IMG/VR virus record: IMGVR_UViG_3300037421_000080
Coordinates: 1 to 42,085 of that record
DNA length: 42,085 nt
Reading direction: 5' to 3' (one strand)
From: a virus
Lineage: Duplodnaviria; Heunggongvirae; Uroviricota; Caudoviricetes
Part shown: positions 1 through 42,085 of the stretch, in pieces
How the letters are laid out: each line of letters begins with the position of its first letter
How positions within the stretch are numbered: the first letter of the stretch is position 1
The notes under the pieces: model-generated
What the model saw: only the letters and a program-made list of their open reading frames with translations
Told to the model about the DNA's origin: nothing
Databases searched by the model: none
Position numbers and translations under genes: made by a program

Positions 1-7
1 CAATCCG

Positions 8-2149
8 ATGAGTATAAACGTCCCGCAGGATAAACTAAGCCGGGATCTCCCAGGCATCACCTGGGACCTCCTCCCTTCTCCCTGCAAGTACCGCACCGCC
101 GGCTGGCACTCCTGGACCAACGGCAGTGTCAAGAGCCCCTTCGCCTCTCTCTACACTAGCCTTGGTTGCGAATTCCGGTGTGCGTTCTGTATTTTGGAGG
201 GAACTAAAATAATTGTTAGTAATGGAATCAACAAGAAGATAGAGGACGTAACCAAGGACGACAAACTGGTAGCTTTTGATGTTGAAAAGGATGAATTGGT
301 GGAAACAGAGATCGTTGGATTTAGCTCAAGAAAAGTAGACACGATATATGAAATTGTCTTGGACGATGGGAAAGTGTTGAAACTAACTGGCGAGCACCCT
401 CTTTTTGTTGAAGGTGTGTGGACGGAGGCTAAACGTATTGGAATTGGGCAGAAGATCTTAGTGATGGATCCCAATGATAAAATAGGTCTTCAGAAGAAAT
501 TATACAACCCAATGAAGAATGCCGAAACTGCAAAGAAAGTCGGCAAGGCAATAAAACTTCTGTACAAGAAGGGACTTATGACCAGTCCTCTTTCTGAGCC
601 TGGATTTCAAGCAAAGTATAATTACAGCAAAAATCCAGAAACTAGAGCCAGGATCGTTAAGTTGATATCTGAACGGATGAAAGCCAATAATCCGATGAAA
701 CGCAAACGTGTTAGGGATAAAGTTGCTAAGACCACCAAGGAAAGAATTGCGAATGGGGAAATAGTTCCTTGGATGTGCACAAAAGAAGGGAAACGGGTCA
801 TTTCTGCTATTGCTAGAGAGAAGTGTTTGACTAACAATCCAATGCACAATTTGACTAAGGCCCAGAAGCGAAGATTAGCTCGTCTTCGGTCTGCTCGAAG
901 CCTAGAACTTTGGCAAGATTTGGAATTCTATGGAAAGCAGATGACAAGCGGCAACGCATGGCTATTGCCTAGAGAGAAAAGACATAACTGGTTGGGCGGA
1001 AAGTCGTTTGAGCCCTATTCGATGGAATTCAATAAAAAACTGAAGGCACTCATCAAAAAGAGAGATAAGTATAAATGTCAATTATGTGACAAAAGAAAGT
1101 GTGTTCTACACGTTCATCATATAGACTACGACAAATTTAATTGTGATCCTTGCAATTTGATAACTTTGTGCAACAGTTGTCACACTAAAACTAACTTCAA
1201 ACGGAAGAGTTGGGAAGCATACTTCAAAGGAGTTATGAAGGAGCGTGGTAGTTGTCCTCATTTTGTAGGGATCAAATCCATAAAAAAAATCAGGGGATCC
1301 TTCAAAGTTTACAACTTCCAATGTTCCCCCTACGACAACTTTTTTGCTGGATACATATTGACTCATAACTGTTGTATCTCGGCTCCGTTTGGCGGACCCA
1401 GCTTCCGCTATTGGGAGCCTTCCTTCATCATCAGGCAGTTTGATAAGCTGGCCGAGATGGGCGTCGTCAACGTCAAGATAGCCGACGAGATGTTCGTGCT
1501 CAAGGAAGCCCACTTCATGGAGGTCTGCAAGTTGCTGATCGAACGGAAGCACGGTTTCAACCTCTGGGCCTATTCCCGCGTGGATACTTGCAAGCCCCGC
1601 TATCTGGAGACTCTCAAGAAGGCCGGTGTCAACTGGCTCGGCCTTGGGATCGAGAGCCCTGATCAGATAGTAAGGAAGGACGTGGTGAAGGGGGGATATC
1701 AGGAGGTCAAGATAAGGGATGTGGTAAAGCAGATCCAGGACGCGGGTATCTGCGTGGGAGCTAACTACATCTTTGGGCTCCCGAAGGATACTCATGAGAC
1801 GATGAAGGCGACGCTGGACTTCGCTATGGATCTGAAATCTGAGTACGCCAACTTTTATTGTGTTCAGGGATACCCAGGGAGTGCTCTTTATAAAGAAGCG
1901 AAGGAAAAGGGCTGGAAACTGCCGGATCGCTATGCGGGCTATAGCCAGCACTCTTATTACACACAGAACCTCCCGAGCGAGAAGCTGACCGCCGCCGAGA
2001 TCCTAAAGTTCCGGGACGAGGCGTGGATGAGATACTTCACCGATCCGTCCTATCTGGAGATGCTGGAGAGAAAGTTCGGGAAGGCGACTCGCGAGGATGT
2101 GGAGGGGTCTACGAAGATCAAGCTCAAGAGACGACTGCTGGGAGATTGA
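8..2149 (+). CDS. B12-binding-type radical SAM enzyme containing an intein (probably 5'-truncated by the window edge)
   Basis: CxxxCxxC reads CEFRCAF-[intein]-C. The C-extein has IADEMF, WAYSRVD, GLGIES and GANYIFGLP, typical of class B radical SAM proteins. The frame is open back to the window edge. Confidence 0.85.
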   Translation: MSINVPQDKLSRDLPGITWDLLPSPCKYRTAGWHSWTNGSVKSPFASLYTSLGCEFRCAFCILEGTKIIVSNGINKKIEDVTKDDKLVAFDVEKDELVETEIVGFSSRKVDTIYEIVLDDGKVLKLTGEHPLFVEGVWTEAKRIGIGQKILVMDPNDKIGLQKKLYNPMKNAETAKKVGKAIKLLYKKGLMTSPLSEPGFQAKYNYSKNPETRARIVKLISERMKANNPMKRKRVRDKVAKTTKERIANGEIVPWMCTKEGKRVISAIAREKCLTNNPMHNLTKAQKRRLARLRSARSLELWQDLEFYGKQMTSGNAWLLPREKRHNWLGGKSFEPYSMEFNKKLKALIKKRDKYKCQLCDKRKCVLHVHHIDYDKFNCDPCNLITLCNSCHTKTNFKRKSWEAYFKGVMKERGSCPHFVGIKSIKKIRGSFKVYNFQCSPYDNFFAGYILTHNCCISAPFGGPSFRYWEPSFIIRQFDKLAEMGVVNVKIADEMFVLKEAHFMEVCKLLIERKHGFNLWAYSRVDTCKPRYLETLKKAGVNWLGLGIESPDQIVRKDVVKGGYQEVKIRDVVKQIQDAGICVGANYIFGLPKDTHETMKATLDFAMDLKSEYANFYCVQGYPGSALYKEAKEKGWKLPDRYAGYSQHSYYTQNLPSEKLTAAEILKFRDEAWMRYFTDPSYLEMLERKFGKATREDVEGSTKIKLKRRLLGD
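188..1369 (+). mobile_element. Intein (394 aa) with internal HNH endonuclease
   Basis: Starts CILEGTKI, has block B LTGEHP, ends VYNFQCSPYDNFFAGYILTHN followed by +1 Cys. Internal CQLC..LHVHHIDYDKFNCDPCNLITLCNSCHTKTN is an HNH motif. Visibly more AT-rich than the exteins. Confidence 0.92.
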
Positions 2150-2150
2150 A

Positions 2151-2687
2151 ATGAGAGCTGTCATTATCACTGACCAAGGTGTTCAAGACGAGGAGTATAT
2201 TTACCCGTACTATCGTCTGCAAGAGGCGGGGATTCAAACAATCTCAGCAACCAAGAACGGGAAGCCGTGCTGTGGCAAGTACGGCATTCCCGTCAATGTC
2301 GTGGCGTCTACTATGGATCTTAGCGTGGAGGAGTATGATATCGTTATCATTCCCGGCGGGTGGGAAGCCCCGGAGCGGGTGCGACAGGACGAATACGTAA
2401 TGACATTCTTGCGAAGCATGAACTCAATGGGCAAAATCATCGGTGCCATCTGCCACGGCCCCGCCGTCCTCATCTCCGCTGGGATTGTCAAAGGCAAGAC
2501 GATGACCTGTTATAAAGGCATGAAGGATGACCTGATGAATGCGGGGGCGATCTACGTGGATTCAAGCGTGGTGGTACACGGGAACATTGTTACGGCCCCG
2601 CACTATCGGAATTGCCCGGACTTCATGATGGCAGTCCTGGCGACATTCGAGGGTAGGAAGCATCTATCGGAGCTGGTGCTGGCATGA
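2151..2687 (+). CDS. DJ-1/PfpI family protein (type 1 glutamine amidotransferase-like)
   Basis: DEEYIYPYYRL, IIPGG and AICHGP motifs; ATG 2 nt after the previous stop. Confidence 0.9.
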   Translation: MRAVIITDQGVQDEEYIYPYYRLQEAGIQTISATKNGKPCCGKYGIPVNVVASTMDLSVEEYDIVIIPGGWEAPERVRQDEYVMTFLRSMNSMGKIIGAICHGPAVLISAGIVKGKTMTCYKGMKDDLMNAGAIYVDSSVVVHGNIVTAPHYRNCPDFMMAVLATFEGRKHLSELVLA

Positions 2688-3316
2688 AATCCGTCACAAT
2701 CCAAAAGCCCTGGGGCTCCGAGTATCTGCTCTACCAGAACGAGCATCTGGGGATATGGCACCTCAAAATCAATCCCGGTGCTCAGACTTCCTTTCATTGC
2801 CACCCCAACAAGAAGACGGGGTTCATGGTGATGGATGGGACGGCTATAGTGTCCTTTATGAATGGGACTCGCGTGTTGCACCCCGGCGAGAAGGTTATGA
2901 TCCATAAAGGGGTGTTTCATTCTACCGCAGCGTACAATGCGGCGAAGCCTGGCGCTGTTGGAGTGGAATTGCTGGAGGTGGAGTCCCCCAACGACAAGGA
3001 CGACATTGTGCGGCTGGAGGATATTTATGGACGTGTGGATAGCCCCTTCATTGACAACAAACAATTGGAAGAACAGCCAAGTTTGGGATTAGTCTCCAAG
3101 ATTGGCAAGTGTACCCTGACCTACTGGCATTACGATAAATACAAACAGGTTCAGAATAGGCATCCGTCCAACCTGCTGATCCTCGAAGGCACGATGAGTT
3201 ACAAGGGCCGGATCATCTCCACGCCGGGCGACGTGCTGGACGACGTATCCTTTGGTCGTTTGGCATCTAGGTTCGACTGCACCCCGATGGAGCTTCTGGA
3301 GATAAGAGTAGGTTAG
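2684..3316 (+). CDS. Cupin-domain protein (mannose-6-phosphate isomerase type II-like)
   Basis: KPWGSE, TSFHCHPNK, VFHST and LEVESP motifs; ATGA overlap with the upstream gene. Confidence 0.75.
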   Translation: MKSVTIQKPWGSEYLLYQNEHLGIWHLKINPGAQTSFHCHPNKKTGFMVMDGTAIVSFMNGTRVLHPGEKVMIHKGVFHSTAAYNAAKPGAVGVELLEVESPNDKDDIVRLEDIYGRVDSPFIDNKQLEEQPSLGLVSKIGKCTLTYWHYDKYKQVQNRHPSNLLILEGTMSYKGRIISTPGDVLDDVSFGRLASRFDCTPMELLEIRVG

Positions 3317-3332
3317 ATGTGGAATTAAGCGC

Positions 3333-3662
3333 ATGGGCCTTCAACCAAACTATGAACCGATGACCATTAAAGAGCTCATCAGGCACGATCGGTGCCGTCC
3401 ATTCATACATGGACGAATACTTAGTATTCAAGGCTTACTAGAGCATACGCTTAAAAGCTGGTCGAGCAATGGTCGTCTGTTCAAATGGATTGAATCTGAG
3501 TGCAAGTTCAATGCTTGGCATTGTTGGTCCACCAAGTTGTCTACTGATGTAATGCTTTTGTTTGGACACTCCCCGTTTCAGGATAATGCAGACTTCGGTG
3601 GATGCAACCAATATTTTTGGATTTCCGTGGATGCGTTCAGGAGCATCTTTAGAGAGATATAG
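3333..3662 (+). CDS. Hypothetical protein
   Basis: Fills the gap between co-oriented genes; no recognisable motif. Confidence 0.5.
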   Translation: MGLQPNYEPMTIKELIRHDRCRPFIHGRILSIQGLLEHTLKSWSSNGRLFKWIESECKFNAWHCWSTKLSTDVMLLFGHSPFQDNADFGGCNQYFWISVDAFRSIFREI

Positions 3663-3663
3663 T

Positions 3664-4512
3664 TTGAACGATGACCAACTGAGAAAGGTATTCGAGCTGA
3701 CCTGCCGATGTCGCTACTTCGAGCTGGGGGCAGCCCAGGCCATTCGCGACAAGCGGATCAAGATTCCTACCTACCTCTCTGTGGGGCAGGAGCACATAGC
3801 GGCTACGCTTGCTGTCGCCCTGGAGGGATGGCCTGTATTCGCCCAGCATCGCTGCCATTCCTACTTTCTTTCTTGGGGAGGATCTCCAGAGCTGTTAGCG
3901 AAGGAACTGCTGGGTCGGGGCGATGGGTGCAACGGCGGGATGGGAGGCTCAGCGTCCATCAGCATCCCCGGCCGCATGTTCGGTCACTCCGGCCTTCTGG
4001 GCGACCAAGTGCCTATCGGGGTCGGCTACGCCTTCGCTAGCGGGAAGCCGACTCTGGTCGTATGCGGAGATGCGGCTGTTGAGGAGGACTATGTGCTGGG
4101 GGCTCTGGGGTTCGCAGCGACTCACAAGGCTCCGGTGCTTATCGTGGTGGAGGACAACGGGCTCTCCATCCTGACGGACAAGAAGATGAGGCGGTCGTGG
4201 GACGTAGTTAGCGTGGCCGAGAGTTTTGGGATCGGTGCCGATGATTTGCCGGACGATCCAGAAATGATCTATGATGCAGTCGATTCCTTTAAGGATTACT
4301 TGCCTCAGTTGTTAAACATTTACACCCACCGTCATCTTTGGCATCAGGGGGCGGGGAAGGACAATGAGCCGCCCTACGATCGGCTGGAGGAGATGAGGAA
4401 GCAAACGCCTCCAGGATCTCTTTATTGGATAGAGCAACCTATTCAGGGCAAAATGAACAAACTATGGGGTCACTTGCTAACACAATCCGATCTACAACCC
4501 GCCAGCACTTGA
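3664..4512 (+). CDS. TPP-dependent dehydrogenase E1 alpha-like subunit
   Basis: TYLSVGQE, QHRCH, GMGGS and the TPP-binding GDAA...EDN motif; TTG start 2 nt after the previous stop. Confidence 0.85.
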   Translation: MNDDQLRKVFELTCRCRYFELGAAQAIRDKRIKIPTYLSVGQEHIAATLAVALEGWPVFAQHRCHSYFLSWGGSPELLAKELLGRGDGCNGGMGGSASISIPGRMFGHSGLLGDQVPIGVGYAFASGKPTLVVCGDAAVEEDYVLGALGFAATHKAPVLIVVEDNGLSILTDKKMRRSWDVVSVAESFGIGADDLPDDPEMIYDAVDSFKDYLPQLLNIYTHRHLWHQGAGKDNEPPYDRLEEMRKQTPPGSLYWIEQPIQGKMNKLWGHLLTQSDLQPAST

Positions 4513-5366
4513 TGTCTGGGGGTTCTCTCTACGCCCAGAACGTCACCGCCGTGGGTTGGGTGGGGAACACCGTCCCCAGCGACCTTCCAGGTAACAAAGG
4601 CATCGTGGAGCTGCCTACTTCCGACTGCTCTAACCCTGGCATCGTGGTGGGGGCAGCCCTTGCCGGCCAGCGTCCCATCTACATCATTCGCTACCAAGGC
4701 TTCCTCTGGTACAATCTAGCTACCTTGGTCAACTACGCCGCCAAGAGCAAGGAGATGTGGAAGACGCCATGCCCCATCTTCATCCGTGCTCTGGCGATGG
4801 AGGGCGGGATGGGGCCGGTTGCCGGGAACCTGCACCACTCGATGGCGATGCGGATGCCGGGAATCAAGGTGGCTGCCCCCATGACTCCGGGAGAGTGGAA
4901 GCAAGTGTGGGACGAGTTCATGGTGGGGGACGACCCGGTTCTTTGCAGCGAGAGCCGCCTGAGCTTTGGGATTGACTACGAGATGGGGGGTGAATATGTG
5001 CCAGGGGCCAAGGTGACGATTTTTGCTATTGGGACGGCTAGGTTGAGTACGGAGCGGAATTGCCATCTCGATGTGCCTTGCAACTTATTTGAAGTAGTAT
5101 GGCTAAAGCCCAGCAGGTTTCCGGATGGAGCTATTCGCTCGTTGAAAGGAAGCGAGTTCGGCGTCGTAGTGGATGGCGACTATGAGACCTGCGGGGCGTC
5201 CTGATCGTTGGCCTACGAGCTGATGCACCTGTCGGGCAAGCCGGTCTACGCCTTCGGGCTGGGGGGCCGGACGGCGGGGTTCTCGGAGGATATGGATAAC
5301 AAGACACCTTCTGCCAAAAGGATCGTGGAGTTCGTTCGCTCCTGCACGAAGGAAAACCATTTATGA
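4464..5366 (+). CDS. TPP-dependent dehydrogenase E1 beta / transketolase-C-like subunit with an in-frame TGA at 5202-5204
   Basis: ELPTSD, GAALAGQRPI, PGIKVAAP and VVVDGDYETCG motifs. The same frame continues for 53 codons past the TGA with plausible C-terminal sequence and ends in an ATGA overlap with the next gene. Confidence 0.8.
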
Positions 5367-6121
5367 GTTTGGCAATATTTATTTCCTATTGTGGGGACCA
5401 TCTGAAGGCCGTTGCCCCATACGGATTTGAAGCGGCATCCGGATCAACTCCAGGCAGTGCATATCTGCCAGCTTCTTTGCACGCCAGGATGCTGGAGGAC
5501 ACGGTAAAATATCTGTATACCGATTGCACTTGCACCTCCGTGAATGCCGCGACATTTATTTGTGCATCGAGGTTCCGGGGGTTTGATGTGGAGGATCCAG
5601 GAGAGAGAAAGCGCCTATGGGAAATATCCCGCTTTGCCAGGTTCGTCACGACTTCCAAAATGCTCAATCATACGGATGGGGCTTGCTGGGCAATTGGTAT
5701 GGCTATTGAGGCAGCATCAGAGCTAGGGTTTGAGCGCATGATCTTCACAGCGGAGGATGTCATTCTTCCCAGAGGACTTGTTGCAAAGGTGGCGGAGCAT
5801 TTACTGTCATCTGATTATTGCGGCACTATCTGGGGAAACTCCAAGGAGAATTTGAATGCTCAAGTTTTCGGCTGTCGGGTAGAGCCATTTGCAAAGCTGT
5901 TTCCTGCCTATAAGAATACCAGCCTAGCGCAGGATGACGAAGGGGTTCCTATAATCGACGTGGAAGTGTGCCTGCGAAGACTGGTCAGGGAGAACAGGCT
6001 GCGGGAGAGGCTGATGGATGCTCCGTGCTATATGCACACACACAACCCCCAGGACCACCACAGAATAATACGTCACCAGCTGGGGGCTGGGGCCTGCCAG
6101 TTGCTAAGGATTGAGGAATGA
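5363..6121 (+). CDS. Hypothetical protein, possibly GT-A-fold-like
   Basis: Coupled to both neighbours by ATGA overlaps; MIFTAEDVIL resembles a DxD-type strand. The function call is weak. Confidence 0.55.
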   Translation: MSLAIFISYCGDHLKAVAPYGFEAASGSTPGSAYLPASLHARMLEDTVKYLYTDCTCTSVNAATFICASRFRGFDVEDPGERKRLWEISRFARFVTTSKMLNHTDGACWAIGMAIEAASELGFERMIFTAEDVILPRGLVAKVAEHLLSSDYCGTIWGNSKENLNAQVFGCRVEPFAKLFPAYKNTSLAQDDEGVPIIDVEVCLRRLVRENRLRERLMDAPCYMHTHNPQDHHRIIRHQLGAGACQLLRIEE

Positions 6122-6810
6122 CTACCGCTGAGTACGTCGATCTGTTTAGGGATTGCCAGAAGGAGGATCTTCGCGAGCGGGACTATCTGCATCTCCTCCT
6201 CTCTCGCATGAGCTTCAACACATGGAGCAATGCTCATCCATCGGGGCAGGACGATCCCATTATAGAGGAGCATGGTCTATGCATGTCGCAGTACCCTTCC
6301 CAGTTTGCATCATATCTGCTCCATGTGCTTGGACTCGATCTTCCTATCAAGACTTACATCGAGTTGGGTGTGGATAAAGGAGGATCGTTCGTCGCCACGG
6401 TGGAGTTTTTCAGGCATTTTAACGGAGAGATACGAGCGACTGGAGTAGACCCATTAGGGATTCATCCGAACTTGGTGGAATATGGTCATCTACAGAGATT
6501 CACCTATGTTCAGCGATCCTCCACGGATCCAGAGTTCAAGAGATCCCTCTCGAATCAAAAGTTTGACCTATGCTTCATCGACGCTGTCCACGACTATGCG
6601 AGCGTATCCCACGACTTCGGTTTGATGGCCGACTATGCTCGAATCATTGCCTTCCACGATGTATGCGGCCCTGTGACCCCAGGCTCTTGCCAGCTGTGGT
6701 CTGAGATCAAGAGCAAATTCCCGATACGGTGCCATGAATGCGTTGAGCAATACTACTCGCACACCAAACGCTTTGGCATCGGTGTTTTTGTGAACGACTA
6801 TCGGCTGTGA
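6118..6810 (+). CDS. Class I SAM-dependent methyltransferase (Methyltransf_24-like)
   Basis: YIELGVDKGGS, GVDP, DLCFIDAVHDY and IAFHD motifs. Confidence 0.85.
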   Translation: MTTAEYVDLFRDCQKEDLRERDYLHLLLSRMSFNTWSNAHPSGQDDPIIEEHGLCMSQYPSQFASYLLHVLGLDLPIKTYIELGVDKGGSFVATVEFFRHFNGEIRATGVDPLGIHPNLVEYGHLQRFTYVQRSSTDPEFKRSLSNQKFDLCFIDAVHDYASVSHDFGLMADYARIIAFHDVCGPVTPGSCQLWSEIKSKFPIRCHECVEQYYSHTKRFGIGVFVNDYRL

Positions 6811-6823
6811 AAGGAGCCTCGGC

Positions 6824-8668
6824 ATGGTTGAGCTAGCCGTAGTCAAATCCCAGAAGCACTACAACCACGTCTACGAGGCGAACGAGGCGACGGACGAGAT
6901 TCTGTCTGCCCTGACCCGCAAGATCGAGAAGGTATTCGGCGGCCGTCCCTGCAAGCGGATCTTGATGGTCCAGTGCCCGCAGATCAAGCAGGAGATATTC
7001 CATTGGGAGAACGCACGCCTCCGCCGCTACCCCTGCTTCCCGCCCTACGGTCCCGGCCTCCTCGTCCGAGTGCTGGAGCAGAACGGATACATTGCCGATC
7101 TAATCAACCTAGACTACGAGGTGATCGACCATGCCCATCGGACCCCCTGCGAGTATTTCCAGTACGATGTCTGGAAGCCGATACTTTCCACCGCTATCCA
7201 AAGCTTCAAGCCGCATCTGATCGGTGTCAGTTGCATGTTCAACAACAGCCACTCCGGGCTCAAGGACGTGGTCTCTTTCGCAAAGACATGCTTCCCCAAC
7301 ATCCCCGTTGTGGCAGGGGGCGTTCACATATCCCTGACCACGGACCAGGTTCTGGAGGACATCCCCCAGCTCGACTTCGCCATGCTTTACGAGAGCGACC
7401 AGAGCTTCATCAACTTTCTCGATGTCGTGAATGGTAAGCGATGCCCCGAGGAGTTGGCTCAGATCGCCACGGTTGATGATGACAGGATTATCAAACTGAC
7501 CAAGCGCCTTCTACCAGAAGATCTCCCCTACTCGCCCGATTACAAGGAACTGCCGATAGCGAAGTACGCCTCCGTGGGCAAGATCGGGGCCTACACCTTC
7601 CTGCGGCCCGAGGGCACTCCTGCCGCTACAGTCCTCTCCGCTCGTGGCTGCCGCGCCAAGTGCAGCTTCTGCTCCGTCCGCAGTGTATACGGGCCGGGTG
7701 TCCGGGTGCGGGACTATGTCGAAGTAGTGGACGAGGTGGAGCGGCTCCACAAGGTCTACGGCATCAAGCACATCATGTGGCTAGACGATGACCTGTTCTA
7801 CAACGCCCGGCGGGCTGTGGAGATGTTCGAGGAGCTAGCCTCCAGGAAGTTGAGGATCACATGGGACGCTTCTAACGGCATCATCGCCGCTGCGTTGACG
7901 GAGAGGCTGCTGAAAGCGTGCGAGGATTCCGGGTGCATCGGATTCAATTTGGGTATCGAGTCGGGCAACCCCCAGATGCTTCTGGAGATGAAGAAGCCGG
8001 GTACGGTTGAGACGTTCCGGCGAGCGGCAAAGTTGCTGGAGAAGGCTCCGTCCATTTTTGTGAAGGGATTCCTCGTTATCGGCTTCCCCAACGAGACCCT
8101 CCAGATGATGCAGGATACGATCAATCTATGCCTGGAGCTGGGATTGGATTGGTATCCAATCCAGATTTTGACCCCCATGCCGGGGACGCCCGTGTTCCAA
8201 TTGATGCAGGACCAAGGCATTCTGGGAGACATCCCCACCACGGTGCTAGGGAAGGCACGTTCGTTCACGGTCGGGGCCACGGGCAGTCTCGGTATGCGGG
8301 AGCGGGCTGAGAAGGAGCAGGCCAGGGACTTCAAGAACATCTTCTCCGGCGACCTGTCCCGCATCCCGGATAGATCCGAAATGGAAGACATCTACTTCGC
8401 GATGGACCATGAGATCAACTACAAGTCGATCCTGACCACGACAGACAAGGCGAGGCTCATCAAGAAGCAGCTGATGCTTGAAGAGATCTGCAACAAGATG
8501 ACAAGAGAGAATGCCCTGGGCACGCTGTACTTGGCGGAGGCCGTGCGGAGGCTGGGACATAATAAAAGAGCGGATGAATTGAATCGCCTGGCGAAGCAGT
8601 ACCGAGATGAGTCCGCCTTCTGGCAGAAGCGGTTCGATGTCCTTGGATTGGATGGGTTGCTGAAATGA
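6824..8668 (+). CDS. B12-binding radical SAM enzyme
   Basis: N-terminal PPYGPGLL / PHLIGVSCMF / VVAGGVH cobalamin-binding-type region; SARGCRAKCSFC; DDDLF, LGIESG, GFLVIGFPNET. Confidence 0.9.
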   Translation: MVELAVVKSQKHYNHVYEANEATDEILSALTRKIEKVFGGRPCKRILMVQCPQIKQEIFHWENARLRRYPCFPPYGPGLLVRVLEQNGYIADLINLDYEVIDHAHRTPCEYFQYDVWKPILSTAIQSFKPHLIGVSCMFNNSHSGLKDVVSFAKTCFPNIPVVAGGVHISLTTDQVLEDIPQLDFAMLYESDQSFINFLDVVNGKRCPEELAQIATVDDDRIIKLTKRLLPEDLPYSPDYKELPIAKYASVGKIGAYTFLRPEGTPAATVLSARGCRAKCSFCSVRSVYGPGVRVRDYVEVVDEVERLHKVYGIKHIMWLDDDLFYNARRAVEMFEELASRKLRITWDASNGIIAAALTERLLKACEDSGCIGFNLGIESGNPQMLLEMKKPGTVETFRRAAKLLEKAPSIFVKGFLVIGFPNETLQMMQDTINLCLELGLDWYPIQILTPMPGTPVFQLMQDQGILGDIPTTVLGKARSFTVGATGSLGMRERAEKEQARDFKNIFSGDLSRIPDRSEMEDIYFAMDHEINYKSILTTTDKARLIKKQLMLEEICNKMTRENALGTLYLAEAVRRLGHNKRADELNRLAKQYRDESAFWQKRFDVLGLDGLLK

Positions 8669-9084
8669 AAAGACATTGCGACATCTGCGGTGGGGATATG
8701 GAAAGTCCTTGCTCCCATGTAGGTTGCGAGGAAGAACAGACTGTGACGTACTCCGAAGACCTACTCGAAGTTCAGATGCTGAGAGATGCTCTGGAGAAGC
8801 GAGACAAGGAAGCGAATGAGGAAGGGCTCAAGAACGTTGAGCTGATGAAGCAGCTCGCCGCTTTCAACTGGTCCCCGAAGACTCGCGGAGCTGTTGAAGC
8901 TGGCTCCATCGAGAGCGGCTTGATTGGTTGGCGGAATAGATGCCTCTCTGCTGAGGGCAAGCTGAAAGCTGTTCTGGAGGAGCTGGCTCTGGTGCGTGAG
9001 AAGGAGACATCTCACCGCTTGCTAGTGGAAGGTATCTTGGGCAGGAAACCAACGGAACAAGAACTGTTGGAAGGGAAAGTATGA
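8665..9084 (+). CDS. Hypothetical coiled-coil protein
   Basis: Overlap-coupled to both neighbours; N-terminal CxxC. Confidence 0.55.
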   Translation: MKRHCDICGGDMESPCSHVGCEEEQTVTYSEDLLEVQMLRDALEKRDKEANEEGLKNVELMKQLAAFNWSPKTRGAVEAGSIESGLIGWRNRCLSAEGKLKAVLEELALVREKETSHRLLVEGILGRKPTEQELLEGKV

Positions 9085-10202
9085 AGAGAATCGAATTCGG
9101 CAGCTGGGTATGTAACGAAGCATCTGAAAGGCACGTGTTGAATTGCCTTCATTGCGGTTGGATCAGCCAGGGATTGATGGTTGCTGGCTTCGAGGAGAAA
9201 TGGCGGGAGACCTTCGGCTACAAGCATGCCAGAGCTATGTCCTCCGGCACAGCAGCACTGACGGCTTGCTGCATGGCCCTCTACGACTTCGCTCCAGACG
9301 ATGACAATGAGATCATCTGTCCTGCCCTCTCCTTCATCGCCACAGCCAACGCTATCCGAGCAGCGGGATACACGCCTAAGTTCGTGGATGTAAAACTGGA
9401 GACCATGAACATCGATGAGGACAAGATTGAAGAAGCGATAGGCCCCCAGACGGCAGGCATTGTGGTCGTCAACCTGATGGGCAAGCCAGCGGAGCTAAAG
9501 AAGATATGGAATCTCGCTGAGAGCCTGGGTCTCTATGTCATTTGCGACAACTGCGAAGGCTACGGCTGCACCCACCACGGGAAGTACAGCCTAGAGTACG
9601 CTGATATGGAGGTCTCAAGCCACTATGCCGCCCACCTTATCTGCTGCGGGGAGGGCGGAGTTGCTAGTACCAACAACGACCTTATCGACGAATCTCTGGA
9701 GTCCATCCGCAACCACGGCAGGGAGGCGGGCTCCGATTACTTCGACCACGCCCGCTGGGGCATGAACTTCAAGATGTCCGACCTGCACGCCGCTGTGGCC
9801 TTGGGGGGTATCGAAGACTTCTGGAAGGTCTTTGAAAGACGTTGTTTGAACGTATTTTATTTGAGGGAATGTATGAGGGGGTTGGAGGACAAGGCTTGGT
9901 TCAAGGAGGAGGAGCCACACGATGTGAACTGCCCACACGCTTTTTCCATTACGCTCAAGCCACCGTACAAGGACAGGATAGGAGACTTCCAAAAGTGGCT
10001 CGATATCGCCTCCATTCACTGGAAGCGGAACTTCGGCTGCATCCCGAAGCATGAGGCGTTCGCCTACCGGGAATGGGGCAGCTTTCCCAATGCGGAGTAC
10101 ATCGGAGACCACGGGATCCACGTTGGTTGCCATCAATATCTAAGCGATGGCGACCTGGAGTATCTGGGCGGAACTATCAAGAAGTTTCTGGAGGAAATAT
10201 GA
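9081..10202 (+). CDS. DegT/DnrJ/EryC1/StrS-family PLP/PMP enzyme, His-variant (ColD/RfbH-like 3-dehydratase)
   Basis: SSGTAAL, PALSFIATAN, DNCEGYG, SHYAAHLICCGEGG and NFKMSD. His stands where the Schiff-base Lys is usual. Confidence 0.82.
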   Translation: MKRIEFGSWVCNEASERHVLNCLHCGWISQGLMVAGFEEKWRETFGYKHARAMSSGTAALTACCMALYDFAPDDDNEIICPALSFIATANAIRAAGYTPKFVDVKLETMNIDEDKIEEAIGPQTAGIVVVNLMGKPAELKKIWNLAESLGLYVICDNCEGYGCTHHGKYSLEYADMEVSSHYAAHLICCGEGGVASTNNDLIDESLESIRNHGREAGSDYFDHARWGMNFKMSDLHAAVALGGIEDFWKVFERRCLNVFYLRECMRGLEDKAWFKEEEPHDVNCPHAFSITLKPPYKDRIGDFQKWLDIASIHWKRNFGCIPKHEAFAYREWGSFPNAEYIGDHGIHVGCHQYLSDGDLEYLGGTIKKFLEEI

Positions 10203-10357
10203 CTAAGAAGGAGCTGCTGGAGAAGTTGGTTGGCTTTCCTGATGATGCCAAGATAGGTATTTACGATGGAGAGTACGACGAAGTGTACGAGTTGACCAAG
10301 GTGTACAAATCCGATGACACTCGAAATGATGACGAGTGTAATGTAGTGTTGAGATAG
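10199..10357 (+). CDS. Small hypothetical protein
   Basis: GAGG RBS and ATGA overlap with the upstream gene. Confidence 0.55.
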   Translation: MTKKELLEKLVGFPDDAKIGIYDGEYDEVYELTKVYKSDDTRNDDECNVVLR

Positions 10358-10367
10358 AGGAGACTTG

Positions 10368-10568
10368 ATGTACCTTCTGGTCGCAAAAGAGCACCGAACG
10401 GGAGGAGATCCGGGCTCGAAGTTCAGTCTGTTGACTATAGTTGAGGATTTAGGGGAGGCAAAGAAACAACAGGATTTTTGGGAGAAGTGGGCGAATCCTG
10501 TTTTGTATTACACGGATGTCCGCATTTTGTGGGCTACAGAAGTGGTAGGAATGAAGGAGGCAAAATGA
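10368..10568 (+). CDS. Small hypothetical protein
   Basis: GAGGAG RBS; coupled to the next gene. Confidence 0.5.
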   Translation: MYLLVAKEHRTGGDPGSKFSLLTIVEDLGEAKKQQDFWEKWANPVLYYTDVRILWATEVVGMKEAK

Positions 10569-11131
10569 GTGAAAAATCAGACTTCCATGCGGAATTGGTT
10601 CAGCTGGTGAGTAAGTATGGACTTGCGATGAAGGAGAGGCGTTCGTCTTTGGAGACCGATCCGATATGGGATAGAACGATGTACGTTCTAAACGAAGTAT
10701 GCAGAGAAAACAAGGAGGATCGCAAATATCTTCCTTCTCTCGGTGATCTGATTGACCGCCTCTCCATCGACCAAATCAAGGAACTGCTAGACCCCGAGCG
10801 GAAGGCCCTTCACGCCCAGCACATCAAGGATTTGATGCACGACATTGACTTGATCTTGGCTGACTACCTTTTCAACAAGAGCACGGTCATTAGTTCCGCT
10901 GCTTTCCTCCGGGCCGTCATTGTCCTGGCTTTAATAAATCGTGAGATCTGGTTGAACGAAGCATCAGTTCGATCTGGCACCAAAGGTGAGTCAAACCTGC
11001 TCTTAACTCATGGATTGAATACAATAAGATGCAAAGCGAAGAACAAGATCAACGAGGCCGTTGGTGGGCCTATCGACCAGAAGGTAGATGTGGTACTTCC
11101 TCCTCCTAATTGGATCCCTGATGGGTATTAA
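10565..11131 (+). CDS. Hypothetical protein, DUF6165-like helical domain
   Basis: SLGDLIDRLSIDQIK ... LINREIWLNEASVR resembles small proteins I recall next to phage glycosylation genes. AAGGAGG RBS. Confidence 0.5.
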   Translation: MSEKSDFHAELVQLVSKYGLAMKERRSSLETDPIWDRTMYVLNEVCRENKEDRKYLPSLGDLIDRLSIDQIKELLDPERKALHAQHIKDLMHDIDLILADYLFNKSTVISSAAFLRAVIVLALINREIWLNEASVRSGTKGESNLLLTHGLNTIRCKAKNKINEAVGGPIDQKVDVVLPPPNWIPDGY

Positions 11132-11134
11132 CTG

Positions 11135-12058
11135 GTGACTGTACCCCCTCTGACCTTTTTGTACTACAGTTTTCGGCCCGGCGGGATCGACCTCCTTGTG
11201 AAATCCCTTGCATCCCAGACGATGAACAGCTTCGAGCTGATCGTGGTGGACGACTACCCTGGCCGGGTGGAGCGGGGCCTGGCCCGCAAGTACGCCGAGG
11301 AGGCAGGGATCAAGGTCCGTTGGTGGGGCGTCTCCAAGCCCAAGAGCTACCCAGAGACCAAGTGCGGCGGAGTCAACGCTGTCAACACAGGATTGATCCA
11401 CGCTTGCACACCGATCGTCTGCTTTGTGAATGATTACACCTTCTTGGCTCCAGACGCCGTCCAGATTGTGAAGAACATATTTGTGGTTGAGTGGCTTATG
11501 GGGGCGAGGTTCCTCCTGCATGGGGCATCTATGATATACGACTCTGATAAGCCTCTAACCCAGGACGATGTAGATACGTGGCCCGGTGGTCAGGATCCAA
11601 ACATCCGTCCCATGCGTCCCCATGTGCCCAAGGAGTTCGAGGGCTATTACTTCATGGGGCAGATAGGGTTCTTCGAGTTGATCAACGGATTCGACGAGAG
11701 GTCGGACGACTGCGGCCCCTGGAACCTGACCAGCCTCATCGCCCAGGCAAAGCTGACGGGCTGGGGCCTGAGAGTCTGCGATTCCCTCGTGATCCACATG
11801 ATCGACCACCGGAGATGGGGCGGATGGTCCCCTGGCCTGGCCACCAAGGACTCGATGTGGCGCACTGACGACCATCATACCTCCGGGGAAGCTGCCGAGG
11901 AGCCAGAGTGGCTGGCCCAGTCTCCTAATCCCTACAACCTTGCGGATCTTCGGATGTTGTCCAGGACCAAGGCGGATCTGGCGGAGGGCAGGGATGTGTA
12001 TCCCCATCTGAGGCTAGCGTATGCCGGGCTATCCTCCGAATGCAAGGAGGCTTTGTGA
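11135..12058 (+). CDS. Glycosyltransferase family 2 (GT-A fold)
   Basis: LVKSLASQT, FELIVVDD, AVNTGL, CFVNDYT and INGFDE motifs; GTG start. Confidence 0.8.
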   Translation: MTVPPLTFLYYSFRPGGIDLLVKSLASQTMNSFELIVVDDYPGRVERGLARKYAEEAGIKVRWWGVSKPKSYPETKCGGVNAVNTGLIHACTPIVCFVNDYTFLAPDAVQIVKNIFVVEWLMGARFLLHGASMIYDSDKPLTQDDVDTWPGGQDPNIRPMRPHVPKEFEGYYFMGQIGFFELINGFDERSDDCGPWNLTSLIAQAKLTGWGLRVCDSLVIHMIDHRRWGGWSPGLATKDSMWRTDDHHTSGEAAEEPEWLAQSPNPYNLADLRMLSRTKADLAEGRDVYPHLRLAYAGLSSECKEAL

Positions 12059-12168
12059 AAGGCGCCTGCTGGGCAGCCAACGGCGGAGACATGGAGTTCC
12101 TGACCCTCCAGGAGACCTTCCGCAAGTGCTATGACGGCGATCCGCACTGGAACCGCATCTTCGAGTGA
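12055..12168 (+). pseudogene. Orphaned original 5' end (37 codons) of the methyltransferase at 13356
   Basis: AAGGAGG RBS and GTGA overlap. Encodes MKGACWAANGGDMEFLTLQETFRKCYDGDPHWNRIFE, about 22/38 identical to the N-terminus at 13356, and stops at the tnpB element edge. Confidence 0.88.
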
Positions 12169-12240
12169 TTACTCTCTAGCCGAAGCTAGAGCTTTTAGGG
12201 ATTGAACCCACAGCTTGTAATCCCAAGCTGAGTATGTTGC
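12145..12240 (-). ncRNA. Predicted 3' part of the TnpB omega/reRNA plus flank-derived guide
   Basis: Minus strand: CAGCUU-GGGAUUAC-AAGCUG hairpin whose loop can pair with downstream AAUCCC (pseudoknot), then CUCUAGC-UUCG-GCUAGAG, AGUAAUCAC and the flank. The true 5' end probably lies further inside tnpB. Confidence 0.7.
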
Positions 12241-13468
12241 AGGCAGCATTATGGTCCCTGTCATAGCTAAGCTCGCAGCACTCGCAGGTGAAAGTTCTGA
12301 TGGAAACAGGCATCTTCTGCCTGTATCCACAATTGTGGCAAGTCTGCGAAGTGTAAGCGGGGTTCACTCTCACAATAGTTCTACCAGCTTCTACCGCTTT
12401 GTAGAACAGAAGAGTGAAGAACAGAGACCAAGCTACGTCGTCAATACTTTTCGAGAATTTCCTGACCTTTCTCATTCGGTTGACTTGAAGATCCTCAACG
12501 GCGATGAAACCAAAATCGTTGATGATTCTTCGAGAAGTCTGATGAGCAAAGTTTTGTCTGCGAAAGCGAATTCGTTCATAAATTCGAGAGACTGGTTTTC
12601 TAAGCTTTTTCCTCTCCGGAGTTCCTTTCTTCACTTTTTCAAGCTTTTTCTGGGCTTTGGCAAGTTCTTTTTCGTCCGTTTTAAAAAACCTCTTCCTCTT
12701 AATCTTTTCTCCGTTCGAGAGGGCGGCAAAGCAATTCAGTCCTACGTCAATGCCTACTTGTTCTTTGCTCTTTGGAAGGGGTTTCGGTACGGACAGATCG
12801 CAAGTGAGATTGGCGTACCATTTGCCGGTGGAGGATCGGCGGATAGTACAAGTTTTGAGATCACCTCTCAACTTTCTATGCAGATTTATTTTAACATCTC
12901 CAACATTGTGAAGTTGAAGAACACCCCCTTCGAGATAACAACCCCTTGGAGCTTGTGGGAACGTCATGCTGTCGTAGCGGCTAAACTGTTTGAATCGGGG
13001 ATACCCAGGCTTCTCCCCCGCTTTGGTTCTTCGGAAGAACGCTTTGAATGCAAGATCGACACGAAGACAGACATTCTGGAGACATTGTGCAAAAACTGTT
13101 TTTAGAGAGGGTCGTCGTTCTTTCAAAGAAGGAAGGGTTTTGTCCTGATCGTAGCGATTGATCCCTTTACCTGTAGCTTTGTACGTATCCCTTCGCTCTG
13201 CAAGAAAGTGGTTGTAGAGCCAACGACACTCCTCCAGCTGGGCATCGAGCTTCTTCCTTTGGCTCTTGGTGGGATACAGACGATATTGAAAGGTTTTGAG
13301 CATTCTTATATAGTAACTAAATGGATCTGTTAGATAAAGAGCAAAAGTATTAGCTATGAAAAGTTGTTGTTGGGTGAGTGAAGGTGGTGGAGATTCGGAA
13401 TTCGTAAGGCTTCAAAAAGCAATGATGCAGTGTTATGATGGTGACCCACATTGGAGTAGATGCTTCGA
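12165..13468 (-). mobile_element. IS200/IS605-derived tnpB-only element (no tnpA) carrying a recoded gene start
   Basis: tnpB with a right-end hairpin ending ...GAGTAATCAC on the minus strand. TTCGAGT occurs at both junctions (12160-12166 and 13464-13470), so the exact boundary is uncertain by about 2 nt. Confidence 0.75.
12176..13303 (-). CDS. tnpB: RNA-guided endonuclease TnpB (IS200/IS605 OrfB)
   Basis: N-terminal FQYRLYPT HTH; RuvC acidic triad GIDVG / AVEDL / DRDHNAA; CHNC...CECC zinc finger. Confidence 0.95.
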   Translation of the reverse strand: MLKTFQYRLYPTKSQRKKLDAQLEECRWLYNHFLAERRDTYKATGKGINRYDQDKTLPSLKERRPSLKTVFAQCLQNVCLRVDLAFKAFFRRTKAGEKPGYPRFKQFSRYDSMTFPQAPRGCYLEGGVLQLHNVGDVKINLHRKLRGDLKTCTIRRSSTGKWYANLTCDLSVPKPLPKSKEQVGIDVGLNCFAALSNGEKIKRKRFFKTDEKELAKAQKKLEKVKKGTPERKKLRKPVSRIYERIRFRRQNFAHQTSRRIINDFGFIAVEDLQVNRMRKVRKFSKSIDDVAWSLFFTLLFYKAVEAGRTIVRVNPAYTSQTCHNCGYRQKMPVSIRTFTCECCELSYDRDHNAACNILSLGLQAVGSIPKSSSFG

Positions 13469-14090
13469 GTACCCCTGGATGGTGCGGAACGGGAACTTCC
13501 GATTGACAGATGAGGTACTGGACGCGGGTGGTGGGCAGGCATCGGGCCAGCTGTTTCTCGCGGCCTATGCAGGTAAGGTTGTCAACGTAGACAACGACGT
13601 GGCCAGCCTTGCCAAGACGAAGGAGATGTACGCTGGCTTCAAGAAGTTCCAGAAGGTGGAGCTGGTGGAGGGAGATCTGAAAGATCTGTCCATGTTCCCG
13701 GACGGCAGGTTCGACAAGGTGGTCTGTATCTCGGTGCTGGAACACGATCCGGATTACATGTTGATATTGAAGGAATTGTGGCGGGTATTGAAACCGGGCG
13801 GTAGGCTGCTGGTGACGATGGACGTGGCAACCTTCTCCGCCAGCGATCATTTGATTACCGACAGGGAAGCAGCCAGGATTTTGTGCCTGTTCGGCATGGA
13901 TACATTGCCTCCTATCCCGGAGGATGCCATCGTCTGCCAGGCTCCGTCGGACGCTTCTCCCGAAGGTATCCTTCTTGCCTACGGCATCCCGAACAGGGGA
14001 AAGATGATCCGGAAGATCTTCGAGACAGAAGTCGATGTTGGCTTCTACTGCCTGAAGGTTTTGTGCTTCTTCGCGGACAAGATGGAGTAA
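13356..14090 (+). CDS. Class I SAM-dependent methyltransferase (Methyltransf_11-like) with replaced N-terminus
   Basis: FEYPW, VLDAGGG, FDKVVCISVLEH and RVLKPGG motifs. The first ~37 codons are AT-richer than the rest. Confidence 0.88.
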   Translation: MKSCCWVSEGGGDSEFVRLQKAMMQCYDGDPHWSRCFEYPWMVRNGNFRLTDEVLDAGGGQASGQLFLAAYAGKVVNVDNDVASLAKTKEMYAGFKKFQKVELVEGDLKDLSMFPDGRFDKVVCISVLEHDPDYMLILKELWRVLKPGGRLLVTMDVATFSASDHLITDREAARILCLFGMDTLPPIPEDAIVCQAPSDASPEGILLAYGIPNRGKMIRKIFETEVDVGFYCLKVLCFFADKME

Positions 14091-14094
14091 ATCA

Positions 14095-14289
14095 ATGTCT
14101 GATATCGTGGCAGGGACTGGGGTGTTAGAACAAGGCATCAAAGAAGCACTTGAGATAACAGACAACTTTGTCAACGATCTTATCAAGCGAGGCTACCCGA
14201 TCCACGAGCAGGCATTCCCGATGAGGTGTTTGGAGAATCAGAGGGTAATCCTCGCCGCCCTGTCCCACCTCATCCAGCAAAGGAAGTAA
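14095..14289 (+). CDS. Small hypothetical protein
   Basis: Closely spaced co-oriented ORF. Confidence 0.5.
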   Translation: MSDIVAGTGVLEQGIKEALEITDNFVNDLIKRGYPIHEQAFPMRCLENQRVILAALSHLIQQRK

Positions 14290-14292
14290 AAT

Positions 14293-14556
14293 ATGACCAA
14301 GGAAGAATCAGCCGCAGGGCTTAGGGAGAAAGCGCGAATACTGGAGGAGTGTGCTTTGCGCGTTCGCATTCGTGCGGAAGAATTAGCTAAGGAGTTTGAA
14401 AAGAGGGCCACTGACTTCAGGTCGATGGCGGCAGCGACATTGCAGACGTACTGCGGACCTCCCGCAGGACACATGCAGGAGTCGGGCACGAACCACTGCT
14501 ACTGCGGAAGTCTACTGTTCGACGGCAACGTGATCTCGCTCAAAAAGAGAGAGTAA
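14293..14556 (+). CDS. Small hypothetical protein
   Basis: Closely spaced co-oriented ORF. Confidence 0.5.
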   Translation: MTKEESAAGLREKARILEECALRVRIRAEELAKEFEKRATDFRSMAAATLQTYCGPPAGHMQESGTNHCYCGSLLFDGNVISLKKRE

Positions 14557-14557
14557 A

Positions 14558-16387
14558 ATGATCGACATCAACAAGAAGGAAGGCCAGAAGATCCTTGAGC
14601 TGGGCGGCGGTATGAACCGACACCCTGCTTCAGATGTAAACCTCGACTGCCGTGCCGGCCCCGGAGTGGACATCGTTTGCGACCTTAACAAGGGCCCTCT
14701 TCCCTTCCTGGATGCAAGCTTCGATGCGGTGTTATGTGTCTATGCGCTGGAACATTGCTCGTACCGACGTGTGCCCGCGATTCTTCGAGAGACCTGGCGG
14801 GTGTTGAAGCCGGAGGGGAAAGCGATATTCCTCGTCCCCAACACAGAGGCTCAGATTGAATGGATCAAGACCCATCCGGAGGGCTGGGACAAGGAGAGTT
14901 TTTTCGAGTCGGCAAGCAAGGTACTGATGGGGAGCCAGGACTACTCAGAAAATTCGCATCGGATTTACCTAAGTCCTTCTCTGGTCTTCGACCTGTTCAA
15001 AGACGCGGGCTTCCAGTCGATCCAGGTCGCGGCTGCTGGTGAGAGGCAGACTGACCTCTCCATCGTCGCATCCAAGCCGGATTGGGTCAATCCGCCGATC
15101 CCCATCGAGCCTGCCCAGCCGATCAGAGAAGCAGAGCCTCAACCCACGGTGGTGGAGCAGGAATCTGCCATCTCCGGGATTCCCACGGAGCAGATTTTCG
15201 ACCGCCATTACTTCACGGGCGGAGGACGATGCGGCGGGTACGCGAGGGAGGGGATGCGGGATTTCGCCTGCCACGAGACGACGGCTCGATATGTGCTAGT
15301 CCGTAAGCCCGAAAGCGTCCTGGAAATTGGATGCGGGCGTGGTTATATCATGAAGAGACTGCAAGACGCAGGGGTTCGATGCACTGGACTGGAGGTCTCG
15401 AAACATTGCAATTTGACTGCTGCCGCGAGGGGGATAATCCAGCACGATATCCTGAAAACTCCGTGGCCTCTGACCTTCCGGAAGGATGGTGGGGAGGATC
15501 ACCGCTGGGATCTCTGCCTCTCTGTCGCCACTCTAGAACACATCCCCGAATCCGCACTCCCAGCTATCCTCGGCGAGATGAGTCGCTGCACGAAGCGAGG
15601 CCTGCACGGAGTGGATTTCGGCCAGAAAGATGATGGCTTCGACAAGTCACACATCACGCTCAAACCCCAGAAGTGGTGGAGGGCCCTGTTCGATCACTAC
15701 GGTCTCCAGTCCCATGAGATCGTGGACAAGGAGTCCCTGGAGGCTGGCAATCTGCCTCCCGAGGTCCTGGCGGGCGACGGCAAGATCAAGCTGAATTGCG
15801 GCTGCGGGATGAACATGTTCCACCACGGCTGGACCAACGTCGACCTCAACAAGGACCTGGAGCAGTTCTCTGGACCGCAGGGCTACCGCTTCCTCCGTAG
15901 GGACCTGAGACGAGGCATCCCCTATGCCACGGGGACGGTGGACCTGATCTTCGCCAGCCTCTTCCTGGAGCATCTAAGCTATCGGGAGGGAGAGACGTTC
16001 CTCAAGGAGTGCAGGCGGGTGTTGAAGCCGGATGGAGCCTTGCGGATTGTGGTGCCGAACGCGAAGGCACTGATTGATCACTATGTCTACGGTGGTGACT
16101 ACGAGTATGGCACGGAGCCTCCCAGGAACAGGCTCTTTGACTTCGACGAGATGGACGAAGCTTGCTCTAACCATTCTACTCCCGTTGGCAAGCTCCATGC
16201 TCTCCTCTGCGAAGGGCATGCCTCGATCTATGACTACGATCTTCTCGCTGGGATGATTTCGGAAGCGAAGTTGAAGCCAGAAGTGAGATCCTTTCGGGAG
16301 GGGCACTCCCAGATCCTCCACGAGACGGTGGAGTCGTACCAGGGCGGGACATCTCTGTTTGTGGACGCAGTTCCAGTCGTGGGGTAA
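14558..16387 (+). CDS. Triple-domain SAM-dependent methyltransferase
   Basis: Three motif-I regions (ILELGGG, VLEIGCGRG, KLNCGCG), each followed by an ALEH/TLEH/FLEH motif. Confidence 0.82.
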   Translation: MIDINKKEGQKILELGGGMNRHPASDVNLDCRAGPGVDIVCDLNKGPLPFLDASFDAVLCVYALEHCSYRRVPAILRETWRVLKPEGKAIFLVPNTEAQIEWIKTHPEGWDKESFFESASKVLMGSQDYSENSHRIYLSPSLVFDLFKDAGFQSIQVAAAGERQTDLSIVASKPDWVNPPIPIEPAQPIREAEPQPTVVEQESAISGIPTEQIFDRHYFTGGGRCGGYAREGMRDFACHETTARYVLVRKPESVLEIGCGRGYIMKRLQDAGVRCTGLEVSKHCNLTAAARGIIQHDILKTPWPLTFRKDGGEDHRWDLCLSVATLEHIPESALPAILGEMSRCTKRGLHGVDFGQKDDGFDKSHITLKPQKWWRALFDHYGLQSHEIVDKESLEAGNLPPEVLAGDGKIKLNCGCGMNMFHHGWTNVDLNKDLEQFSGPQGYRFLRRDLRRGIPYATGTVDLIFASLFLEHLSYREGETFLKECRRVLKPDGALRIVVPNAKALIDHYVYGGDYEYGTEPPRNRLFDFDEMDEACSNHSTPVGKLHALLCEGHASIYDYDLLAGMISEAKLKPEVRSFREGHSQILHETVESYQGGTSLFVDAVPVVG

Positions 16388-16637
16388 TCTTGACATTTAC
16401 GCCAGGAAAGGAAAAGGGTATCATTAGACACGGATAATAAGGAAGGAAGAATCGGGTCGCAACTGATTCAACCTTCATTTCCTCTGGGCCAACCGCTAGT
16501 ATCCCTGAACTCGAAGGCAGTGGGTACTAGCGGCGAGGGTCCGCTGGCCCATCCCGAACGCTATTTCAAATCCCTTTGATTTTAATGGCTTTTCTCCGAT
16601 AATAGATAGGGATTCTATCGCCGGGAAGGGAACAACG

Positions 16638-17291
16638 ATGGCTCTCAAACCAGAAACCGGGATTCCGATAGACGACAATTGGGAGGATATCCTAGCTGAT
16701 TTTGTTGATTTCACCTTGAGGTATCTCAAAAATAAATACCTTGTCGTTGTCTGGATGTACCTATTTACGTGCCATCAAAACGGCAGAAAAGAAGTGAGCT
16801 TAAGTGATATCGCTGAAAAGTGCGGCGACTGTAAAATGAAAGTGGTTGATAAAGCGATTAAGACTTTGGAGGGAATGGGGTTATTGATGACCAATCGAAT
16901 CGGGAGCGTGATCGACAATTACCATTTATATCCCACCAAGCCTAGAGTTGAATCAGAAATCCCCGAAAAAGGAAAAGTCAGGGAATGCCCGGTTGATGCG
17001 AGAAACCGAAAGATACAATCTGGTTGGGTCTATCTATTCCGAGCTGAAAATGGTCTGGTGAAGATAGGGAAAACTGTAAACCATCCGTGTTACCGGCTTA
17101 AAGCAATTAACGCTGCTTCTCCTATTCAATCAGTCCTCATCCACAAAATCAAAACCAATCACATCACTTGGCTGGAGAGTAAACTCCATCGGAGATACGC
17201 GGATAAAAGGGTTCGAGGGGAATGGTTTGCTCTGGAGGATAAGAACATCCGTTATCTAAGCCGATTCGACAATTTGGATGCTAAAGTTTGA
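16638..17291 (+). CDS. HTH + GIY-YIG (T5orf172-like) protein
   Basis: N-terminal wHTH-like SLSDIAEKCG. C-terminal GWVYLFRA..LVKIGKT...RL...LESKLHRRY..KRVRGEWF. Confidence 0.8.
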   Translation: MALKPETGIPIDDNWEDILADFVDFTLRYLKNKYLVVVWMYLFTCHQNGRKEVSLSDIAEKCGDCKMKVVDKAIKTLEGMGLLMTNRIGSVIDNYHLYPTKPRVESEIPEKGKVRECPVDARNRKIQSGWVYLFRAENGLVKIGKTVNHPCYRLKAINAASPIQSVLIHKIKTNHITWLESKLHRRYADKRVRGEWFALEDKNIRYLSRFDNLDAKV

Positions 17292-17495
17292 GCGTCAGTA
17301 TCGAGCTTCGCCGAAAATGAACATCAAAAGTACCCGAACTGGAATGAAAGAAGGAATAGTCAATCCTATGCTCCTACGGCCAAATCTCATCTCCCAGATT
17401 GAATTAAATAGAAGGATAGGTTCTTCTACGCTGCGTTAGCAACTACCCACTTCCTCGGATAAATAGAAACATATCCACCCCTCCCGGTTTATCCC

Positions 17496-17526
17496 TTGAC
17501 CTAACCATCCCGTTCTAAGGTATCAT
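17496..17526 (+). promoter_or_regulatory. Putative promoter TTGACC-N19-TATCAT
   Basis: Same 19-bp spacing and AACC motif after the -35 as at 31584 and 34932. Confidence 0.5.
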
Positions 17527-17534
17527 TGTATCTC

Positions 17535-17635
17535 AGCGGGGACCACCCTCTCTGGACCAGAGAAATCGAGAGCCCTCGGGTCGCGGTGGGGTTGGTCGAG
17601 ACAACCCGGATCGAGCAGGGAGATGTGTCCCCGCT
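17535..17635 (+). ncRNA. Candidate structured 5' leader / small RNA
   Basis: Perfect 9-bp closing stem AGCGGGGAC (17535-43) / GTCCCCGCT (17627-35) enclosing several short hairpins, directly after the predicted -10. Confidence 0.4.
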
Positions 17636-17684
17636 CGTTCTTTCCTTGACCGAAAATCACAAAGGACGTTTAGGAGAACGAGAA

Positions 17685-18188
17685 ATGTCGATTCCAGTTA
17701 CGAAGCCATGTCAGATCCAGTACAGCCCCCGATCCTCTGGTGACATCCAGACAGGGGAAATCCAGCATGTCCGTGGTGGTGGTCGTCTAGCGTCCATCTA
17801 CTCCGGCATCCTGGCTGGTGCCAGCCTTGCCTCGGCTCCCGGTGCCGTAGCCCTTGGACCTGGCGTCTACTTCTACTCCGGAGCTGGCCGCCTCAACACG
17901 GTCACGACGATGGTGGGCCTGACCTCTGGGGTGGGCATCAACTTCTTCGACTCGGCCACAGTCGCCTCGGGCATGGTGAACGCTAGTGGGCACAAGTTCC
18001 TGTGGCGTCTCCCAGCCATTGGCGAGTTCCCGGGCAACACAACCAACTCAGGAGCCTTGACTCCGGTCGCTGTATACAACGTGGACGCTCCATTCCAAAG
18101 CGGTCTCGCGGTTGGCGCCTGGAGCGGATGTCCAGGGTTTTCTGTTAGCTGGACGCCAGAAGTTAATAGCAATTGGCCAAATAATTGA
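17685..18188 (+). CDS. Ser-Gly-rich hypothetical protein, possibly a virion protein
   Basis: AGGAG RBS supports ATG 17685 rather than the ORF-track start at 17526; beta-rich, small-residue composition. Confidence 0.65.
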   Translation: MSIPVTKPCQIQYSPRSSGDIQTGEIQHVRGGGRLASIYSGILAGASLASAPGAVALGPGVYFYSGAGRLNTVTTMVGLTSGVGINFFDSATVASGMVNASGHKFLWRLPAIGEFPGNTTNSGALTPVAVYNVDAPFQSGLAVGAWSGCPGFSVSWTPEVNSNWPNN

Positions 18189-18196
18189 CGTGAGAC

Positions 18197-18234
18197 AAGG
18201 GGGAGTGGAATAAACTACCACTCCCCCTTATTTT
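18197..18234. terminator. Probable bidirectional intrinsic terminator
   Basis: 12-bp perfect stem AAGGGGGAGTGG / CCACTCCCCCTT between convergent genes, followed by ATTTT. Confidence 0.75.
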
Positions 18235-18857
18235 ACATGGCTCCAAGCCCCGCCTTTTATAACGTTCCAAGATCCCGTTACTCCCAATTCTTTATCTATG
18301 TGGCTGATGTAATTATATTTACCAGACGCCCACATTCTACGGATTGCGCGGACTTGATCGTCGGTTAATTTAGCGTTTGGGTTTTTTACCCCTTGGACTT
18401 TCTTGGAATTGGTTCGGCCGGTTCTCTTTTTATCGGCCATGTTATCAGCGTTCGTTCCCCATCGCAGATTTAGAACGTCATTGTTTATGGGGTCGTCATC
18501 CCAGTGGAGACCACACGATTCGGGCGTTGGCTTTGGGCCGATGAATGACAATAGTACCACATGATGTATTAAAATTCCTCTTGGCGGGTATTTAGGTCCT
18601 TGTTCCTGATGAGGGTTCAGAGTTAGGTACTTACTTCTCCTTTTGAAAGTCATCTTCTGCCATTTTTCACCAAGATGGTATTTCGTTCCAGCTCCATTAC
18701 CTTTTCCCCTTTTCCCTCTGAACCATTTTGTCCATACAGATCCATCCCAGCCAACACGGTATCCAGGCATGTTGAGAAAACCCAACATTCGGTAGACTAT
18801 GTTGTTTTCGAGATCGTAGCGAAAAGCGAGACAGCCTTTACTATAATAACTGGACAT
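18228..18857 (-). CDS. Free-standing HNH homing endonuclease (NUMOD4/HNH_3-like)
   Basis: IHHVVLLSFIGPKP...LHWDDDPINNDVLNLRWGT..DN and NPNAKLTDDQVRAIR; AT-rich and inverted relative to neighbours. Confidence 0.88.
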   Translation of the reverse strand: MSSYYSKGCLAFRYDLENNIVYRMLGFLNMPGYRVGWDGSVWTKWFRGKRGKGNGAGTKYHLGEKWQKMTFKRRSKYLTLNPHQEQGPKYPPRGILIHHVVLLSFIGPKPTPESCGLHWDDDPINNDVLNLRWGTNADNMADKKRTGRTNSKKVQGVKNPNAKLTDDQVRAIRRMWASGKYNYISHIDKELGVTGSWNVIKGGAWSHVK

Positions 18858-19067
18858 GACTTTGGTCCTCCTGGAACCAAGGTTGTGTAGGGAAGGGGCC
18901 GCGACGAACGGCCTTCTTCCCGTATTGTAGCAACCTCTAGGAATAAAGTAAACTTGAATACGATGAACGATCTAAGGACCGTCGTTGGTTTCCTTTCACC
19001 AGCCGCATCAGTCCCCTATCGGAACAGTAGATGGGCTGATGCGGTTGTTCTATTTCAGGGATAGCCG

Positions 19068-20981
19068 ATGCCTGAACTGACTCTTGAGAGCCTCCCTTCT
19101 GCTGATCTGATTCGACCGGTCTACGAGAAGTCCCTCCCCTCCGCTGACTCCATTCGCTTTGCTTGCCCGGTCTGCGGTAGTGGCAGAGTGAGATCGGACG
19201 ACAAGTCCATCTGGTGTGGGGAGGGGCCGTGCCAATGGCATTCTGAAAAGTCGTTGTCCTTGGTTGGAACTATTCCCGACCACGTCCTCCGCTCCGAGAT
19301 AGAGCGGGCCGCCACCGAGACGGACACGAACCCATCCCCGGAGCAGAAGGAGAGCGGGAAATATGCCAAGGGGAAGTTCCAGATTCGTAATCTTACAGTC
19401 GCTATTGAAAATCCGAAAGGGAGTACAAGAAGCGGGGTTGACAAGTTCGGAAATCCGTGGTCGATCCAGATGCAGAGCCACTACGGGTACATCATAAAAG
19501 TGGAAGGCCAGAAAAGCCTTCAGTACGAAACTAAGGGTATGAAGGAAGGCACATGCGGAGTTGGGGAGCGAAGCGATCTGACCGGCTGCACTCCGGCTAG
19601 CGGGGAGATCAGCGCTAAGAAGGAAGGGGAACAGGAAGAAGAGGCAGAGCAGAAGGATAAGAAGGGAGAAAGCACTCCTCCAATAAAACAGACCATGTCG
19701 GACGAGGAGGTGATCCATGATTCCTGGATGGACTCCTTCCGGATGAGCGTGACTGCTTACAGCAATGACAAGGACAGGAGGTTGGGTGAAGCTCCTATAG
19801 GCGACTTGCTGAGAGCTTTGGATATGAAAGCTGAAGGCAAGCTCCCAAGCATCAAGTTCACGGACAAGTACAAGAAGGTGGAGGACATTCGATTTGACTC
19901 CCAGGGGAATTCCCTCCCCTATGAAAAATCTGGACTACGGACATTAGGCATCGACTACAAAACAATGTCGAACAAGGAGCTGTACGAAGCACTGCAAAAG
20001 AACGGACTGATAGAAGAGTACCCGAGCGAGGAAGGGTCGTCGTTTCATGTTATTGGAATAGACGCTAATGTGGTCCTGAAGAAGGCTACCCCAGAGGAGA
20101 GGTCGAAACTGATTCCCTACTTCGCAAAGCAATTAGCCAAGTACGATGGTAAGGACGGCGCTAGAAGCTATATCTTATCGCTAGGATCCTACGGTGGCGC
20201 CAGCTTGACGCCCGATGAGAAAAAGGTGTGGGCGGACAGCATTGAGGATGAGGCTGGCGGTGCACCACTAAAGACCAAGTTTGATGAAGATGACGGAAAA
20301 GATGGTATCGACTACGATTCATCCCTAACGGTTGCTAGGATCGGTGCCTGGGCTCACACAAGAAATTACGATGCGTTTCTGAGCGGGATGGCAGGCAGCT
20401 GGTCAACTACTGGTAGCGGAGTCGATGCTCAGAGAGTTATGAATTCAGTAGCATCCGTTGACGTTCCTCAGAACCAGGGCAAGAGCTTTTGGTCCAAGTT
20501 CATAGGGGGCCAGCAGGAGGGGGCGGAAGCCCCCGTAAGCTTCGACAAGGAGAGGGTGAGCCAGCATCTACTGAAGCTAAAAAAGTCCACCGAGGATTTC
20601 TACAAGAAGAAGTTCGGCAAGAAGAAGGCAGACAGTTTTGACTTATCGACTAAGGAGCTAGTAGCTGTCCGGGGGGTCGGTGGCAAGATTGCTGCATATC
20701 TACCCTCTCCAGTCGAGTCGTGGTCAGCGGACAAGTCCACAGCAAATAGGTTTGGGAAGCAGATGGCCAAGAAGGAAGGGGAGTTCTACAGCTCAGGCCC
20801 AAAATACTTCACAGTTCTTCGGACCAAAGTGACTTACGCTGATGTGCTTTTCAGCTACGAAACAATGAAGGATGTCCCCGGCTGGCCCGTCGAGAAGCGA
20901 TTGAAAGGCAAGAAGGAGTTCGTGCTCTTCGGCGGCTCCTTGCAAAATACAGAAGCGGAGGTTTTCCATGTCTCTCGTTAA
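19068..20981 (+). CDS. Polyvalent protein 1: N-half of InPase-like domain + unknown domain + C-terminal ADP-ribosyltransferase-like domain
   Basis: PSPEQKESGKYAKG..IENPKGSTRSG..W..HYGYI is the InPase N-half. AVRG..ESWSADKSTANRF..KEFVL gives an R-S-E ART layout. Confidence 0.7.
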   Translation: MPELTLESLPSADLIRPVYEKSLPSADSIRFACPVCGSGRVRSDDKSIWCGEGPCQWHSEKSLSLVGTIPDHVLRSEIERAATETDTNPSPEQKESGKYAKGKFQIRNLTVAIENPKGSTRSGVDKFGNPWSIQMQSHYGYIIKVEGQKSLQYETKGMKEGTCGVGERSDLTGCTPASGEISAKKEGEQEEEAEQKDKKGESTPPIKQTMSDEEVIHDSWMDSFRMSVTAYSNDKDRRLGEAPIGDLLRALDMKAEGKLPSIKFTDKYKKVEDIRFDSQGNSLPYEKSGLRTLGIDYKTMSNKELYEALQKNGLIEEYPSEEGSSFHVIGIDANVVLKKATPEERSKLIPYFAKQLAKYDGKDGARSYILSLGSYGGASLTPDEKKVWADSIEDEAGGAPLKTKFDEDDGKDGIDYDSSLTVARIGAWAHTRNYDAFLSGMAGSWSTTGSGVDAQRVMNSVASVDVPQNQGKSFWSKFIGGQQEGAEAPVSFDKERVSQHLLKLKKSTEDFYKKKFGKKKADSFDLSTKELVAVRGVGGKIAAYLPSPVESWSADKSTANRFGKQMAKKEGEFYSSGPKYFTVLRTKVTYADVLFSYETMKDVPGWPVEKRLKGKKEFVLFGGSLQNTEAEVFHVSR

Positions 20982-21183
20982 GATCATCTATCCCGAGACC
21001 GAAGAAGAGAAAGAAGAGGCGACCCAACTTTACGAGTCAGGTAAGGCAGCTTCTGGGGAGGACATCCAGCAGGGGGAGGAAGATGCTGTTGATGAGGCGC
21101 CGAAGGAGGAGACAGAAGAGCTAAAGCCCACTCCTCCGAAGATCGGCCCCTCCCCCTTTGCCAATCGGAGCAAGCCAGAATGA
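20968..21183 (+). CDS. Small acidic protein ending in the PKIGPSPF linker
   Basis: Overlaps the ART ORF end; very Glu-rich; ATGA-coupled to the next ORF. Confidence 0.65.
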   Translation: MSLVKIIYPETEEEKEEATQLYESGKAASGEDIQQGEEDAVDEAPKEETEELKPTPPKIGPSPFANRSKPE

Positions 21184-24100
21184 TCGGGCCCAAGTTCAAG
21201 CCTAAAGGCAATGATGGGGACATGGTAGACGTTTTCATCGGCCCCCACCCCGAGTCCGATCTCGTCTTTATCGTGGACCAGATCGACCCCAACACCAACC
21301 AGTTCGACGAGCACAAAGTCCTCATCGGCTGGGAGAACGAGCAGACCGCCAGGGCCGGCTACCTCGCCAACTATGACATCGACTGGAAGGGCTTCGGTGG
21401 CATCACGGCGATGGGGTGGGACGAGTTCACGGAATGGCTCAAGACGGGGACGGGAGATCCAGCAGTGGAAGAGAAGCCCCCTATCATGCCTTCTGTGGTT
21501 GACTTCCACCCCCCCGATCCGATGACCGGAGAACCACAGGAGAAATCCTTGAAAGGTAAATTCCACAAGCCCGAGAACTACGATAGGATCAGAGACCTTC
21601 CAGATGGCAGAGAGTTCTGGGCAGGGGCGAACGATTGGGAGTGCGGCTGGTCCAGGGCTTGGATTCAGGGCAAGGGCCAGAAGGTCGGGTACGGGCATGC
21701 TCCTCCCGAGAAGTGGATCGAGATAGACCACAGCAAATGTCCCGGATGCAAAGGAGAGAACAGCACAGGGGAAGTGAAGAAAGAAGACGAACAAGCGTGC
21801 ATCAGCTTTGCCAAGGAGCAAGCGGAGCAATGGCTCAAGTCCCAGACCGAGAAAGCCATGTCCGCCCTCTCCGAGACCTCCGGCGGTGCCCTGGTCCCTC
21901 CCGCCCAGCAAGGACCTCTGATCAAGATGAAGAGGAACAGAGGATTCATAGCGGACGCGAAGGGGCTGATGGCGGTGCGGAGGAAGTATCACGTATCTCC
22001 GGAGCATCGGCGTCTGTGTGAGAGCCAAGGGAAGCCGAACGGAACAACTGCTGATGGGACCGGATACGGAGATGGCGGGAGCACGCCCTATAACAAAAGC
22101 ACCTGCACCCCCGGTCACAATCCCGAGCGGGATGGCTGCTCGAAAGAGACGGACGAGGAGTGGAACGCCAGAATGGATCGAGAGGAGAAGGAGCAGAAGA
22201 AAAGAGATGAGCAGGCCCGTCGGGACCAGGGGCCAAGGCGCAGGGTGCAACACGGCACGTGGAGACAGACAGAGCCTCAGCTCGGTGCAATGAATCGGCA
22301 TACTCAGTATGGTGATGAGAAGTCTATCTCCGAGGGTATACAGTCCGTTGCTTCTTTCTTGGCACGCAGATGGGCTGCACTAGAAGAACGTTACGGCCGA
22401 CGTGCTGCACTTACGATGGCGGTCGCCTCCGTCGTCAGCTTCCCCGTGCCGTTCAACATCACGGCCATCGTCGCTGCCGCAGAGGCAATCCGGGGTGTCT
22501 CCGGCTACTTCTCCAAATCTTTCTCGAACTCTTACCTCGGCAGCATCAAGCCTAGGGTGCAGGTGTCGGAGTCACTCCTGTACCGGACGAAGAAGAAGTC
22601 TCTTTCCACCGTCAAGGAGCTATCCACCGGCCCCAAGAGCCACGAGGGGGAGGCGTGCGAGTCTGGGTGGTCCGCCTCCCGGACGGGCTGCATCCCCGCC
22701 AAGCAGGGGTCCTCTGCAAAGCGTCCTAGCGTCCCTCAGAGCCCGTTCAAGGCTAGAAACGGGAATAATCCTCCTAAACAGGTCCAGACGCGTTCTGGCA
22801 CGCCCCAGGAGCCTTCTAAGGACTACGACGATGCCATGGATCGCTGGTTGAAGCCGGAGGAGCGTTCCTCCTGGCAGGAATCCGGCGATACGCCGTTCAA
22901 AGTGACCGATAAGAACGGCAAGGTGGTCGGCTACACGCTGGATGAGAACTTCGCCGAGAAGATGGCGAAGAAGCACAGGGGGAAGTATGATTTCGACGAG
23001 GAGAAGACCCCCAAGACCCCGGAGACCAGGCACGAGCACGCCCAGGAAGGCCCACAAGCCCCTGCGAAGCCGAAAACCGACTACGCTCCTCCCCCCGAGG
23101 GAGAACGTCTCACGGAGCCACCCTGTTGTTTGTATGACCCCGACCCGAACCCCAGGCCGGGCGAGGTAGCGAAGTACAGCCGGGTAGGCGTGCCGGCAGA
23201 CCAAAGTCCGCCCCCTCCGCGTGAAATACCCAGATTGCCCAACTTGACTGAGAAGGAGCGGAAGGCGGAGACGGACTTCGCGGAGGCATATCTGGCGGAC
23301 CCGGACGGGGTGGTGGAAGAATTGAACAAGCGGCGGAACAAGGTGGTAGGCAAGGACGAGAACGGGAATCCAAAGTACCAGATCGGAGATGGGCCGAATG
23401 TCTTCTCGACCGACGATGCCAAGGTGCTGAGCCCTGACTACAACCCACAGGGAGTGAGTGAGGATGAGAACAAGAACGCACGTGGGACGTTCAATACACC
23501 GTTGCACCAGACGGCGAATGCTATAGCCAAGCGAGCCTTCTTGAGTTATCTTGATACTCTCCCGGAGGACAAGAAGACCGTTCTTGTGACTGCCGGTGGT
23601 TGTGCGAGTGGAAAGTCTTTTGCGTGTTCCAAAGTCGCGAAGGTTTCCAATCTGGTGAAGTCCGTCGGGGCCGTCTGGGATGCTGCCGGGGAGGCAAATT
23701 CCACCGAAAATTCCTGGATCCTCGACGAGTGCAAGAAGCGGGATATCGTTCCCACGTTCGTGTTCGTGAACGCCAATCCCAATGAGACGTGGGAGAACCC
23801 GAAGCGTGGCGTTGTACAGCGGGCCAACGTGCAGGGTCGGATGGTTGATCACACTCTTTTTAGCGAAAGTTACAGCCTCGGTGCGAAGAACTTCGACGCC
23901 TTCCACAAGGCCCACAAGGACGATGCTGAGTTCTTCATCCTGGACAACAGCGGGCCGGAGACGAAGATCCTCGACCACGTTCCTGAGAGCGCCTTGAATG
24001 TGGATGGAGATGAATTGAAGCGAAGAACTATCAAAGTGCTTCAAGAGCGTAAGGCTGATCTCCGTCCAGGAGTGGTTCGTGGTGGGTCCGTCGGCGAGAG

Positions 24101-24764
24101 AATCTGGGGTAGACCGGGAACGGAAGGCCAAAAGTCGATATTCAGCTATCAGACAAAGGCGATGAAAAAGGGAACTTGCAAGGTAGGCCAGAACCCGAAG
24201 CGAGACCACTGCTCCAAGGCAGGAGAAGAGTTCATCTCCGAGATGGGCAAGATACAAGAGGCAGTGGACAAGAAGAAGCAGAGTGGTGACGAACCCACTT
24301 CCGACGTCGCCAGTGACATGGACAAGATGTTGAAACAGGGAATCGGCATAGGTGGGGATGTATACAACAATGATCCGAAGGCGAAATACCACACTCCCAT
24401 CGAGTACGTCTTGGCGGAAGGGCAGAAGTTCACAGGATCACCACTCCCTCCTGATATATCGCTGGGGACGGTGAAGGAATGCTTCCGCAACGCGACTTTG
24501 CTAGTGATCGAGAACCCCGGTTGGAAGTATGCCGAAGGCTTTGCTATGCCCCCCAATCTGCTCCCTGTCCTTCATGGATGGTGCGTTACACCGGAAGGGA
24601 AAGTAATAGACAACACCTTTCGAGACCCCGAGAAGTGCGCCTATCACGGCGTGGTATACGACCGGGATAAGTTCATCAAGCACATGTACAAGGCTAAATT
24701 CTACGGGCTGCTCGGCGGCAGAAATAAAGACGCCGTGCAGATCCTGGCAAGAGGTGGGTTATGA
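21180..24764 (+). CDS. Polyvalent protein 2: C-half of InPase-like domain, capsid-arm-like segment, zeta-like P-loop domain, Cys-His-Asp (transglutaminase/papain-like) domain
   Basis: GNDGDMVDVFIGP..DQ..FDEHKVLIG..YLANY..W; TAGGCASGKS..VWDAAG; ECFRNA..YAEG..LHGW..VIDNT. Confidence 0.72.
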   Translation: MIGPKFKPKGNDGDMVDVFIGPHPESDLVFIVDQIDPNTNQFDEHKVLIGWENEQTARAGYLANYDIDWKGFGGITAMGWDEFTEWLKTGTGDPAVEEKPPIMPSVVDFHPPDPMTGEPQEKSLKGKFHKPENYDRIRDLPDGREFWAGANDWECGWSRAWIQGKGQKVGYGHAPPEKWIEIDHSKCPGCKGENSTGEVKKEDEQACISFAKEQAEQWLKSQTEKAMSALSETSGGALVPPAQQGPLIKMKRNRGFIADAKGLMAVRRKYHVSPEHRRLCESQGKPNGTTADGTGYGDGGSTPYNKSTCTPGHNPERDGCSKETDEEWNARMDREEKEQKKRDEQARRDQGPRRRVQHGTWRQTEPQLGAMNRHTQYGDEKSISEGIQSVASFLARRWAALEERYGRRAALTMAVASVVSFPVPFNITAIVAAAEAIRGVSGYFSKSFSNSYLGSIKPRVQVSESLLYRTKKKSLSTVKELSTGPKSHEGEACESGWSASRTGCIPAKQGSSAKRPSVPQSPFKARNGNNPPKQVQTRSGTPQEPSKDYDDAMDRWLKPEERSSWQESGDTPFKVTDKNGKVVGYTLDENFAEKMAKKHRGKYDFDEEKTPKTPETRHEHAQEGPQAPAKPKTDYAPPPEGERLTEPPCCLYDPDPNPRPGEVAKYSRVGVPADQSPPPPREIPRLPNLTEKERKAETDFAEAYLADPDGVVEELNKRRNKVVGKDENGNPKYQIGDGPNVFSTDDAKVLSPDYNPQGVSEDENKNARGTFNTPLHQTANAIAKRAFLSYLDTLPEDKKTVLVTAGGCASGKSFACSKVAKVSNLVKSVGAVWDAAGEANSTENSWILDECKKRDIVPTFVFVNANPNETWENPKRGVVQRANVQGRMVDHTLFSESYSLGAKNFDAFHKAHKDDAEFFILDNSGPETKILDHVPESALNVDGDELKRRTIKVLQERKADLRPGVVRGGSVGERIWGRPGTEGQKSIFSYQTKAMKKGTCKVGQNPKRDHCSKAGEEFISEMGKIQEAVDKKKQSGDEPTSDVASDMDKMLKQGIGIGGDVYNNDPKAKYHTPIEYVLAEGQKFTGSPLPPDISLGTVKECFRNATLLVIENPGWKYAEGFAMPPNLLPVLHGWCVTPEGKVIDNTFRDPEKCAYHGVVYDRDKFIKHMYKAKFYGLLGGRNKDAVQILARGGL

Positions 24765-25912
24765 AAAGGGAATCTCCTCCGGAACCGATCCTCGGCATGC
24801 CGATAAGCGGCGAAGACGAGGAGCTTATCCGCCATCTGCTGAAAGGCAGTGTCAGTATTCCCCGAGTCGGGCCTTCCCCTTTCGCCAGGGGCAAGTCCTT
24901 GTCGTACCGAACCAAGGATGTCGGAAGCCATCAAGGCGAGCCCTGCCAACCCGGCTGGACGAAGGAGGGCACCGGCTGCATTCCGGCAAAGAAAGAAACC
25001 GGAGAACAAACCGCCCCTGCGGCAAATAATCAGAGGGGAAGAGCGAATAAACCTGTAGGGAACGGGTCCTTCGTTGGAAAGCAGCGGGTCGAGCCGAAGC
25101 CCCCGCAGACAGAGCGGGAGCAGGCGGCGACCCCAGCGGCCAAGGAGCCAAAGGACACGGAGGAGAAGTACAAGATCAACGGCAAGTGGACGGAGGAGCG
25201 GGTGAGGGCGGTGCACAAGCCCCTGCTGGACAAGATGCGGGAGGGGGTGAAGAAGGCCCCCGACGGCAAGCCCGTCCTCTACATGACCGGCGGCGGCTAC
25301 GGCTCCGGCAAGTCCACCCTGCTCGACATGTTCCCGGAGGTCGCCGGCTTCCCGAAGGACAAGGCCGCCGCGATGCGTGCCGACCCGGACGCCCTGAAGC
25401 AGGGAATCCCCGAGTACCTGGAGAAGGGGGAGAAGCTGGACCCGATGGCGGCCACCTACGTCCACGAGGAGTCCAGCGACATCGCCAAGACGGGGGTGAA
25501 CGGGGGCCTGGCGGACGGCTACAACGTGATCTACGACACCTCCGGGGACACGGACCCAGACAAGCTGGCGGACAAGGTGGCGAAGTTCCGCAAGCAGGGG
25601 GCAACCCGCGTCGAGGCGAACTACGCCTTCTCCGGCTCCATCGACGAGTCGCAGCGGCGGGCGGACTACCGAGCGGAGCACAGCAAGGGGGCGCGGCGGT
25701 ACGTCCCGAGGGCGCTGCTGGAGGCGAACGCCAGGGAGGTCTCCAGGTGCTGGCTGAAGTCCGCCGAGCGGGGCATCTTCGACAAGCTGACCCTCTACAG
25801 TACGGCTGGGAAGTTTGGTGATCCCCCTGTGCTGATCGCCTCTGCGGAAAACGGCAAGATCACCGTACACGACCAGAAACAGTTCGATACGTTCAAGCAG
25901 TTAGGAGAGTGA
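24761..25912 (+). CDS. Polyvalent protein 3: acidic leader + linker + zeta-toxin-family P-loop kinase
   Basis: MTGGGYGSGKST, DPDALK, VHEESS, VIYDTSG and RYVP motifs. Confidence 0.85.
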   Translation: MKRESPPEPILGMPISGEDEELIRHLLKGSVSIPRVGPSPFARGKSLSYRTKDVGSHQGEPCQPGWTKEGTGCIPAKKETGEQTAPAANNQRGRANKPVGNGSFVGKQRVEPKPPQTEREQAATPAAKEPKDTEEKYKINGKWTEERVRAVHKPLLDKMREGVKKAPDGKPVLYMTGGGYGSGKSTLLDMFPEVAGFPKDKAAAMRADPDALKQGIPEYLEKGEKLDPMAATYVHEESSDIAKTGVNGGLADGYNVIYDTSGDTDPDKLADKVAKFRKQGATRVEANYAFSGSIDESQRRADYRAEHSKGARRYVPRALLEANAREVSRCWLKSAERGIFDKLTLYSTAGKFGDPPVLIASAENGKITVHDQKQFDTFKQLGE

Positions 25913-25915
25913 CAG

Positions 25916-26107
25916 ATGGCGAAGTACGACTCGATCACGGGGGAGATGGCAGTAAAGATCACCTGTGACGTGGGGAACGGAGTGGCCCCGGAGGACAGCA
26001 AGATCGACTACGGGCCTGAGGAGCTGGCCTTCCGCAGGGAGGTGGAGGAGCAGTTCGCCGAGTATCGGAAGAAGGATCCGCAGGCGATTTTGGATGTGAG
26101 GGACTAA
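25916..26107 (+). CDS. Small acidic protein downstream of the zeta domain
   Basis: AGGAG RBS; starts 4 nt after the stop. Confidence 0.6.
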   Translation: MAKYDSITGEMAVKITCDVGNGVAPEDSKIDYGPEELAFRREVEEQFAEYRKKDPQAILDVRD

Positions 26108-26252
26108 AAAGCGATAATAGACTATCTGGAAAATGGGCCAGGCGGAAGTCATGAGCCGCTGGTTTGGTCTGGGTCGATCGTTTTAGTAGTTCTCCTTTCT
26201 TGGGCTATGCGATTGACCTAGCCTGCCCCACTAACAAGAAAGGGCCTTCCCC

Positions 26253-26753
26253 ATGATCACGTTAGACTCGTTTTCCGACCAGTCTGATGAAGATGTCGTT
26301 TATCACTTACTATGGCTTCTGAGGAAGCTGACCGCTAGGCTAGTGAAGACCTCAAATTTGAAGAAGGGGACAAAGGAAACCCAAGTTCTTTGGTTGAGGC
26401 AAAGGCTTGGGGTTATGCTGAGGCAAGAAAAGATTGATGCGCAACAAATCCAAGATCAAATCGAGGAATGGCGAGAAAGCCTGTGCAATGCTAAGGAGCA
26501 AGAACGAATTTTGAAATTGAAGGAAAAAGTTAGAGCACGTGATGGCAACAAATGCGTTTGTTGTGGAATGACTGGTGTGGAGCACCAGAAAGCATACGGG
26601 TGCAGATTACACGTTCATCGAATTCTTCCCGGAGCGTGGTATACTATGCGAGGTACGGAAACACGTTGTAGAAAATGCCATTATGGTGTTCATGGGGAGA
26701 TGAGAAGACGAGAACATCTTGCCCGAGTTCGCCACTTTGAGAAAGCTGTTTAA
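26253..26753 (+). CDS. Free-standing HNH endonuclease
   Basis: VRARDGNKCVCCG..LHVHRILPG..TRCRKCH; AT-rich. Confidence 0.8.
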   Translation: MITLDSFSDQSDEDVVYHLLWLLRKLTARLVKTSNLKKGTKETQVLWLRQRLGVMLRQEKIDAQQIQDQIEEWRESLCNAKEQERILKLKEKVRARDGNKCVCCGMTGVEHQKAYGCRLHVHRILPGAWYTMRGTETRCRKCHYGVHGEMRRREHLARVRHFEKAV

Positions 26754-26767
26754 TCTAGGAGCTAACT

Positions 26768-26968
26768 ATGCCCGACATCCCATTCCGAATGAAAGATCTA
26801 GTGGACGCACTCGCTGAGAATCTGCACCCCTCCGACGAGGAGTTGGACGCTTACGATAGGGACCAGTTCGAGAGGGAAAGCCACTGCCCGCCCCTGGATT
26901 ACGGTAAGAAGCAGAAGAAGCCGGAGCCGAAGGTAGGCCCCTCTCCATTCAAGGATCGGGGGAAGTGA
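26768..26968 (+). CDS. Small acidic protein ending in the PKVGPSPF linker
   Basis: AGGAG RBS; shares the linker motif. Confidence 0.65.
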   Translation: MPDIPFRMKDLVDALAENLHPSDEELDAYDRDQFERESHCPPLDYGKKQKKPEPKVGPSPFKDRGK

Positions 26969-26969
26969 A

Positions 26970-29900
26970 ATGATCGCCGCATCACCATTCTTGGAGCGGG
27001 CCAAGTCCCTGCGGTACTTCATCAAGTCCCCCTGCGGCGTGGGCCAGAATCCCGGGCGTGACAAGTGCACAAAAGCGGACGGGGAGGGAGGAGGAGAGAG
27101 GAAGGGACCAGAAAGCTCTATCTCAATAAATGTTTTAACTAACAATTGGCGCGGCAGAGCTATGAGTAGCCTTGTGGAGAGAGAGCACGCTCAACTGAGC
27201 GAACACCGTGGTATTCGGCAGATCCTCGACAAGTATCCTGTTAGGGTTGAGATTGGCAGTGGTGAATTAGCCGATGACGGCGGTGAGTATAATGATGGCG
27301 TTATTTTGTTGAGTACGAAGTTTAGCGAGTCTAAACGATACGGCATTGGCGGCGACGTTCGCGTTACTGACGAGAGCCAGAGCGGGGCGTTTCGTCATGA
27401 ATTTGGCCACCACCTGGCTCAAGCAACCAGAGTTCAGGATGGAGCCTTTCTAAACGCCGTGTCAGAATCAATGAAATCGGAAGGACTTAATTTTAGCAGA
27501 GGGGCGGATCGTAGATCTTGGCTTTCAAAGCACATTTCAAAGTACGCCAGCACTAATATGGAGGAGGCCTTTTGCGAAGCTTTTGCCGGCTATACGCACA
27601 AAGATTATGGCAAGAAAGGAAAGTTGCCGCCTAAAATTGAGAAAGTGATGGAGCAAATCTTGACGGGAGGAGAAAAAACATCTGAACCTGTCGAACCTTC
27701 CCCCTCCCAAAAGCTCGGCTCCCCCGCACCCCGCCCCACCCGCCAGCAGGTCCAGGGCGTTCCCGACGCCGACGTGAAGAAGCTTCTGAAGATGGTCCGG
27801 GACATCGCTGGCCGCTACAACTTCGGCTCCCTCTCCGACCTCCGCAGCAAGCTCCCCTGGCCCCGCGAGACAGCCGACAAGGTGATCGGCAAGGCCCTAT
27901 GGGATGGCTACATCACGCTGCCCCAGTCTGAGGGCCGGTCCGTGGGAGGCAAGCCCGCCCTGTCCGAGGACGAGGAGAAAGCGTCCTTCCGGGACAACCA
28001 GGAGACGGGGGGCCGAGAGCGGACCTACGCCCACATCATCCTGAATCCGGAGGGGGAGAGGAGGATCACGGAGCCAGAGGCGCCTAGGGTGGGACCGACG
28101 CCATTCGAGAACCGAGCTAAGTCACTTCCCTACTTCACCAAAGCGATGTGCGAGGTAGGCCAGACAGCGGCCAGCACGGATTGCACTCCTGCGAGCAAAG
28201 AATCCTCTCACGAAGCTCCCGTCAAGCGTCGTGCCGAGAAGGGCAAGCTGTTCGCCGCCAAGCGGGAGGGCAAGGGCAAGGAAGCCAAAGTGGTGATGGC
28301 GGACGGCTCCCCTGCCCCGCCTCACATCAAGCCCGCCATGATCCCGCCTGCGTGGAGCCGAGTGAAGGTTAGCATGGACCCGGAAGCGGACATCCTGGTA
28401 CAGGGCAAGATGAAGAACAAGAAGGGTCAGTGGGCCAACAAGACGGTCTACAACGAAAAGTACCTCCAGAACAATCAAGCGGCGAAGTTCGGCAAGATCC
28501 ACGAGGCATTGTCCAAGAAGCAGGAGATAGCCGACCAGATTCAGAGAGCGCGGAACGATCCCACCACGAAGGAGGTTGCCGACGTTGTTTGGCTTATCGA
28601 GGAACAGGGCACTCGGCCGGATAGCGGGGGCGAGGAAAAGGGTGTGGAGGAGCTGTACGGGCAGCTGATGACTGCCGACAATATAGTAACCAAAAAAGAT
28701 AAAAAAGGTAAGGTTTCGATGGCCCTCAAATTTGGGGACAGGAAGATCCCCTTGAAGGACGAGGGAGTGAAAGCCGAGCTGTCGAAGCGTATGGAGTCGG
28801 GGGATCTGGAGGACAGCACGTTCTGGCTCAAGAGCTTCGGAGCATCCTCCCTGGAGGGGCGGCACGTTGTGGAATCTCCGGACGGAGTGCGACTGCGGTT
28901 CGTCGGGAAGGAGACGAAATTCCATGATCACTTGATCCATGACTCGGAGATGGCCAAGATGCTTCTGGATAGGAAGAAGGCGGCAGGAGACAAAGGCAAG
29001 CTGTTCAACACTGACTACGGGAAGGTCTTGAAATGGACGAAGTTGTTGGACGGGGGCGGCTATACTCCGAAGGATCTCCGCACTCTTAAGGGCACCAGCA
29101 TGGCGATAGAGGAGATCAAGAACATGGGGGAGTGTTGTGACTCTCCGGAAGAGTACAAGACGGCCGTGACGCTAGTCGCAGAGAAGGTATCGAGCGTGTT
29201 AGGAAACACCCCAGATATGGCCCTTATGACGTATATCAGTCCGGAAGTGTGGAGTGTCTGGAATGGAGCGGAGGAAAACCCCATCGGCGAGAAATCTTTG
29301 GAGTACCAGACTAAAAATCAAGGTCATTGGGTTACTCTAGAGAATAGCGGAACTCATGTGTTCATCGGAGAAGGAGGTCAGATAGAAAAAGGCCCTGAGT
29401 CTCTCGTAAATCAGAGTGTTGATGACATCAAGCCAAAAGTCGGACCTAGTCCGATGAAAGATCGGCCCAAGGTGGAGCCGCCGAGAACTGAATCAAAAGT
29501 GAAGAACAAGGAGAACAATGAAAAGTTGCCTGGAATCAACAGGCCGAGCGTAGCGTTCTATGAGGAGGGGAATATCTCAGTCAAGAAACACTATCAAACT
29601 GAGTTTAGGGCTTTTTTCGGTAAGGACATAGACGAGGGGACCGTAGCCGCGATGGTTAATGCCGTTGATGGGGCTAGTGTTACAGTGGAATTCTTAGGAA
29701 ACCTTAGTTATATGAAGGCCGAGACAAGTAGAACGGGAGTTCATGCCGAAAGAACATTCTATAGAAGAGATGGAAAGGTGTTTGTTAGGAATAATTTGTT
29801 CACGATAAATCCCACTTCTCCACATAAGGGACATGGAGTCCGGCTTTTTGTGAATCAGGTTCAAGCACTACGTAACTCTGGGGTGGACCATATAGAAACG

Positions 29901-30200
29901 TATGCATCTGGAAATGGGCAAATAGAGTCGGAATACAACGGATACTACACTTGGCCTAGAATGGGTTACGATGGCGTCATGGAGGAATTTTGCTACGAGA
30001 GATTGCCCGAGGAATTGCGGCAAAAGTTGGGGAATTCTCGCAGCGTGCTGGATCTGATGGCTTTGCCGGGAGGCAAGGCGGCTTGGAAGGAATACGGAGC
30101 TTCGTTCCAAGCTAAATTCGATCTGCACGAGGGTAGCAGGAGCATGAAAGTCTTGGAAGATTATGTTGAGGAAAGGAGGCAACGTGGAGAAGTCTTTTGA
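26970..30200 (+). CDS. Polyvalent protein 4: zincin metallopeptidase + HTH-like domain + DNA topoisomerase IB + GNAT-like domain
   Basis: HEFGH..SKYASTNMEEAFCEAF (zincin). IPPAW, TRP, FVGK, KDLRT and LGNTP..TYISP (TopIB catalytic set). KGHG..NGYYTWPRMGY (GNAT-like). Confidence 0.82.
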   Translation: MIAASPFLERAKSLRYFIKSPCGVGQNPGRDKCTKADGEGGGERKGPESSISINVLTNNWRGRAMSSLVEREHAQLSEHRGIRQILDKYPVRVEIGSGELADDGGEYNDGVILLSTKFSESKRYGIGGDVRVTDESQSGAFRHEFGHHLAQATRVQDGAFLNAVSESMKSEGLNFSRGADRRSWLSKHISKYASTNMEEAFCEAFAGYTHKDYGKKGKLPPKIEKVMEQILTGGEKTSEPVEPSPSQKLGSPAPRPTRQQVQGVPDADVKKLLKMVRDIAGRYNFGSLSDLRSKLPWPRETADKVIGKALWDGYITLPQSEGRSVGGKPALSEDEEKASFRDNQETGGRERTYAHIILNPEGERRITEPEAPRVGPTPFENRAKSLPYFTKAMCEVGQTAASTDCTPASKESSHEAPVKRRAEKGKLFAAKREGKGKEAKVVMADGSPAPPHIKPAMIPPAWSRVKVSMDPEADILVQGKMKNKKGQWANKTVYNEKYLQNNQAAKFGKIHEALSKKQEIADQIQRARNDPTTKEVADVVWLIEEQGTRPDSGGEEKGVEELYGQLMTADNIVTKKDKKGKVSMALKFGDRKIPLKDEGVKAELSKRMESGDLEDSTFWLKSFGASSLEGRHVVESPDGVRLRFVGKETKFHDHLIHDSEMAKMLLDRKKAAGDKGKLFNTDYGKVLKWTKLLDGGGYTPKDLRTLKGTSMAIEEIKNMGECCDSPEEYKTAVTLVAEKVSSVLGNTPDMALMTYISPEVWSVWNGAEENPIGEKSLEYQTKNQGHWVTLENSGTHVFIGEGGQIEKGPESLVNQSVDDIKPKVGPSPMKDRPKVEPPRTESKVKNKENNEKLPGINRPSVAFYEEGNISVKKHYQTEFRAFFGKDIDEGTVAAMVNAVDGASVTVEFLGNLSYMKAETSRTGVHAERTFYRRDGKVFVRNNLFTINPTSPHKGHGVRLFVNQVQALRNSGVDHIETYASGNGQIESEYNGYYTWPRMGYDGVMEEFCYERLPEELRQKLGNSRSVLDLMALPGGKAAWKEYGASFQAKFDLHEGSRSMKVLEDYVEERRQRGEVF

Positions 30201-30351
30201 TGAACTTGAGATGGTGGTCGAACTCAAGGAGCTTCAAACTCGATTGAGGGGGATAAAGAACCCGGACGAGCGTCAGAGGACGATGGAGAAGATCGAGAAG
30301 CTGATTGAGGAAACTGGCTATGCCGAGGAACTTGGAGAGGATGTGGATTGA
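30184..30351 (+). CDS. Small acidic protein downstream of GNAT-like domain
   Basis: AAAGGAGG RBS before GTG 30184; overlaps both neighbours. Confidence 0.6.
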   Translation: MEKSFDELEMVVELKELQTRLRGIKNPDERQRTMEKIEKLIEETGYAEELGEDVD

Positions 30352-31478
30352 TGGAAATCCCCGGACTCGATGGTGTTGAAGTCTTCTTCGGTGACGCGGA
30401 GCGACCCCTGCCTAACTGGCGGGAGATCCTGCCCGAAGACGACTCAGACGGAGATGAACTCACCCCGGAGGAACGGGAGGCAGTGATCGGCATGATCGGC
30501 TTCGATCCGGCCGAGAAAGAGGAGGAGCCTACTCCGCCGAAGATCGGACCCAGTCCGTTCGCTAGCAGAAAATCTCTCAATTACAGGACTAAGGGTTGGA
30601 TCACTATCGGAGGTGAGCCTGCCCAGCACGGAGGTCGGAGCGAGCAGCACCACGGAGGCACGCCCGTCGAGCTGGACTCCAGCGGCAAGATCAAAAAAGG
30701 CCCCCAGGCTTTGAAAGGTAAGAAGCCAAGCGAGTTGAAGAAGCCAGCAGCGAAAGTCGGACCTAGCCCGATGGTGGAAAGGCCGAAGGTGGAGCCGCCA
30801 AAGACCGATACGAAGGAGGAGAAGAAGCCTGATCCAAGCAAGGCCAAAGCAAGCCTCACCGGGGAGAGAACAGAACGGGTGAAGAGTGTTCTGTCCAAGC
30901 TGTTTGGCAAGCAGAAGGACTATGGCAGCGTAATCGCCTCGATAGTAGCAGCCCCCGATGATGCCAAGGTGGATTATTACAGGGGGGAGGGCGACTCCGT
31001 AGTGATCGACATCGAGAACAAGGATTTCTTCATGTCGTGCCAGATAAACTCTGAGAACAACAAGGATGGACTCTACTTGGATGCCTTTTTTGGCAAGGCA
31101 GGCGCAAAAGGGAAGGGCGTCGGATCCCATGTGTTTGCCAACCAGGTAGAGCAGTGCCGGGCTGCTGGTTTGAAATCCATCAAGTGCTGGGCAGCAGGAA
31201 AGCCCGGCGGTGATATGAACGGCTACTATACCTGGCCTCGTATGGGATTTGACCAGGAGATAGACCCCAATACGGACTATGACTGGAAGGGGGATCCGGT
31301 CGAGAAGTTTCCGAATGCCAAGTCAGTCCAAGACATCATGAAGACGAGAGAAGGTCGGGAGTGGTGGAAGGCGAACGGAGGCAACCTGCACAATGCCAAG
31401 TTCGATCTGTCCGACGGCTCCCGTTCAATGCAAGTGTTCAATGCCTACATGGAAGAGAGGAAGGCGAGAAATGGCTGA
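30348..31478 (+). CDS. Polyvalent protein 5: acidic leader + linker + second GNAT-like domain
   Basis: PNWR..DDSD..MIGFDP leader; PKIGPSPFASRKSLNYRTK; GKGVG..NGYYTWPRMGF..FDLSDGSRSM, clearly paralogous to 29.6-30.2 kb. Confidence 0.78.
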   Translation: MMEIPGLDGVEVFFGDAERPLPNWREILPEDDSDGDELTPEEREAVIGMIGFDPAEKEEEPTPPKIGPSPFASRKSLNYRTKGWITIGGEPAQHGGRSEQHHGGTPVELDSSGKIKKGPQALKGKKPSELKKPAAKVGPSPMVERPKVEPPKTDTKEEKKPDPSKAKASLTGERTERVKSVLSKLFGKQKDYGSVIASIVAAPDDAKVDYYRGEGDSVVIDIENKDFFMSCQINSENNKDGLYLDAFFGKAGAKGKGVGSHVFANQVEQCRAAGLKSIKCWAAGKPGGDMNGYYTWPRMGFDQEIDPNTDYDWKGDPVEKFPNAKSVQDIMKTREGREWWKANGGNLHNAKFDLSDGSRSMQVFNAYMEERKARNG

Positions 31479-31587
31479 GAAGCGACCTTATGAAATCGAA
31501 TTGAGTGAAGAAGACGAACTGGCTCTTGAACGAGCTTGGCAGAAACTGGATGAGCAGGACAAGAAGGAAGAGCCTGAAAAGGATTGA
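31471..31587 (+). CDS. Small acidic protein
   Basis: MAEKRPYEIELSEEDELALERAW; overlaps the GNAT ORF end. Confidence 0.6.
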   Translation: MAEKRPYEIELSEEDELALERAWQKLDEQDKKEEPEKD

Positions 31588-31614
31588 CGCAACCTCCCCA
31601 TCTCACGTTACAAT
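31584..31614 (+). promoter_or_regulatory. Putative promoter TTGACG-N19-TACAAT
   Basis: Shares TTGACGCAACCTCC with 34932; followed by an AGGAG RBS and ATG 31634. Confidence 0.65.
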
Positions 31615-31633
31615 TCATATCTAGGAGAACCCC

Positions 31634-31876
31634 ATGCCAGAAGCATTGCCGTTTCGTAAGCAGGTCGATCCAGTCCATGCCCCGGCACAGGAGGAGGTCG
31701 AGGCGAGCTTTCGTGATTCCCTCTCCGATTTGCTGGCTCTCCTCAAGGCGCTGGCTCCGAGCTGCCCCTCCACGGCGGACCTGGCGAATGTGGTCAAGAT
31801 AGGAACGGAAGATGATTCGCAGCTCAGATTCCTTCTTGGTCTACTTCAGAATATCCCACAAGATCGAAAACGATGA
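31634..31876 (+). CDS. Hypothetical protein
   Basis: Has a promoter and RBS directly upstream. Confidence 0.6.
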   Translation: MPEALPFRKQVDPVHAPAQEEVEASFRDSLSDLLALLKALAPSCPSTADLANVVKIGTEDDSQLRFLLGLLQNIPQDRKR

Positions 31877-31881
31877 CTTGC

Positions 31882-32541
31882 TCATTTTCTTTTTGTCCAA
31901 AGTTGATTACCCGCTTGGAATCCAGCGGGTCGTATTTTTGCCATTACTTTGGGTTGACAGTGGCGGAAGGTTTTGCCGTTGAGGATCATTTTGACGTTTC
32001 CGCCGGTTATTCCAAAGACCTTGGCCACTTCTTCGCAGGTCATACCGGAATCATACAAGCGATGGATCTTGGGGATGTCAGAATCTTTCAATTTCGCCCA
32101 TCCCATAGTTTCGCCGTGGCACCAAGTACCATGTCGGATTCTGTCATCCGCGTTCTCTTGGTAAGTCCCCCACCGCAAATTCTTCAAGTGATTGTTACTC
32201 GGGTTTCCATCCAAGTGTCGGCATTCCATCCCTTCCGGACAAGGACCAACGAAAGCTTCCAAGACGAGAGTGTGGATTTGACAAACACGGCTCTTCCCGT
32301 GCTTGCTGATTTTGACGGAGAAATAGCCACGTTCGACTTCTCGAAGTTTCATCATTCTTCCCGGAATGAAACGACGATTGGTTCCGATCTTGACCCACTT
32401 GCTGAGAGACTTCAACCTGCCCCAATTCGAGACTCGGTAAAAACCAATGAAGTTGGGAAGATCCCTCCAGTATTCGTTTCTACCGTCGGGATGGGTTTGA
32501 ACTTTTTGTCGGAGAAGGAATCGGGTAGAATTGTCGTACAT
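31882..32541 (-). CDS. NUMOD4-HNH homing endonuclease
   Basis: WRDLPNFIGFYRVSNWGRLKS (NUMOD4); IHTLVLEAFVG..CRHLDGNPSNNHLKNLRWGT..EN. Confidence 0.92.
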   Translation of the reverse strand: MYDNSTRFLLRQKVQTHPDGRNEYWRDLPNFIGFYRVSNWGRLKSLSKWVKIGTNRRFIPGRMMKLREVERGYFSVKISKHGKSRVCQIHTLVLEAFVGPCPEGMECRHLDGNPSNNHLKNLRWGTYQENADDRIRHGTWCHGETMGWAKLKDSDIPKIHRLYDSGMTCEEVAKVFGITGGNVKMILNGKTFRHCQPKVMAKIRPAGFQAGNQLWTKRK

Positions 32542-32654
32542 GGCCTTAGTTCCTTTGCAACTAGGGTTGTGGTGACTGAGCAGGGGTCACGAGCCCCTAG
32601 CTCAGTCTTATATTCTACCCGATTCCGGGGGGTTGCGAAAGGTCGAATTGCAGC

Positions 32655-34922
32655 ATGAACGAAGCTCTAGCAATTCTTGATGCTCGTGCAAAGGATCTAA
32701 ATCCGTCCTGCTATTCTGCCAAGCTCGCTTCAGGCCATGTCGCTAGCTCTATAGTGACATCGGACGGCCCGGCTGATTGCGACGAGAGACAAATGTCTGT
32801 GTGGATCACATTCGCAGACGGGACTTCTAGAGACGGAGTCGGAGACGTGACCGAGGTCACGGGATTGGATCTTAGCAGACATAGGAAGAACAGCATATGC
32901 TTATTTGACCATGGGAAACACGCTCAGGCTGTTCTGCCCATTGGCCTCTCCGAGGATCGAGAAACTAGGTCCTACACTGTTGAGATAGATCCAGTTGCAC
33001 GAATAGCGAAAGGCAACATTTTCTTCTATCAAGGACATGGAGCCAAAGGACTGGATCGGGAGAAGGACAACGAGCACGCCCTTTACTGCGAACAGATTTA
33101 CCATCTGATCTTGAAGGGCCTGATTCGGGGCGGCTCATTTGGATACATGGTGCTAGAAGCCTCTCCAATTTCGGCGGATTATGTTTCGGGAACTCCTCAA
33201 GGGCTTCACCTCAAACGAACATTGTTGCTCGAATTCGGGCCGACGATCATTCCGGCGAACCAGAACACTGTCAGGAAATCCTATGAAGGCGATCCTGCTC
33301 GTGAGATCCTCTGCATGGGCAAAGTCTGCGGCAAATCTCTGAGCCCGGTTCTGGTGAAATCTCTCACTCCGTATGCTGGGGAGGCGAAGGCGATGATGGT
33401 CACTGGAGAAAAATCCGTTGCAGACATGAGCCCCTCCCGTGCAGGCCAGCGCCAGTTGGGAGATGATCCGTTGAAAGAGAATAATCCAATTCCTGAGCTT
33501 CCGGTTGAGAAACGAGGCGACAAATTCGACCGCACCCAGCCCGCCGCCGAGTCCGGCTTCCTCAAAGTCGATCCCAACGATCCAATGCTGACCAGCTATG
33601 CCGACTCCCAACCGGGTGGGACGGTAGTTGATCGCTGGCTCTATTTGAAATCGGTCAGGGCGAAGTACAAGAAGATTCCGCCTGCAAGGTGGCGTCCGGG
33701 GCTGGGGGCTGAGTGCAAATCTCAAGAGTTCGTCGGCGACCTAAATTGGTTGAAACAGGAACAGCTGGAAGCCGAGCACAAGAGGATCAAGTCGCTGCGG
33801 GCAAAGTACAAGGGGGGACCGGGATCAGGGCCACAACCGGACGGCAAGAAAAAAGATCCCGAAGAGCATCTGTCTCCAAAGGTCAAGAAGCCGATCCCTG
33901 GACCCAAGCACAAGGTGGGATCGACAGTAAAGTGGAATGGTCATCCCTACAAAGTCACCAAGACCGACGACTCCAAGTTGTATACGACTTACAACATAGT
34001 TGGGGACAATGGAGATACCCATCACGTTCTGGAGGACGACCTCGAAGGAAAATCCTTCCAGCCCCCCACCCGCTTCGATATGTCCTTCGACGGTGAGCCC
34101 TGCCGTATTGTGCAGGAGAAGCCGGACGGCAACGCGATCATCGAGACCCAGAGCGGCCGGAGGTACGATGTGGCCTGGGAGGACATCGTCAGCCGCAAGA
34201 AGCTGAAGTCGATCCGAGCCAAGTACAAAGCACATCCGTCGTCGCAACTAGACAACAAGATCGCTCTGGATCGGCACATAGCGAAAGTGACCAGCCCCGA
34301 CTTCAAGCCTTCTGGGCGAAGATATGCCACGCTCACTTTATGGAGTGACAATCCGACTGTCTGGGTTCTCATCGACGATGGGAAGAAAGTTTCGGTAGAT
34401 GGGAAGAACCAGTGGAGCAACGAAGCCGAAGCCGAAAGAGCCCAGAAGAAGTACGAGCAGGGCGGGAAGTCCATGTCTAAATCTCTCCCCTGGCGATCCA
34501 GCAAGCCCGACCTCTTCATCGCCTCCGTTCCGGGCCACGACTTCGAGATTCGCAAGGATGGCAGCCGATGTGTCCTCCGGGACAACGATGAGATCATCCG
34601 GGAGGGCAGCTATACGGATTGCCTGATCGGGGCGGAAGTGAGGCTGAGACAGGAACAGAAATCCCTCACCCCCCTCCGCCGCAAGTACCGCCCCGCCAGT
34701 GGCAAGGGCTTCCGCCGTCGCCTCCGCAAGAGCGTCCCAGGATCGAGCCTGATGTACGTCTCCGGCAAGGACCTGGAGGCTGCCAAGGCACTGGCCGAGC
34801 AGAGGGGATTGAAGTTCATGCACCTGGGCTCCGGCGATGGGCACGCCAAGGTCAAATTGATCGGCGGGGACGATGCGATTGACGAGGTTGCCCGTGAGTA
34901 CGGGAAACGGATGAGACGGTGA
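32655..34922 (+). CDS. HK97-type prohead protease with a long C-terminal extension
   Basis: RDGVGD..GLDLS..LFDHG..LPIG (His), GLIRGGSFGY (Ser), LLE..IPAN. The extension is punctuated by KS(L/V/I)RAKYK repeats. Confidence 0.82.
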   Translation: MNEALAILDARAKDLNPSCYSAKLASGHVASSIVTSDGPADCDERQMSVWITFADGTSRDGVGDVTEVTGLDLSRHRKNSICLFDHGKHAQAVLPIGLSEDRETRSYTVEIDPVARIAKGNIFFYQGHGAKGLDREKDNEHALYCEQIYHLILKGLIRGGSFGYMVLEASPISADYVSGTPQGLHLKRTLLLEFGPTIIPANQNTVRKSYEGDPAREILCMGKVCGKSLSPVLVKSLTPYAGEAKAMMVTGEKSVADMSPSRAGQRQLGDDPLKENNPIPELPVEKRGDKFDRTQPAAESGFLKVDPNDPMLTSYADSQPGGTVVDRWLYLKSVRAKYKKIPPARWRPGLGAECKSQEFVGDLNWLKQEQLEAEHKRIKSLRAKYKGGPGSGPQPDGKKKDPEEHLSPKVKKPIPGPKHKVGSTVKWNGHPYKVTKTDDSKLYTTYNIVGDNGDTHHVLEDDLEGKSFQPPTRFDMSFDGEPCRIVQEKPDGNAIIETQSGRRYDVAWEDIVSRKKLKSIRAKYKAHPSSQLDNKIALDRHIAKVTSPDFKPSGRRYATLTLWSDNPTVWVLIDDGKKVSVDGKNQWSNEAEAERAQKKYEQGGKSMSKSLPWRSSKPDLFIASVPGHDFEIRKDGSRCVLRDNDEIIREGSYTDCLIGAEVRLRQEQKSLTPLRRKYRPASGKGFRRRLRKSVPGSSLMYVSGKDLEAAKALAEQRGLKFMHLGSGDGHAKVKLIGGDDAIDEVAREYGKRMRR

Positions 34923-34931
34923 AAAACAGTA

Positions 34932-34962
34932 TTGACGCAACCTCCGCACCATAGCGTAAAAT
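34932..34962 (+). promoter_or_regulatory. Putative promoter TTGACG-N19-TAAAAT
   Basis: Shares 14 nt with 31584; followed by an AGGAGAGG RBS and ATG 34990. Confidence 0.65.
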
Positions 34963-34989
34963 AACGGAAGTGGTTGAAGGAGAGGATTG

Positions 34990-37239
34990 ATGGCAGCGAA
35001 AAGCGATAGAAACGCTAGGGCTTTTGCCGCTGGTAGAAGAGCTGCTGAGGAGGGCAGACCCGCCTCCGACAAGCCAGATGAGTCGTCAAGGTTGGAAGGG
35101 AGAGCTTGGCTTGCTGGCCATCAATCTGTCGAAGACGACGCCAAGAAAAGTGGAGGAGGAACTTGTAAGCAAGGCGAAACAGCTGCCAATACTGGTTGCT
35201 CTCCTGCGAAATCCATCCAAAAGAACTTCGCGAATCCCAGCCGCCTGGACATCCAACAGCGCCTCGACACGCTCAAGCAGACTGGCCTTCCGGAGGCGGA
35301 GGCGCTATTCATTCTGGAGCAGCTTTTCAACATCAGCAAAATCGTGGTGACGCCGACGGGGACGATCACGCAGTTTGAGCGAGTGAGGCCGGTGATGGAG
35401 AAGTCGCTGAAGGGCGAAACAAAGGGCGGTCCTGGATCGGGACCACAACCAGGTGGTGGTGCTGGCAGGTCCAAGGAACAGGATGTGGAAAACAGATATC
35501 CTGGAGCTATTGAAGCACTTCACGAAAATCCAGAAGGTCCCCATGCTGAATTTCACCACGTTGGTGGCGTTTTATTTGCTGAAAGGAGAGGGCAATGGTT
35601 AAAATACGAGAACAATCGATGGGTTAATGCTAAGCACCCTTTCCAAAAATCTACAGGATCCAAAAATATGAAAACGAAAGCCAAGGCCCTCCCCGGAGAG
35701 GAGCACAAGGACGCCGTGGACGACCAGGTCCAGGCAGCTGACGTGGAGACCGAGGGCGAGCCGACCGATGAGGGCGAGACGGAAGAGCCGTTCGCGGCCC
35801 AGGTCCTCCGCCGTATCCACCAGGACCACCTGATCCTGATGGCTGAGTATGACAAATTCATGGACCATTTCGAAGGCATGGAGGGCTCCCCCAAGGACCA
35901 TCTCCAGTCCGTTCTGGAGGGCCTGGAAACGACCCTCACCGATACGGAAGAAACGTTTGAAAAGGAGTTCTCTCACCTGGAGGCCCTGGAGGGATCGGAA
36001 GAAACCAAGGACATGAAGACCGAAGAGGAAGAGCCCGAAGGGGAGACCGAAACCGCCACAAGCGAGCCCGAGGAAGAAGTCCCAGCTGAGGAGGCAGTGG
36101 AAGGTATGAAAAAGAAAGCACTCGAAATGAAGAAATACCCCCACCGCAGGGGCAATAGCAAGAAGGACCTCGGCATCGAGGGTAGTCACGATCCTGGCCA
36201 TGAAGCCGAAGACGAGGAGATGGAAAAGGCCCTCAAGATGTACCGGGCCTACAAATCAATGCAATGCTCTGGCGGCAAGAACTGCAAATGCGCCAAGTGT
36301 GCGAAGTCCCTCAATGGCAAGCAGAAATCGACGGAGCATGAAGGCACCAGAGATCTAGGCATTGAAGGCAGCCATAAGCCCGGCTTTGAGGAGTTCCATG
36401 AGGAAGGCAAGAAGAAGGGTTTGGAGAGTGAGCAGACCGATTCCGGCGAGGAGTTCTCTACTGAGGTAGCGGACGACGAAGTGGATGTTCAGCACCCCGG
36501 TCTCAAGTCGCTGGAAGACCACGAGAAGAAGAAGGTAGGCGAGGCAGCCCACTTCCTCAAGGACCTCTCCGAGAAGGACCAGCTAGGCAAAGAAGACATC
36601 ATGCAGAGCTACCATTTCCACAAGAGCCTGGGCGACATGGCCCAGCCCCCGGAGATGGAGAAGCTGGACGAGAATGCGGATGTTCAGGAAGGGGAAGGCT
36701 ACAGCCCGAGTGGGAATCTTGATCCTGCCAAGTCCTTGAAGGGCAAGCGGAAATCGAATGAAACCGAAGGCACTCGTGATTTAGGCATTGAAGGCAGCCA
36801 CAAGCCCGGCTTTGAGGAGTTTCACGAGGCTGGTAAGAAAAAGAGCGTAGGTGACGAGCCCCATACCGATATGGGCATTGAGGGTGAGCACGAACCTCGC
36901 GAGGAAGCCTTGCGGGAAGAGCAGAGTAAGAGCCTCCATCCGCATCGCCAGGCTTGCAAGGACGCCAGCATGTACTTCAAGGAGCTGACTGAGATCCGCC
37001 CCGATGAGTTCAACAACGACCACCGCGTCAAAGCGCTCTTCCACCACAAGGCCCTGGATCCGATTGCCAAGCAAGACGACCGAGTGGAAGTCCAGGAAGG
37101 CGACGCTACTCCCGTGCCACCCGGTGAGATGGGGGAGAAGAAGCTGGTCGTGAATAGACTCAAAAAGGATTTCGTTGGACAACAGAAAGCCATTCAGGAT
37201 CTTGCTCTCAAGATGAATGGCGTACTGGCTCGAATCTAG
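34990..37239 (+). CDS. Acidic scaffold-like / internal head protein
   Basis: Lies between protease and capsid; Glu/Lys-rich; internal repeats; many K-S/K-A motifs. Confidence 0.6.
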   Translation: MAAKSDRNARAFAAGRRAAEEGRPASDKPDESSRLEGRAWLAGHQSVEDDAKKSGGGTCKQGETAANTGCSPAKSIQKNFANPSRLDIQQRLDTLKQTGLPEAEALFILEQLFNISKIVVTPTGTITQFERVRPVMEKSLKGETKGGPGSGPQPGGGAGRSKEQDVENRYPGAIEALHENPEGPHAEFHHVGGVLFAERRGQWLKYENNRWVNAKHPFQKSTGSKNMKTKAKALPGEEHKDAVDDQVQAADVETEGEPTDEGETEEPFAAQVLRRIHQDHLILMAEYDKFMDHFEGMEGSPKDHLQSVLEGLETTLTDTEETFEKEFSHLEALEGSEETKDMKTEEEEPEGETETATSEPEEEVPAEEAVEGMKKKALEMKKYPHRRGNSKKDLGIEGSHDPGHEAEDEEMEKALKMYRAYKSMQCSGGKNCKCAKCAKSLNGKQKSTEHEGTRDLGIEGSHKPGFEEFHEEGKKKGLESEQTDSGEEFSTEVADDEVDVQHPGLKSLEDHEKKKVGEAAHFLKDLSEKDQLGKEDIMQSYHFHKSLGDMAQPPEMEKLDENADVQEGEGYSPSGNLDPAKSLKGKRKSNETEGTRDLGIEGSHKPGFEEFHEAGKKKSVGDEPHTDMGIEGEHEPREEALREEQSKSLHPHRQACKDASMYFKELTEIRPDEFNNDHRVKALFHHKALDPIAKQDDRVEVQEGDATPVPPGEMGEKKLVVNRLKKDFVGQQKAIQDLALKMNGVLARI
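36340..36845 (+). repeat. Intragenic direct repeat encoding EGTRDLGIEGSHKPGFEEFHExGKKK (two near-identical copies, two degenerate copies nearby)
   Basis: Copies at about 36340-36420 and 36767-36845 share AGGCATTGAAGGCAGCCA(T/C)AAGCCCGGCTTTGAGGAGTT. Confidence 0.85.
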
Positions 37240-37343
37240 TTCGCCCGTAGTTTGTAAATAGTCATATCCCTCGGGAGTCTCGACCTCACGAGTGGAAAAG
37301 GACATTGGTTCTTTAACCACTTATTTTGGAGGTCTGATTCCCA

Positions 37344-38783
37344 ATGCCAACAGAACTGCAAGAACTTCAATCCGTTGCCAAGCAGAATGGCGATGCGTTG
37401 CAGTCTCTCACCAAGTCCTTCGGGACGCTCATAGACAAACTGAGCAAGACTCCCGCTCCGGGCTTCCCCAGCCAGTCCGATGTGTTCGGGCTGCCCAACG
37501 TCCGCAAGGGGGAGAACACGATGACGAGTCGTGGTTTCTCCTTCATGAAGATGCTGGGCCTCATCACAGGGGCCACCGAGCCAGCCCACGGCACCGTGGA
37601 GTTGGACATCCACGACCGCCTGGCCAACGCCTATGGCGACAAGGCCGGCTTCGCTTACGCTGGGAAGGGGGTCAACCGCGTCAACCGCTTCCTGGCCCCC
37701 CTCTCCACCAGCTTCATGGAGCACGATGTCGTAGATCACGGCTTCCGCACCGAGATGAAGGCTCTGGTGCGGGCAGGTGTCGATGGTGCTGACATCGACA
37801 ATATGAAGTGGATCCGCACCAAGCAGCTGGAGGGTGCTGGCTACGGCAACAAGGCCCTTAGCTGGCTCAACGAGCTGACCGGTGGTGCTCTGGTTGCACC
37901 TCCTGAGATGGGCGAGCTGATTGAACTCCTGCGTAACAAGGAAGCTCTGGTTAATGCCGGAGCTCGCGTGGTCCCGCTCCCTCCGCAGGGCCGCATGAAG
38001 TATCCCCGCCAGACGGCTCCCAGCACTACCTACTGGGTCGGCGAGAACTCCCCGATCACCGAGTCTCTGGTTGGAACTGGTGAGGTCACACTCCAGGCCA
38101 AGAAACTGGCTGTGCTCATCAAGGCTCCGAACGAGCTGATCCGCTTCGCCTCTCCTGCTGCTGAGGCACTGCTCCGTGACGACATGACCAAGAGCCTGGC
38201 CCTTGGCCTGGACCTCGCTGGCCTTGAGGGTCTTGGTTCTGATACTCGTCCTCGTGGCGTTATCAACTTCCAGAACATCAACAAGGTCACTTCCACCATC
38301 ACCGGAGCCAACGGCGACCAGCTGCTTGCCAACGACATCTACCGCATGATCGCGGTGGTCGAGGAAAGTAACGCGGACTTCGAGGGCTTCATCATGAGGC
38401 CCAAGACGCTCTACAAATACTACCAGCTCCGAGCGGATGCGGTGGCTCAGGGTGACAAGCAGGGCGTGTTCATCCTGAACATGATTCGTGAGGCAGGCGA
38501 CGGGATCGCAGCCCTCCTGGGAGGCTTCCCGGTCACCAAGAGCACGCAGGTCAGCCAGGTCCGCAGCAAGGGGACAGCCAGCAACCTGACCTACATCGCT
38601 GGAGGCATGTGGAGCGACTTGCTCATCGGCATGTTCGGGGCCATCGAGTTCGCCGCAACCACGATGGGCGACACGGCATTCGTGAACGATCAGACATGGG
38701 TGCGGGGTATCCTGAGTGCGGATATTGCGGCGAGGCATGAAAGTGCCTTCGTTTGGACAGACAACATCGACACGACACTGTAA
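37344..38783 (+). CDS. Major capsid protein, HK97 fold, with N-terminal delta domain
   Basis: K-ALSWLNELTGGALVAPP, YWVGEN, VTLQAKKLAVLIKAPNEL, D.A.L.G.GS..P.G; TTTTGGAGG RBS. Confidence 0.9.
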   Translation: MPTELQELQSVAKQNGDALQSLTKSFGTLIDKLSKTPAPGFPSQSDVFGLPNVRKGENTMTSRGFSFMKMLGLITGATEPAHGTVELDIHDRLANAYGDKAGFAYAGKGVNRVNRFLAPLSTSFMEHDVVDHGFRTEMKALVRAGVDGADIDNMKWIRTKQLEGAGYGNKALSWLNELTGGALVAPPEMGELIELLRNKEALVNAGARVVPLPPQGRMKYPRQTAPSTTYWVGENSPITESLVGTGEVTLQAKKLAVLIKAPNELIRFASPAAEALLRDDMTKSLALGLDLAGLEGLGSDTRPRGVINFQNINKVTSTITGANGDQLLANDIYRMIAVVEESNADFEGFIMRPKTLYKYYQLRADAVAQGDKQGVFILNMIREAGDGIAALLGGFPVTKSTQVSQVRSKGTASNLTYIAGGMWSDLLIGMFGAIEFAATTMGDTAFVNDQTWVRGILSADIAARHESAFVWTDNIDTTL

Positions 38784-38842
38784 CAGGACCCCTTTGGTGG
38801 GGTAGTTTTGATCTTTGTCTTAACCAAAAGGGGATTTCCCAA

Positions 38843-39487
38843 ATGAACGATTTGAACGAAATGTTGATTGGACCAGGGACTCAGGTTCCTCTGGACCTGT
38901 CCCGGAAGGAACGCAAGCGCCTGGCTCGCCTGTGCCGCAGCCGCCGGTTCAGCGCCAACCTGGTGGTGGATATCGGAGGCACATGCCAGTTCCAGCCTTC
39001 CCTCCAGTCCGGTAATGGCATCAGCGGCCAGGTCTGCGGTCTGTCCGGCGTGGTGGTGGGTCTGAGCGTGGACCTTCTGCATGCTGATACCTTCTGCAAT
39101 ATCTGGGTGGCAGGGCAGCCTGTTTTGGGATCAGGCAATCTGGTTATTGGTGTGCAGAACTCGGATACCGATACCTCCGGTAACTATACCGATCCGACCT
39201 CTGGCCTGCCCCAGCTCCCGACCTACTTCGCCTCTGGCGGCAACCTCTGGATCAATAGCGGCAGCACGGGTGGTATCCTCAACTCTGGTGCAGTCTCCGG
39301 GTTCAGCTTCAACTCAGGGTTCATCCAGTTTGCTGCTTTCCAGAGGACTGGCCGCTATGCTCGCCTGCTGTTCAACAGCGGCTTCTACATCGGAAGCCTC
39401 CAAGCTGGCTTCGTCAGTCAGTACAAGACGACCGGTAGTGGCGGTGGATTCTCTCTCAGTCCCACCTCCGGAAGTGTTTCCGTATGA
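38843..39487 (+). CDS. Ser-Gly-rich virion protein (capsid decoration-like)
   Basis: Position immediately after the capsid gene; beta-rich, small-residue composition. Confidence 0.55.
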   Translation: MNDLNEMLIGPGTQVPLDLSRKERKRLARLCRSRRFSANLVVDIGGTCQFQPSLQSGNGISGQVCGLSGVVVGLSVDLLHADTFCNIWVAGQPVLGSGNLVIGVQNSDTDTSGNYTDPTSGLPQLPTYFASGGNLWINSGSTGGILNSGAVSGFSFNSGFIQFAAFQRTGRYARLLFNSGFYIGSLQAGFVSQYKTTGSGGGFSLSPTSGSVSV

Positions 39488-39503
39488 TGAAGGTATTTAA
39501 TAT

Positions 39504-39540
39504 ACTAATTGGGGTTTAATTCTAGACCCCAATTAGTCTT
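39504..39540 (+). terminator. Hairpin, likely terminator
   Basis: 12-bp perfect stem ACTAATTGGGGT / ACCCCAATTAGT with a short T tail. Confidence 0.6.
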
Positions 39541-39564
39541 CGGGGGAGGGAAGGCGGGTGATAG

Positions 39565-40281
39565 GTGTTACTGAGCGACCTCAGAGAAGTGAAGACGATG
39601 CTGGAAATCCCGGAGGGGGATACCTCTGAGGACCGCAAGCTTCTCTTGTTGATCGAGCAGTGCTCTAGCTGGATCGAGAGCTACACCAATCGTGACTTCT
39701 TCTATAAGTACCGAACACAATACTATCGCGGAACGAACAGTCAGAAAATCCTCCTCCGCAACCGTCCTGTCTATGCGGATCCGTCTGTTCCTGTCCAGAC
39801 TCCTTCCCTTCCCAATACAGTTCCGCAGGTATTCGTGGACAGCGGAGCTAACTATGGCCAAGCTCCGGGCGCCTTCACTGGATCTGGAGCCCAGCTGACC
39901 TACGGCACAGACTTCTGCCTCCAGATAGACCAGGACGACGGGATCAGCTCTCGCTCTGCCATCCTGCTCCGGGTGAACGATTATTGGAGCAGGCCGGCAG
40001 TGAGGTCGGCGGGCCTGCTGTCGCCCTACTTCGGGCCGGATCTAGGAAGTATTAAGGTTTCTTACTGGGCAGGCTATCAAATAGATAATCTACCCTCCCT
40101 GGTCCGAGCAGCTATGAACCTGCTGGTGTCCAGGTTGAGGTGGGTGATCCCAACAGGACACGAGCTCTCAGGTGAGGGATATGAGGATCGGAGCGTGTCC
40201 CTCATTACTAGCGAAAAGTTGCACCTCATGGCGATCGCGGGTCCCATGATCTCCGCTGGATTCCGTAACTGGAACTTTTGA
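39565..40281 (+). CDS. Head-tail connector (gp6/gp15-like head completion protein)
   Basis: DLREVKTMLEI..EDRKLLLLIEQCSSWIESYTNRDF ... Y.AGY..LPSLVRAAM pattern, plus gene position. Confidence 0.7.
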   Translation: MLLSDLREVKTMLEIPEGDTSEDRKLLLLIEQCSSWIESYTNRDFFYKYRTQYYRGTNSQKILLRNRPVYADPSVPVQTPSLPNTVPQVFVDSGANYGQAPGAFTGSGAQLTYGTDFCLQIDQDDGISSRSAILLRVNDYWSRPAVRSAGLLSPYFGPDLGSIKVSYWAGYQIDNLPSLVRAAMNLLVSRLRWVIPTGHELSGEGYEDRSVSLITSEKLHLMAIAGPMISAGFRNWNF

Positions 40282-41666
40282 TTGATATGGTCCTCAATAA
40301 GAACACCACCCGTCTCTTTCATCGCACTCTTTATTGTACTGAGCTTGTCGCCGTCACACTCCTGAAGAGAGGCGACAATCAGGCCCAGGGCCGGATCACG
40401 AACTACACGTTGTATGGGTGTATGCTGCCGGGAACGACGGTCGAAGGGAGAATTTCAGGAGCATCAAAATCATTCTACTCTGGGGAAGCCGTCAAACTTC
40501 GCACAGTATCTAAGAGCATAGATTTGAACTGTACAATCAATCATCCCGTACTTACCCCGCATGGTTTCATCGCGGCGGGCTTGATCAAGCCAGGAACCTA
40601 TCTGCTTTGCCACAGAGGTGTTGAAGGAAGTTCCACAAACATACAGAACAGACCAACCAAGATCGAGGATGTATTTGAGTCGTTTGCGAAAGTGGGGAAT
40701 GGCTTTGCTGCCCGCACTCCTAGTTCTTTCGATTTCCACGGCGATGGGGAATCCATCCAGGGCAAGATCAACATTGTACGGCCCAATTGGGTATTGATGA
40801 AGCATGGAGTACCCCAGATCGTTCAGAAGATTAGCGACTTCGACTTCTTGGGGTTTGATCTTGGCTTGCTTCTCAAAAACTCGTTGGGCAAATCCTACAC
40901 ATTGCTCAAACGTGTTTTTTCTCCCTTTTGTCATCACGTGGGCTTTTCTGACTTGATTAGATCTCTGTTCTGGGGTCATTCGATCCCACTTGAACTTTTC
41001 AGCTTCGCTTCGACTTCTCAAACGGATTCCCCCTTCCTGAAGAATCCGCCGAATAACATCACCTTCAATGAAGAATTCTCTGGCCAAGGAAGCAACCGAT
41101 TCTCCGGAAGTGTAACGACCAATTACTTCCCTGAATGGAACATGGGAGTTGAATCTCTTGAACTTGATTACGCCAGCTTCGGCTCTGGATCGAAGTTTAA
41201 CACCGTTCGTCCGGAGCCTGTGGCGGATAGTTCCGGAGGGGATACCGAATTCTTGAGACAGCTGCTTGGGGGATTTCCCGGCGAGGTATTCGCGGATAAG
41301 GTCGCGAGTATTGATCATTTTCATTACGATGGCCCTGTGTACGACTTGGAGACACCAGTTGGCTATTATACCGCTTCTACAGTAGGAAGCAAGGTCTTCG
41401 TTTCAAACTGCCGGAGAGGCCAGATTGTCAAGACAGGCCAGACTCTCCAGGGCGATATGACCTCCGACCACCGGGCTCCCTGGCACATCCCCCGCAGCGA
41501 ACTGGATCGGGTGGGGGTGCAATGGCTCAATCCGCTAGACCGCATCATCGACCCAGACGGGAACACCTGGCAGCCGGAGGGTAGTACGACGATGACCGAG
41601 AAGCTGTTCAAGAACTATTACGTGGTGGATTGCTATCTGAGGAATCCTCCGAGGATTGTTGTGTGA
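40278..41666 (+). CDS. Probable head-closure/neck protein containing an intein
   Basis: Position after the connector. Exteins of 47 + 85 aa give a typically sized small neck protein. The start may be ATG 40287. Confidence 0.6.
   Translation: MIDMVLNKNTTRLFHRTLYCTELVAVTLLKRGDNQAQGRITNYTLYGCMLPGTTVEGRISGASKSFYSGEAVKLRTVSKSIDLNCTINHPVLTPHGFIAAGLIKPGTYLLCHRGVEGSSTNIQNRPTKIEDVFESFAKVGNGFAARTPSSFDFHGDGESIQGKINIVRPNWVLMKHGVPQIVQKISDFDFLGFDLGLLLKNSLGKSYTLLKRVFSPFCHHVGFSDLIRSLFWGHSIPLELFSFASTSQTDSPFLKNPPNNITFNEEFSGQGSNRFSGSVTTNYFPEWNMGVESLELDYASFGSGSKFNTVRPEPVADSSGGDTEFLRQLLGGFPGEVFADKVASIDHFHYDGPVYDLETPVGYYTASTVGSKVFVSNCRRGQIVKTGQTLQGDMTSDHRAPWHIPRSELDRVGVQWLNPLDRIIDPDGNTWQPEGSTTMTEKLFKNYYVVDCYLRNPPRIVV
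40419..41408 (+). mobile_element. Intein (330 aa) whose central region is the antisense of an endonuclease gene
   Basis: Starts CMLPGT, block B CTINHPVLT, C-terminal DGPVYDLET..VFVSN, +1 Cys. Confidence 0.85.
40470..41324 (-). CDS. HTH-repeat + DUF559/Vsr-like PD-(D/E)xK endonuclease nested antisense in the intein
   Basis: Repeated YxxGxSxxxLxxxF..TIR..L..G..LRSR.EA helices; PQEVEVANLL..HQYPIGPYNVDLA..IAVEI..GWSVLYV. Confidence 0.85.
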   Translation of the reverse strand: MKMINTRDLIREYLAGKSPKQLSQEFGIPSGTIRHRLRTNGVKLRSRAEAGVIKFKRFNSHVPFREVIGRYTSGESVASLAREFFIEGDVIRRILQEGGIRLRSRSEAEKFKWDRMTPEQRSNQVRKAHVMTKGRKNTFEQCVGFAQRVFEKQAKIKPQEVEVANLLNDLGYSMLHQYPIGPYNVDLALDGFPIAVEIERTRSAGSKAIPHFRKRLKYILDLGWSVLYVCGTSFNTSVAKQIGSWLDQARRDETMRGKYGMIDCTVQIYALRYCAKFDGFPRVE

Positions 41667-41669
41667 TAT

Positions 41670-42085
41670 ATGCCGCGAGATTTCTACATCGGTGGCGAGA
41701 CTCTGGCGACTGTGTGGTTTGGCAACCATGTGGATACGTTCGACCTCCAGAATTCCTCCTATGGCAATTTCTACACATCAGGAACCGCACGGCTGGGGGA
41801 TCTGGGCCTGGCAGTAGATCAGATAGATCACGGAGGCCGATTCCGCTACAAATATCTGACTCCAGACGATTATGGGGATACCCCAGCGGAAGTGATTGTG
41901 ATGCCGGCGGAGGCTACGGTTCATACGAGATTGATCCACGTGAACACGGCCGTCCTGAACGCTGTTTTGACGTGCTCCCAAGGAGGAGCTGCCTACCCGA
42001 ACGCCAACGGACAGTACGCCCACGTTCCGCTGCCTGGATATTTGCTGGGGAACAATCTGCCTCTCCTGGCCTCGGGGAACTACTT
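41670..42085 (+). CDS. Probable tail structural protein (tail-tube-like), 3'-truncated
   Basis: Open frame from ATG 41670 (MPRDFYIGGETL...LGDLGLAVDQI..DDYGDTPAEV) to the window end; position after the neck genes. Confidence 0.45.
   Translation, partial: MPRDFYIGGETLATVWFGNHVDTFDLQNSSYGNFYTSGTARLGDLGLAVDQIDHGGRFRYKYLTPDDYGDTPAEVIVMPAEATVHTRLIHVNTAVLNAVLTCSQGGAAYPNANGQYAHVPLPGYLLGNNLPLLASGNY

Follow-up and report, generated by a model that had tools for sequence, protein, structure and literature searches.

A TnpB cassette carrying a spare gene start within a phage methyltransferase gene: a candidate RNA-guided home-and-rescue element

How can a nuclease gene sit in a conserved stretch of a phage gene that still reads as a whole, and by what route could such an insertion spread? 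The question is raised by a lower-GC block of 1304 nt (12165-13468) located inside the SAM-methyltransferase gene of a 137-kb soil phage, within the window (the whole 42,085-nt stretch of phage DNA that was analyzed). Within the block lie an intact tnpB and a conserved guide-RNA scaffold, together with a second, diverged version of methyltransferase codons 1-38 (Table 1). It is present as a single copy in the phage genome, tnpB is the sole open reading frame with a family assignment between 12165 and 13468, and no site-specific recombinase gene was detected within that interval.

An earlier note on this DNA had described the methyltransferase start as occurring twice, on either side of an inverted tnpB, and all coordinates of this arrangement were confirmed. 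The first copy was found to be GC-rich, as described, with a GTG start codon overlapping the TGA that closes the GT2 gene upstream, a ribosome-binding site (AAGGAGG, 12044-12050), and a closing TGA (12166-12168) that is supplied by the right end of the element. The insertion separates the Glu codon from the Tyr codon in the conserved HWSRxFE-YPW motif, and the native start now lies beyond the right end of the element, cut off from the remainder of the gene. This remnant keeps the W6, H, W, R, F, and E of the methyltransferase family motif. Its sequence is undecayed.

Table 1. Features of the interrupted methyltransferase gene and of the cassette, in window coordinates.
Feature	Position	Strand	Remarks
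Native methyltransferase 5' end (copy 1), stranded remnant	12055..12165	+	GC3 0.86, operon-like
Inferred 20-nt guide and target, TCGAAGATGCGGTTCCAGTG	12145..12164	-	Flank directly past the right end; encodes conserved H-W-N-R-I-F-E
Right end and 3' part of guide-RNA (omega RNA) scaffold	12165..12334	-	Three hairpins; overlaps tnpB 3' end; ends in AGTAATCAC at 12165
tnpB, 375 aa, intact	12176..13303	-	Pfam HTH_OrfB_IS605, OrfB_IS605, Cas12f1-like TNB domain; GC3 0.48
Promoter-like site TTGAAA-17-TATAGT, facing out of the cassette toward the spare start	13286..13314	+	10/12 consensus matches; consensus match only
Foreign lower-GC copy of the gene's first 38 codons (copy 2, putative rescue 5' end)	13356..13468	+	GC3 0.35; 57% protein identity to remnant
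Methyltransferase native remainder, in frame with the spare start	13469..14090	+	GC3 0.74

The second copy, or spare start, adjoins tnpB and occupies the place of a transposon left end. Its description in the earlier note as AT-rich and fused in frame to the rest of the gene held up, the frame being open to 14090, and it shares the lower GC of the cassette. The two copies are identical at 21 of 37 residues with a one-codon indel, and their nucleotide identity is 71% over 42 nt. By tblastn, the similarity of the flanks gave E-values of 1.5e-15 (560-nt subject) and 6e-12 (1-kb subject), compared with a best value of about 1e-3 for most other loci. The term synonymously recoded, as used earlier, is apt for the eight-codon CYDGDPHW block, in which six of the eight codons differ, at the third base only, but not for the whole 37/38 codons, given their protein identity of 57% and their one-codon difference in length. 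On both sides the homology breaks off at one codon, and the repeats are spaced 1304 nt apart, which is also the length of the block; this argues for one insertion. Furthermore, the spare start keeps every invariant residue of the family, its HWSRCFE being nearer to the family consensus than the HWNRIFE of the remnant. These comparisons indicate that the spare start is a foreign homologue, linked to the element and joined to the gene, in frame, precisely at the homologous codon.

The ribosome-binding site of the spare start is weak, and three promoter-like sites were found in the region where 1.1 were expected. The methyltransferase N-terminus is conserved across the family; in the AF2 model of the fused 244-aa enzyme (pLDDT 87) it is comprised of strand 2-6 and two helices, with the junction inside helix 35-46. 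Being family-conserved and, in the model, structural, the N-terminus is predicted to matter.

TnpB of the cassette matched ISDra2 TnpB with an E-value of 1e-62. The D/E/D triad noted earlier was recovered as the RuvC residues D186, E270, and D350, which are invariant in an alignment of 20 sequences together with four zinc-finger cysteines (CxxC..CxxC). The stems of the scaffold covary: of 17 predicted pairs, 15 show compensatory changes across 35 relatives, and all stems are intact in the window; no Rfam family matched the guide-RNA region at E-values up to 1 and no ribozyme was found. Alignment of 16-35 relatives placed the right end at 12165, and elements with identical ends in different flanks diverge directly after TCAC. 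The guide would therefore be the flank running leftward from 12164, the very sequence the earlier note had named. Allowing up to three mismatches, this sequence occurs nowhere else in the genome, and its motif window ranks 9 of 238 for conservation in the methyltransferase gene. Of the 20 guide positions, 7 (7-9, 11-13, and 18) are mismatched against the spare start, in agreement with the earlier count of six at positions 7-13, so that the spare start would mismatch the guide in its seed. From these features, the element reads as an intact TnpB and guide-RNA unit that has neither TnpA nor a left end.

The reported lack of a tnpA and of a left-end hairpin was borne out over the entire 136,935-nt record and by comparison with canonical relatives. 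No tnpA (PF01797) was found in the record with positive controls, the record being an estimated 79% complete and a host copy possible. Canonical relatives carry a left-end hairpin beside a TTAY target, exactly where the window has the spare start; no such hairpin was found in the window, nor in L022, L003, L184, or L185. A stretch inside the spare start, CTTAC followed by GAATTCC, was aligned by MAFFT to the left-end start of relatives and was rejected as a left end since the hairpin is missing. Taken together, the missing transposase and left end leave recombination as the only putative means of spread. The bases at 13469-13473 read GGTAC on the minus strand, a candidate adjacent motif of the empty site, and the reconstructed empty site is GGTAC followed by the guide. 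The earlier proposal of a motif near (G)GTAC thus agrees with the reconstruction, but GTAC differs from the motif of the family, which is TTAY and, rarely, CTAY (in L005 and probably in L188). The reading frame at this site is such that a functional gene cannot hold TTAY there.

To establish whether the design recurs, as the earlier note had suggested looking for, 180 related loci were scanned for flank duplication, yielding one other case (L022), with a duplicated 3' end and not a 5' end. The TnpB of L022 is the sister of that in the window (66% identical, tree support 0.97), and the locus lies in a phage Toprim primase gene as the mirror image of the window: ahead of tnpB lies a foreign 3' end of 108 codons, and the native primase 3' end starts at the right end of the element and is still coupled by ATGA to the gene that follows. 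L022 and the window carry the ends of different genes, and the motif adjacent to L022 is CCAC or ACAA. The guide window of L022 ranks 28 of 281 for conservation; both guides thus lie on highly conserved motifs of their genes, typical of homing targets. What is new here is that the closest TnpB relative repeats the design in mirror image in a primase gene. The other four members of the six-member clade lie between genes or at gene 3' ends and have no duplicate; L185, L188, and L189 were discarded as intergenic or end-of-gene insertions of this kind. Two further candidates were rejected. At L023, the two FHA genes flanking tnpB are separate complete genes and not duplicates, and at L002 a left-side 93-aa ORF is 34% identical to a gene about 600-890 nt past the right end, which does not abut the element, the two being read as paralogues. 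Outside IMG/VR, P0105 encodes a TnpB with 65% identity and, like tnpB in the window, is oriented divergently to a methyltransferase gene, there of 211 aa.

Based on this layout, it is on balance somewhat probable that 12165-13468 is one mobile cassette acting by RNA-guided home-and-rescue. The anatomy, the intact parts, the foreign spare start, the recurrence in the sister, and the position of the guides on conserved motifs are observed, and from them we infer that the guide RNA is expressed, that the empty allele is cleaved, and that the cassette homes. The cassette would have four parts, namely the TnpB gene, a guide-RNA scaffold that stops at the right end, a short promoter region, and the foreign 38-codon start. 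Its insertion in HWSRxFE-YPW would have severed the native start, and its own start, fused in frame, would keep the enzyme whole. A guide RNA that takes its guide from the stranded native start would match any element-free allele, directly after ..GGTAC, and the spare start would escape that guide by its 7 mismatches, of which 6 fall at positions 7-13. During co-infection TnpB would cleave genomes that lack the element, and repair from the carrier, with the native start and upstream genes as one arm and the gene remainder as the other, would copy in the whole cassette. An origin of the cassette itself by ordinary homologous repair on both sides, with a donor whose tnpB is intergenic, was considered and set aside, by reasoning only, as it fails to yield the precise right-end junction.

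Several observations stand against home-and-rescue: no empty allele or donor was found, the motif is GTAC and not TTAY, expression signals are weak, and recurrence within the clade is incomplete. The earlier note had proposed finding related genomes with the empty allele, and none was recovered from IMG/VR, JGI metagenome contigs, a protein collection, or two soil runs. Neither an empty allele nor a donor was detected by megablast of 10400-15600 against GenBank phages, by scanning methyltransferase relatives in IMG/VR, by a degenerate DNA pattern for CYDGDPHW in IMG/VR, or by scanning JGI metagenome contigs for methyltransferase relatives, which gave one match only (33% identity). The exact 16-nt guide had 33 matches in IMG/VR, none with the flanking sequence, and these are chance matches. 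A search of 5.8 billion proteins returned a best methyltransferase homologue of 45% identity, with no close relative, empty allele, or donor. The stretch is present in two soil DNA runs, with no RNA run listed, and no joint skipping the cassette occurred in their contigs, which drop rare variants and are thus silent on a minority empty allele.

Three other explanations of the locus were weighed. That the assembly joined two related phages at a repeated gene start is hardly credible, even if metagenome assemblies can join strains at repeats: the two copies, 71% identical over 42 nt, are too unlike to mislead an assembler, independent contigs from a second SRA run span the two junctions, and two JGI contigs from other samples contain the right one at 100% identity. 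The cassette is not an assembly artefact. A history of two events, in which an ordinary tnpB IS broke the gene and later illegitimate recombination with the methyltransferase of a lower-GC relative replaced the left end, would make the spare start a cis-compensation kept by selection and not cargo. The left-end hairpin of canonical relatives, located exactly at the place of the spare start, is consistent with such a history, as are the lower GC3 of the spare start than of tnpB (0.35 against 0.48), by which a common donor is not required, and the different gene ends in the window and its sister, by which each rescue would have been acquired separately. We nevertheless consider it unlikely, since two rare events at one site would be needed twice, in sister elements, a later patch gives no reason for the left junction to fall at exactly the codon of the right-end junction, and canonical TnpA insertion needs TTAY or CTAY, impossible in this reading frame.

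The remaining alternative is that of an inert scar, left by one arrival through illegitimate recombination between phages and immobile since, with the wrong motif and hence no cutting, and either decaying or serving another role such as rival-phage interference or regulation. The departure of GTAC from the family motif, the single genome copy, and the failure to find either an empty allele or any polymorphism among four assemblies, each of which carries the element, are all in keeping with a scar, and TnpB relatives exapted for other roles are known. The intact state of TnpB, its catalytic residues, and all guide-RNA stems argues against a scar, however, as does the undecayed remnant; the design recurs in the sister element, and a random scar would not predict that both guides lie on conserved motifs. 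The scar is likewise judged to have a low probability.

More tentatively than for the single locus, and with rather less than even confidence, home-and-rescue may be extended to a class: phages may harbour left-end-less TnpB drives that home into the most conserved motifs of genes, each carrying a portable, cleavage-immune replacement for the displaced end, 5' or 3', and each with a guide that is renewed from the stranded native end and so retargets to each new host allele. Should TnpB indeed cleave the allele without the element, an RNA-guided nuclease could live in needed viral genes with no transposase, intron, or intein, which would explain the persistence of transposase-less, left-end-less tnpB genes in phages, and selfish nucleases would carry foreign gene ends between phages, giving rise to chimeric genes. 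The cassette would also offer a compact unit for phage engineering, with nuclease, guide, and rescue in about 1.3 kb.

Among published systems, the nearest precedent is the protein-guided mobile-ORF (mORF) gene hybrid found in fungal mitochondria and described for atp6 of Allomyces macrogynus and for atp6, atp9, cox2, and nad3 of Glomus (PMC3630166 and work cited there). Common to both are an endonuclease gene inside a conserved gene, a foreign in-frame duplicate of the displaced end, a native end persisting as an unexpressed remnant, and strongly diverged copies (63.5% nucleotide identity in Glomus atp6; PMC3630166). The gene-hybrid layout is found in the window and in L022, each with its target in a highly conserved stretch (ranks 9/238 and 28/281). 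The mORF endonucleases (LAGLIDADG, GIY-YIG) recognize DNA by protein, whereas the cassette would use a guide RNA read from the remnant. Furthermore, mORF hybrids always replace the 3' end, while the window cassette replaces the 5' end, in a phage, and must therefore also supply a start codon and promoter, making it the harder case.

With the IS200/IS605 TnpB-omega RNA systems (ISDra2) the cassette shares the nuclease family, a scaffold over the tnpB 3' end, a right end in TCAC, and a flank guide (PMC8612924; 10.1101/2023.03.14.532601). According to a review (PMC13565253), PMC11870625 reports that IS605 can spread from one plasmid copy to another, driven by TnpB and with no need of TnpA, and homing independent of TnpA has been proposed for plasmids. 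The cassette differs from these elements in having no TnpA, left-end hairpin, or canonical TTAY, and in carrying instead a gene fragment that repairs the host gene; no report of a TnpB element with such a gene-end rescue was found in the literature searched. IStrons, which combine a group I intron with an IS605/IS607 tnpB, likewise place tnpB inside a gene that is not destroyed (PMC10690162, PMC4227781). They restore the gene by RNA splicing, in contrast to the cassette, which does so at the DNA level by a replacement exon.

A substitute gene end is also carried by e14 and phage 21 in icd and by tRNA-gene integrators, which leave the displaced end as a pseudogene. These rely on an integrase and att sites, unlike the cassette block, which has tnpB and no recombinase. 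Engineered homing drives with recoded rescue (home-and-rescue), like cleave-and-rescue drives, are synthetic constructs based on Cas9 in insects, and the cassette resembles both in directing an RNA-guided nuclease against a needed gene with a cleavage-immune replacement in cis. The recoding in the engineered drives is designed and synonymous, and the natural rescue here is a diverged homologue. The earlier name of cleave-and-rescue homing element captured the rescue design, which the sister repeats, but the nearer analogue is the homing drive with recoded rescue, since cleave-and-rescue drives do not home. Should TnpB cut the element-free allele, the cassette would be a natural counterpart of that engineered drive, built from the ancestor of Cas12.

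The first 42 kb of this soil-derived, 136,935-nt IMG/VR virus record contain a class I SAM-methyltransferase gene that is split by a minus-strand tnpB and lies amid tightly coupled plus-strand genes for sugar and methyl transfer. The RuvC residues of TnpB (D186, E270, D350) and its four zinc-finger cysteines were invariant in an alignment with 19 relatives, and ISDra2 TnpB matched the window protein at an E value of 1e-62. The interrupted gene falls within a 16-kb block (8-16387) that carries genes for aminotransferase, GT2 and several methyltransferases and is adjoined by head genes; the block is likely a glycan- or DNA-modification pathway. Antisense to tnpB runs a 284-codon ORF (12251-13105, plus strand), and a translated reverse-strand ORF in tnpB of cyanophage A-1(L) has been described in a 2026 preprint (10.64898/2026.02.14.705889).

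Coordinates of the split methyltransferase gene and of the related L022 locus (L022 positions are those of its own contig)
Feature	Position	Strand	Remarks
tnpB	12176-13303	minus	375 aa; three TnpB domains (Pfam)
Native start ORF	12055-12165	plus	37 codons; stop TGA 12166-12168
Methyltransferase ORF with spare start	ATG 13356	plus	244 codons
L022 interrupted locus	2130-4510		tnpB in same orientation as phage Toprim primase gene

The methyltransferase start occurs on both sides of tnpB. The GTG at which the native start (left copy) begins overlaps the GT2 stop codon upstream, with AAGGAGG just before it; the spare start (right copy, 13356-13468) opens the methyltransferase ORF. The two are homologous (tblastn E 1.5e-15; 6e-12 in a wider scan) and share a 42-nt direct repeat (71% identical) whose starts lie 1304 nt apart. 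GC content falls from about 0.6 to 0.38-0.50 over 12170-13470. The left copy has a GC3 of 0.86 and the right copy one of 0.35; the values for tnpB and for the remainder of the gene are 0.48 and 0.74, respectively. The earlier note had described the right copy as synonymously recoded. All of its sequence statements hold, including six third-base differences in CYDGDPHW and seven guide mismatches, but taken whole the copies agree at only 21 of 37 residues and are one codon apart in length. Alignment and composition mark the right copy as a homologue that has diverged and stems from a source of lower GC. The earlier observation is confirmed, and its interpretation is supported in part.

To define the borders of the element, tnpB 3' ends were aligned, initially from 16 viral relatives and then from 35, yielding three common hairpins followed by AGT(A/T)(A/G)TCAC. 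Where the same element was present on different contigs (loci L007/L008 and L009/L010), the sequences part immediately past TCAC. Compensatory changes were found in 15 of 17 pairs (RNAalifold), and all three stems are kept in the window. Together, the alignment, the divergence past TCAC and the stems place the right end at 12165 and the predicted guide as the reverse complement of 12145-12164, the guide previously proposed. The terminal TCAC reads GTGA on the opposite strand and supplies a stop codon to a gene entering the right end, as in the window remnant and in a methyltransferase-like gene at locus L189 (1415-1417). The left end of canonical relatives comprises TTAY (L005 has CTAC and L188 probably CTAT), roughly twelve bases, a hairpin and GATGAA(A/T)G, 50-170 nt before the tnpB ATG. 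None of these features was found in the window, where the spare start fills their place, its ATG 52 nt from that of tnpB, and no Y1 transposase was found in the 136,935-nt record; the lack of a left-end hairpin and of tnpA had both been noticed earlier. The two copies cease to be homologous at one and the same codon, and the block is as long as the repeat spacing; this is most simply read as one insert, or cassette, of 1304 nt (12165-13468), placed between the codons for Glu and Tyr in ...FE/YPW.... Misassembly as the source of this arrangement is highly improbable, as two JGI contigs assembled from other samples match at 100% and 99.96% identity from the 5' part of tnpB through the right junction into the genes that follow, and contigs from a second SRA soil run span both the left (11495-12800) and right (12894-13786) junctions.

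Alignment and structural modelling indicate that the methyltransferase gene needs the displaced N-terminal part. All of the 24 top-ranking homologues, whose aligned identity to the window protein does not exceed 46%, had the N-terminal W...HWSRxFEYPW region; W6, H32, W33, R35 and E38 were invariant and are all kept in the spare start, whose HWSRCFE is closer to consensus than the HWNRIFE of the remnant. The AlphaFold2 model (pLDDT 87, pTM 0.85) has a strand at 2-6 and helices at 14-26 and 35-46, the chimeric junction falling within the latter helix. Public gene calls begin the protein at Met42 (13479-14090, 203 aa, protein-collection match P0001), which would drop the conserved strand and two helices encoded by the spare start. 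A promoter-like TTGAAA-17-TATAGT (13286-13314), a consensus match only, is oriented to the spare start, and the ribosome-binding site of the latter is weak.

In 180 related loci, 1 kb left of tnpB was compared at the protein level with 1 kb past the right end, and the one locus besides the window to stand out was L022, on a Logan contig of 9.7 kb (9673 nt); its TnpB is the closest relative of the window TnpB (66% identical; sister in two trees, support 0.97). Here the last 108 codons of the primase lie directly before the tnpB promoter and share 64% protein identity with 107 codons that start at the right end and retain an ATGA overlap with the next gene. Either copy is as close to database primases as it is to the other copy, so the copy before tnpB is foreign. 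The right end terminates in TCAA, not TCAC. The search suggested by the earlier note for other tnpB loci with a duplicated gene start did recover a duplicated gene end, albeit a 3' end; by these comparisons, L022 mirrors the arrangement in the window. At both loci the left-end side holds the replacement and the guide side the native remnant, and the guide lies over a conserved motif (HWSRxFE, rank 9 of 238 seven-residue windows, and KxLLYGE, rank 28 of 281, in the window and L022, respectively). Homing elements typically target conserved motifs. The clade has six members, and the remaining four are unlike these two: L185 and L188 are intergenic, L003 appears to be so, and L189 is at the very end of a gene.

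Further arrangements were seen among the relatives. In L003 (3900-3990, 5129-5140), the relative next in line, the 8 bases past the right end (CTCTGAGC) are repeated about 45 nt before the tnpB ATG and may mark a left junction with only a promoter left of tnpB. In L184 (1700-1800, 3014-3036), a left-side stretch just after a TTAC (CCTTAC followed by CTAACCGGG) reappears as its inverted complement in the flank past the right end (TCCCGGTTAGGT..); the element looks as if it sits in a hairpin, perhaps a terminator. The TnpB of protein match P0105 (JGI 3300047160, 16,190 nt) is 65% identical to that of the window and divergent from a 211-aa Methyltransf_12/25 gene, with 103 nt from methyltransferase start to tnpB ATG and a layout as in the window.

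The anatomy of the cassette fits an RNA-guided homing element, unable to transpose, that would carry a repair for the gene it splits. The predicted guide would be copied from the stranded native start. An element-free genome would present the matching sequence directly after ..GGTAC, while in a carrier the spare start follows the same motif with guide mismatches at positions 7-9, 11-13 and 18. If a co-infecting element-free genome were cut, it could be repaired from the carrier; the native start and upstream genes would serve as one repair arm and the rest of the gene as the other, and the whole block would be copied. Between plasmid copies, IS605 has been reported to spread in a TnpB-dependent manner that does not need TnpA (PMC11870625, according to its discussion in PMC13565253).

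Homing with rescue is, in our assessment, a somewhat probable account of the locus, and several points weaken it. The family motif is TTAY, occasionally CTAY, and the window site is GTAC; TTAY would be a stop codon in this reading frame, so cleavage would require TnpB to tolerate another base at the first position of the motif. Any allele would read RTAY across its Glu-Tyr codons, and the L022 site (CCAC or ACAA) matches no version of the motif. The empty allele that the earlier note expected in related genomes, or a donor, was found in none of GenBank phages, IMG/VR, JGI metagenome contigs, the protein collection and two soil-run contig sets. Also counting against the homing account, reasoning yielded no ordinary recombination route to an original cassette whose right-end junction is this exact. 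A two-step origin, in which insertion was followed by compensation in cis, is unlikely. That the locus is an inert scar is similarly doubtful.

An endonuclease gene joined to a foreign in-frame gene end, with the native end stranded, is an established design in fungal mitochondrial mobile ORFs, e.g. Glomus atp6, atp9, cox2 and nad3, and the Allomyces atp6 cited there (PMC3630166). Those elements use LAGLIDADG or GIY-YIG endonucleases and replace only 3' ends, whereas the window cassette carries tnpB and replaces a 5' end. IStrons solve the same problem through splicing and integrase-type elements with att sites, neither of which is applicable to the cassette. Full-text searches pairing TnpB with homing, phages, co-conversion, insertion inside genes, gene drive and rescue turned up no TnpB element with gene-end rescue of this kind, and the consulted passages of a 2026 review that treats OMEGA systems as homing endonucleases (PMC13565253) describe none. 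The proposed combination of TnpB homing with gene-end replacement is new, both parts being known separately, and is distinguished by the replaced 5' end and by its mirror-image recurrence in the sister element L022.

Follow-up and report, generated by a model that had tools for sequence, protein, structure and literature searches.

The window analysed here, by which is meant the whole stretch of 42,085 nucleotides, contains an InPase domain that is divided over two open reading frames (ORFs A and C) in the head-cargo gene array of a 136,935-bp phage. The preliminary description had proposed such a split, with the C-half about 1.7 kb downstream; the measured distance is 1701 bp, and both halves align to a single Pfam profile, PF18823. 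Residues 92-148 of ORF A cover profile positions 2-58 (E 2.5e-16) and residues 9-88 of ORF C cover positions 56-135 (E 2.6e-26), scoring 60 and 92 bits against a family cut-off of 26.8. The halves are complementary, with zero profile columns missing, and are the sole InPase matches in the phage record. The features of the locus are as follows:

19068-20981 (+): ORF A, 637 aa, with a Cys-rich N-terminus, the InPase N-half, a cassette linker and an ADP-ribosyltransferase (ART) effector
19248-19256 (+): K-S-L site upstream of the N-half, a candidate head-protease site
19293-19508 (+): InPase N-half, extending through the YGYI strand into the loop after it (Pfam)
19504-19508 (+): left copy of AAGGC, a 5-bp direct repeat (junction microhomology)
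19509-19589 (+): cassette head, a K-S-L-x-Y-x-T-K linker and a C-x2-G-x7-C motif
19677-20978 (+): cassette body, a helical region and a predicted R-S-E type ART (R535, S551, E617)
20968-21183 (+): ORF B, 71 aa, acidic, ending in the GPSPF linker of the array
21180-24764: ORF C, 1194 aa, starting with the InPase C-half (Pfam)
21180-21206 (+): lead peptide with a coupled ATG, the generic gene start of the array, preceding the C-half
21205-21209 (+): right copy of AAGGC
21207-21455 (+): InPase C-half, with DxDxxD and DEHK motifs (Pfam)
21543-21551 (+): K-S-L site downstream of the C-half; a small domain comes next

The N-half lies where it had been described, with its end at 19508 rather than 19499. 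The break falls just ahead of the metal-binding motif, between the YGYI strand and DxDxxD, in a 10-residue loop of the family I PPase fold (model pLDDT 93.5, Foldseek E 1.7e-4); an intact-homologue model matches family I PPases, and the acidic residues are kept. Neither half is broken by stops or frameshifts, and both are translatable. The trio of ORFs A, B and C also occurs on a Logan contig of SRR12659369 and on a JGI contig, the latter 100% identical over 7023 bp. An assembly artefact was therefore rejected, a one-off chimera being unlikely when three assemblies, possibly from the same or sister samples, carry the split.

All four elements that had been reported between the halves (a linker, a further domain, the ART and a small acidic ORF) were located at 19509-21183, in the order K-S-L/Cys-motif linker, helical region, ART-fold domain (about 20265-20978) and acidic ORF B. 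The cassette-head linker recurs at 24132, 24893, 27003, 28119 and 30570. For the cassette body, 94 homologues were found, and R535, S551 and E617 are invariant across 20 of them (invariant R, ESW, E). The effector has DRAT/ART matches, and the top structural rows for its model (pLDDT 88) are nearly all ART-fold, with Z up to 4.8, each below 5, and a Foldseek E of 0.03. Sequence and model together point to an R-S-E ADP-ribosyltransferase, an ART fold whose catalytic strands bear Arg, Ser and Glu. The stop of ORF B overlaps the start codon of ORF C (ATGA), and an ORF B homologue lies directly 3' of the ART in five other loci (L034, L037, L038, L121 and L123). Such tight coupling of a small gene downstream of an effector across loci is the arrangement of a toxin-immunity cassette, and ORF B is a candidate immunity or chaperone partner of the ART. 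In other phages the ART and ORF B pair occurs without InPase, and MuF-like or portal proteins carry homologues of the window ART as fusion partners. The insert gave no match to HNH or GIY-YIG nucleases, no transposon-type terminal inverted repeats stand at its ends among the repeats listed, and promoter or terminator signals inside it are not above chance.

The insert is flanked by the AAGGC repeat, for which the probability by chance is 1-3%. The repeat is short and may be a coincidence of E-G and K-G codons, for GGAAGGCCA (nine bases) stands ahead of the K-S linker at 24132 as well. Excision of the 1701-bp insert at AAGGC leaves a loop of 6 residues, the length seen in all 74 intact viral loops, and the rejoined domain scores 211 bits on an independent HMM, where intact homologues range from 173 to 271. 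Circularised, the insert is a 501-aa gene with K-S-L at position 12, like the ORF at 26970, and its ends read as those of a circularly permuted array gene. Stand-alone homologues measure 501 and 510 aa, contain no InPase and have ORF B homologues downstream; the ART homologue P0062 likewise begins M-I-G, as does the lead peptide. The coupled ATG that had been noted for the C-half is present, but as the generic gene start of the array it is not one evolved for the enzyme, and it gives no sign of selection for a split enzyme. In the L037 locus, the ORF B homologue is joined without interruption to the small domain found here after the C-half, the outcome predicted by a local block swap; this domain has no Atlas match, and its DNA pattern retrieved only an unrelated locus.

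K-S-L is enriched in the head ORFs (22 observed against 2.3 expected; elsewhere 3 against 4.8). The earlier view that such sites bound both halves applies to the N-half (K61 and K149), whereas the C-half starts at its own ATG and has a site only downstream (K122). Conserved residues had been thought intact, and for the catalytic acidic residues this is so, with DxDxxD and DEHK retained in a C-half that is unchanged at all columns conserved in 90% of intact homologues. At such columns 3 of 33 are changed, all in the N-half, a count equalled by 14% of intact members, and the near-invariant loop Thr (157/171 intact loops) is missing from both halves. Third-position GC also differs between the halves (0.70 against 0.87, p 0.014; 3% of 189 intact domains differ equally). 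Read together, the GC gap and the N-half changes are easier to reconcile with a split of some age, or with two halves that differ in origin, than with a fresh clean hop.

Co-folding of the halves gave 0.58 against 0.00 for the best of three controls (contact agreement at least 79%, partner pLDDT at least 70). Among solved complexes 58 of 80 reach the mark used, as do 2 of 110 mismatches; this support is weak because passes at 0.60 or less come from 7 of the 80 complexes and from both of these mismatches, and because the two parts of a split gene are prone to pass on account of their likeness to solved folds. Reassembly into an active enzyme is nonetheless plausible, and on models and sequence we lean slightly towards it, because the acidic motif is kept, the HMM score lies in the intact range and a second split exists elsewhere.

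That second case lies in an unrelated phage, L073, where InPase is cut at the same loop and the N-half, a 114-aa HNH ORF and the C-half are all coupled; all 33 conserved columns are kept though the domain is split. It is the only other such split among several hundred InPase matches listed: intact or merely partial domains made up 79/80, 79/81, 78/80, 16/16 and 96/99 of the matches listed, a rarity that is approximate because the screens overlap and cover best-ranked matches. Sixty cultured-phage matches sampled were all single-piece, and in pattern scans of viral and metagenome contigs with the shared junction residues, every match listed was either L073 or an intact domain. A Leptospira candidate (L276) was rejected as an unrelated frame change at a different site, and three N-truncated proteins starting before YGY were left out of the count. 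The window and L073 junctions share I-I-K and P-x-G, which occur in 0/171 intact loops; three of six non-canonical positions are common to both (about 0.4% by chance, noticed post hoc). I-I after YGY was dropped as a mark of split alleles because intact domains carry it, only I-K being unique. The two InPases are 56% identical, each ranking 30th to 60th among the other's relatives, and their gene arrays differ. In a maximum-likelihood tree the splits are not joined, L073 grouping with P0057 (92/88), and an AU test on 26 rows did not reject their monophyly (p 0.27).

These observations bear on how the split arose. A free-standing HNH homing nuclease may first have split InPase at this loop, as in L073, the two-chain enzyme persisting until ART and ORF B replaced the nuclease via the array linkers. 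The HNH ORF between coupled halves in L073, the shared junction residues, the AU result and the unequal GC would all fit, as would a 45%-identical HNH in an intein of the window phage (window 980-1240, E 4.8e-22). We consider this history unlikely, however: the tree, the low identity and mutual rank, and the differing arrays keep the two splits apart, the window insert holds no HNH remnant, the targeted scans gave no third case, and the in-register repeat and exact loop length, the former absent from the L073 junctions, require no earlier element. It is just as improbable, in our judgement, that the insertion knocked out a dispensable enzyme whose halves, translated only via the cassette's start codon, fail to come together again and are at an early stage of decay. 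Neither stops nor frameshifts mark such decay, the C-half is unchanged at its conserved columns, total changes lie within the intact range, L073 is fully conserved and the GC difference suggests that the split is not brand new. In favour of a knock-out are the changed N-half columns and lost Thr, a break only a few residues ahead of the first metal ligand, the rarity of splits, and the absence of InPase from four related phage records (one of them complete) with 66-72% identical capsid proteins, which makes the domain dispensable in this group; these relatives also lack the window ART.

It is most improbable that a continuous InPase is restored by loss of the insert, whether from the RNA (as an intron), during or after protein synthesis (ribosomal hop, intein) or from the DNA (by reversible excision). 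The insert length is divisible by three, the AAGGC repeat would permit precise removal, and an intein invades InPase elsewhere (P0052, at a different site). Against this, the insert contains two stop codons and coupled genes and is present in three assemblies. An RNA intron was rejected, with zero Rfam matches at E up to 1 across 18500-22500 and with intron ends of the U-G or GUGYG/AY type absent from every register; so was an intein at the junctions, with no intein domain (Pfam) or termini.

The explanation we favour, at somewhat short of even likelihood, is direct insertion of the ART and ORF B unit into InPase, with the halves likely pairing as a two-chain enzyme. A unit of the array comprises a gene start (lead), a K-S-L linker, an effector, a stop and a small partner ORF ending in GPSPF. 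The ART and ORF B unit would have inserted, with the reading frame preserved, into the loop that joins the YGYI strand to DxDxxD. Mis-targeted recombination of linker (E/K)G codons with look-alike EG codons of the loop would be the most likely route, whether by way of an excised circle, an equivalent double crossover or a local block swap. Because the unit was presumably cut inside its own lead, the N-half would have become fused to the ART via K-S-L and the C-half would have gained the lead's coupled ATG, so that both are still produced from one operon. An HK97-type head protease (HK97 is cleaved at K103/S104; PMC10275583) would cut at K-S-L in the capsid, giving pieces of about 88 and 122 residues that most likely pair into a two-chain enzyme with a composite active site. 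Packaging in the virion and enzymatic activity are likewise predicted. The claim that a cassette inserted into an existing gene is supported by the complementary halves, the occurrence of the unit without InPase and the permuted ends; "direct evidence" was too strong a term, because L073 raises an older homing-nuclease origin and the unsplit allele sought in relatives was not found, a single-protein scan giving neither such an allele nor a close relative (the best intact relatives are below 60% identical). More speculatively, and less likely than not, the array unit is a self-rescuing mobile cassette that, cut within its lead, enters a neighbouring cargo gene in frame and supplies the upstream and downstream halves, respectively, with a protease site and start codon, the head protease then freeing pieces that rebuild the enzyme in the capsid; the InPase loop would be a recurrent permissive split site for effector cassettes and homing nucleases alike.

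The locus appears to offer a snapshot of phage virion-cargo domains being shuffled, and it hints at a mechanism, the recombination of short coding linkers, by which a cargo unit can even come to lie within an adjacent domain and leave both halves of that domain translatable. It also cautions that half-domain matches in phage head loci need not be pseudogenes. Two natural splits at one InPase loop, that of L073 by an HNH nuclease being new here, offer a cheap bench test of two-chain reassembly. Separately, natural splits in a small (about 150 aa) PPase-fold enzyme might serve as a split-enzyme reporter.

Among known systems, the InPase of phage polyvalent proteins (PF18823) is described as a continuous domain, in a text from which "split" and "fission" are absent and which mentions no split form (Iyer et al. 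2017, PMC5512222). The window resembles that family in its profile matches, head-gene context and typical cargo neighbours (ART, zeta-toxin kinase, metallopeptidase), and departs from it in being spread over two ORFs. Polymorphic toxin systems and MuF phage toxins exchange cassettes by recombination (PMC3482391, PMC5576092), and share with the window a small partner gene coupled downstream of an effector; here, however, no MuF domain was detected in the window, K-S-L and GPSPF linkers form part of the units, the unit came to lie within another cargo domain, and the immunity role of ORF B is putative. Fractured genes, which combine split inteins with a free-standing endonuclease (PMC2677866), likewise have a mobile gene lying between the two ORFs of a divided host gene, but the window junctions lack intein parts, and hence protein trans-splicing. 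The closest parallel is with phage genes-in-pieces: Aeromonas phage Aeh1 nrdA split by the HNH gene mobE, T4 gene 39/60 by mobA, and gene 43 split in phages 25 and 44RR (PMC3045599, PMC2988022). In each setting an insertion cuts a phage enzyme gene in its active-site region, leaving two co-transcribed ORFs with new short tails, and L073, the only one of the two InPase splits with a homing-endonuclease passenger, matches that pattern exactly. The window differs in its target, a dispensable virion-cargo domain rather than an essential replication enzyme; in its halves, which stay fused to other domains with release by protease predicted; and in its passenger, an effector-partner cassette without a nuclease, unusual where known phage split genes carry homing nucleases. 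With an enzyme gene cut by insertion into complementary, open and co-oriented ORFs, the window InPase is a genuine case of gene fission by insertion and represents a variant form of the genes-in-pieces of phages, one in which an effector cassette is the passenger.

The preliminary description held that the inorganic-pyrophosphatase-like (InPase, PF18823) domain is split between two ORFs, and it had seen rightly: profile positions 2-58 lie in ORF A and 56-135 in ORF C, with no part missing. No further InPase copy occurs elsewhere in the 136,935-bp phage record, whose first 42 kb make up the window. The same arrangement is present on one Logan contig and one JGI contig, which makes an assembly artefact unlikely as its cause; intron and intein readings of the insert were also rejected. 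Structural modelling of an intact homologue (pLDDT 93.5) gives a fold that matches family I pyrophosphatases; on it, the break falls within a loop of 10 residues that runs from the YGYI strand to the strand following DxDxxD. As the conserved Glu, Arg and Tyr fall in the N-half and the aspartates and DEHK in the C-half, any activity requires both halves. A solved phage portal protein (PDB 9b41) carries an intact C-terminal InPase of the same family (E 1.4e-38).

Features of the split InPase and its surroundings
19068-31478, plus strand: array of large ORFs, with the split InPase at its start
19504-08 and 21205-09: AAGGC copies, with the 1701-bp insert between them
32655: S78 prohead protease, downstream of the array
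37344: HK97-type capsid gene, downstream of the array

The array's domains are typical virion cargo: InPase, zeta-toxin kinase, metallopeptidase and topoisomerase IB-like domains. Head ORFs contain 22 K-S-L motifs where 2.3 are expected (other genes: 3 against 4.8); given this excess, and cleavage at K103/S104 by the HK97 protease (PMC10275583), these motifs may be regarded as candidate maturation sites. Free-standing HNH/NUMOD-type nuclease genes lie on the minus strand at both array edges (18228-18857 and 31882-32541), with an HNH-like ORF inside the array (26253-26753). A segment of ORF C (21852-21902) resembles the major capsid protein's N-arm in its predicted mature form (from 37851) and also matches relatives' capsid proteins. 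A tail/neck-region ORF (40278-41666) bears an apparent intein, and nested within this ORF is a long one on the opposite strand (40470-41324). Outside the window, at 64599-65456 of the record, an ORF judged by eye to be like Planctomycete prepilin-type (DUF1559-like) genes hints at a Planctomycetota host.

The insert encodes a linker and a helical region, then an ART-fold domain in which Arg535, Ser551 and Glu617 are invariant; its Atlas matches are DRAT and ART clusters, and ARTs make up nearly all of its top structural matches, though each of these is weak (Z at most 4.8). None of the 94 ART homologues found carries an InPase half, and the closest pair, of 501 and 510 aa, stand alone as genes in head arrays of a similar kind. 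As an ORF B homologue also lies directly 3' of ART in five other loci, ART and the acidic ORF B form a natural unit. Deleting the insert at AAGGC leaves a six-residue loop, as in 74/74 intact viral domains, and the rejoined domain scores 211 bits on an independent HMM (intact range 173-271). If the insert's ends are joined instead, the result is a 501-aa gene with K-S-L at position 12, the same as the array gene at 26970. The homologous protein P0062 also starts M-I-G and is coupled to a small ORF, lying upstream, that ends in the same linker; locus L034 matches this gene-start pattern. From these likenesses it follows that the insert is one array repeat unit cut within its own lead, and that the C-half ATG, previously read as a sign of selection, is that lead. 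This removes the argument but offers a mechanism, since an insertion of this sort leaves both halves translated.

Whether the cassette moved into InPase or the C-half moved past the cassette, the product is identical and the two are indistinguishable. In L037, another contig, the ORF B homologue runs straight into the small domain that in the window follows the C-half; this fusion (2123-2386), which ends a short way ahead of an RRXRR/HNH (IscB-like) gene seen on sister contigs, fits a local block swap. The AAGGC repeat offers modest evidence of insertion, since its chance is 1% at a fixed point but 3% anywhere in the loop, and since another linker, at 24132, is likewise preceded by the E-G-Q codons.

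Across columns conserved in 90% of intact domains, the C-half keeps all and the N-half changes three, as many as in 14% of intact members. The third-position GC gap between the halves exceeds that of 97% of intact domains, a hint either of a split that is no longer recent or of halves with different allelic origins. Survival of the halves without decay would speak for function, and the absence of InPase from related phages counts against it. Reassembly, as first proposed, finds some backing in co-folding, at 0.58 against 0.00 for the best control (contact agreement at least 79%, partner pLDDT at least 70); the pass mark was reached by 58/80 solved complexes and 2/110 mismatches. This support is weak, because only 7/80 solved complexes and both mismatches fall at 0.60 or under and split halves tend to pass through likeness to solved folds. 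An active two-chain InPase is predicted at a shade better than an even chance.

Among 80 viral InPase loci screened, 79 are intact and one, L073, is split, and further screens, which kept the top matches, found no third case. L073 is a phage of 127 kb whose gene array differs; in it a free-standing 114-aa HNH ORF, flanked on either side by coupled genes, splits InPase at the same loop, and the locus (4192-7725 of IMGVR_UViG_3300035698_007508) keeps 33/33 conserved columns. A real rival to direct entry of the array unit is thus a split made earlier by a nuclease and afterwards colonised by the ART cassette: both splits share the junction residues I-I-K (left) and P-x-G (right), seen in 0/171 intact loops, and lack the loop Thr, and an HNH 45% identical to that of L073 sits at 980-1240 of the window, within the intein of a radical-SAM-like ORF (8-2149). 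The junction match (3/6 free positions) has a chance of ~0.4% but was noticed after the fact; trees do not join the two splits, and their clade is not rejected (AU p 0.27). The window InPase is more than a pseudogene curiosity, given that the inserted unit is circularly permuted and that a second split exists. Elsewhere, the homologous protein P0052 has an intein just past DEHK, a second kind of invader in this domain, and on a Leptospira jelokensis contig (L276:3840-4020) the InPase reading frame changes near profile positions 51-58, which may reflect a pseudogene, a sequencing error or a programmed shift.

In the polyvalent-protein paper InPase is presented as a domain packaged in the virion, and no split form is mentioned (PMC5512222). 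In the phage Aeh1, nrdA is split by mobE and works as two chains (PMC3045599, PMC2988022). The window InPase behaves as this type of gene in pieces, with pairing here predicted, but its passenger is not a homing nuclease, which places it outside strict membership; L073 is plainly a clean new case of the type.
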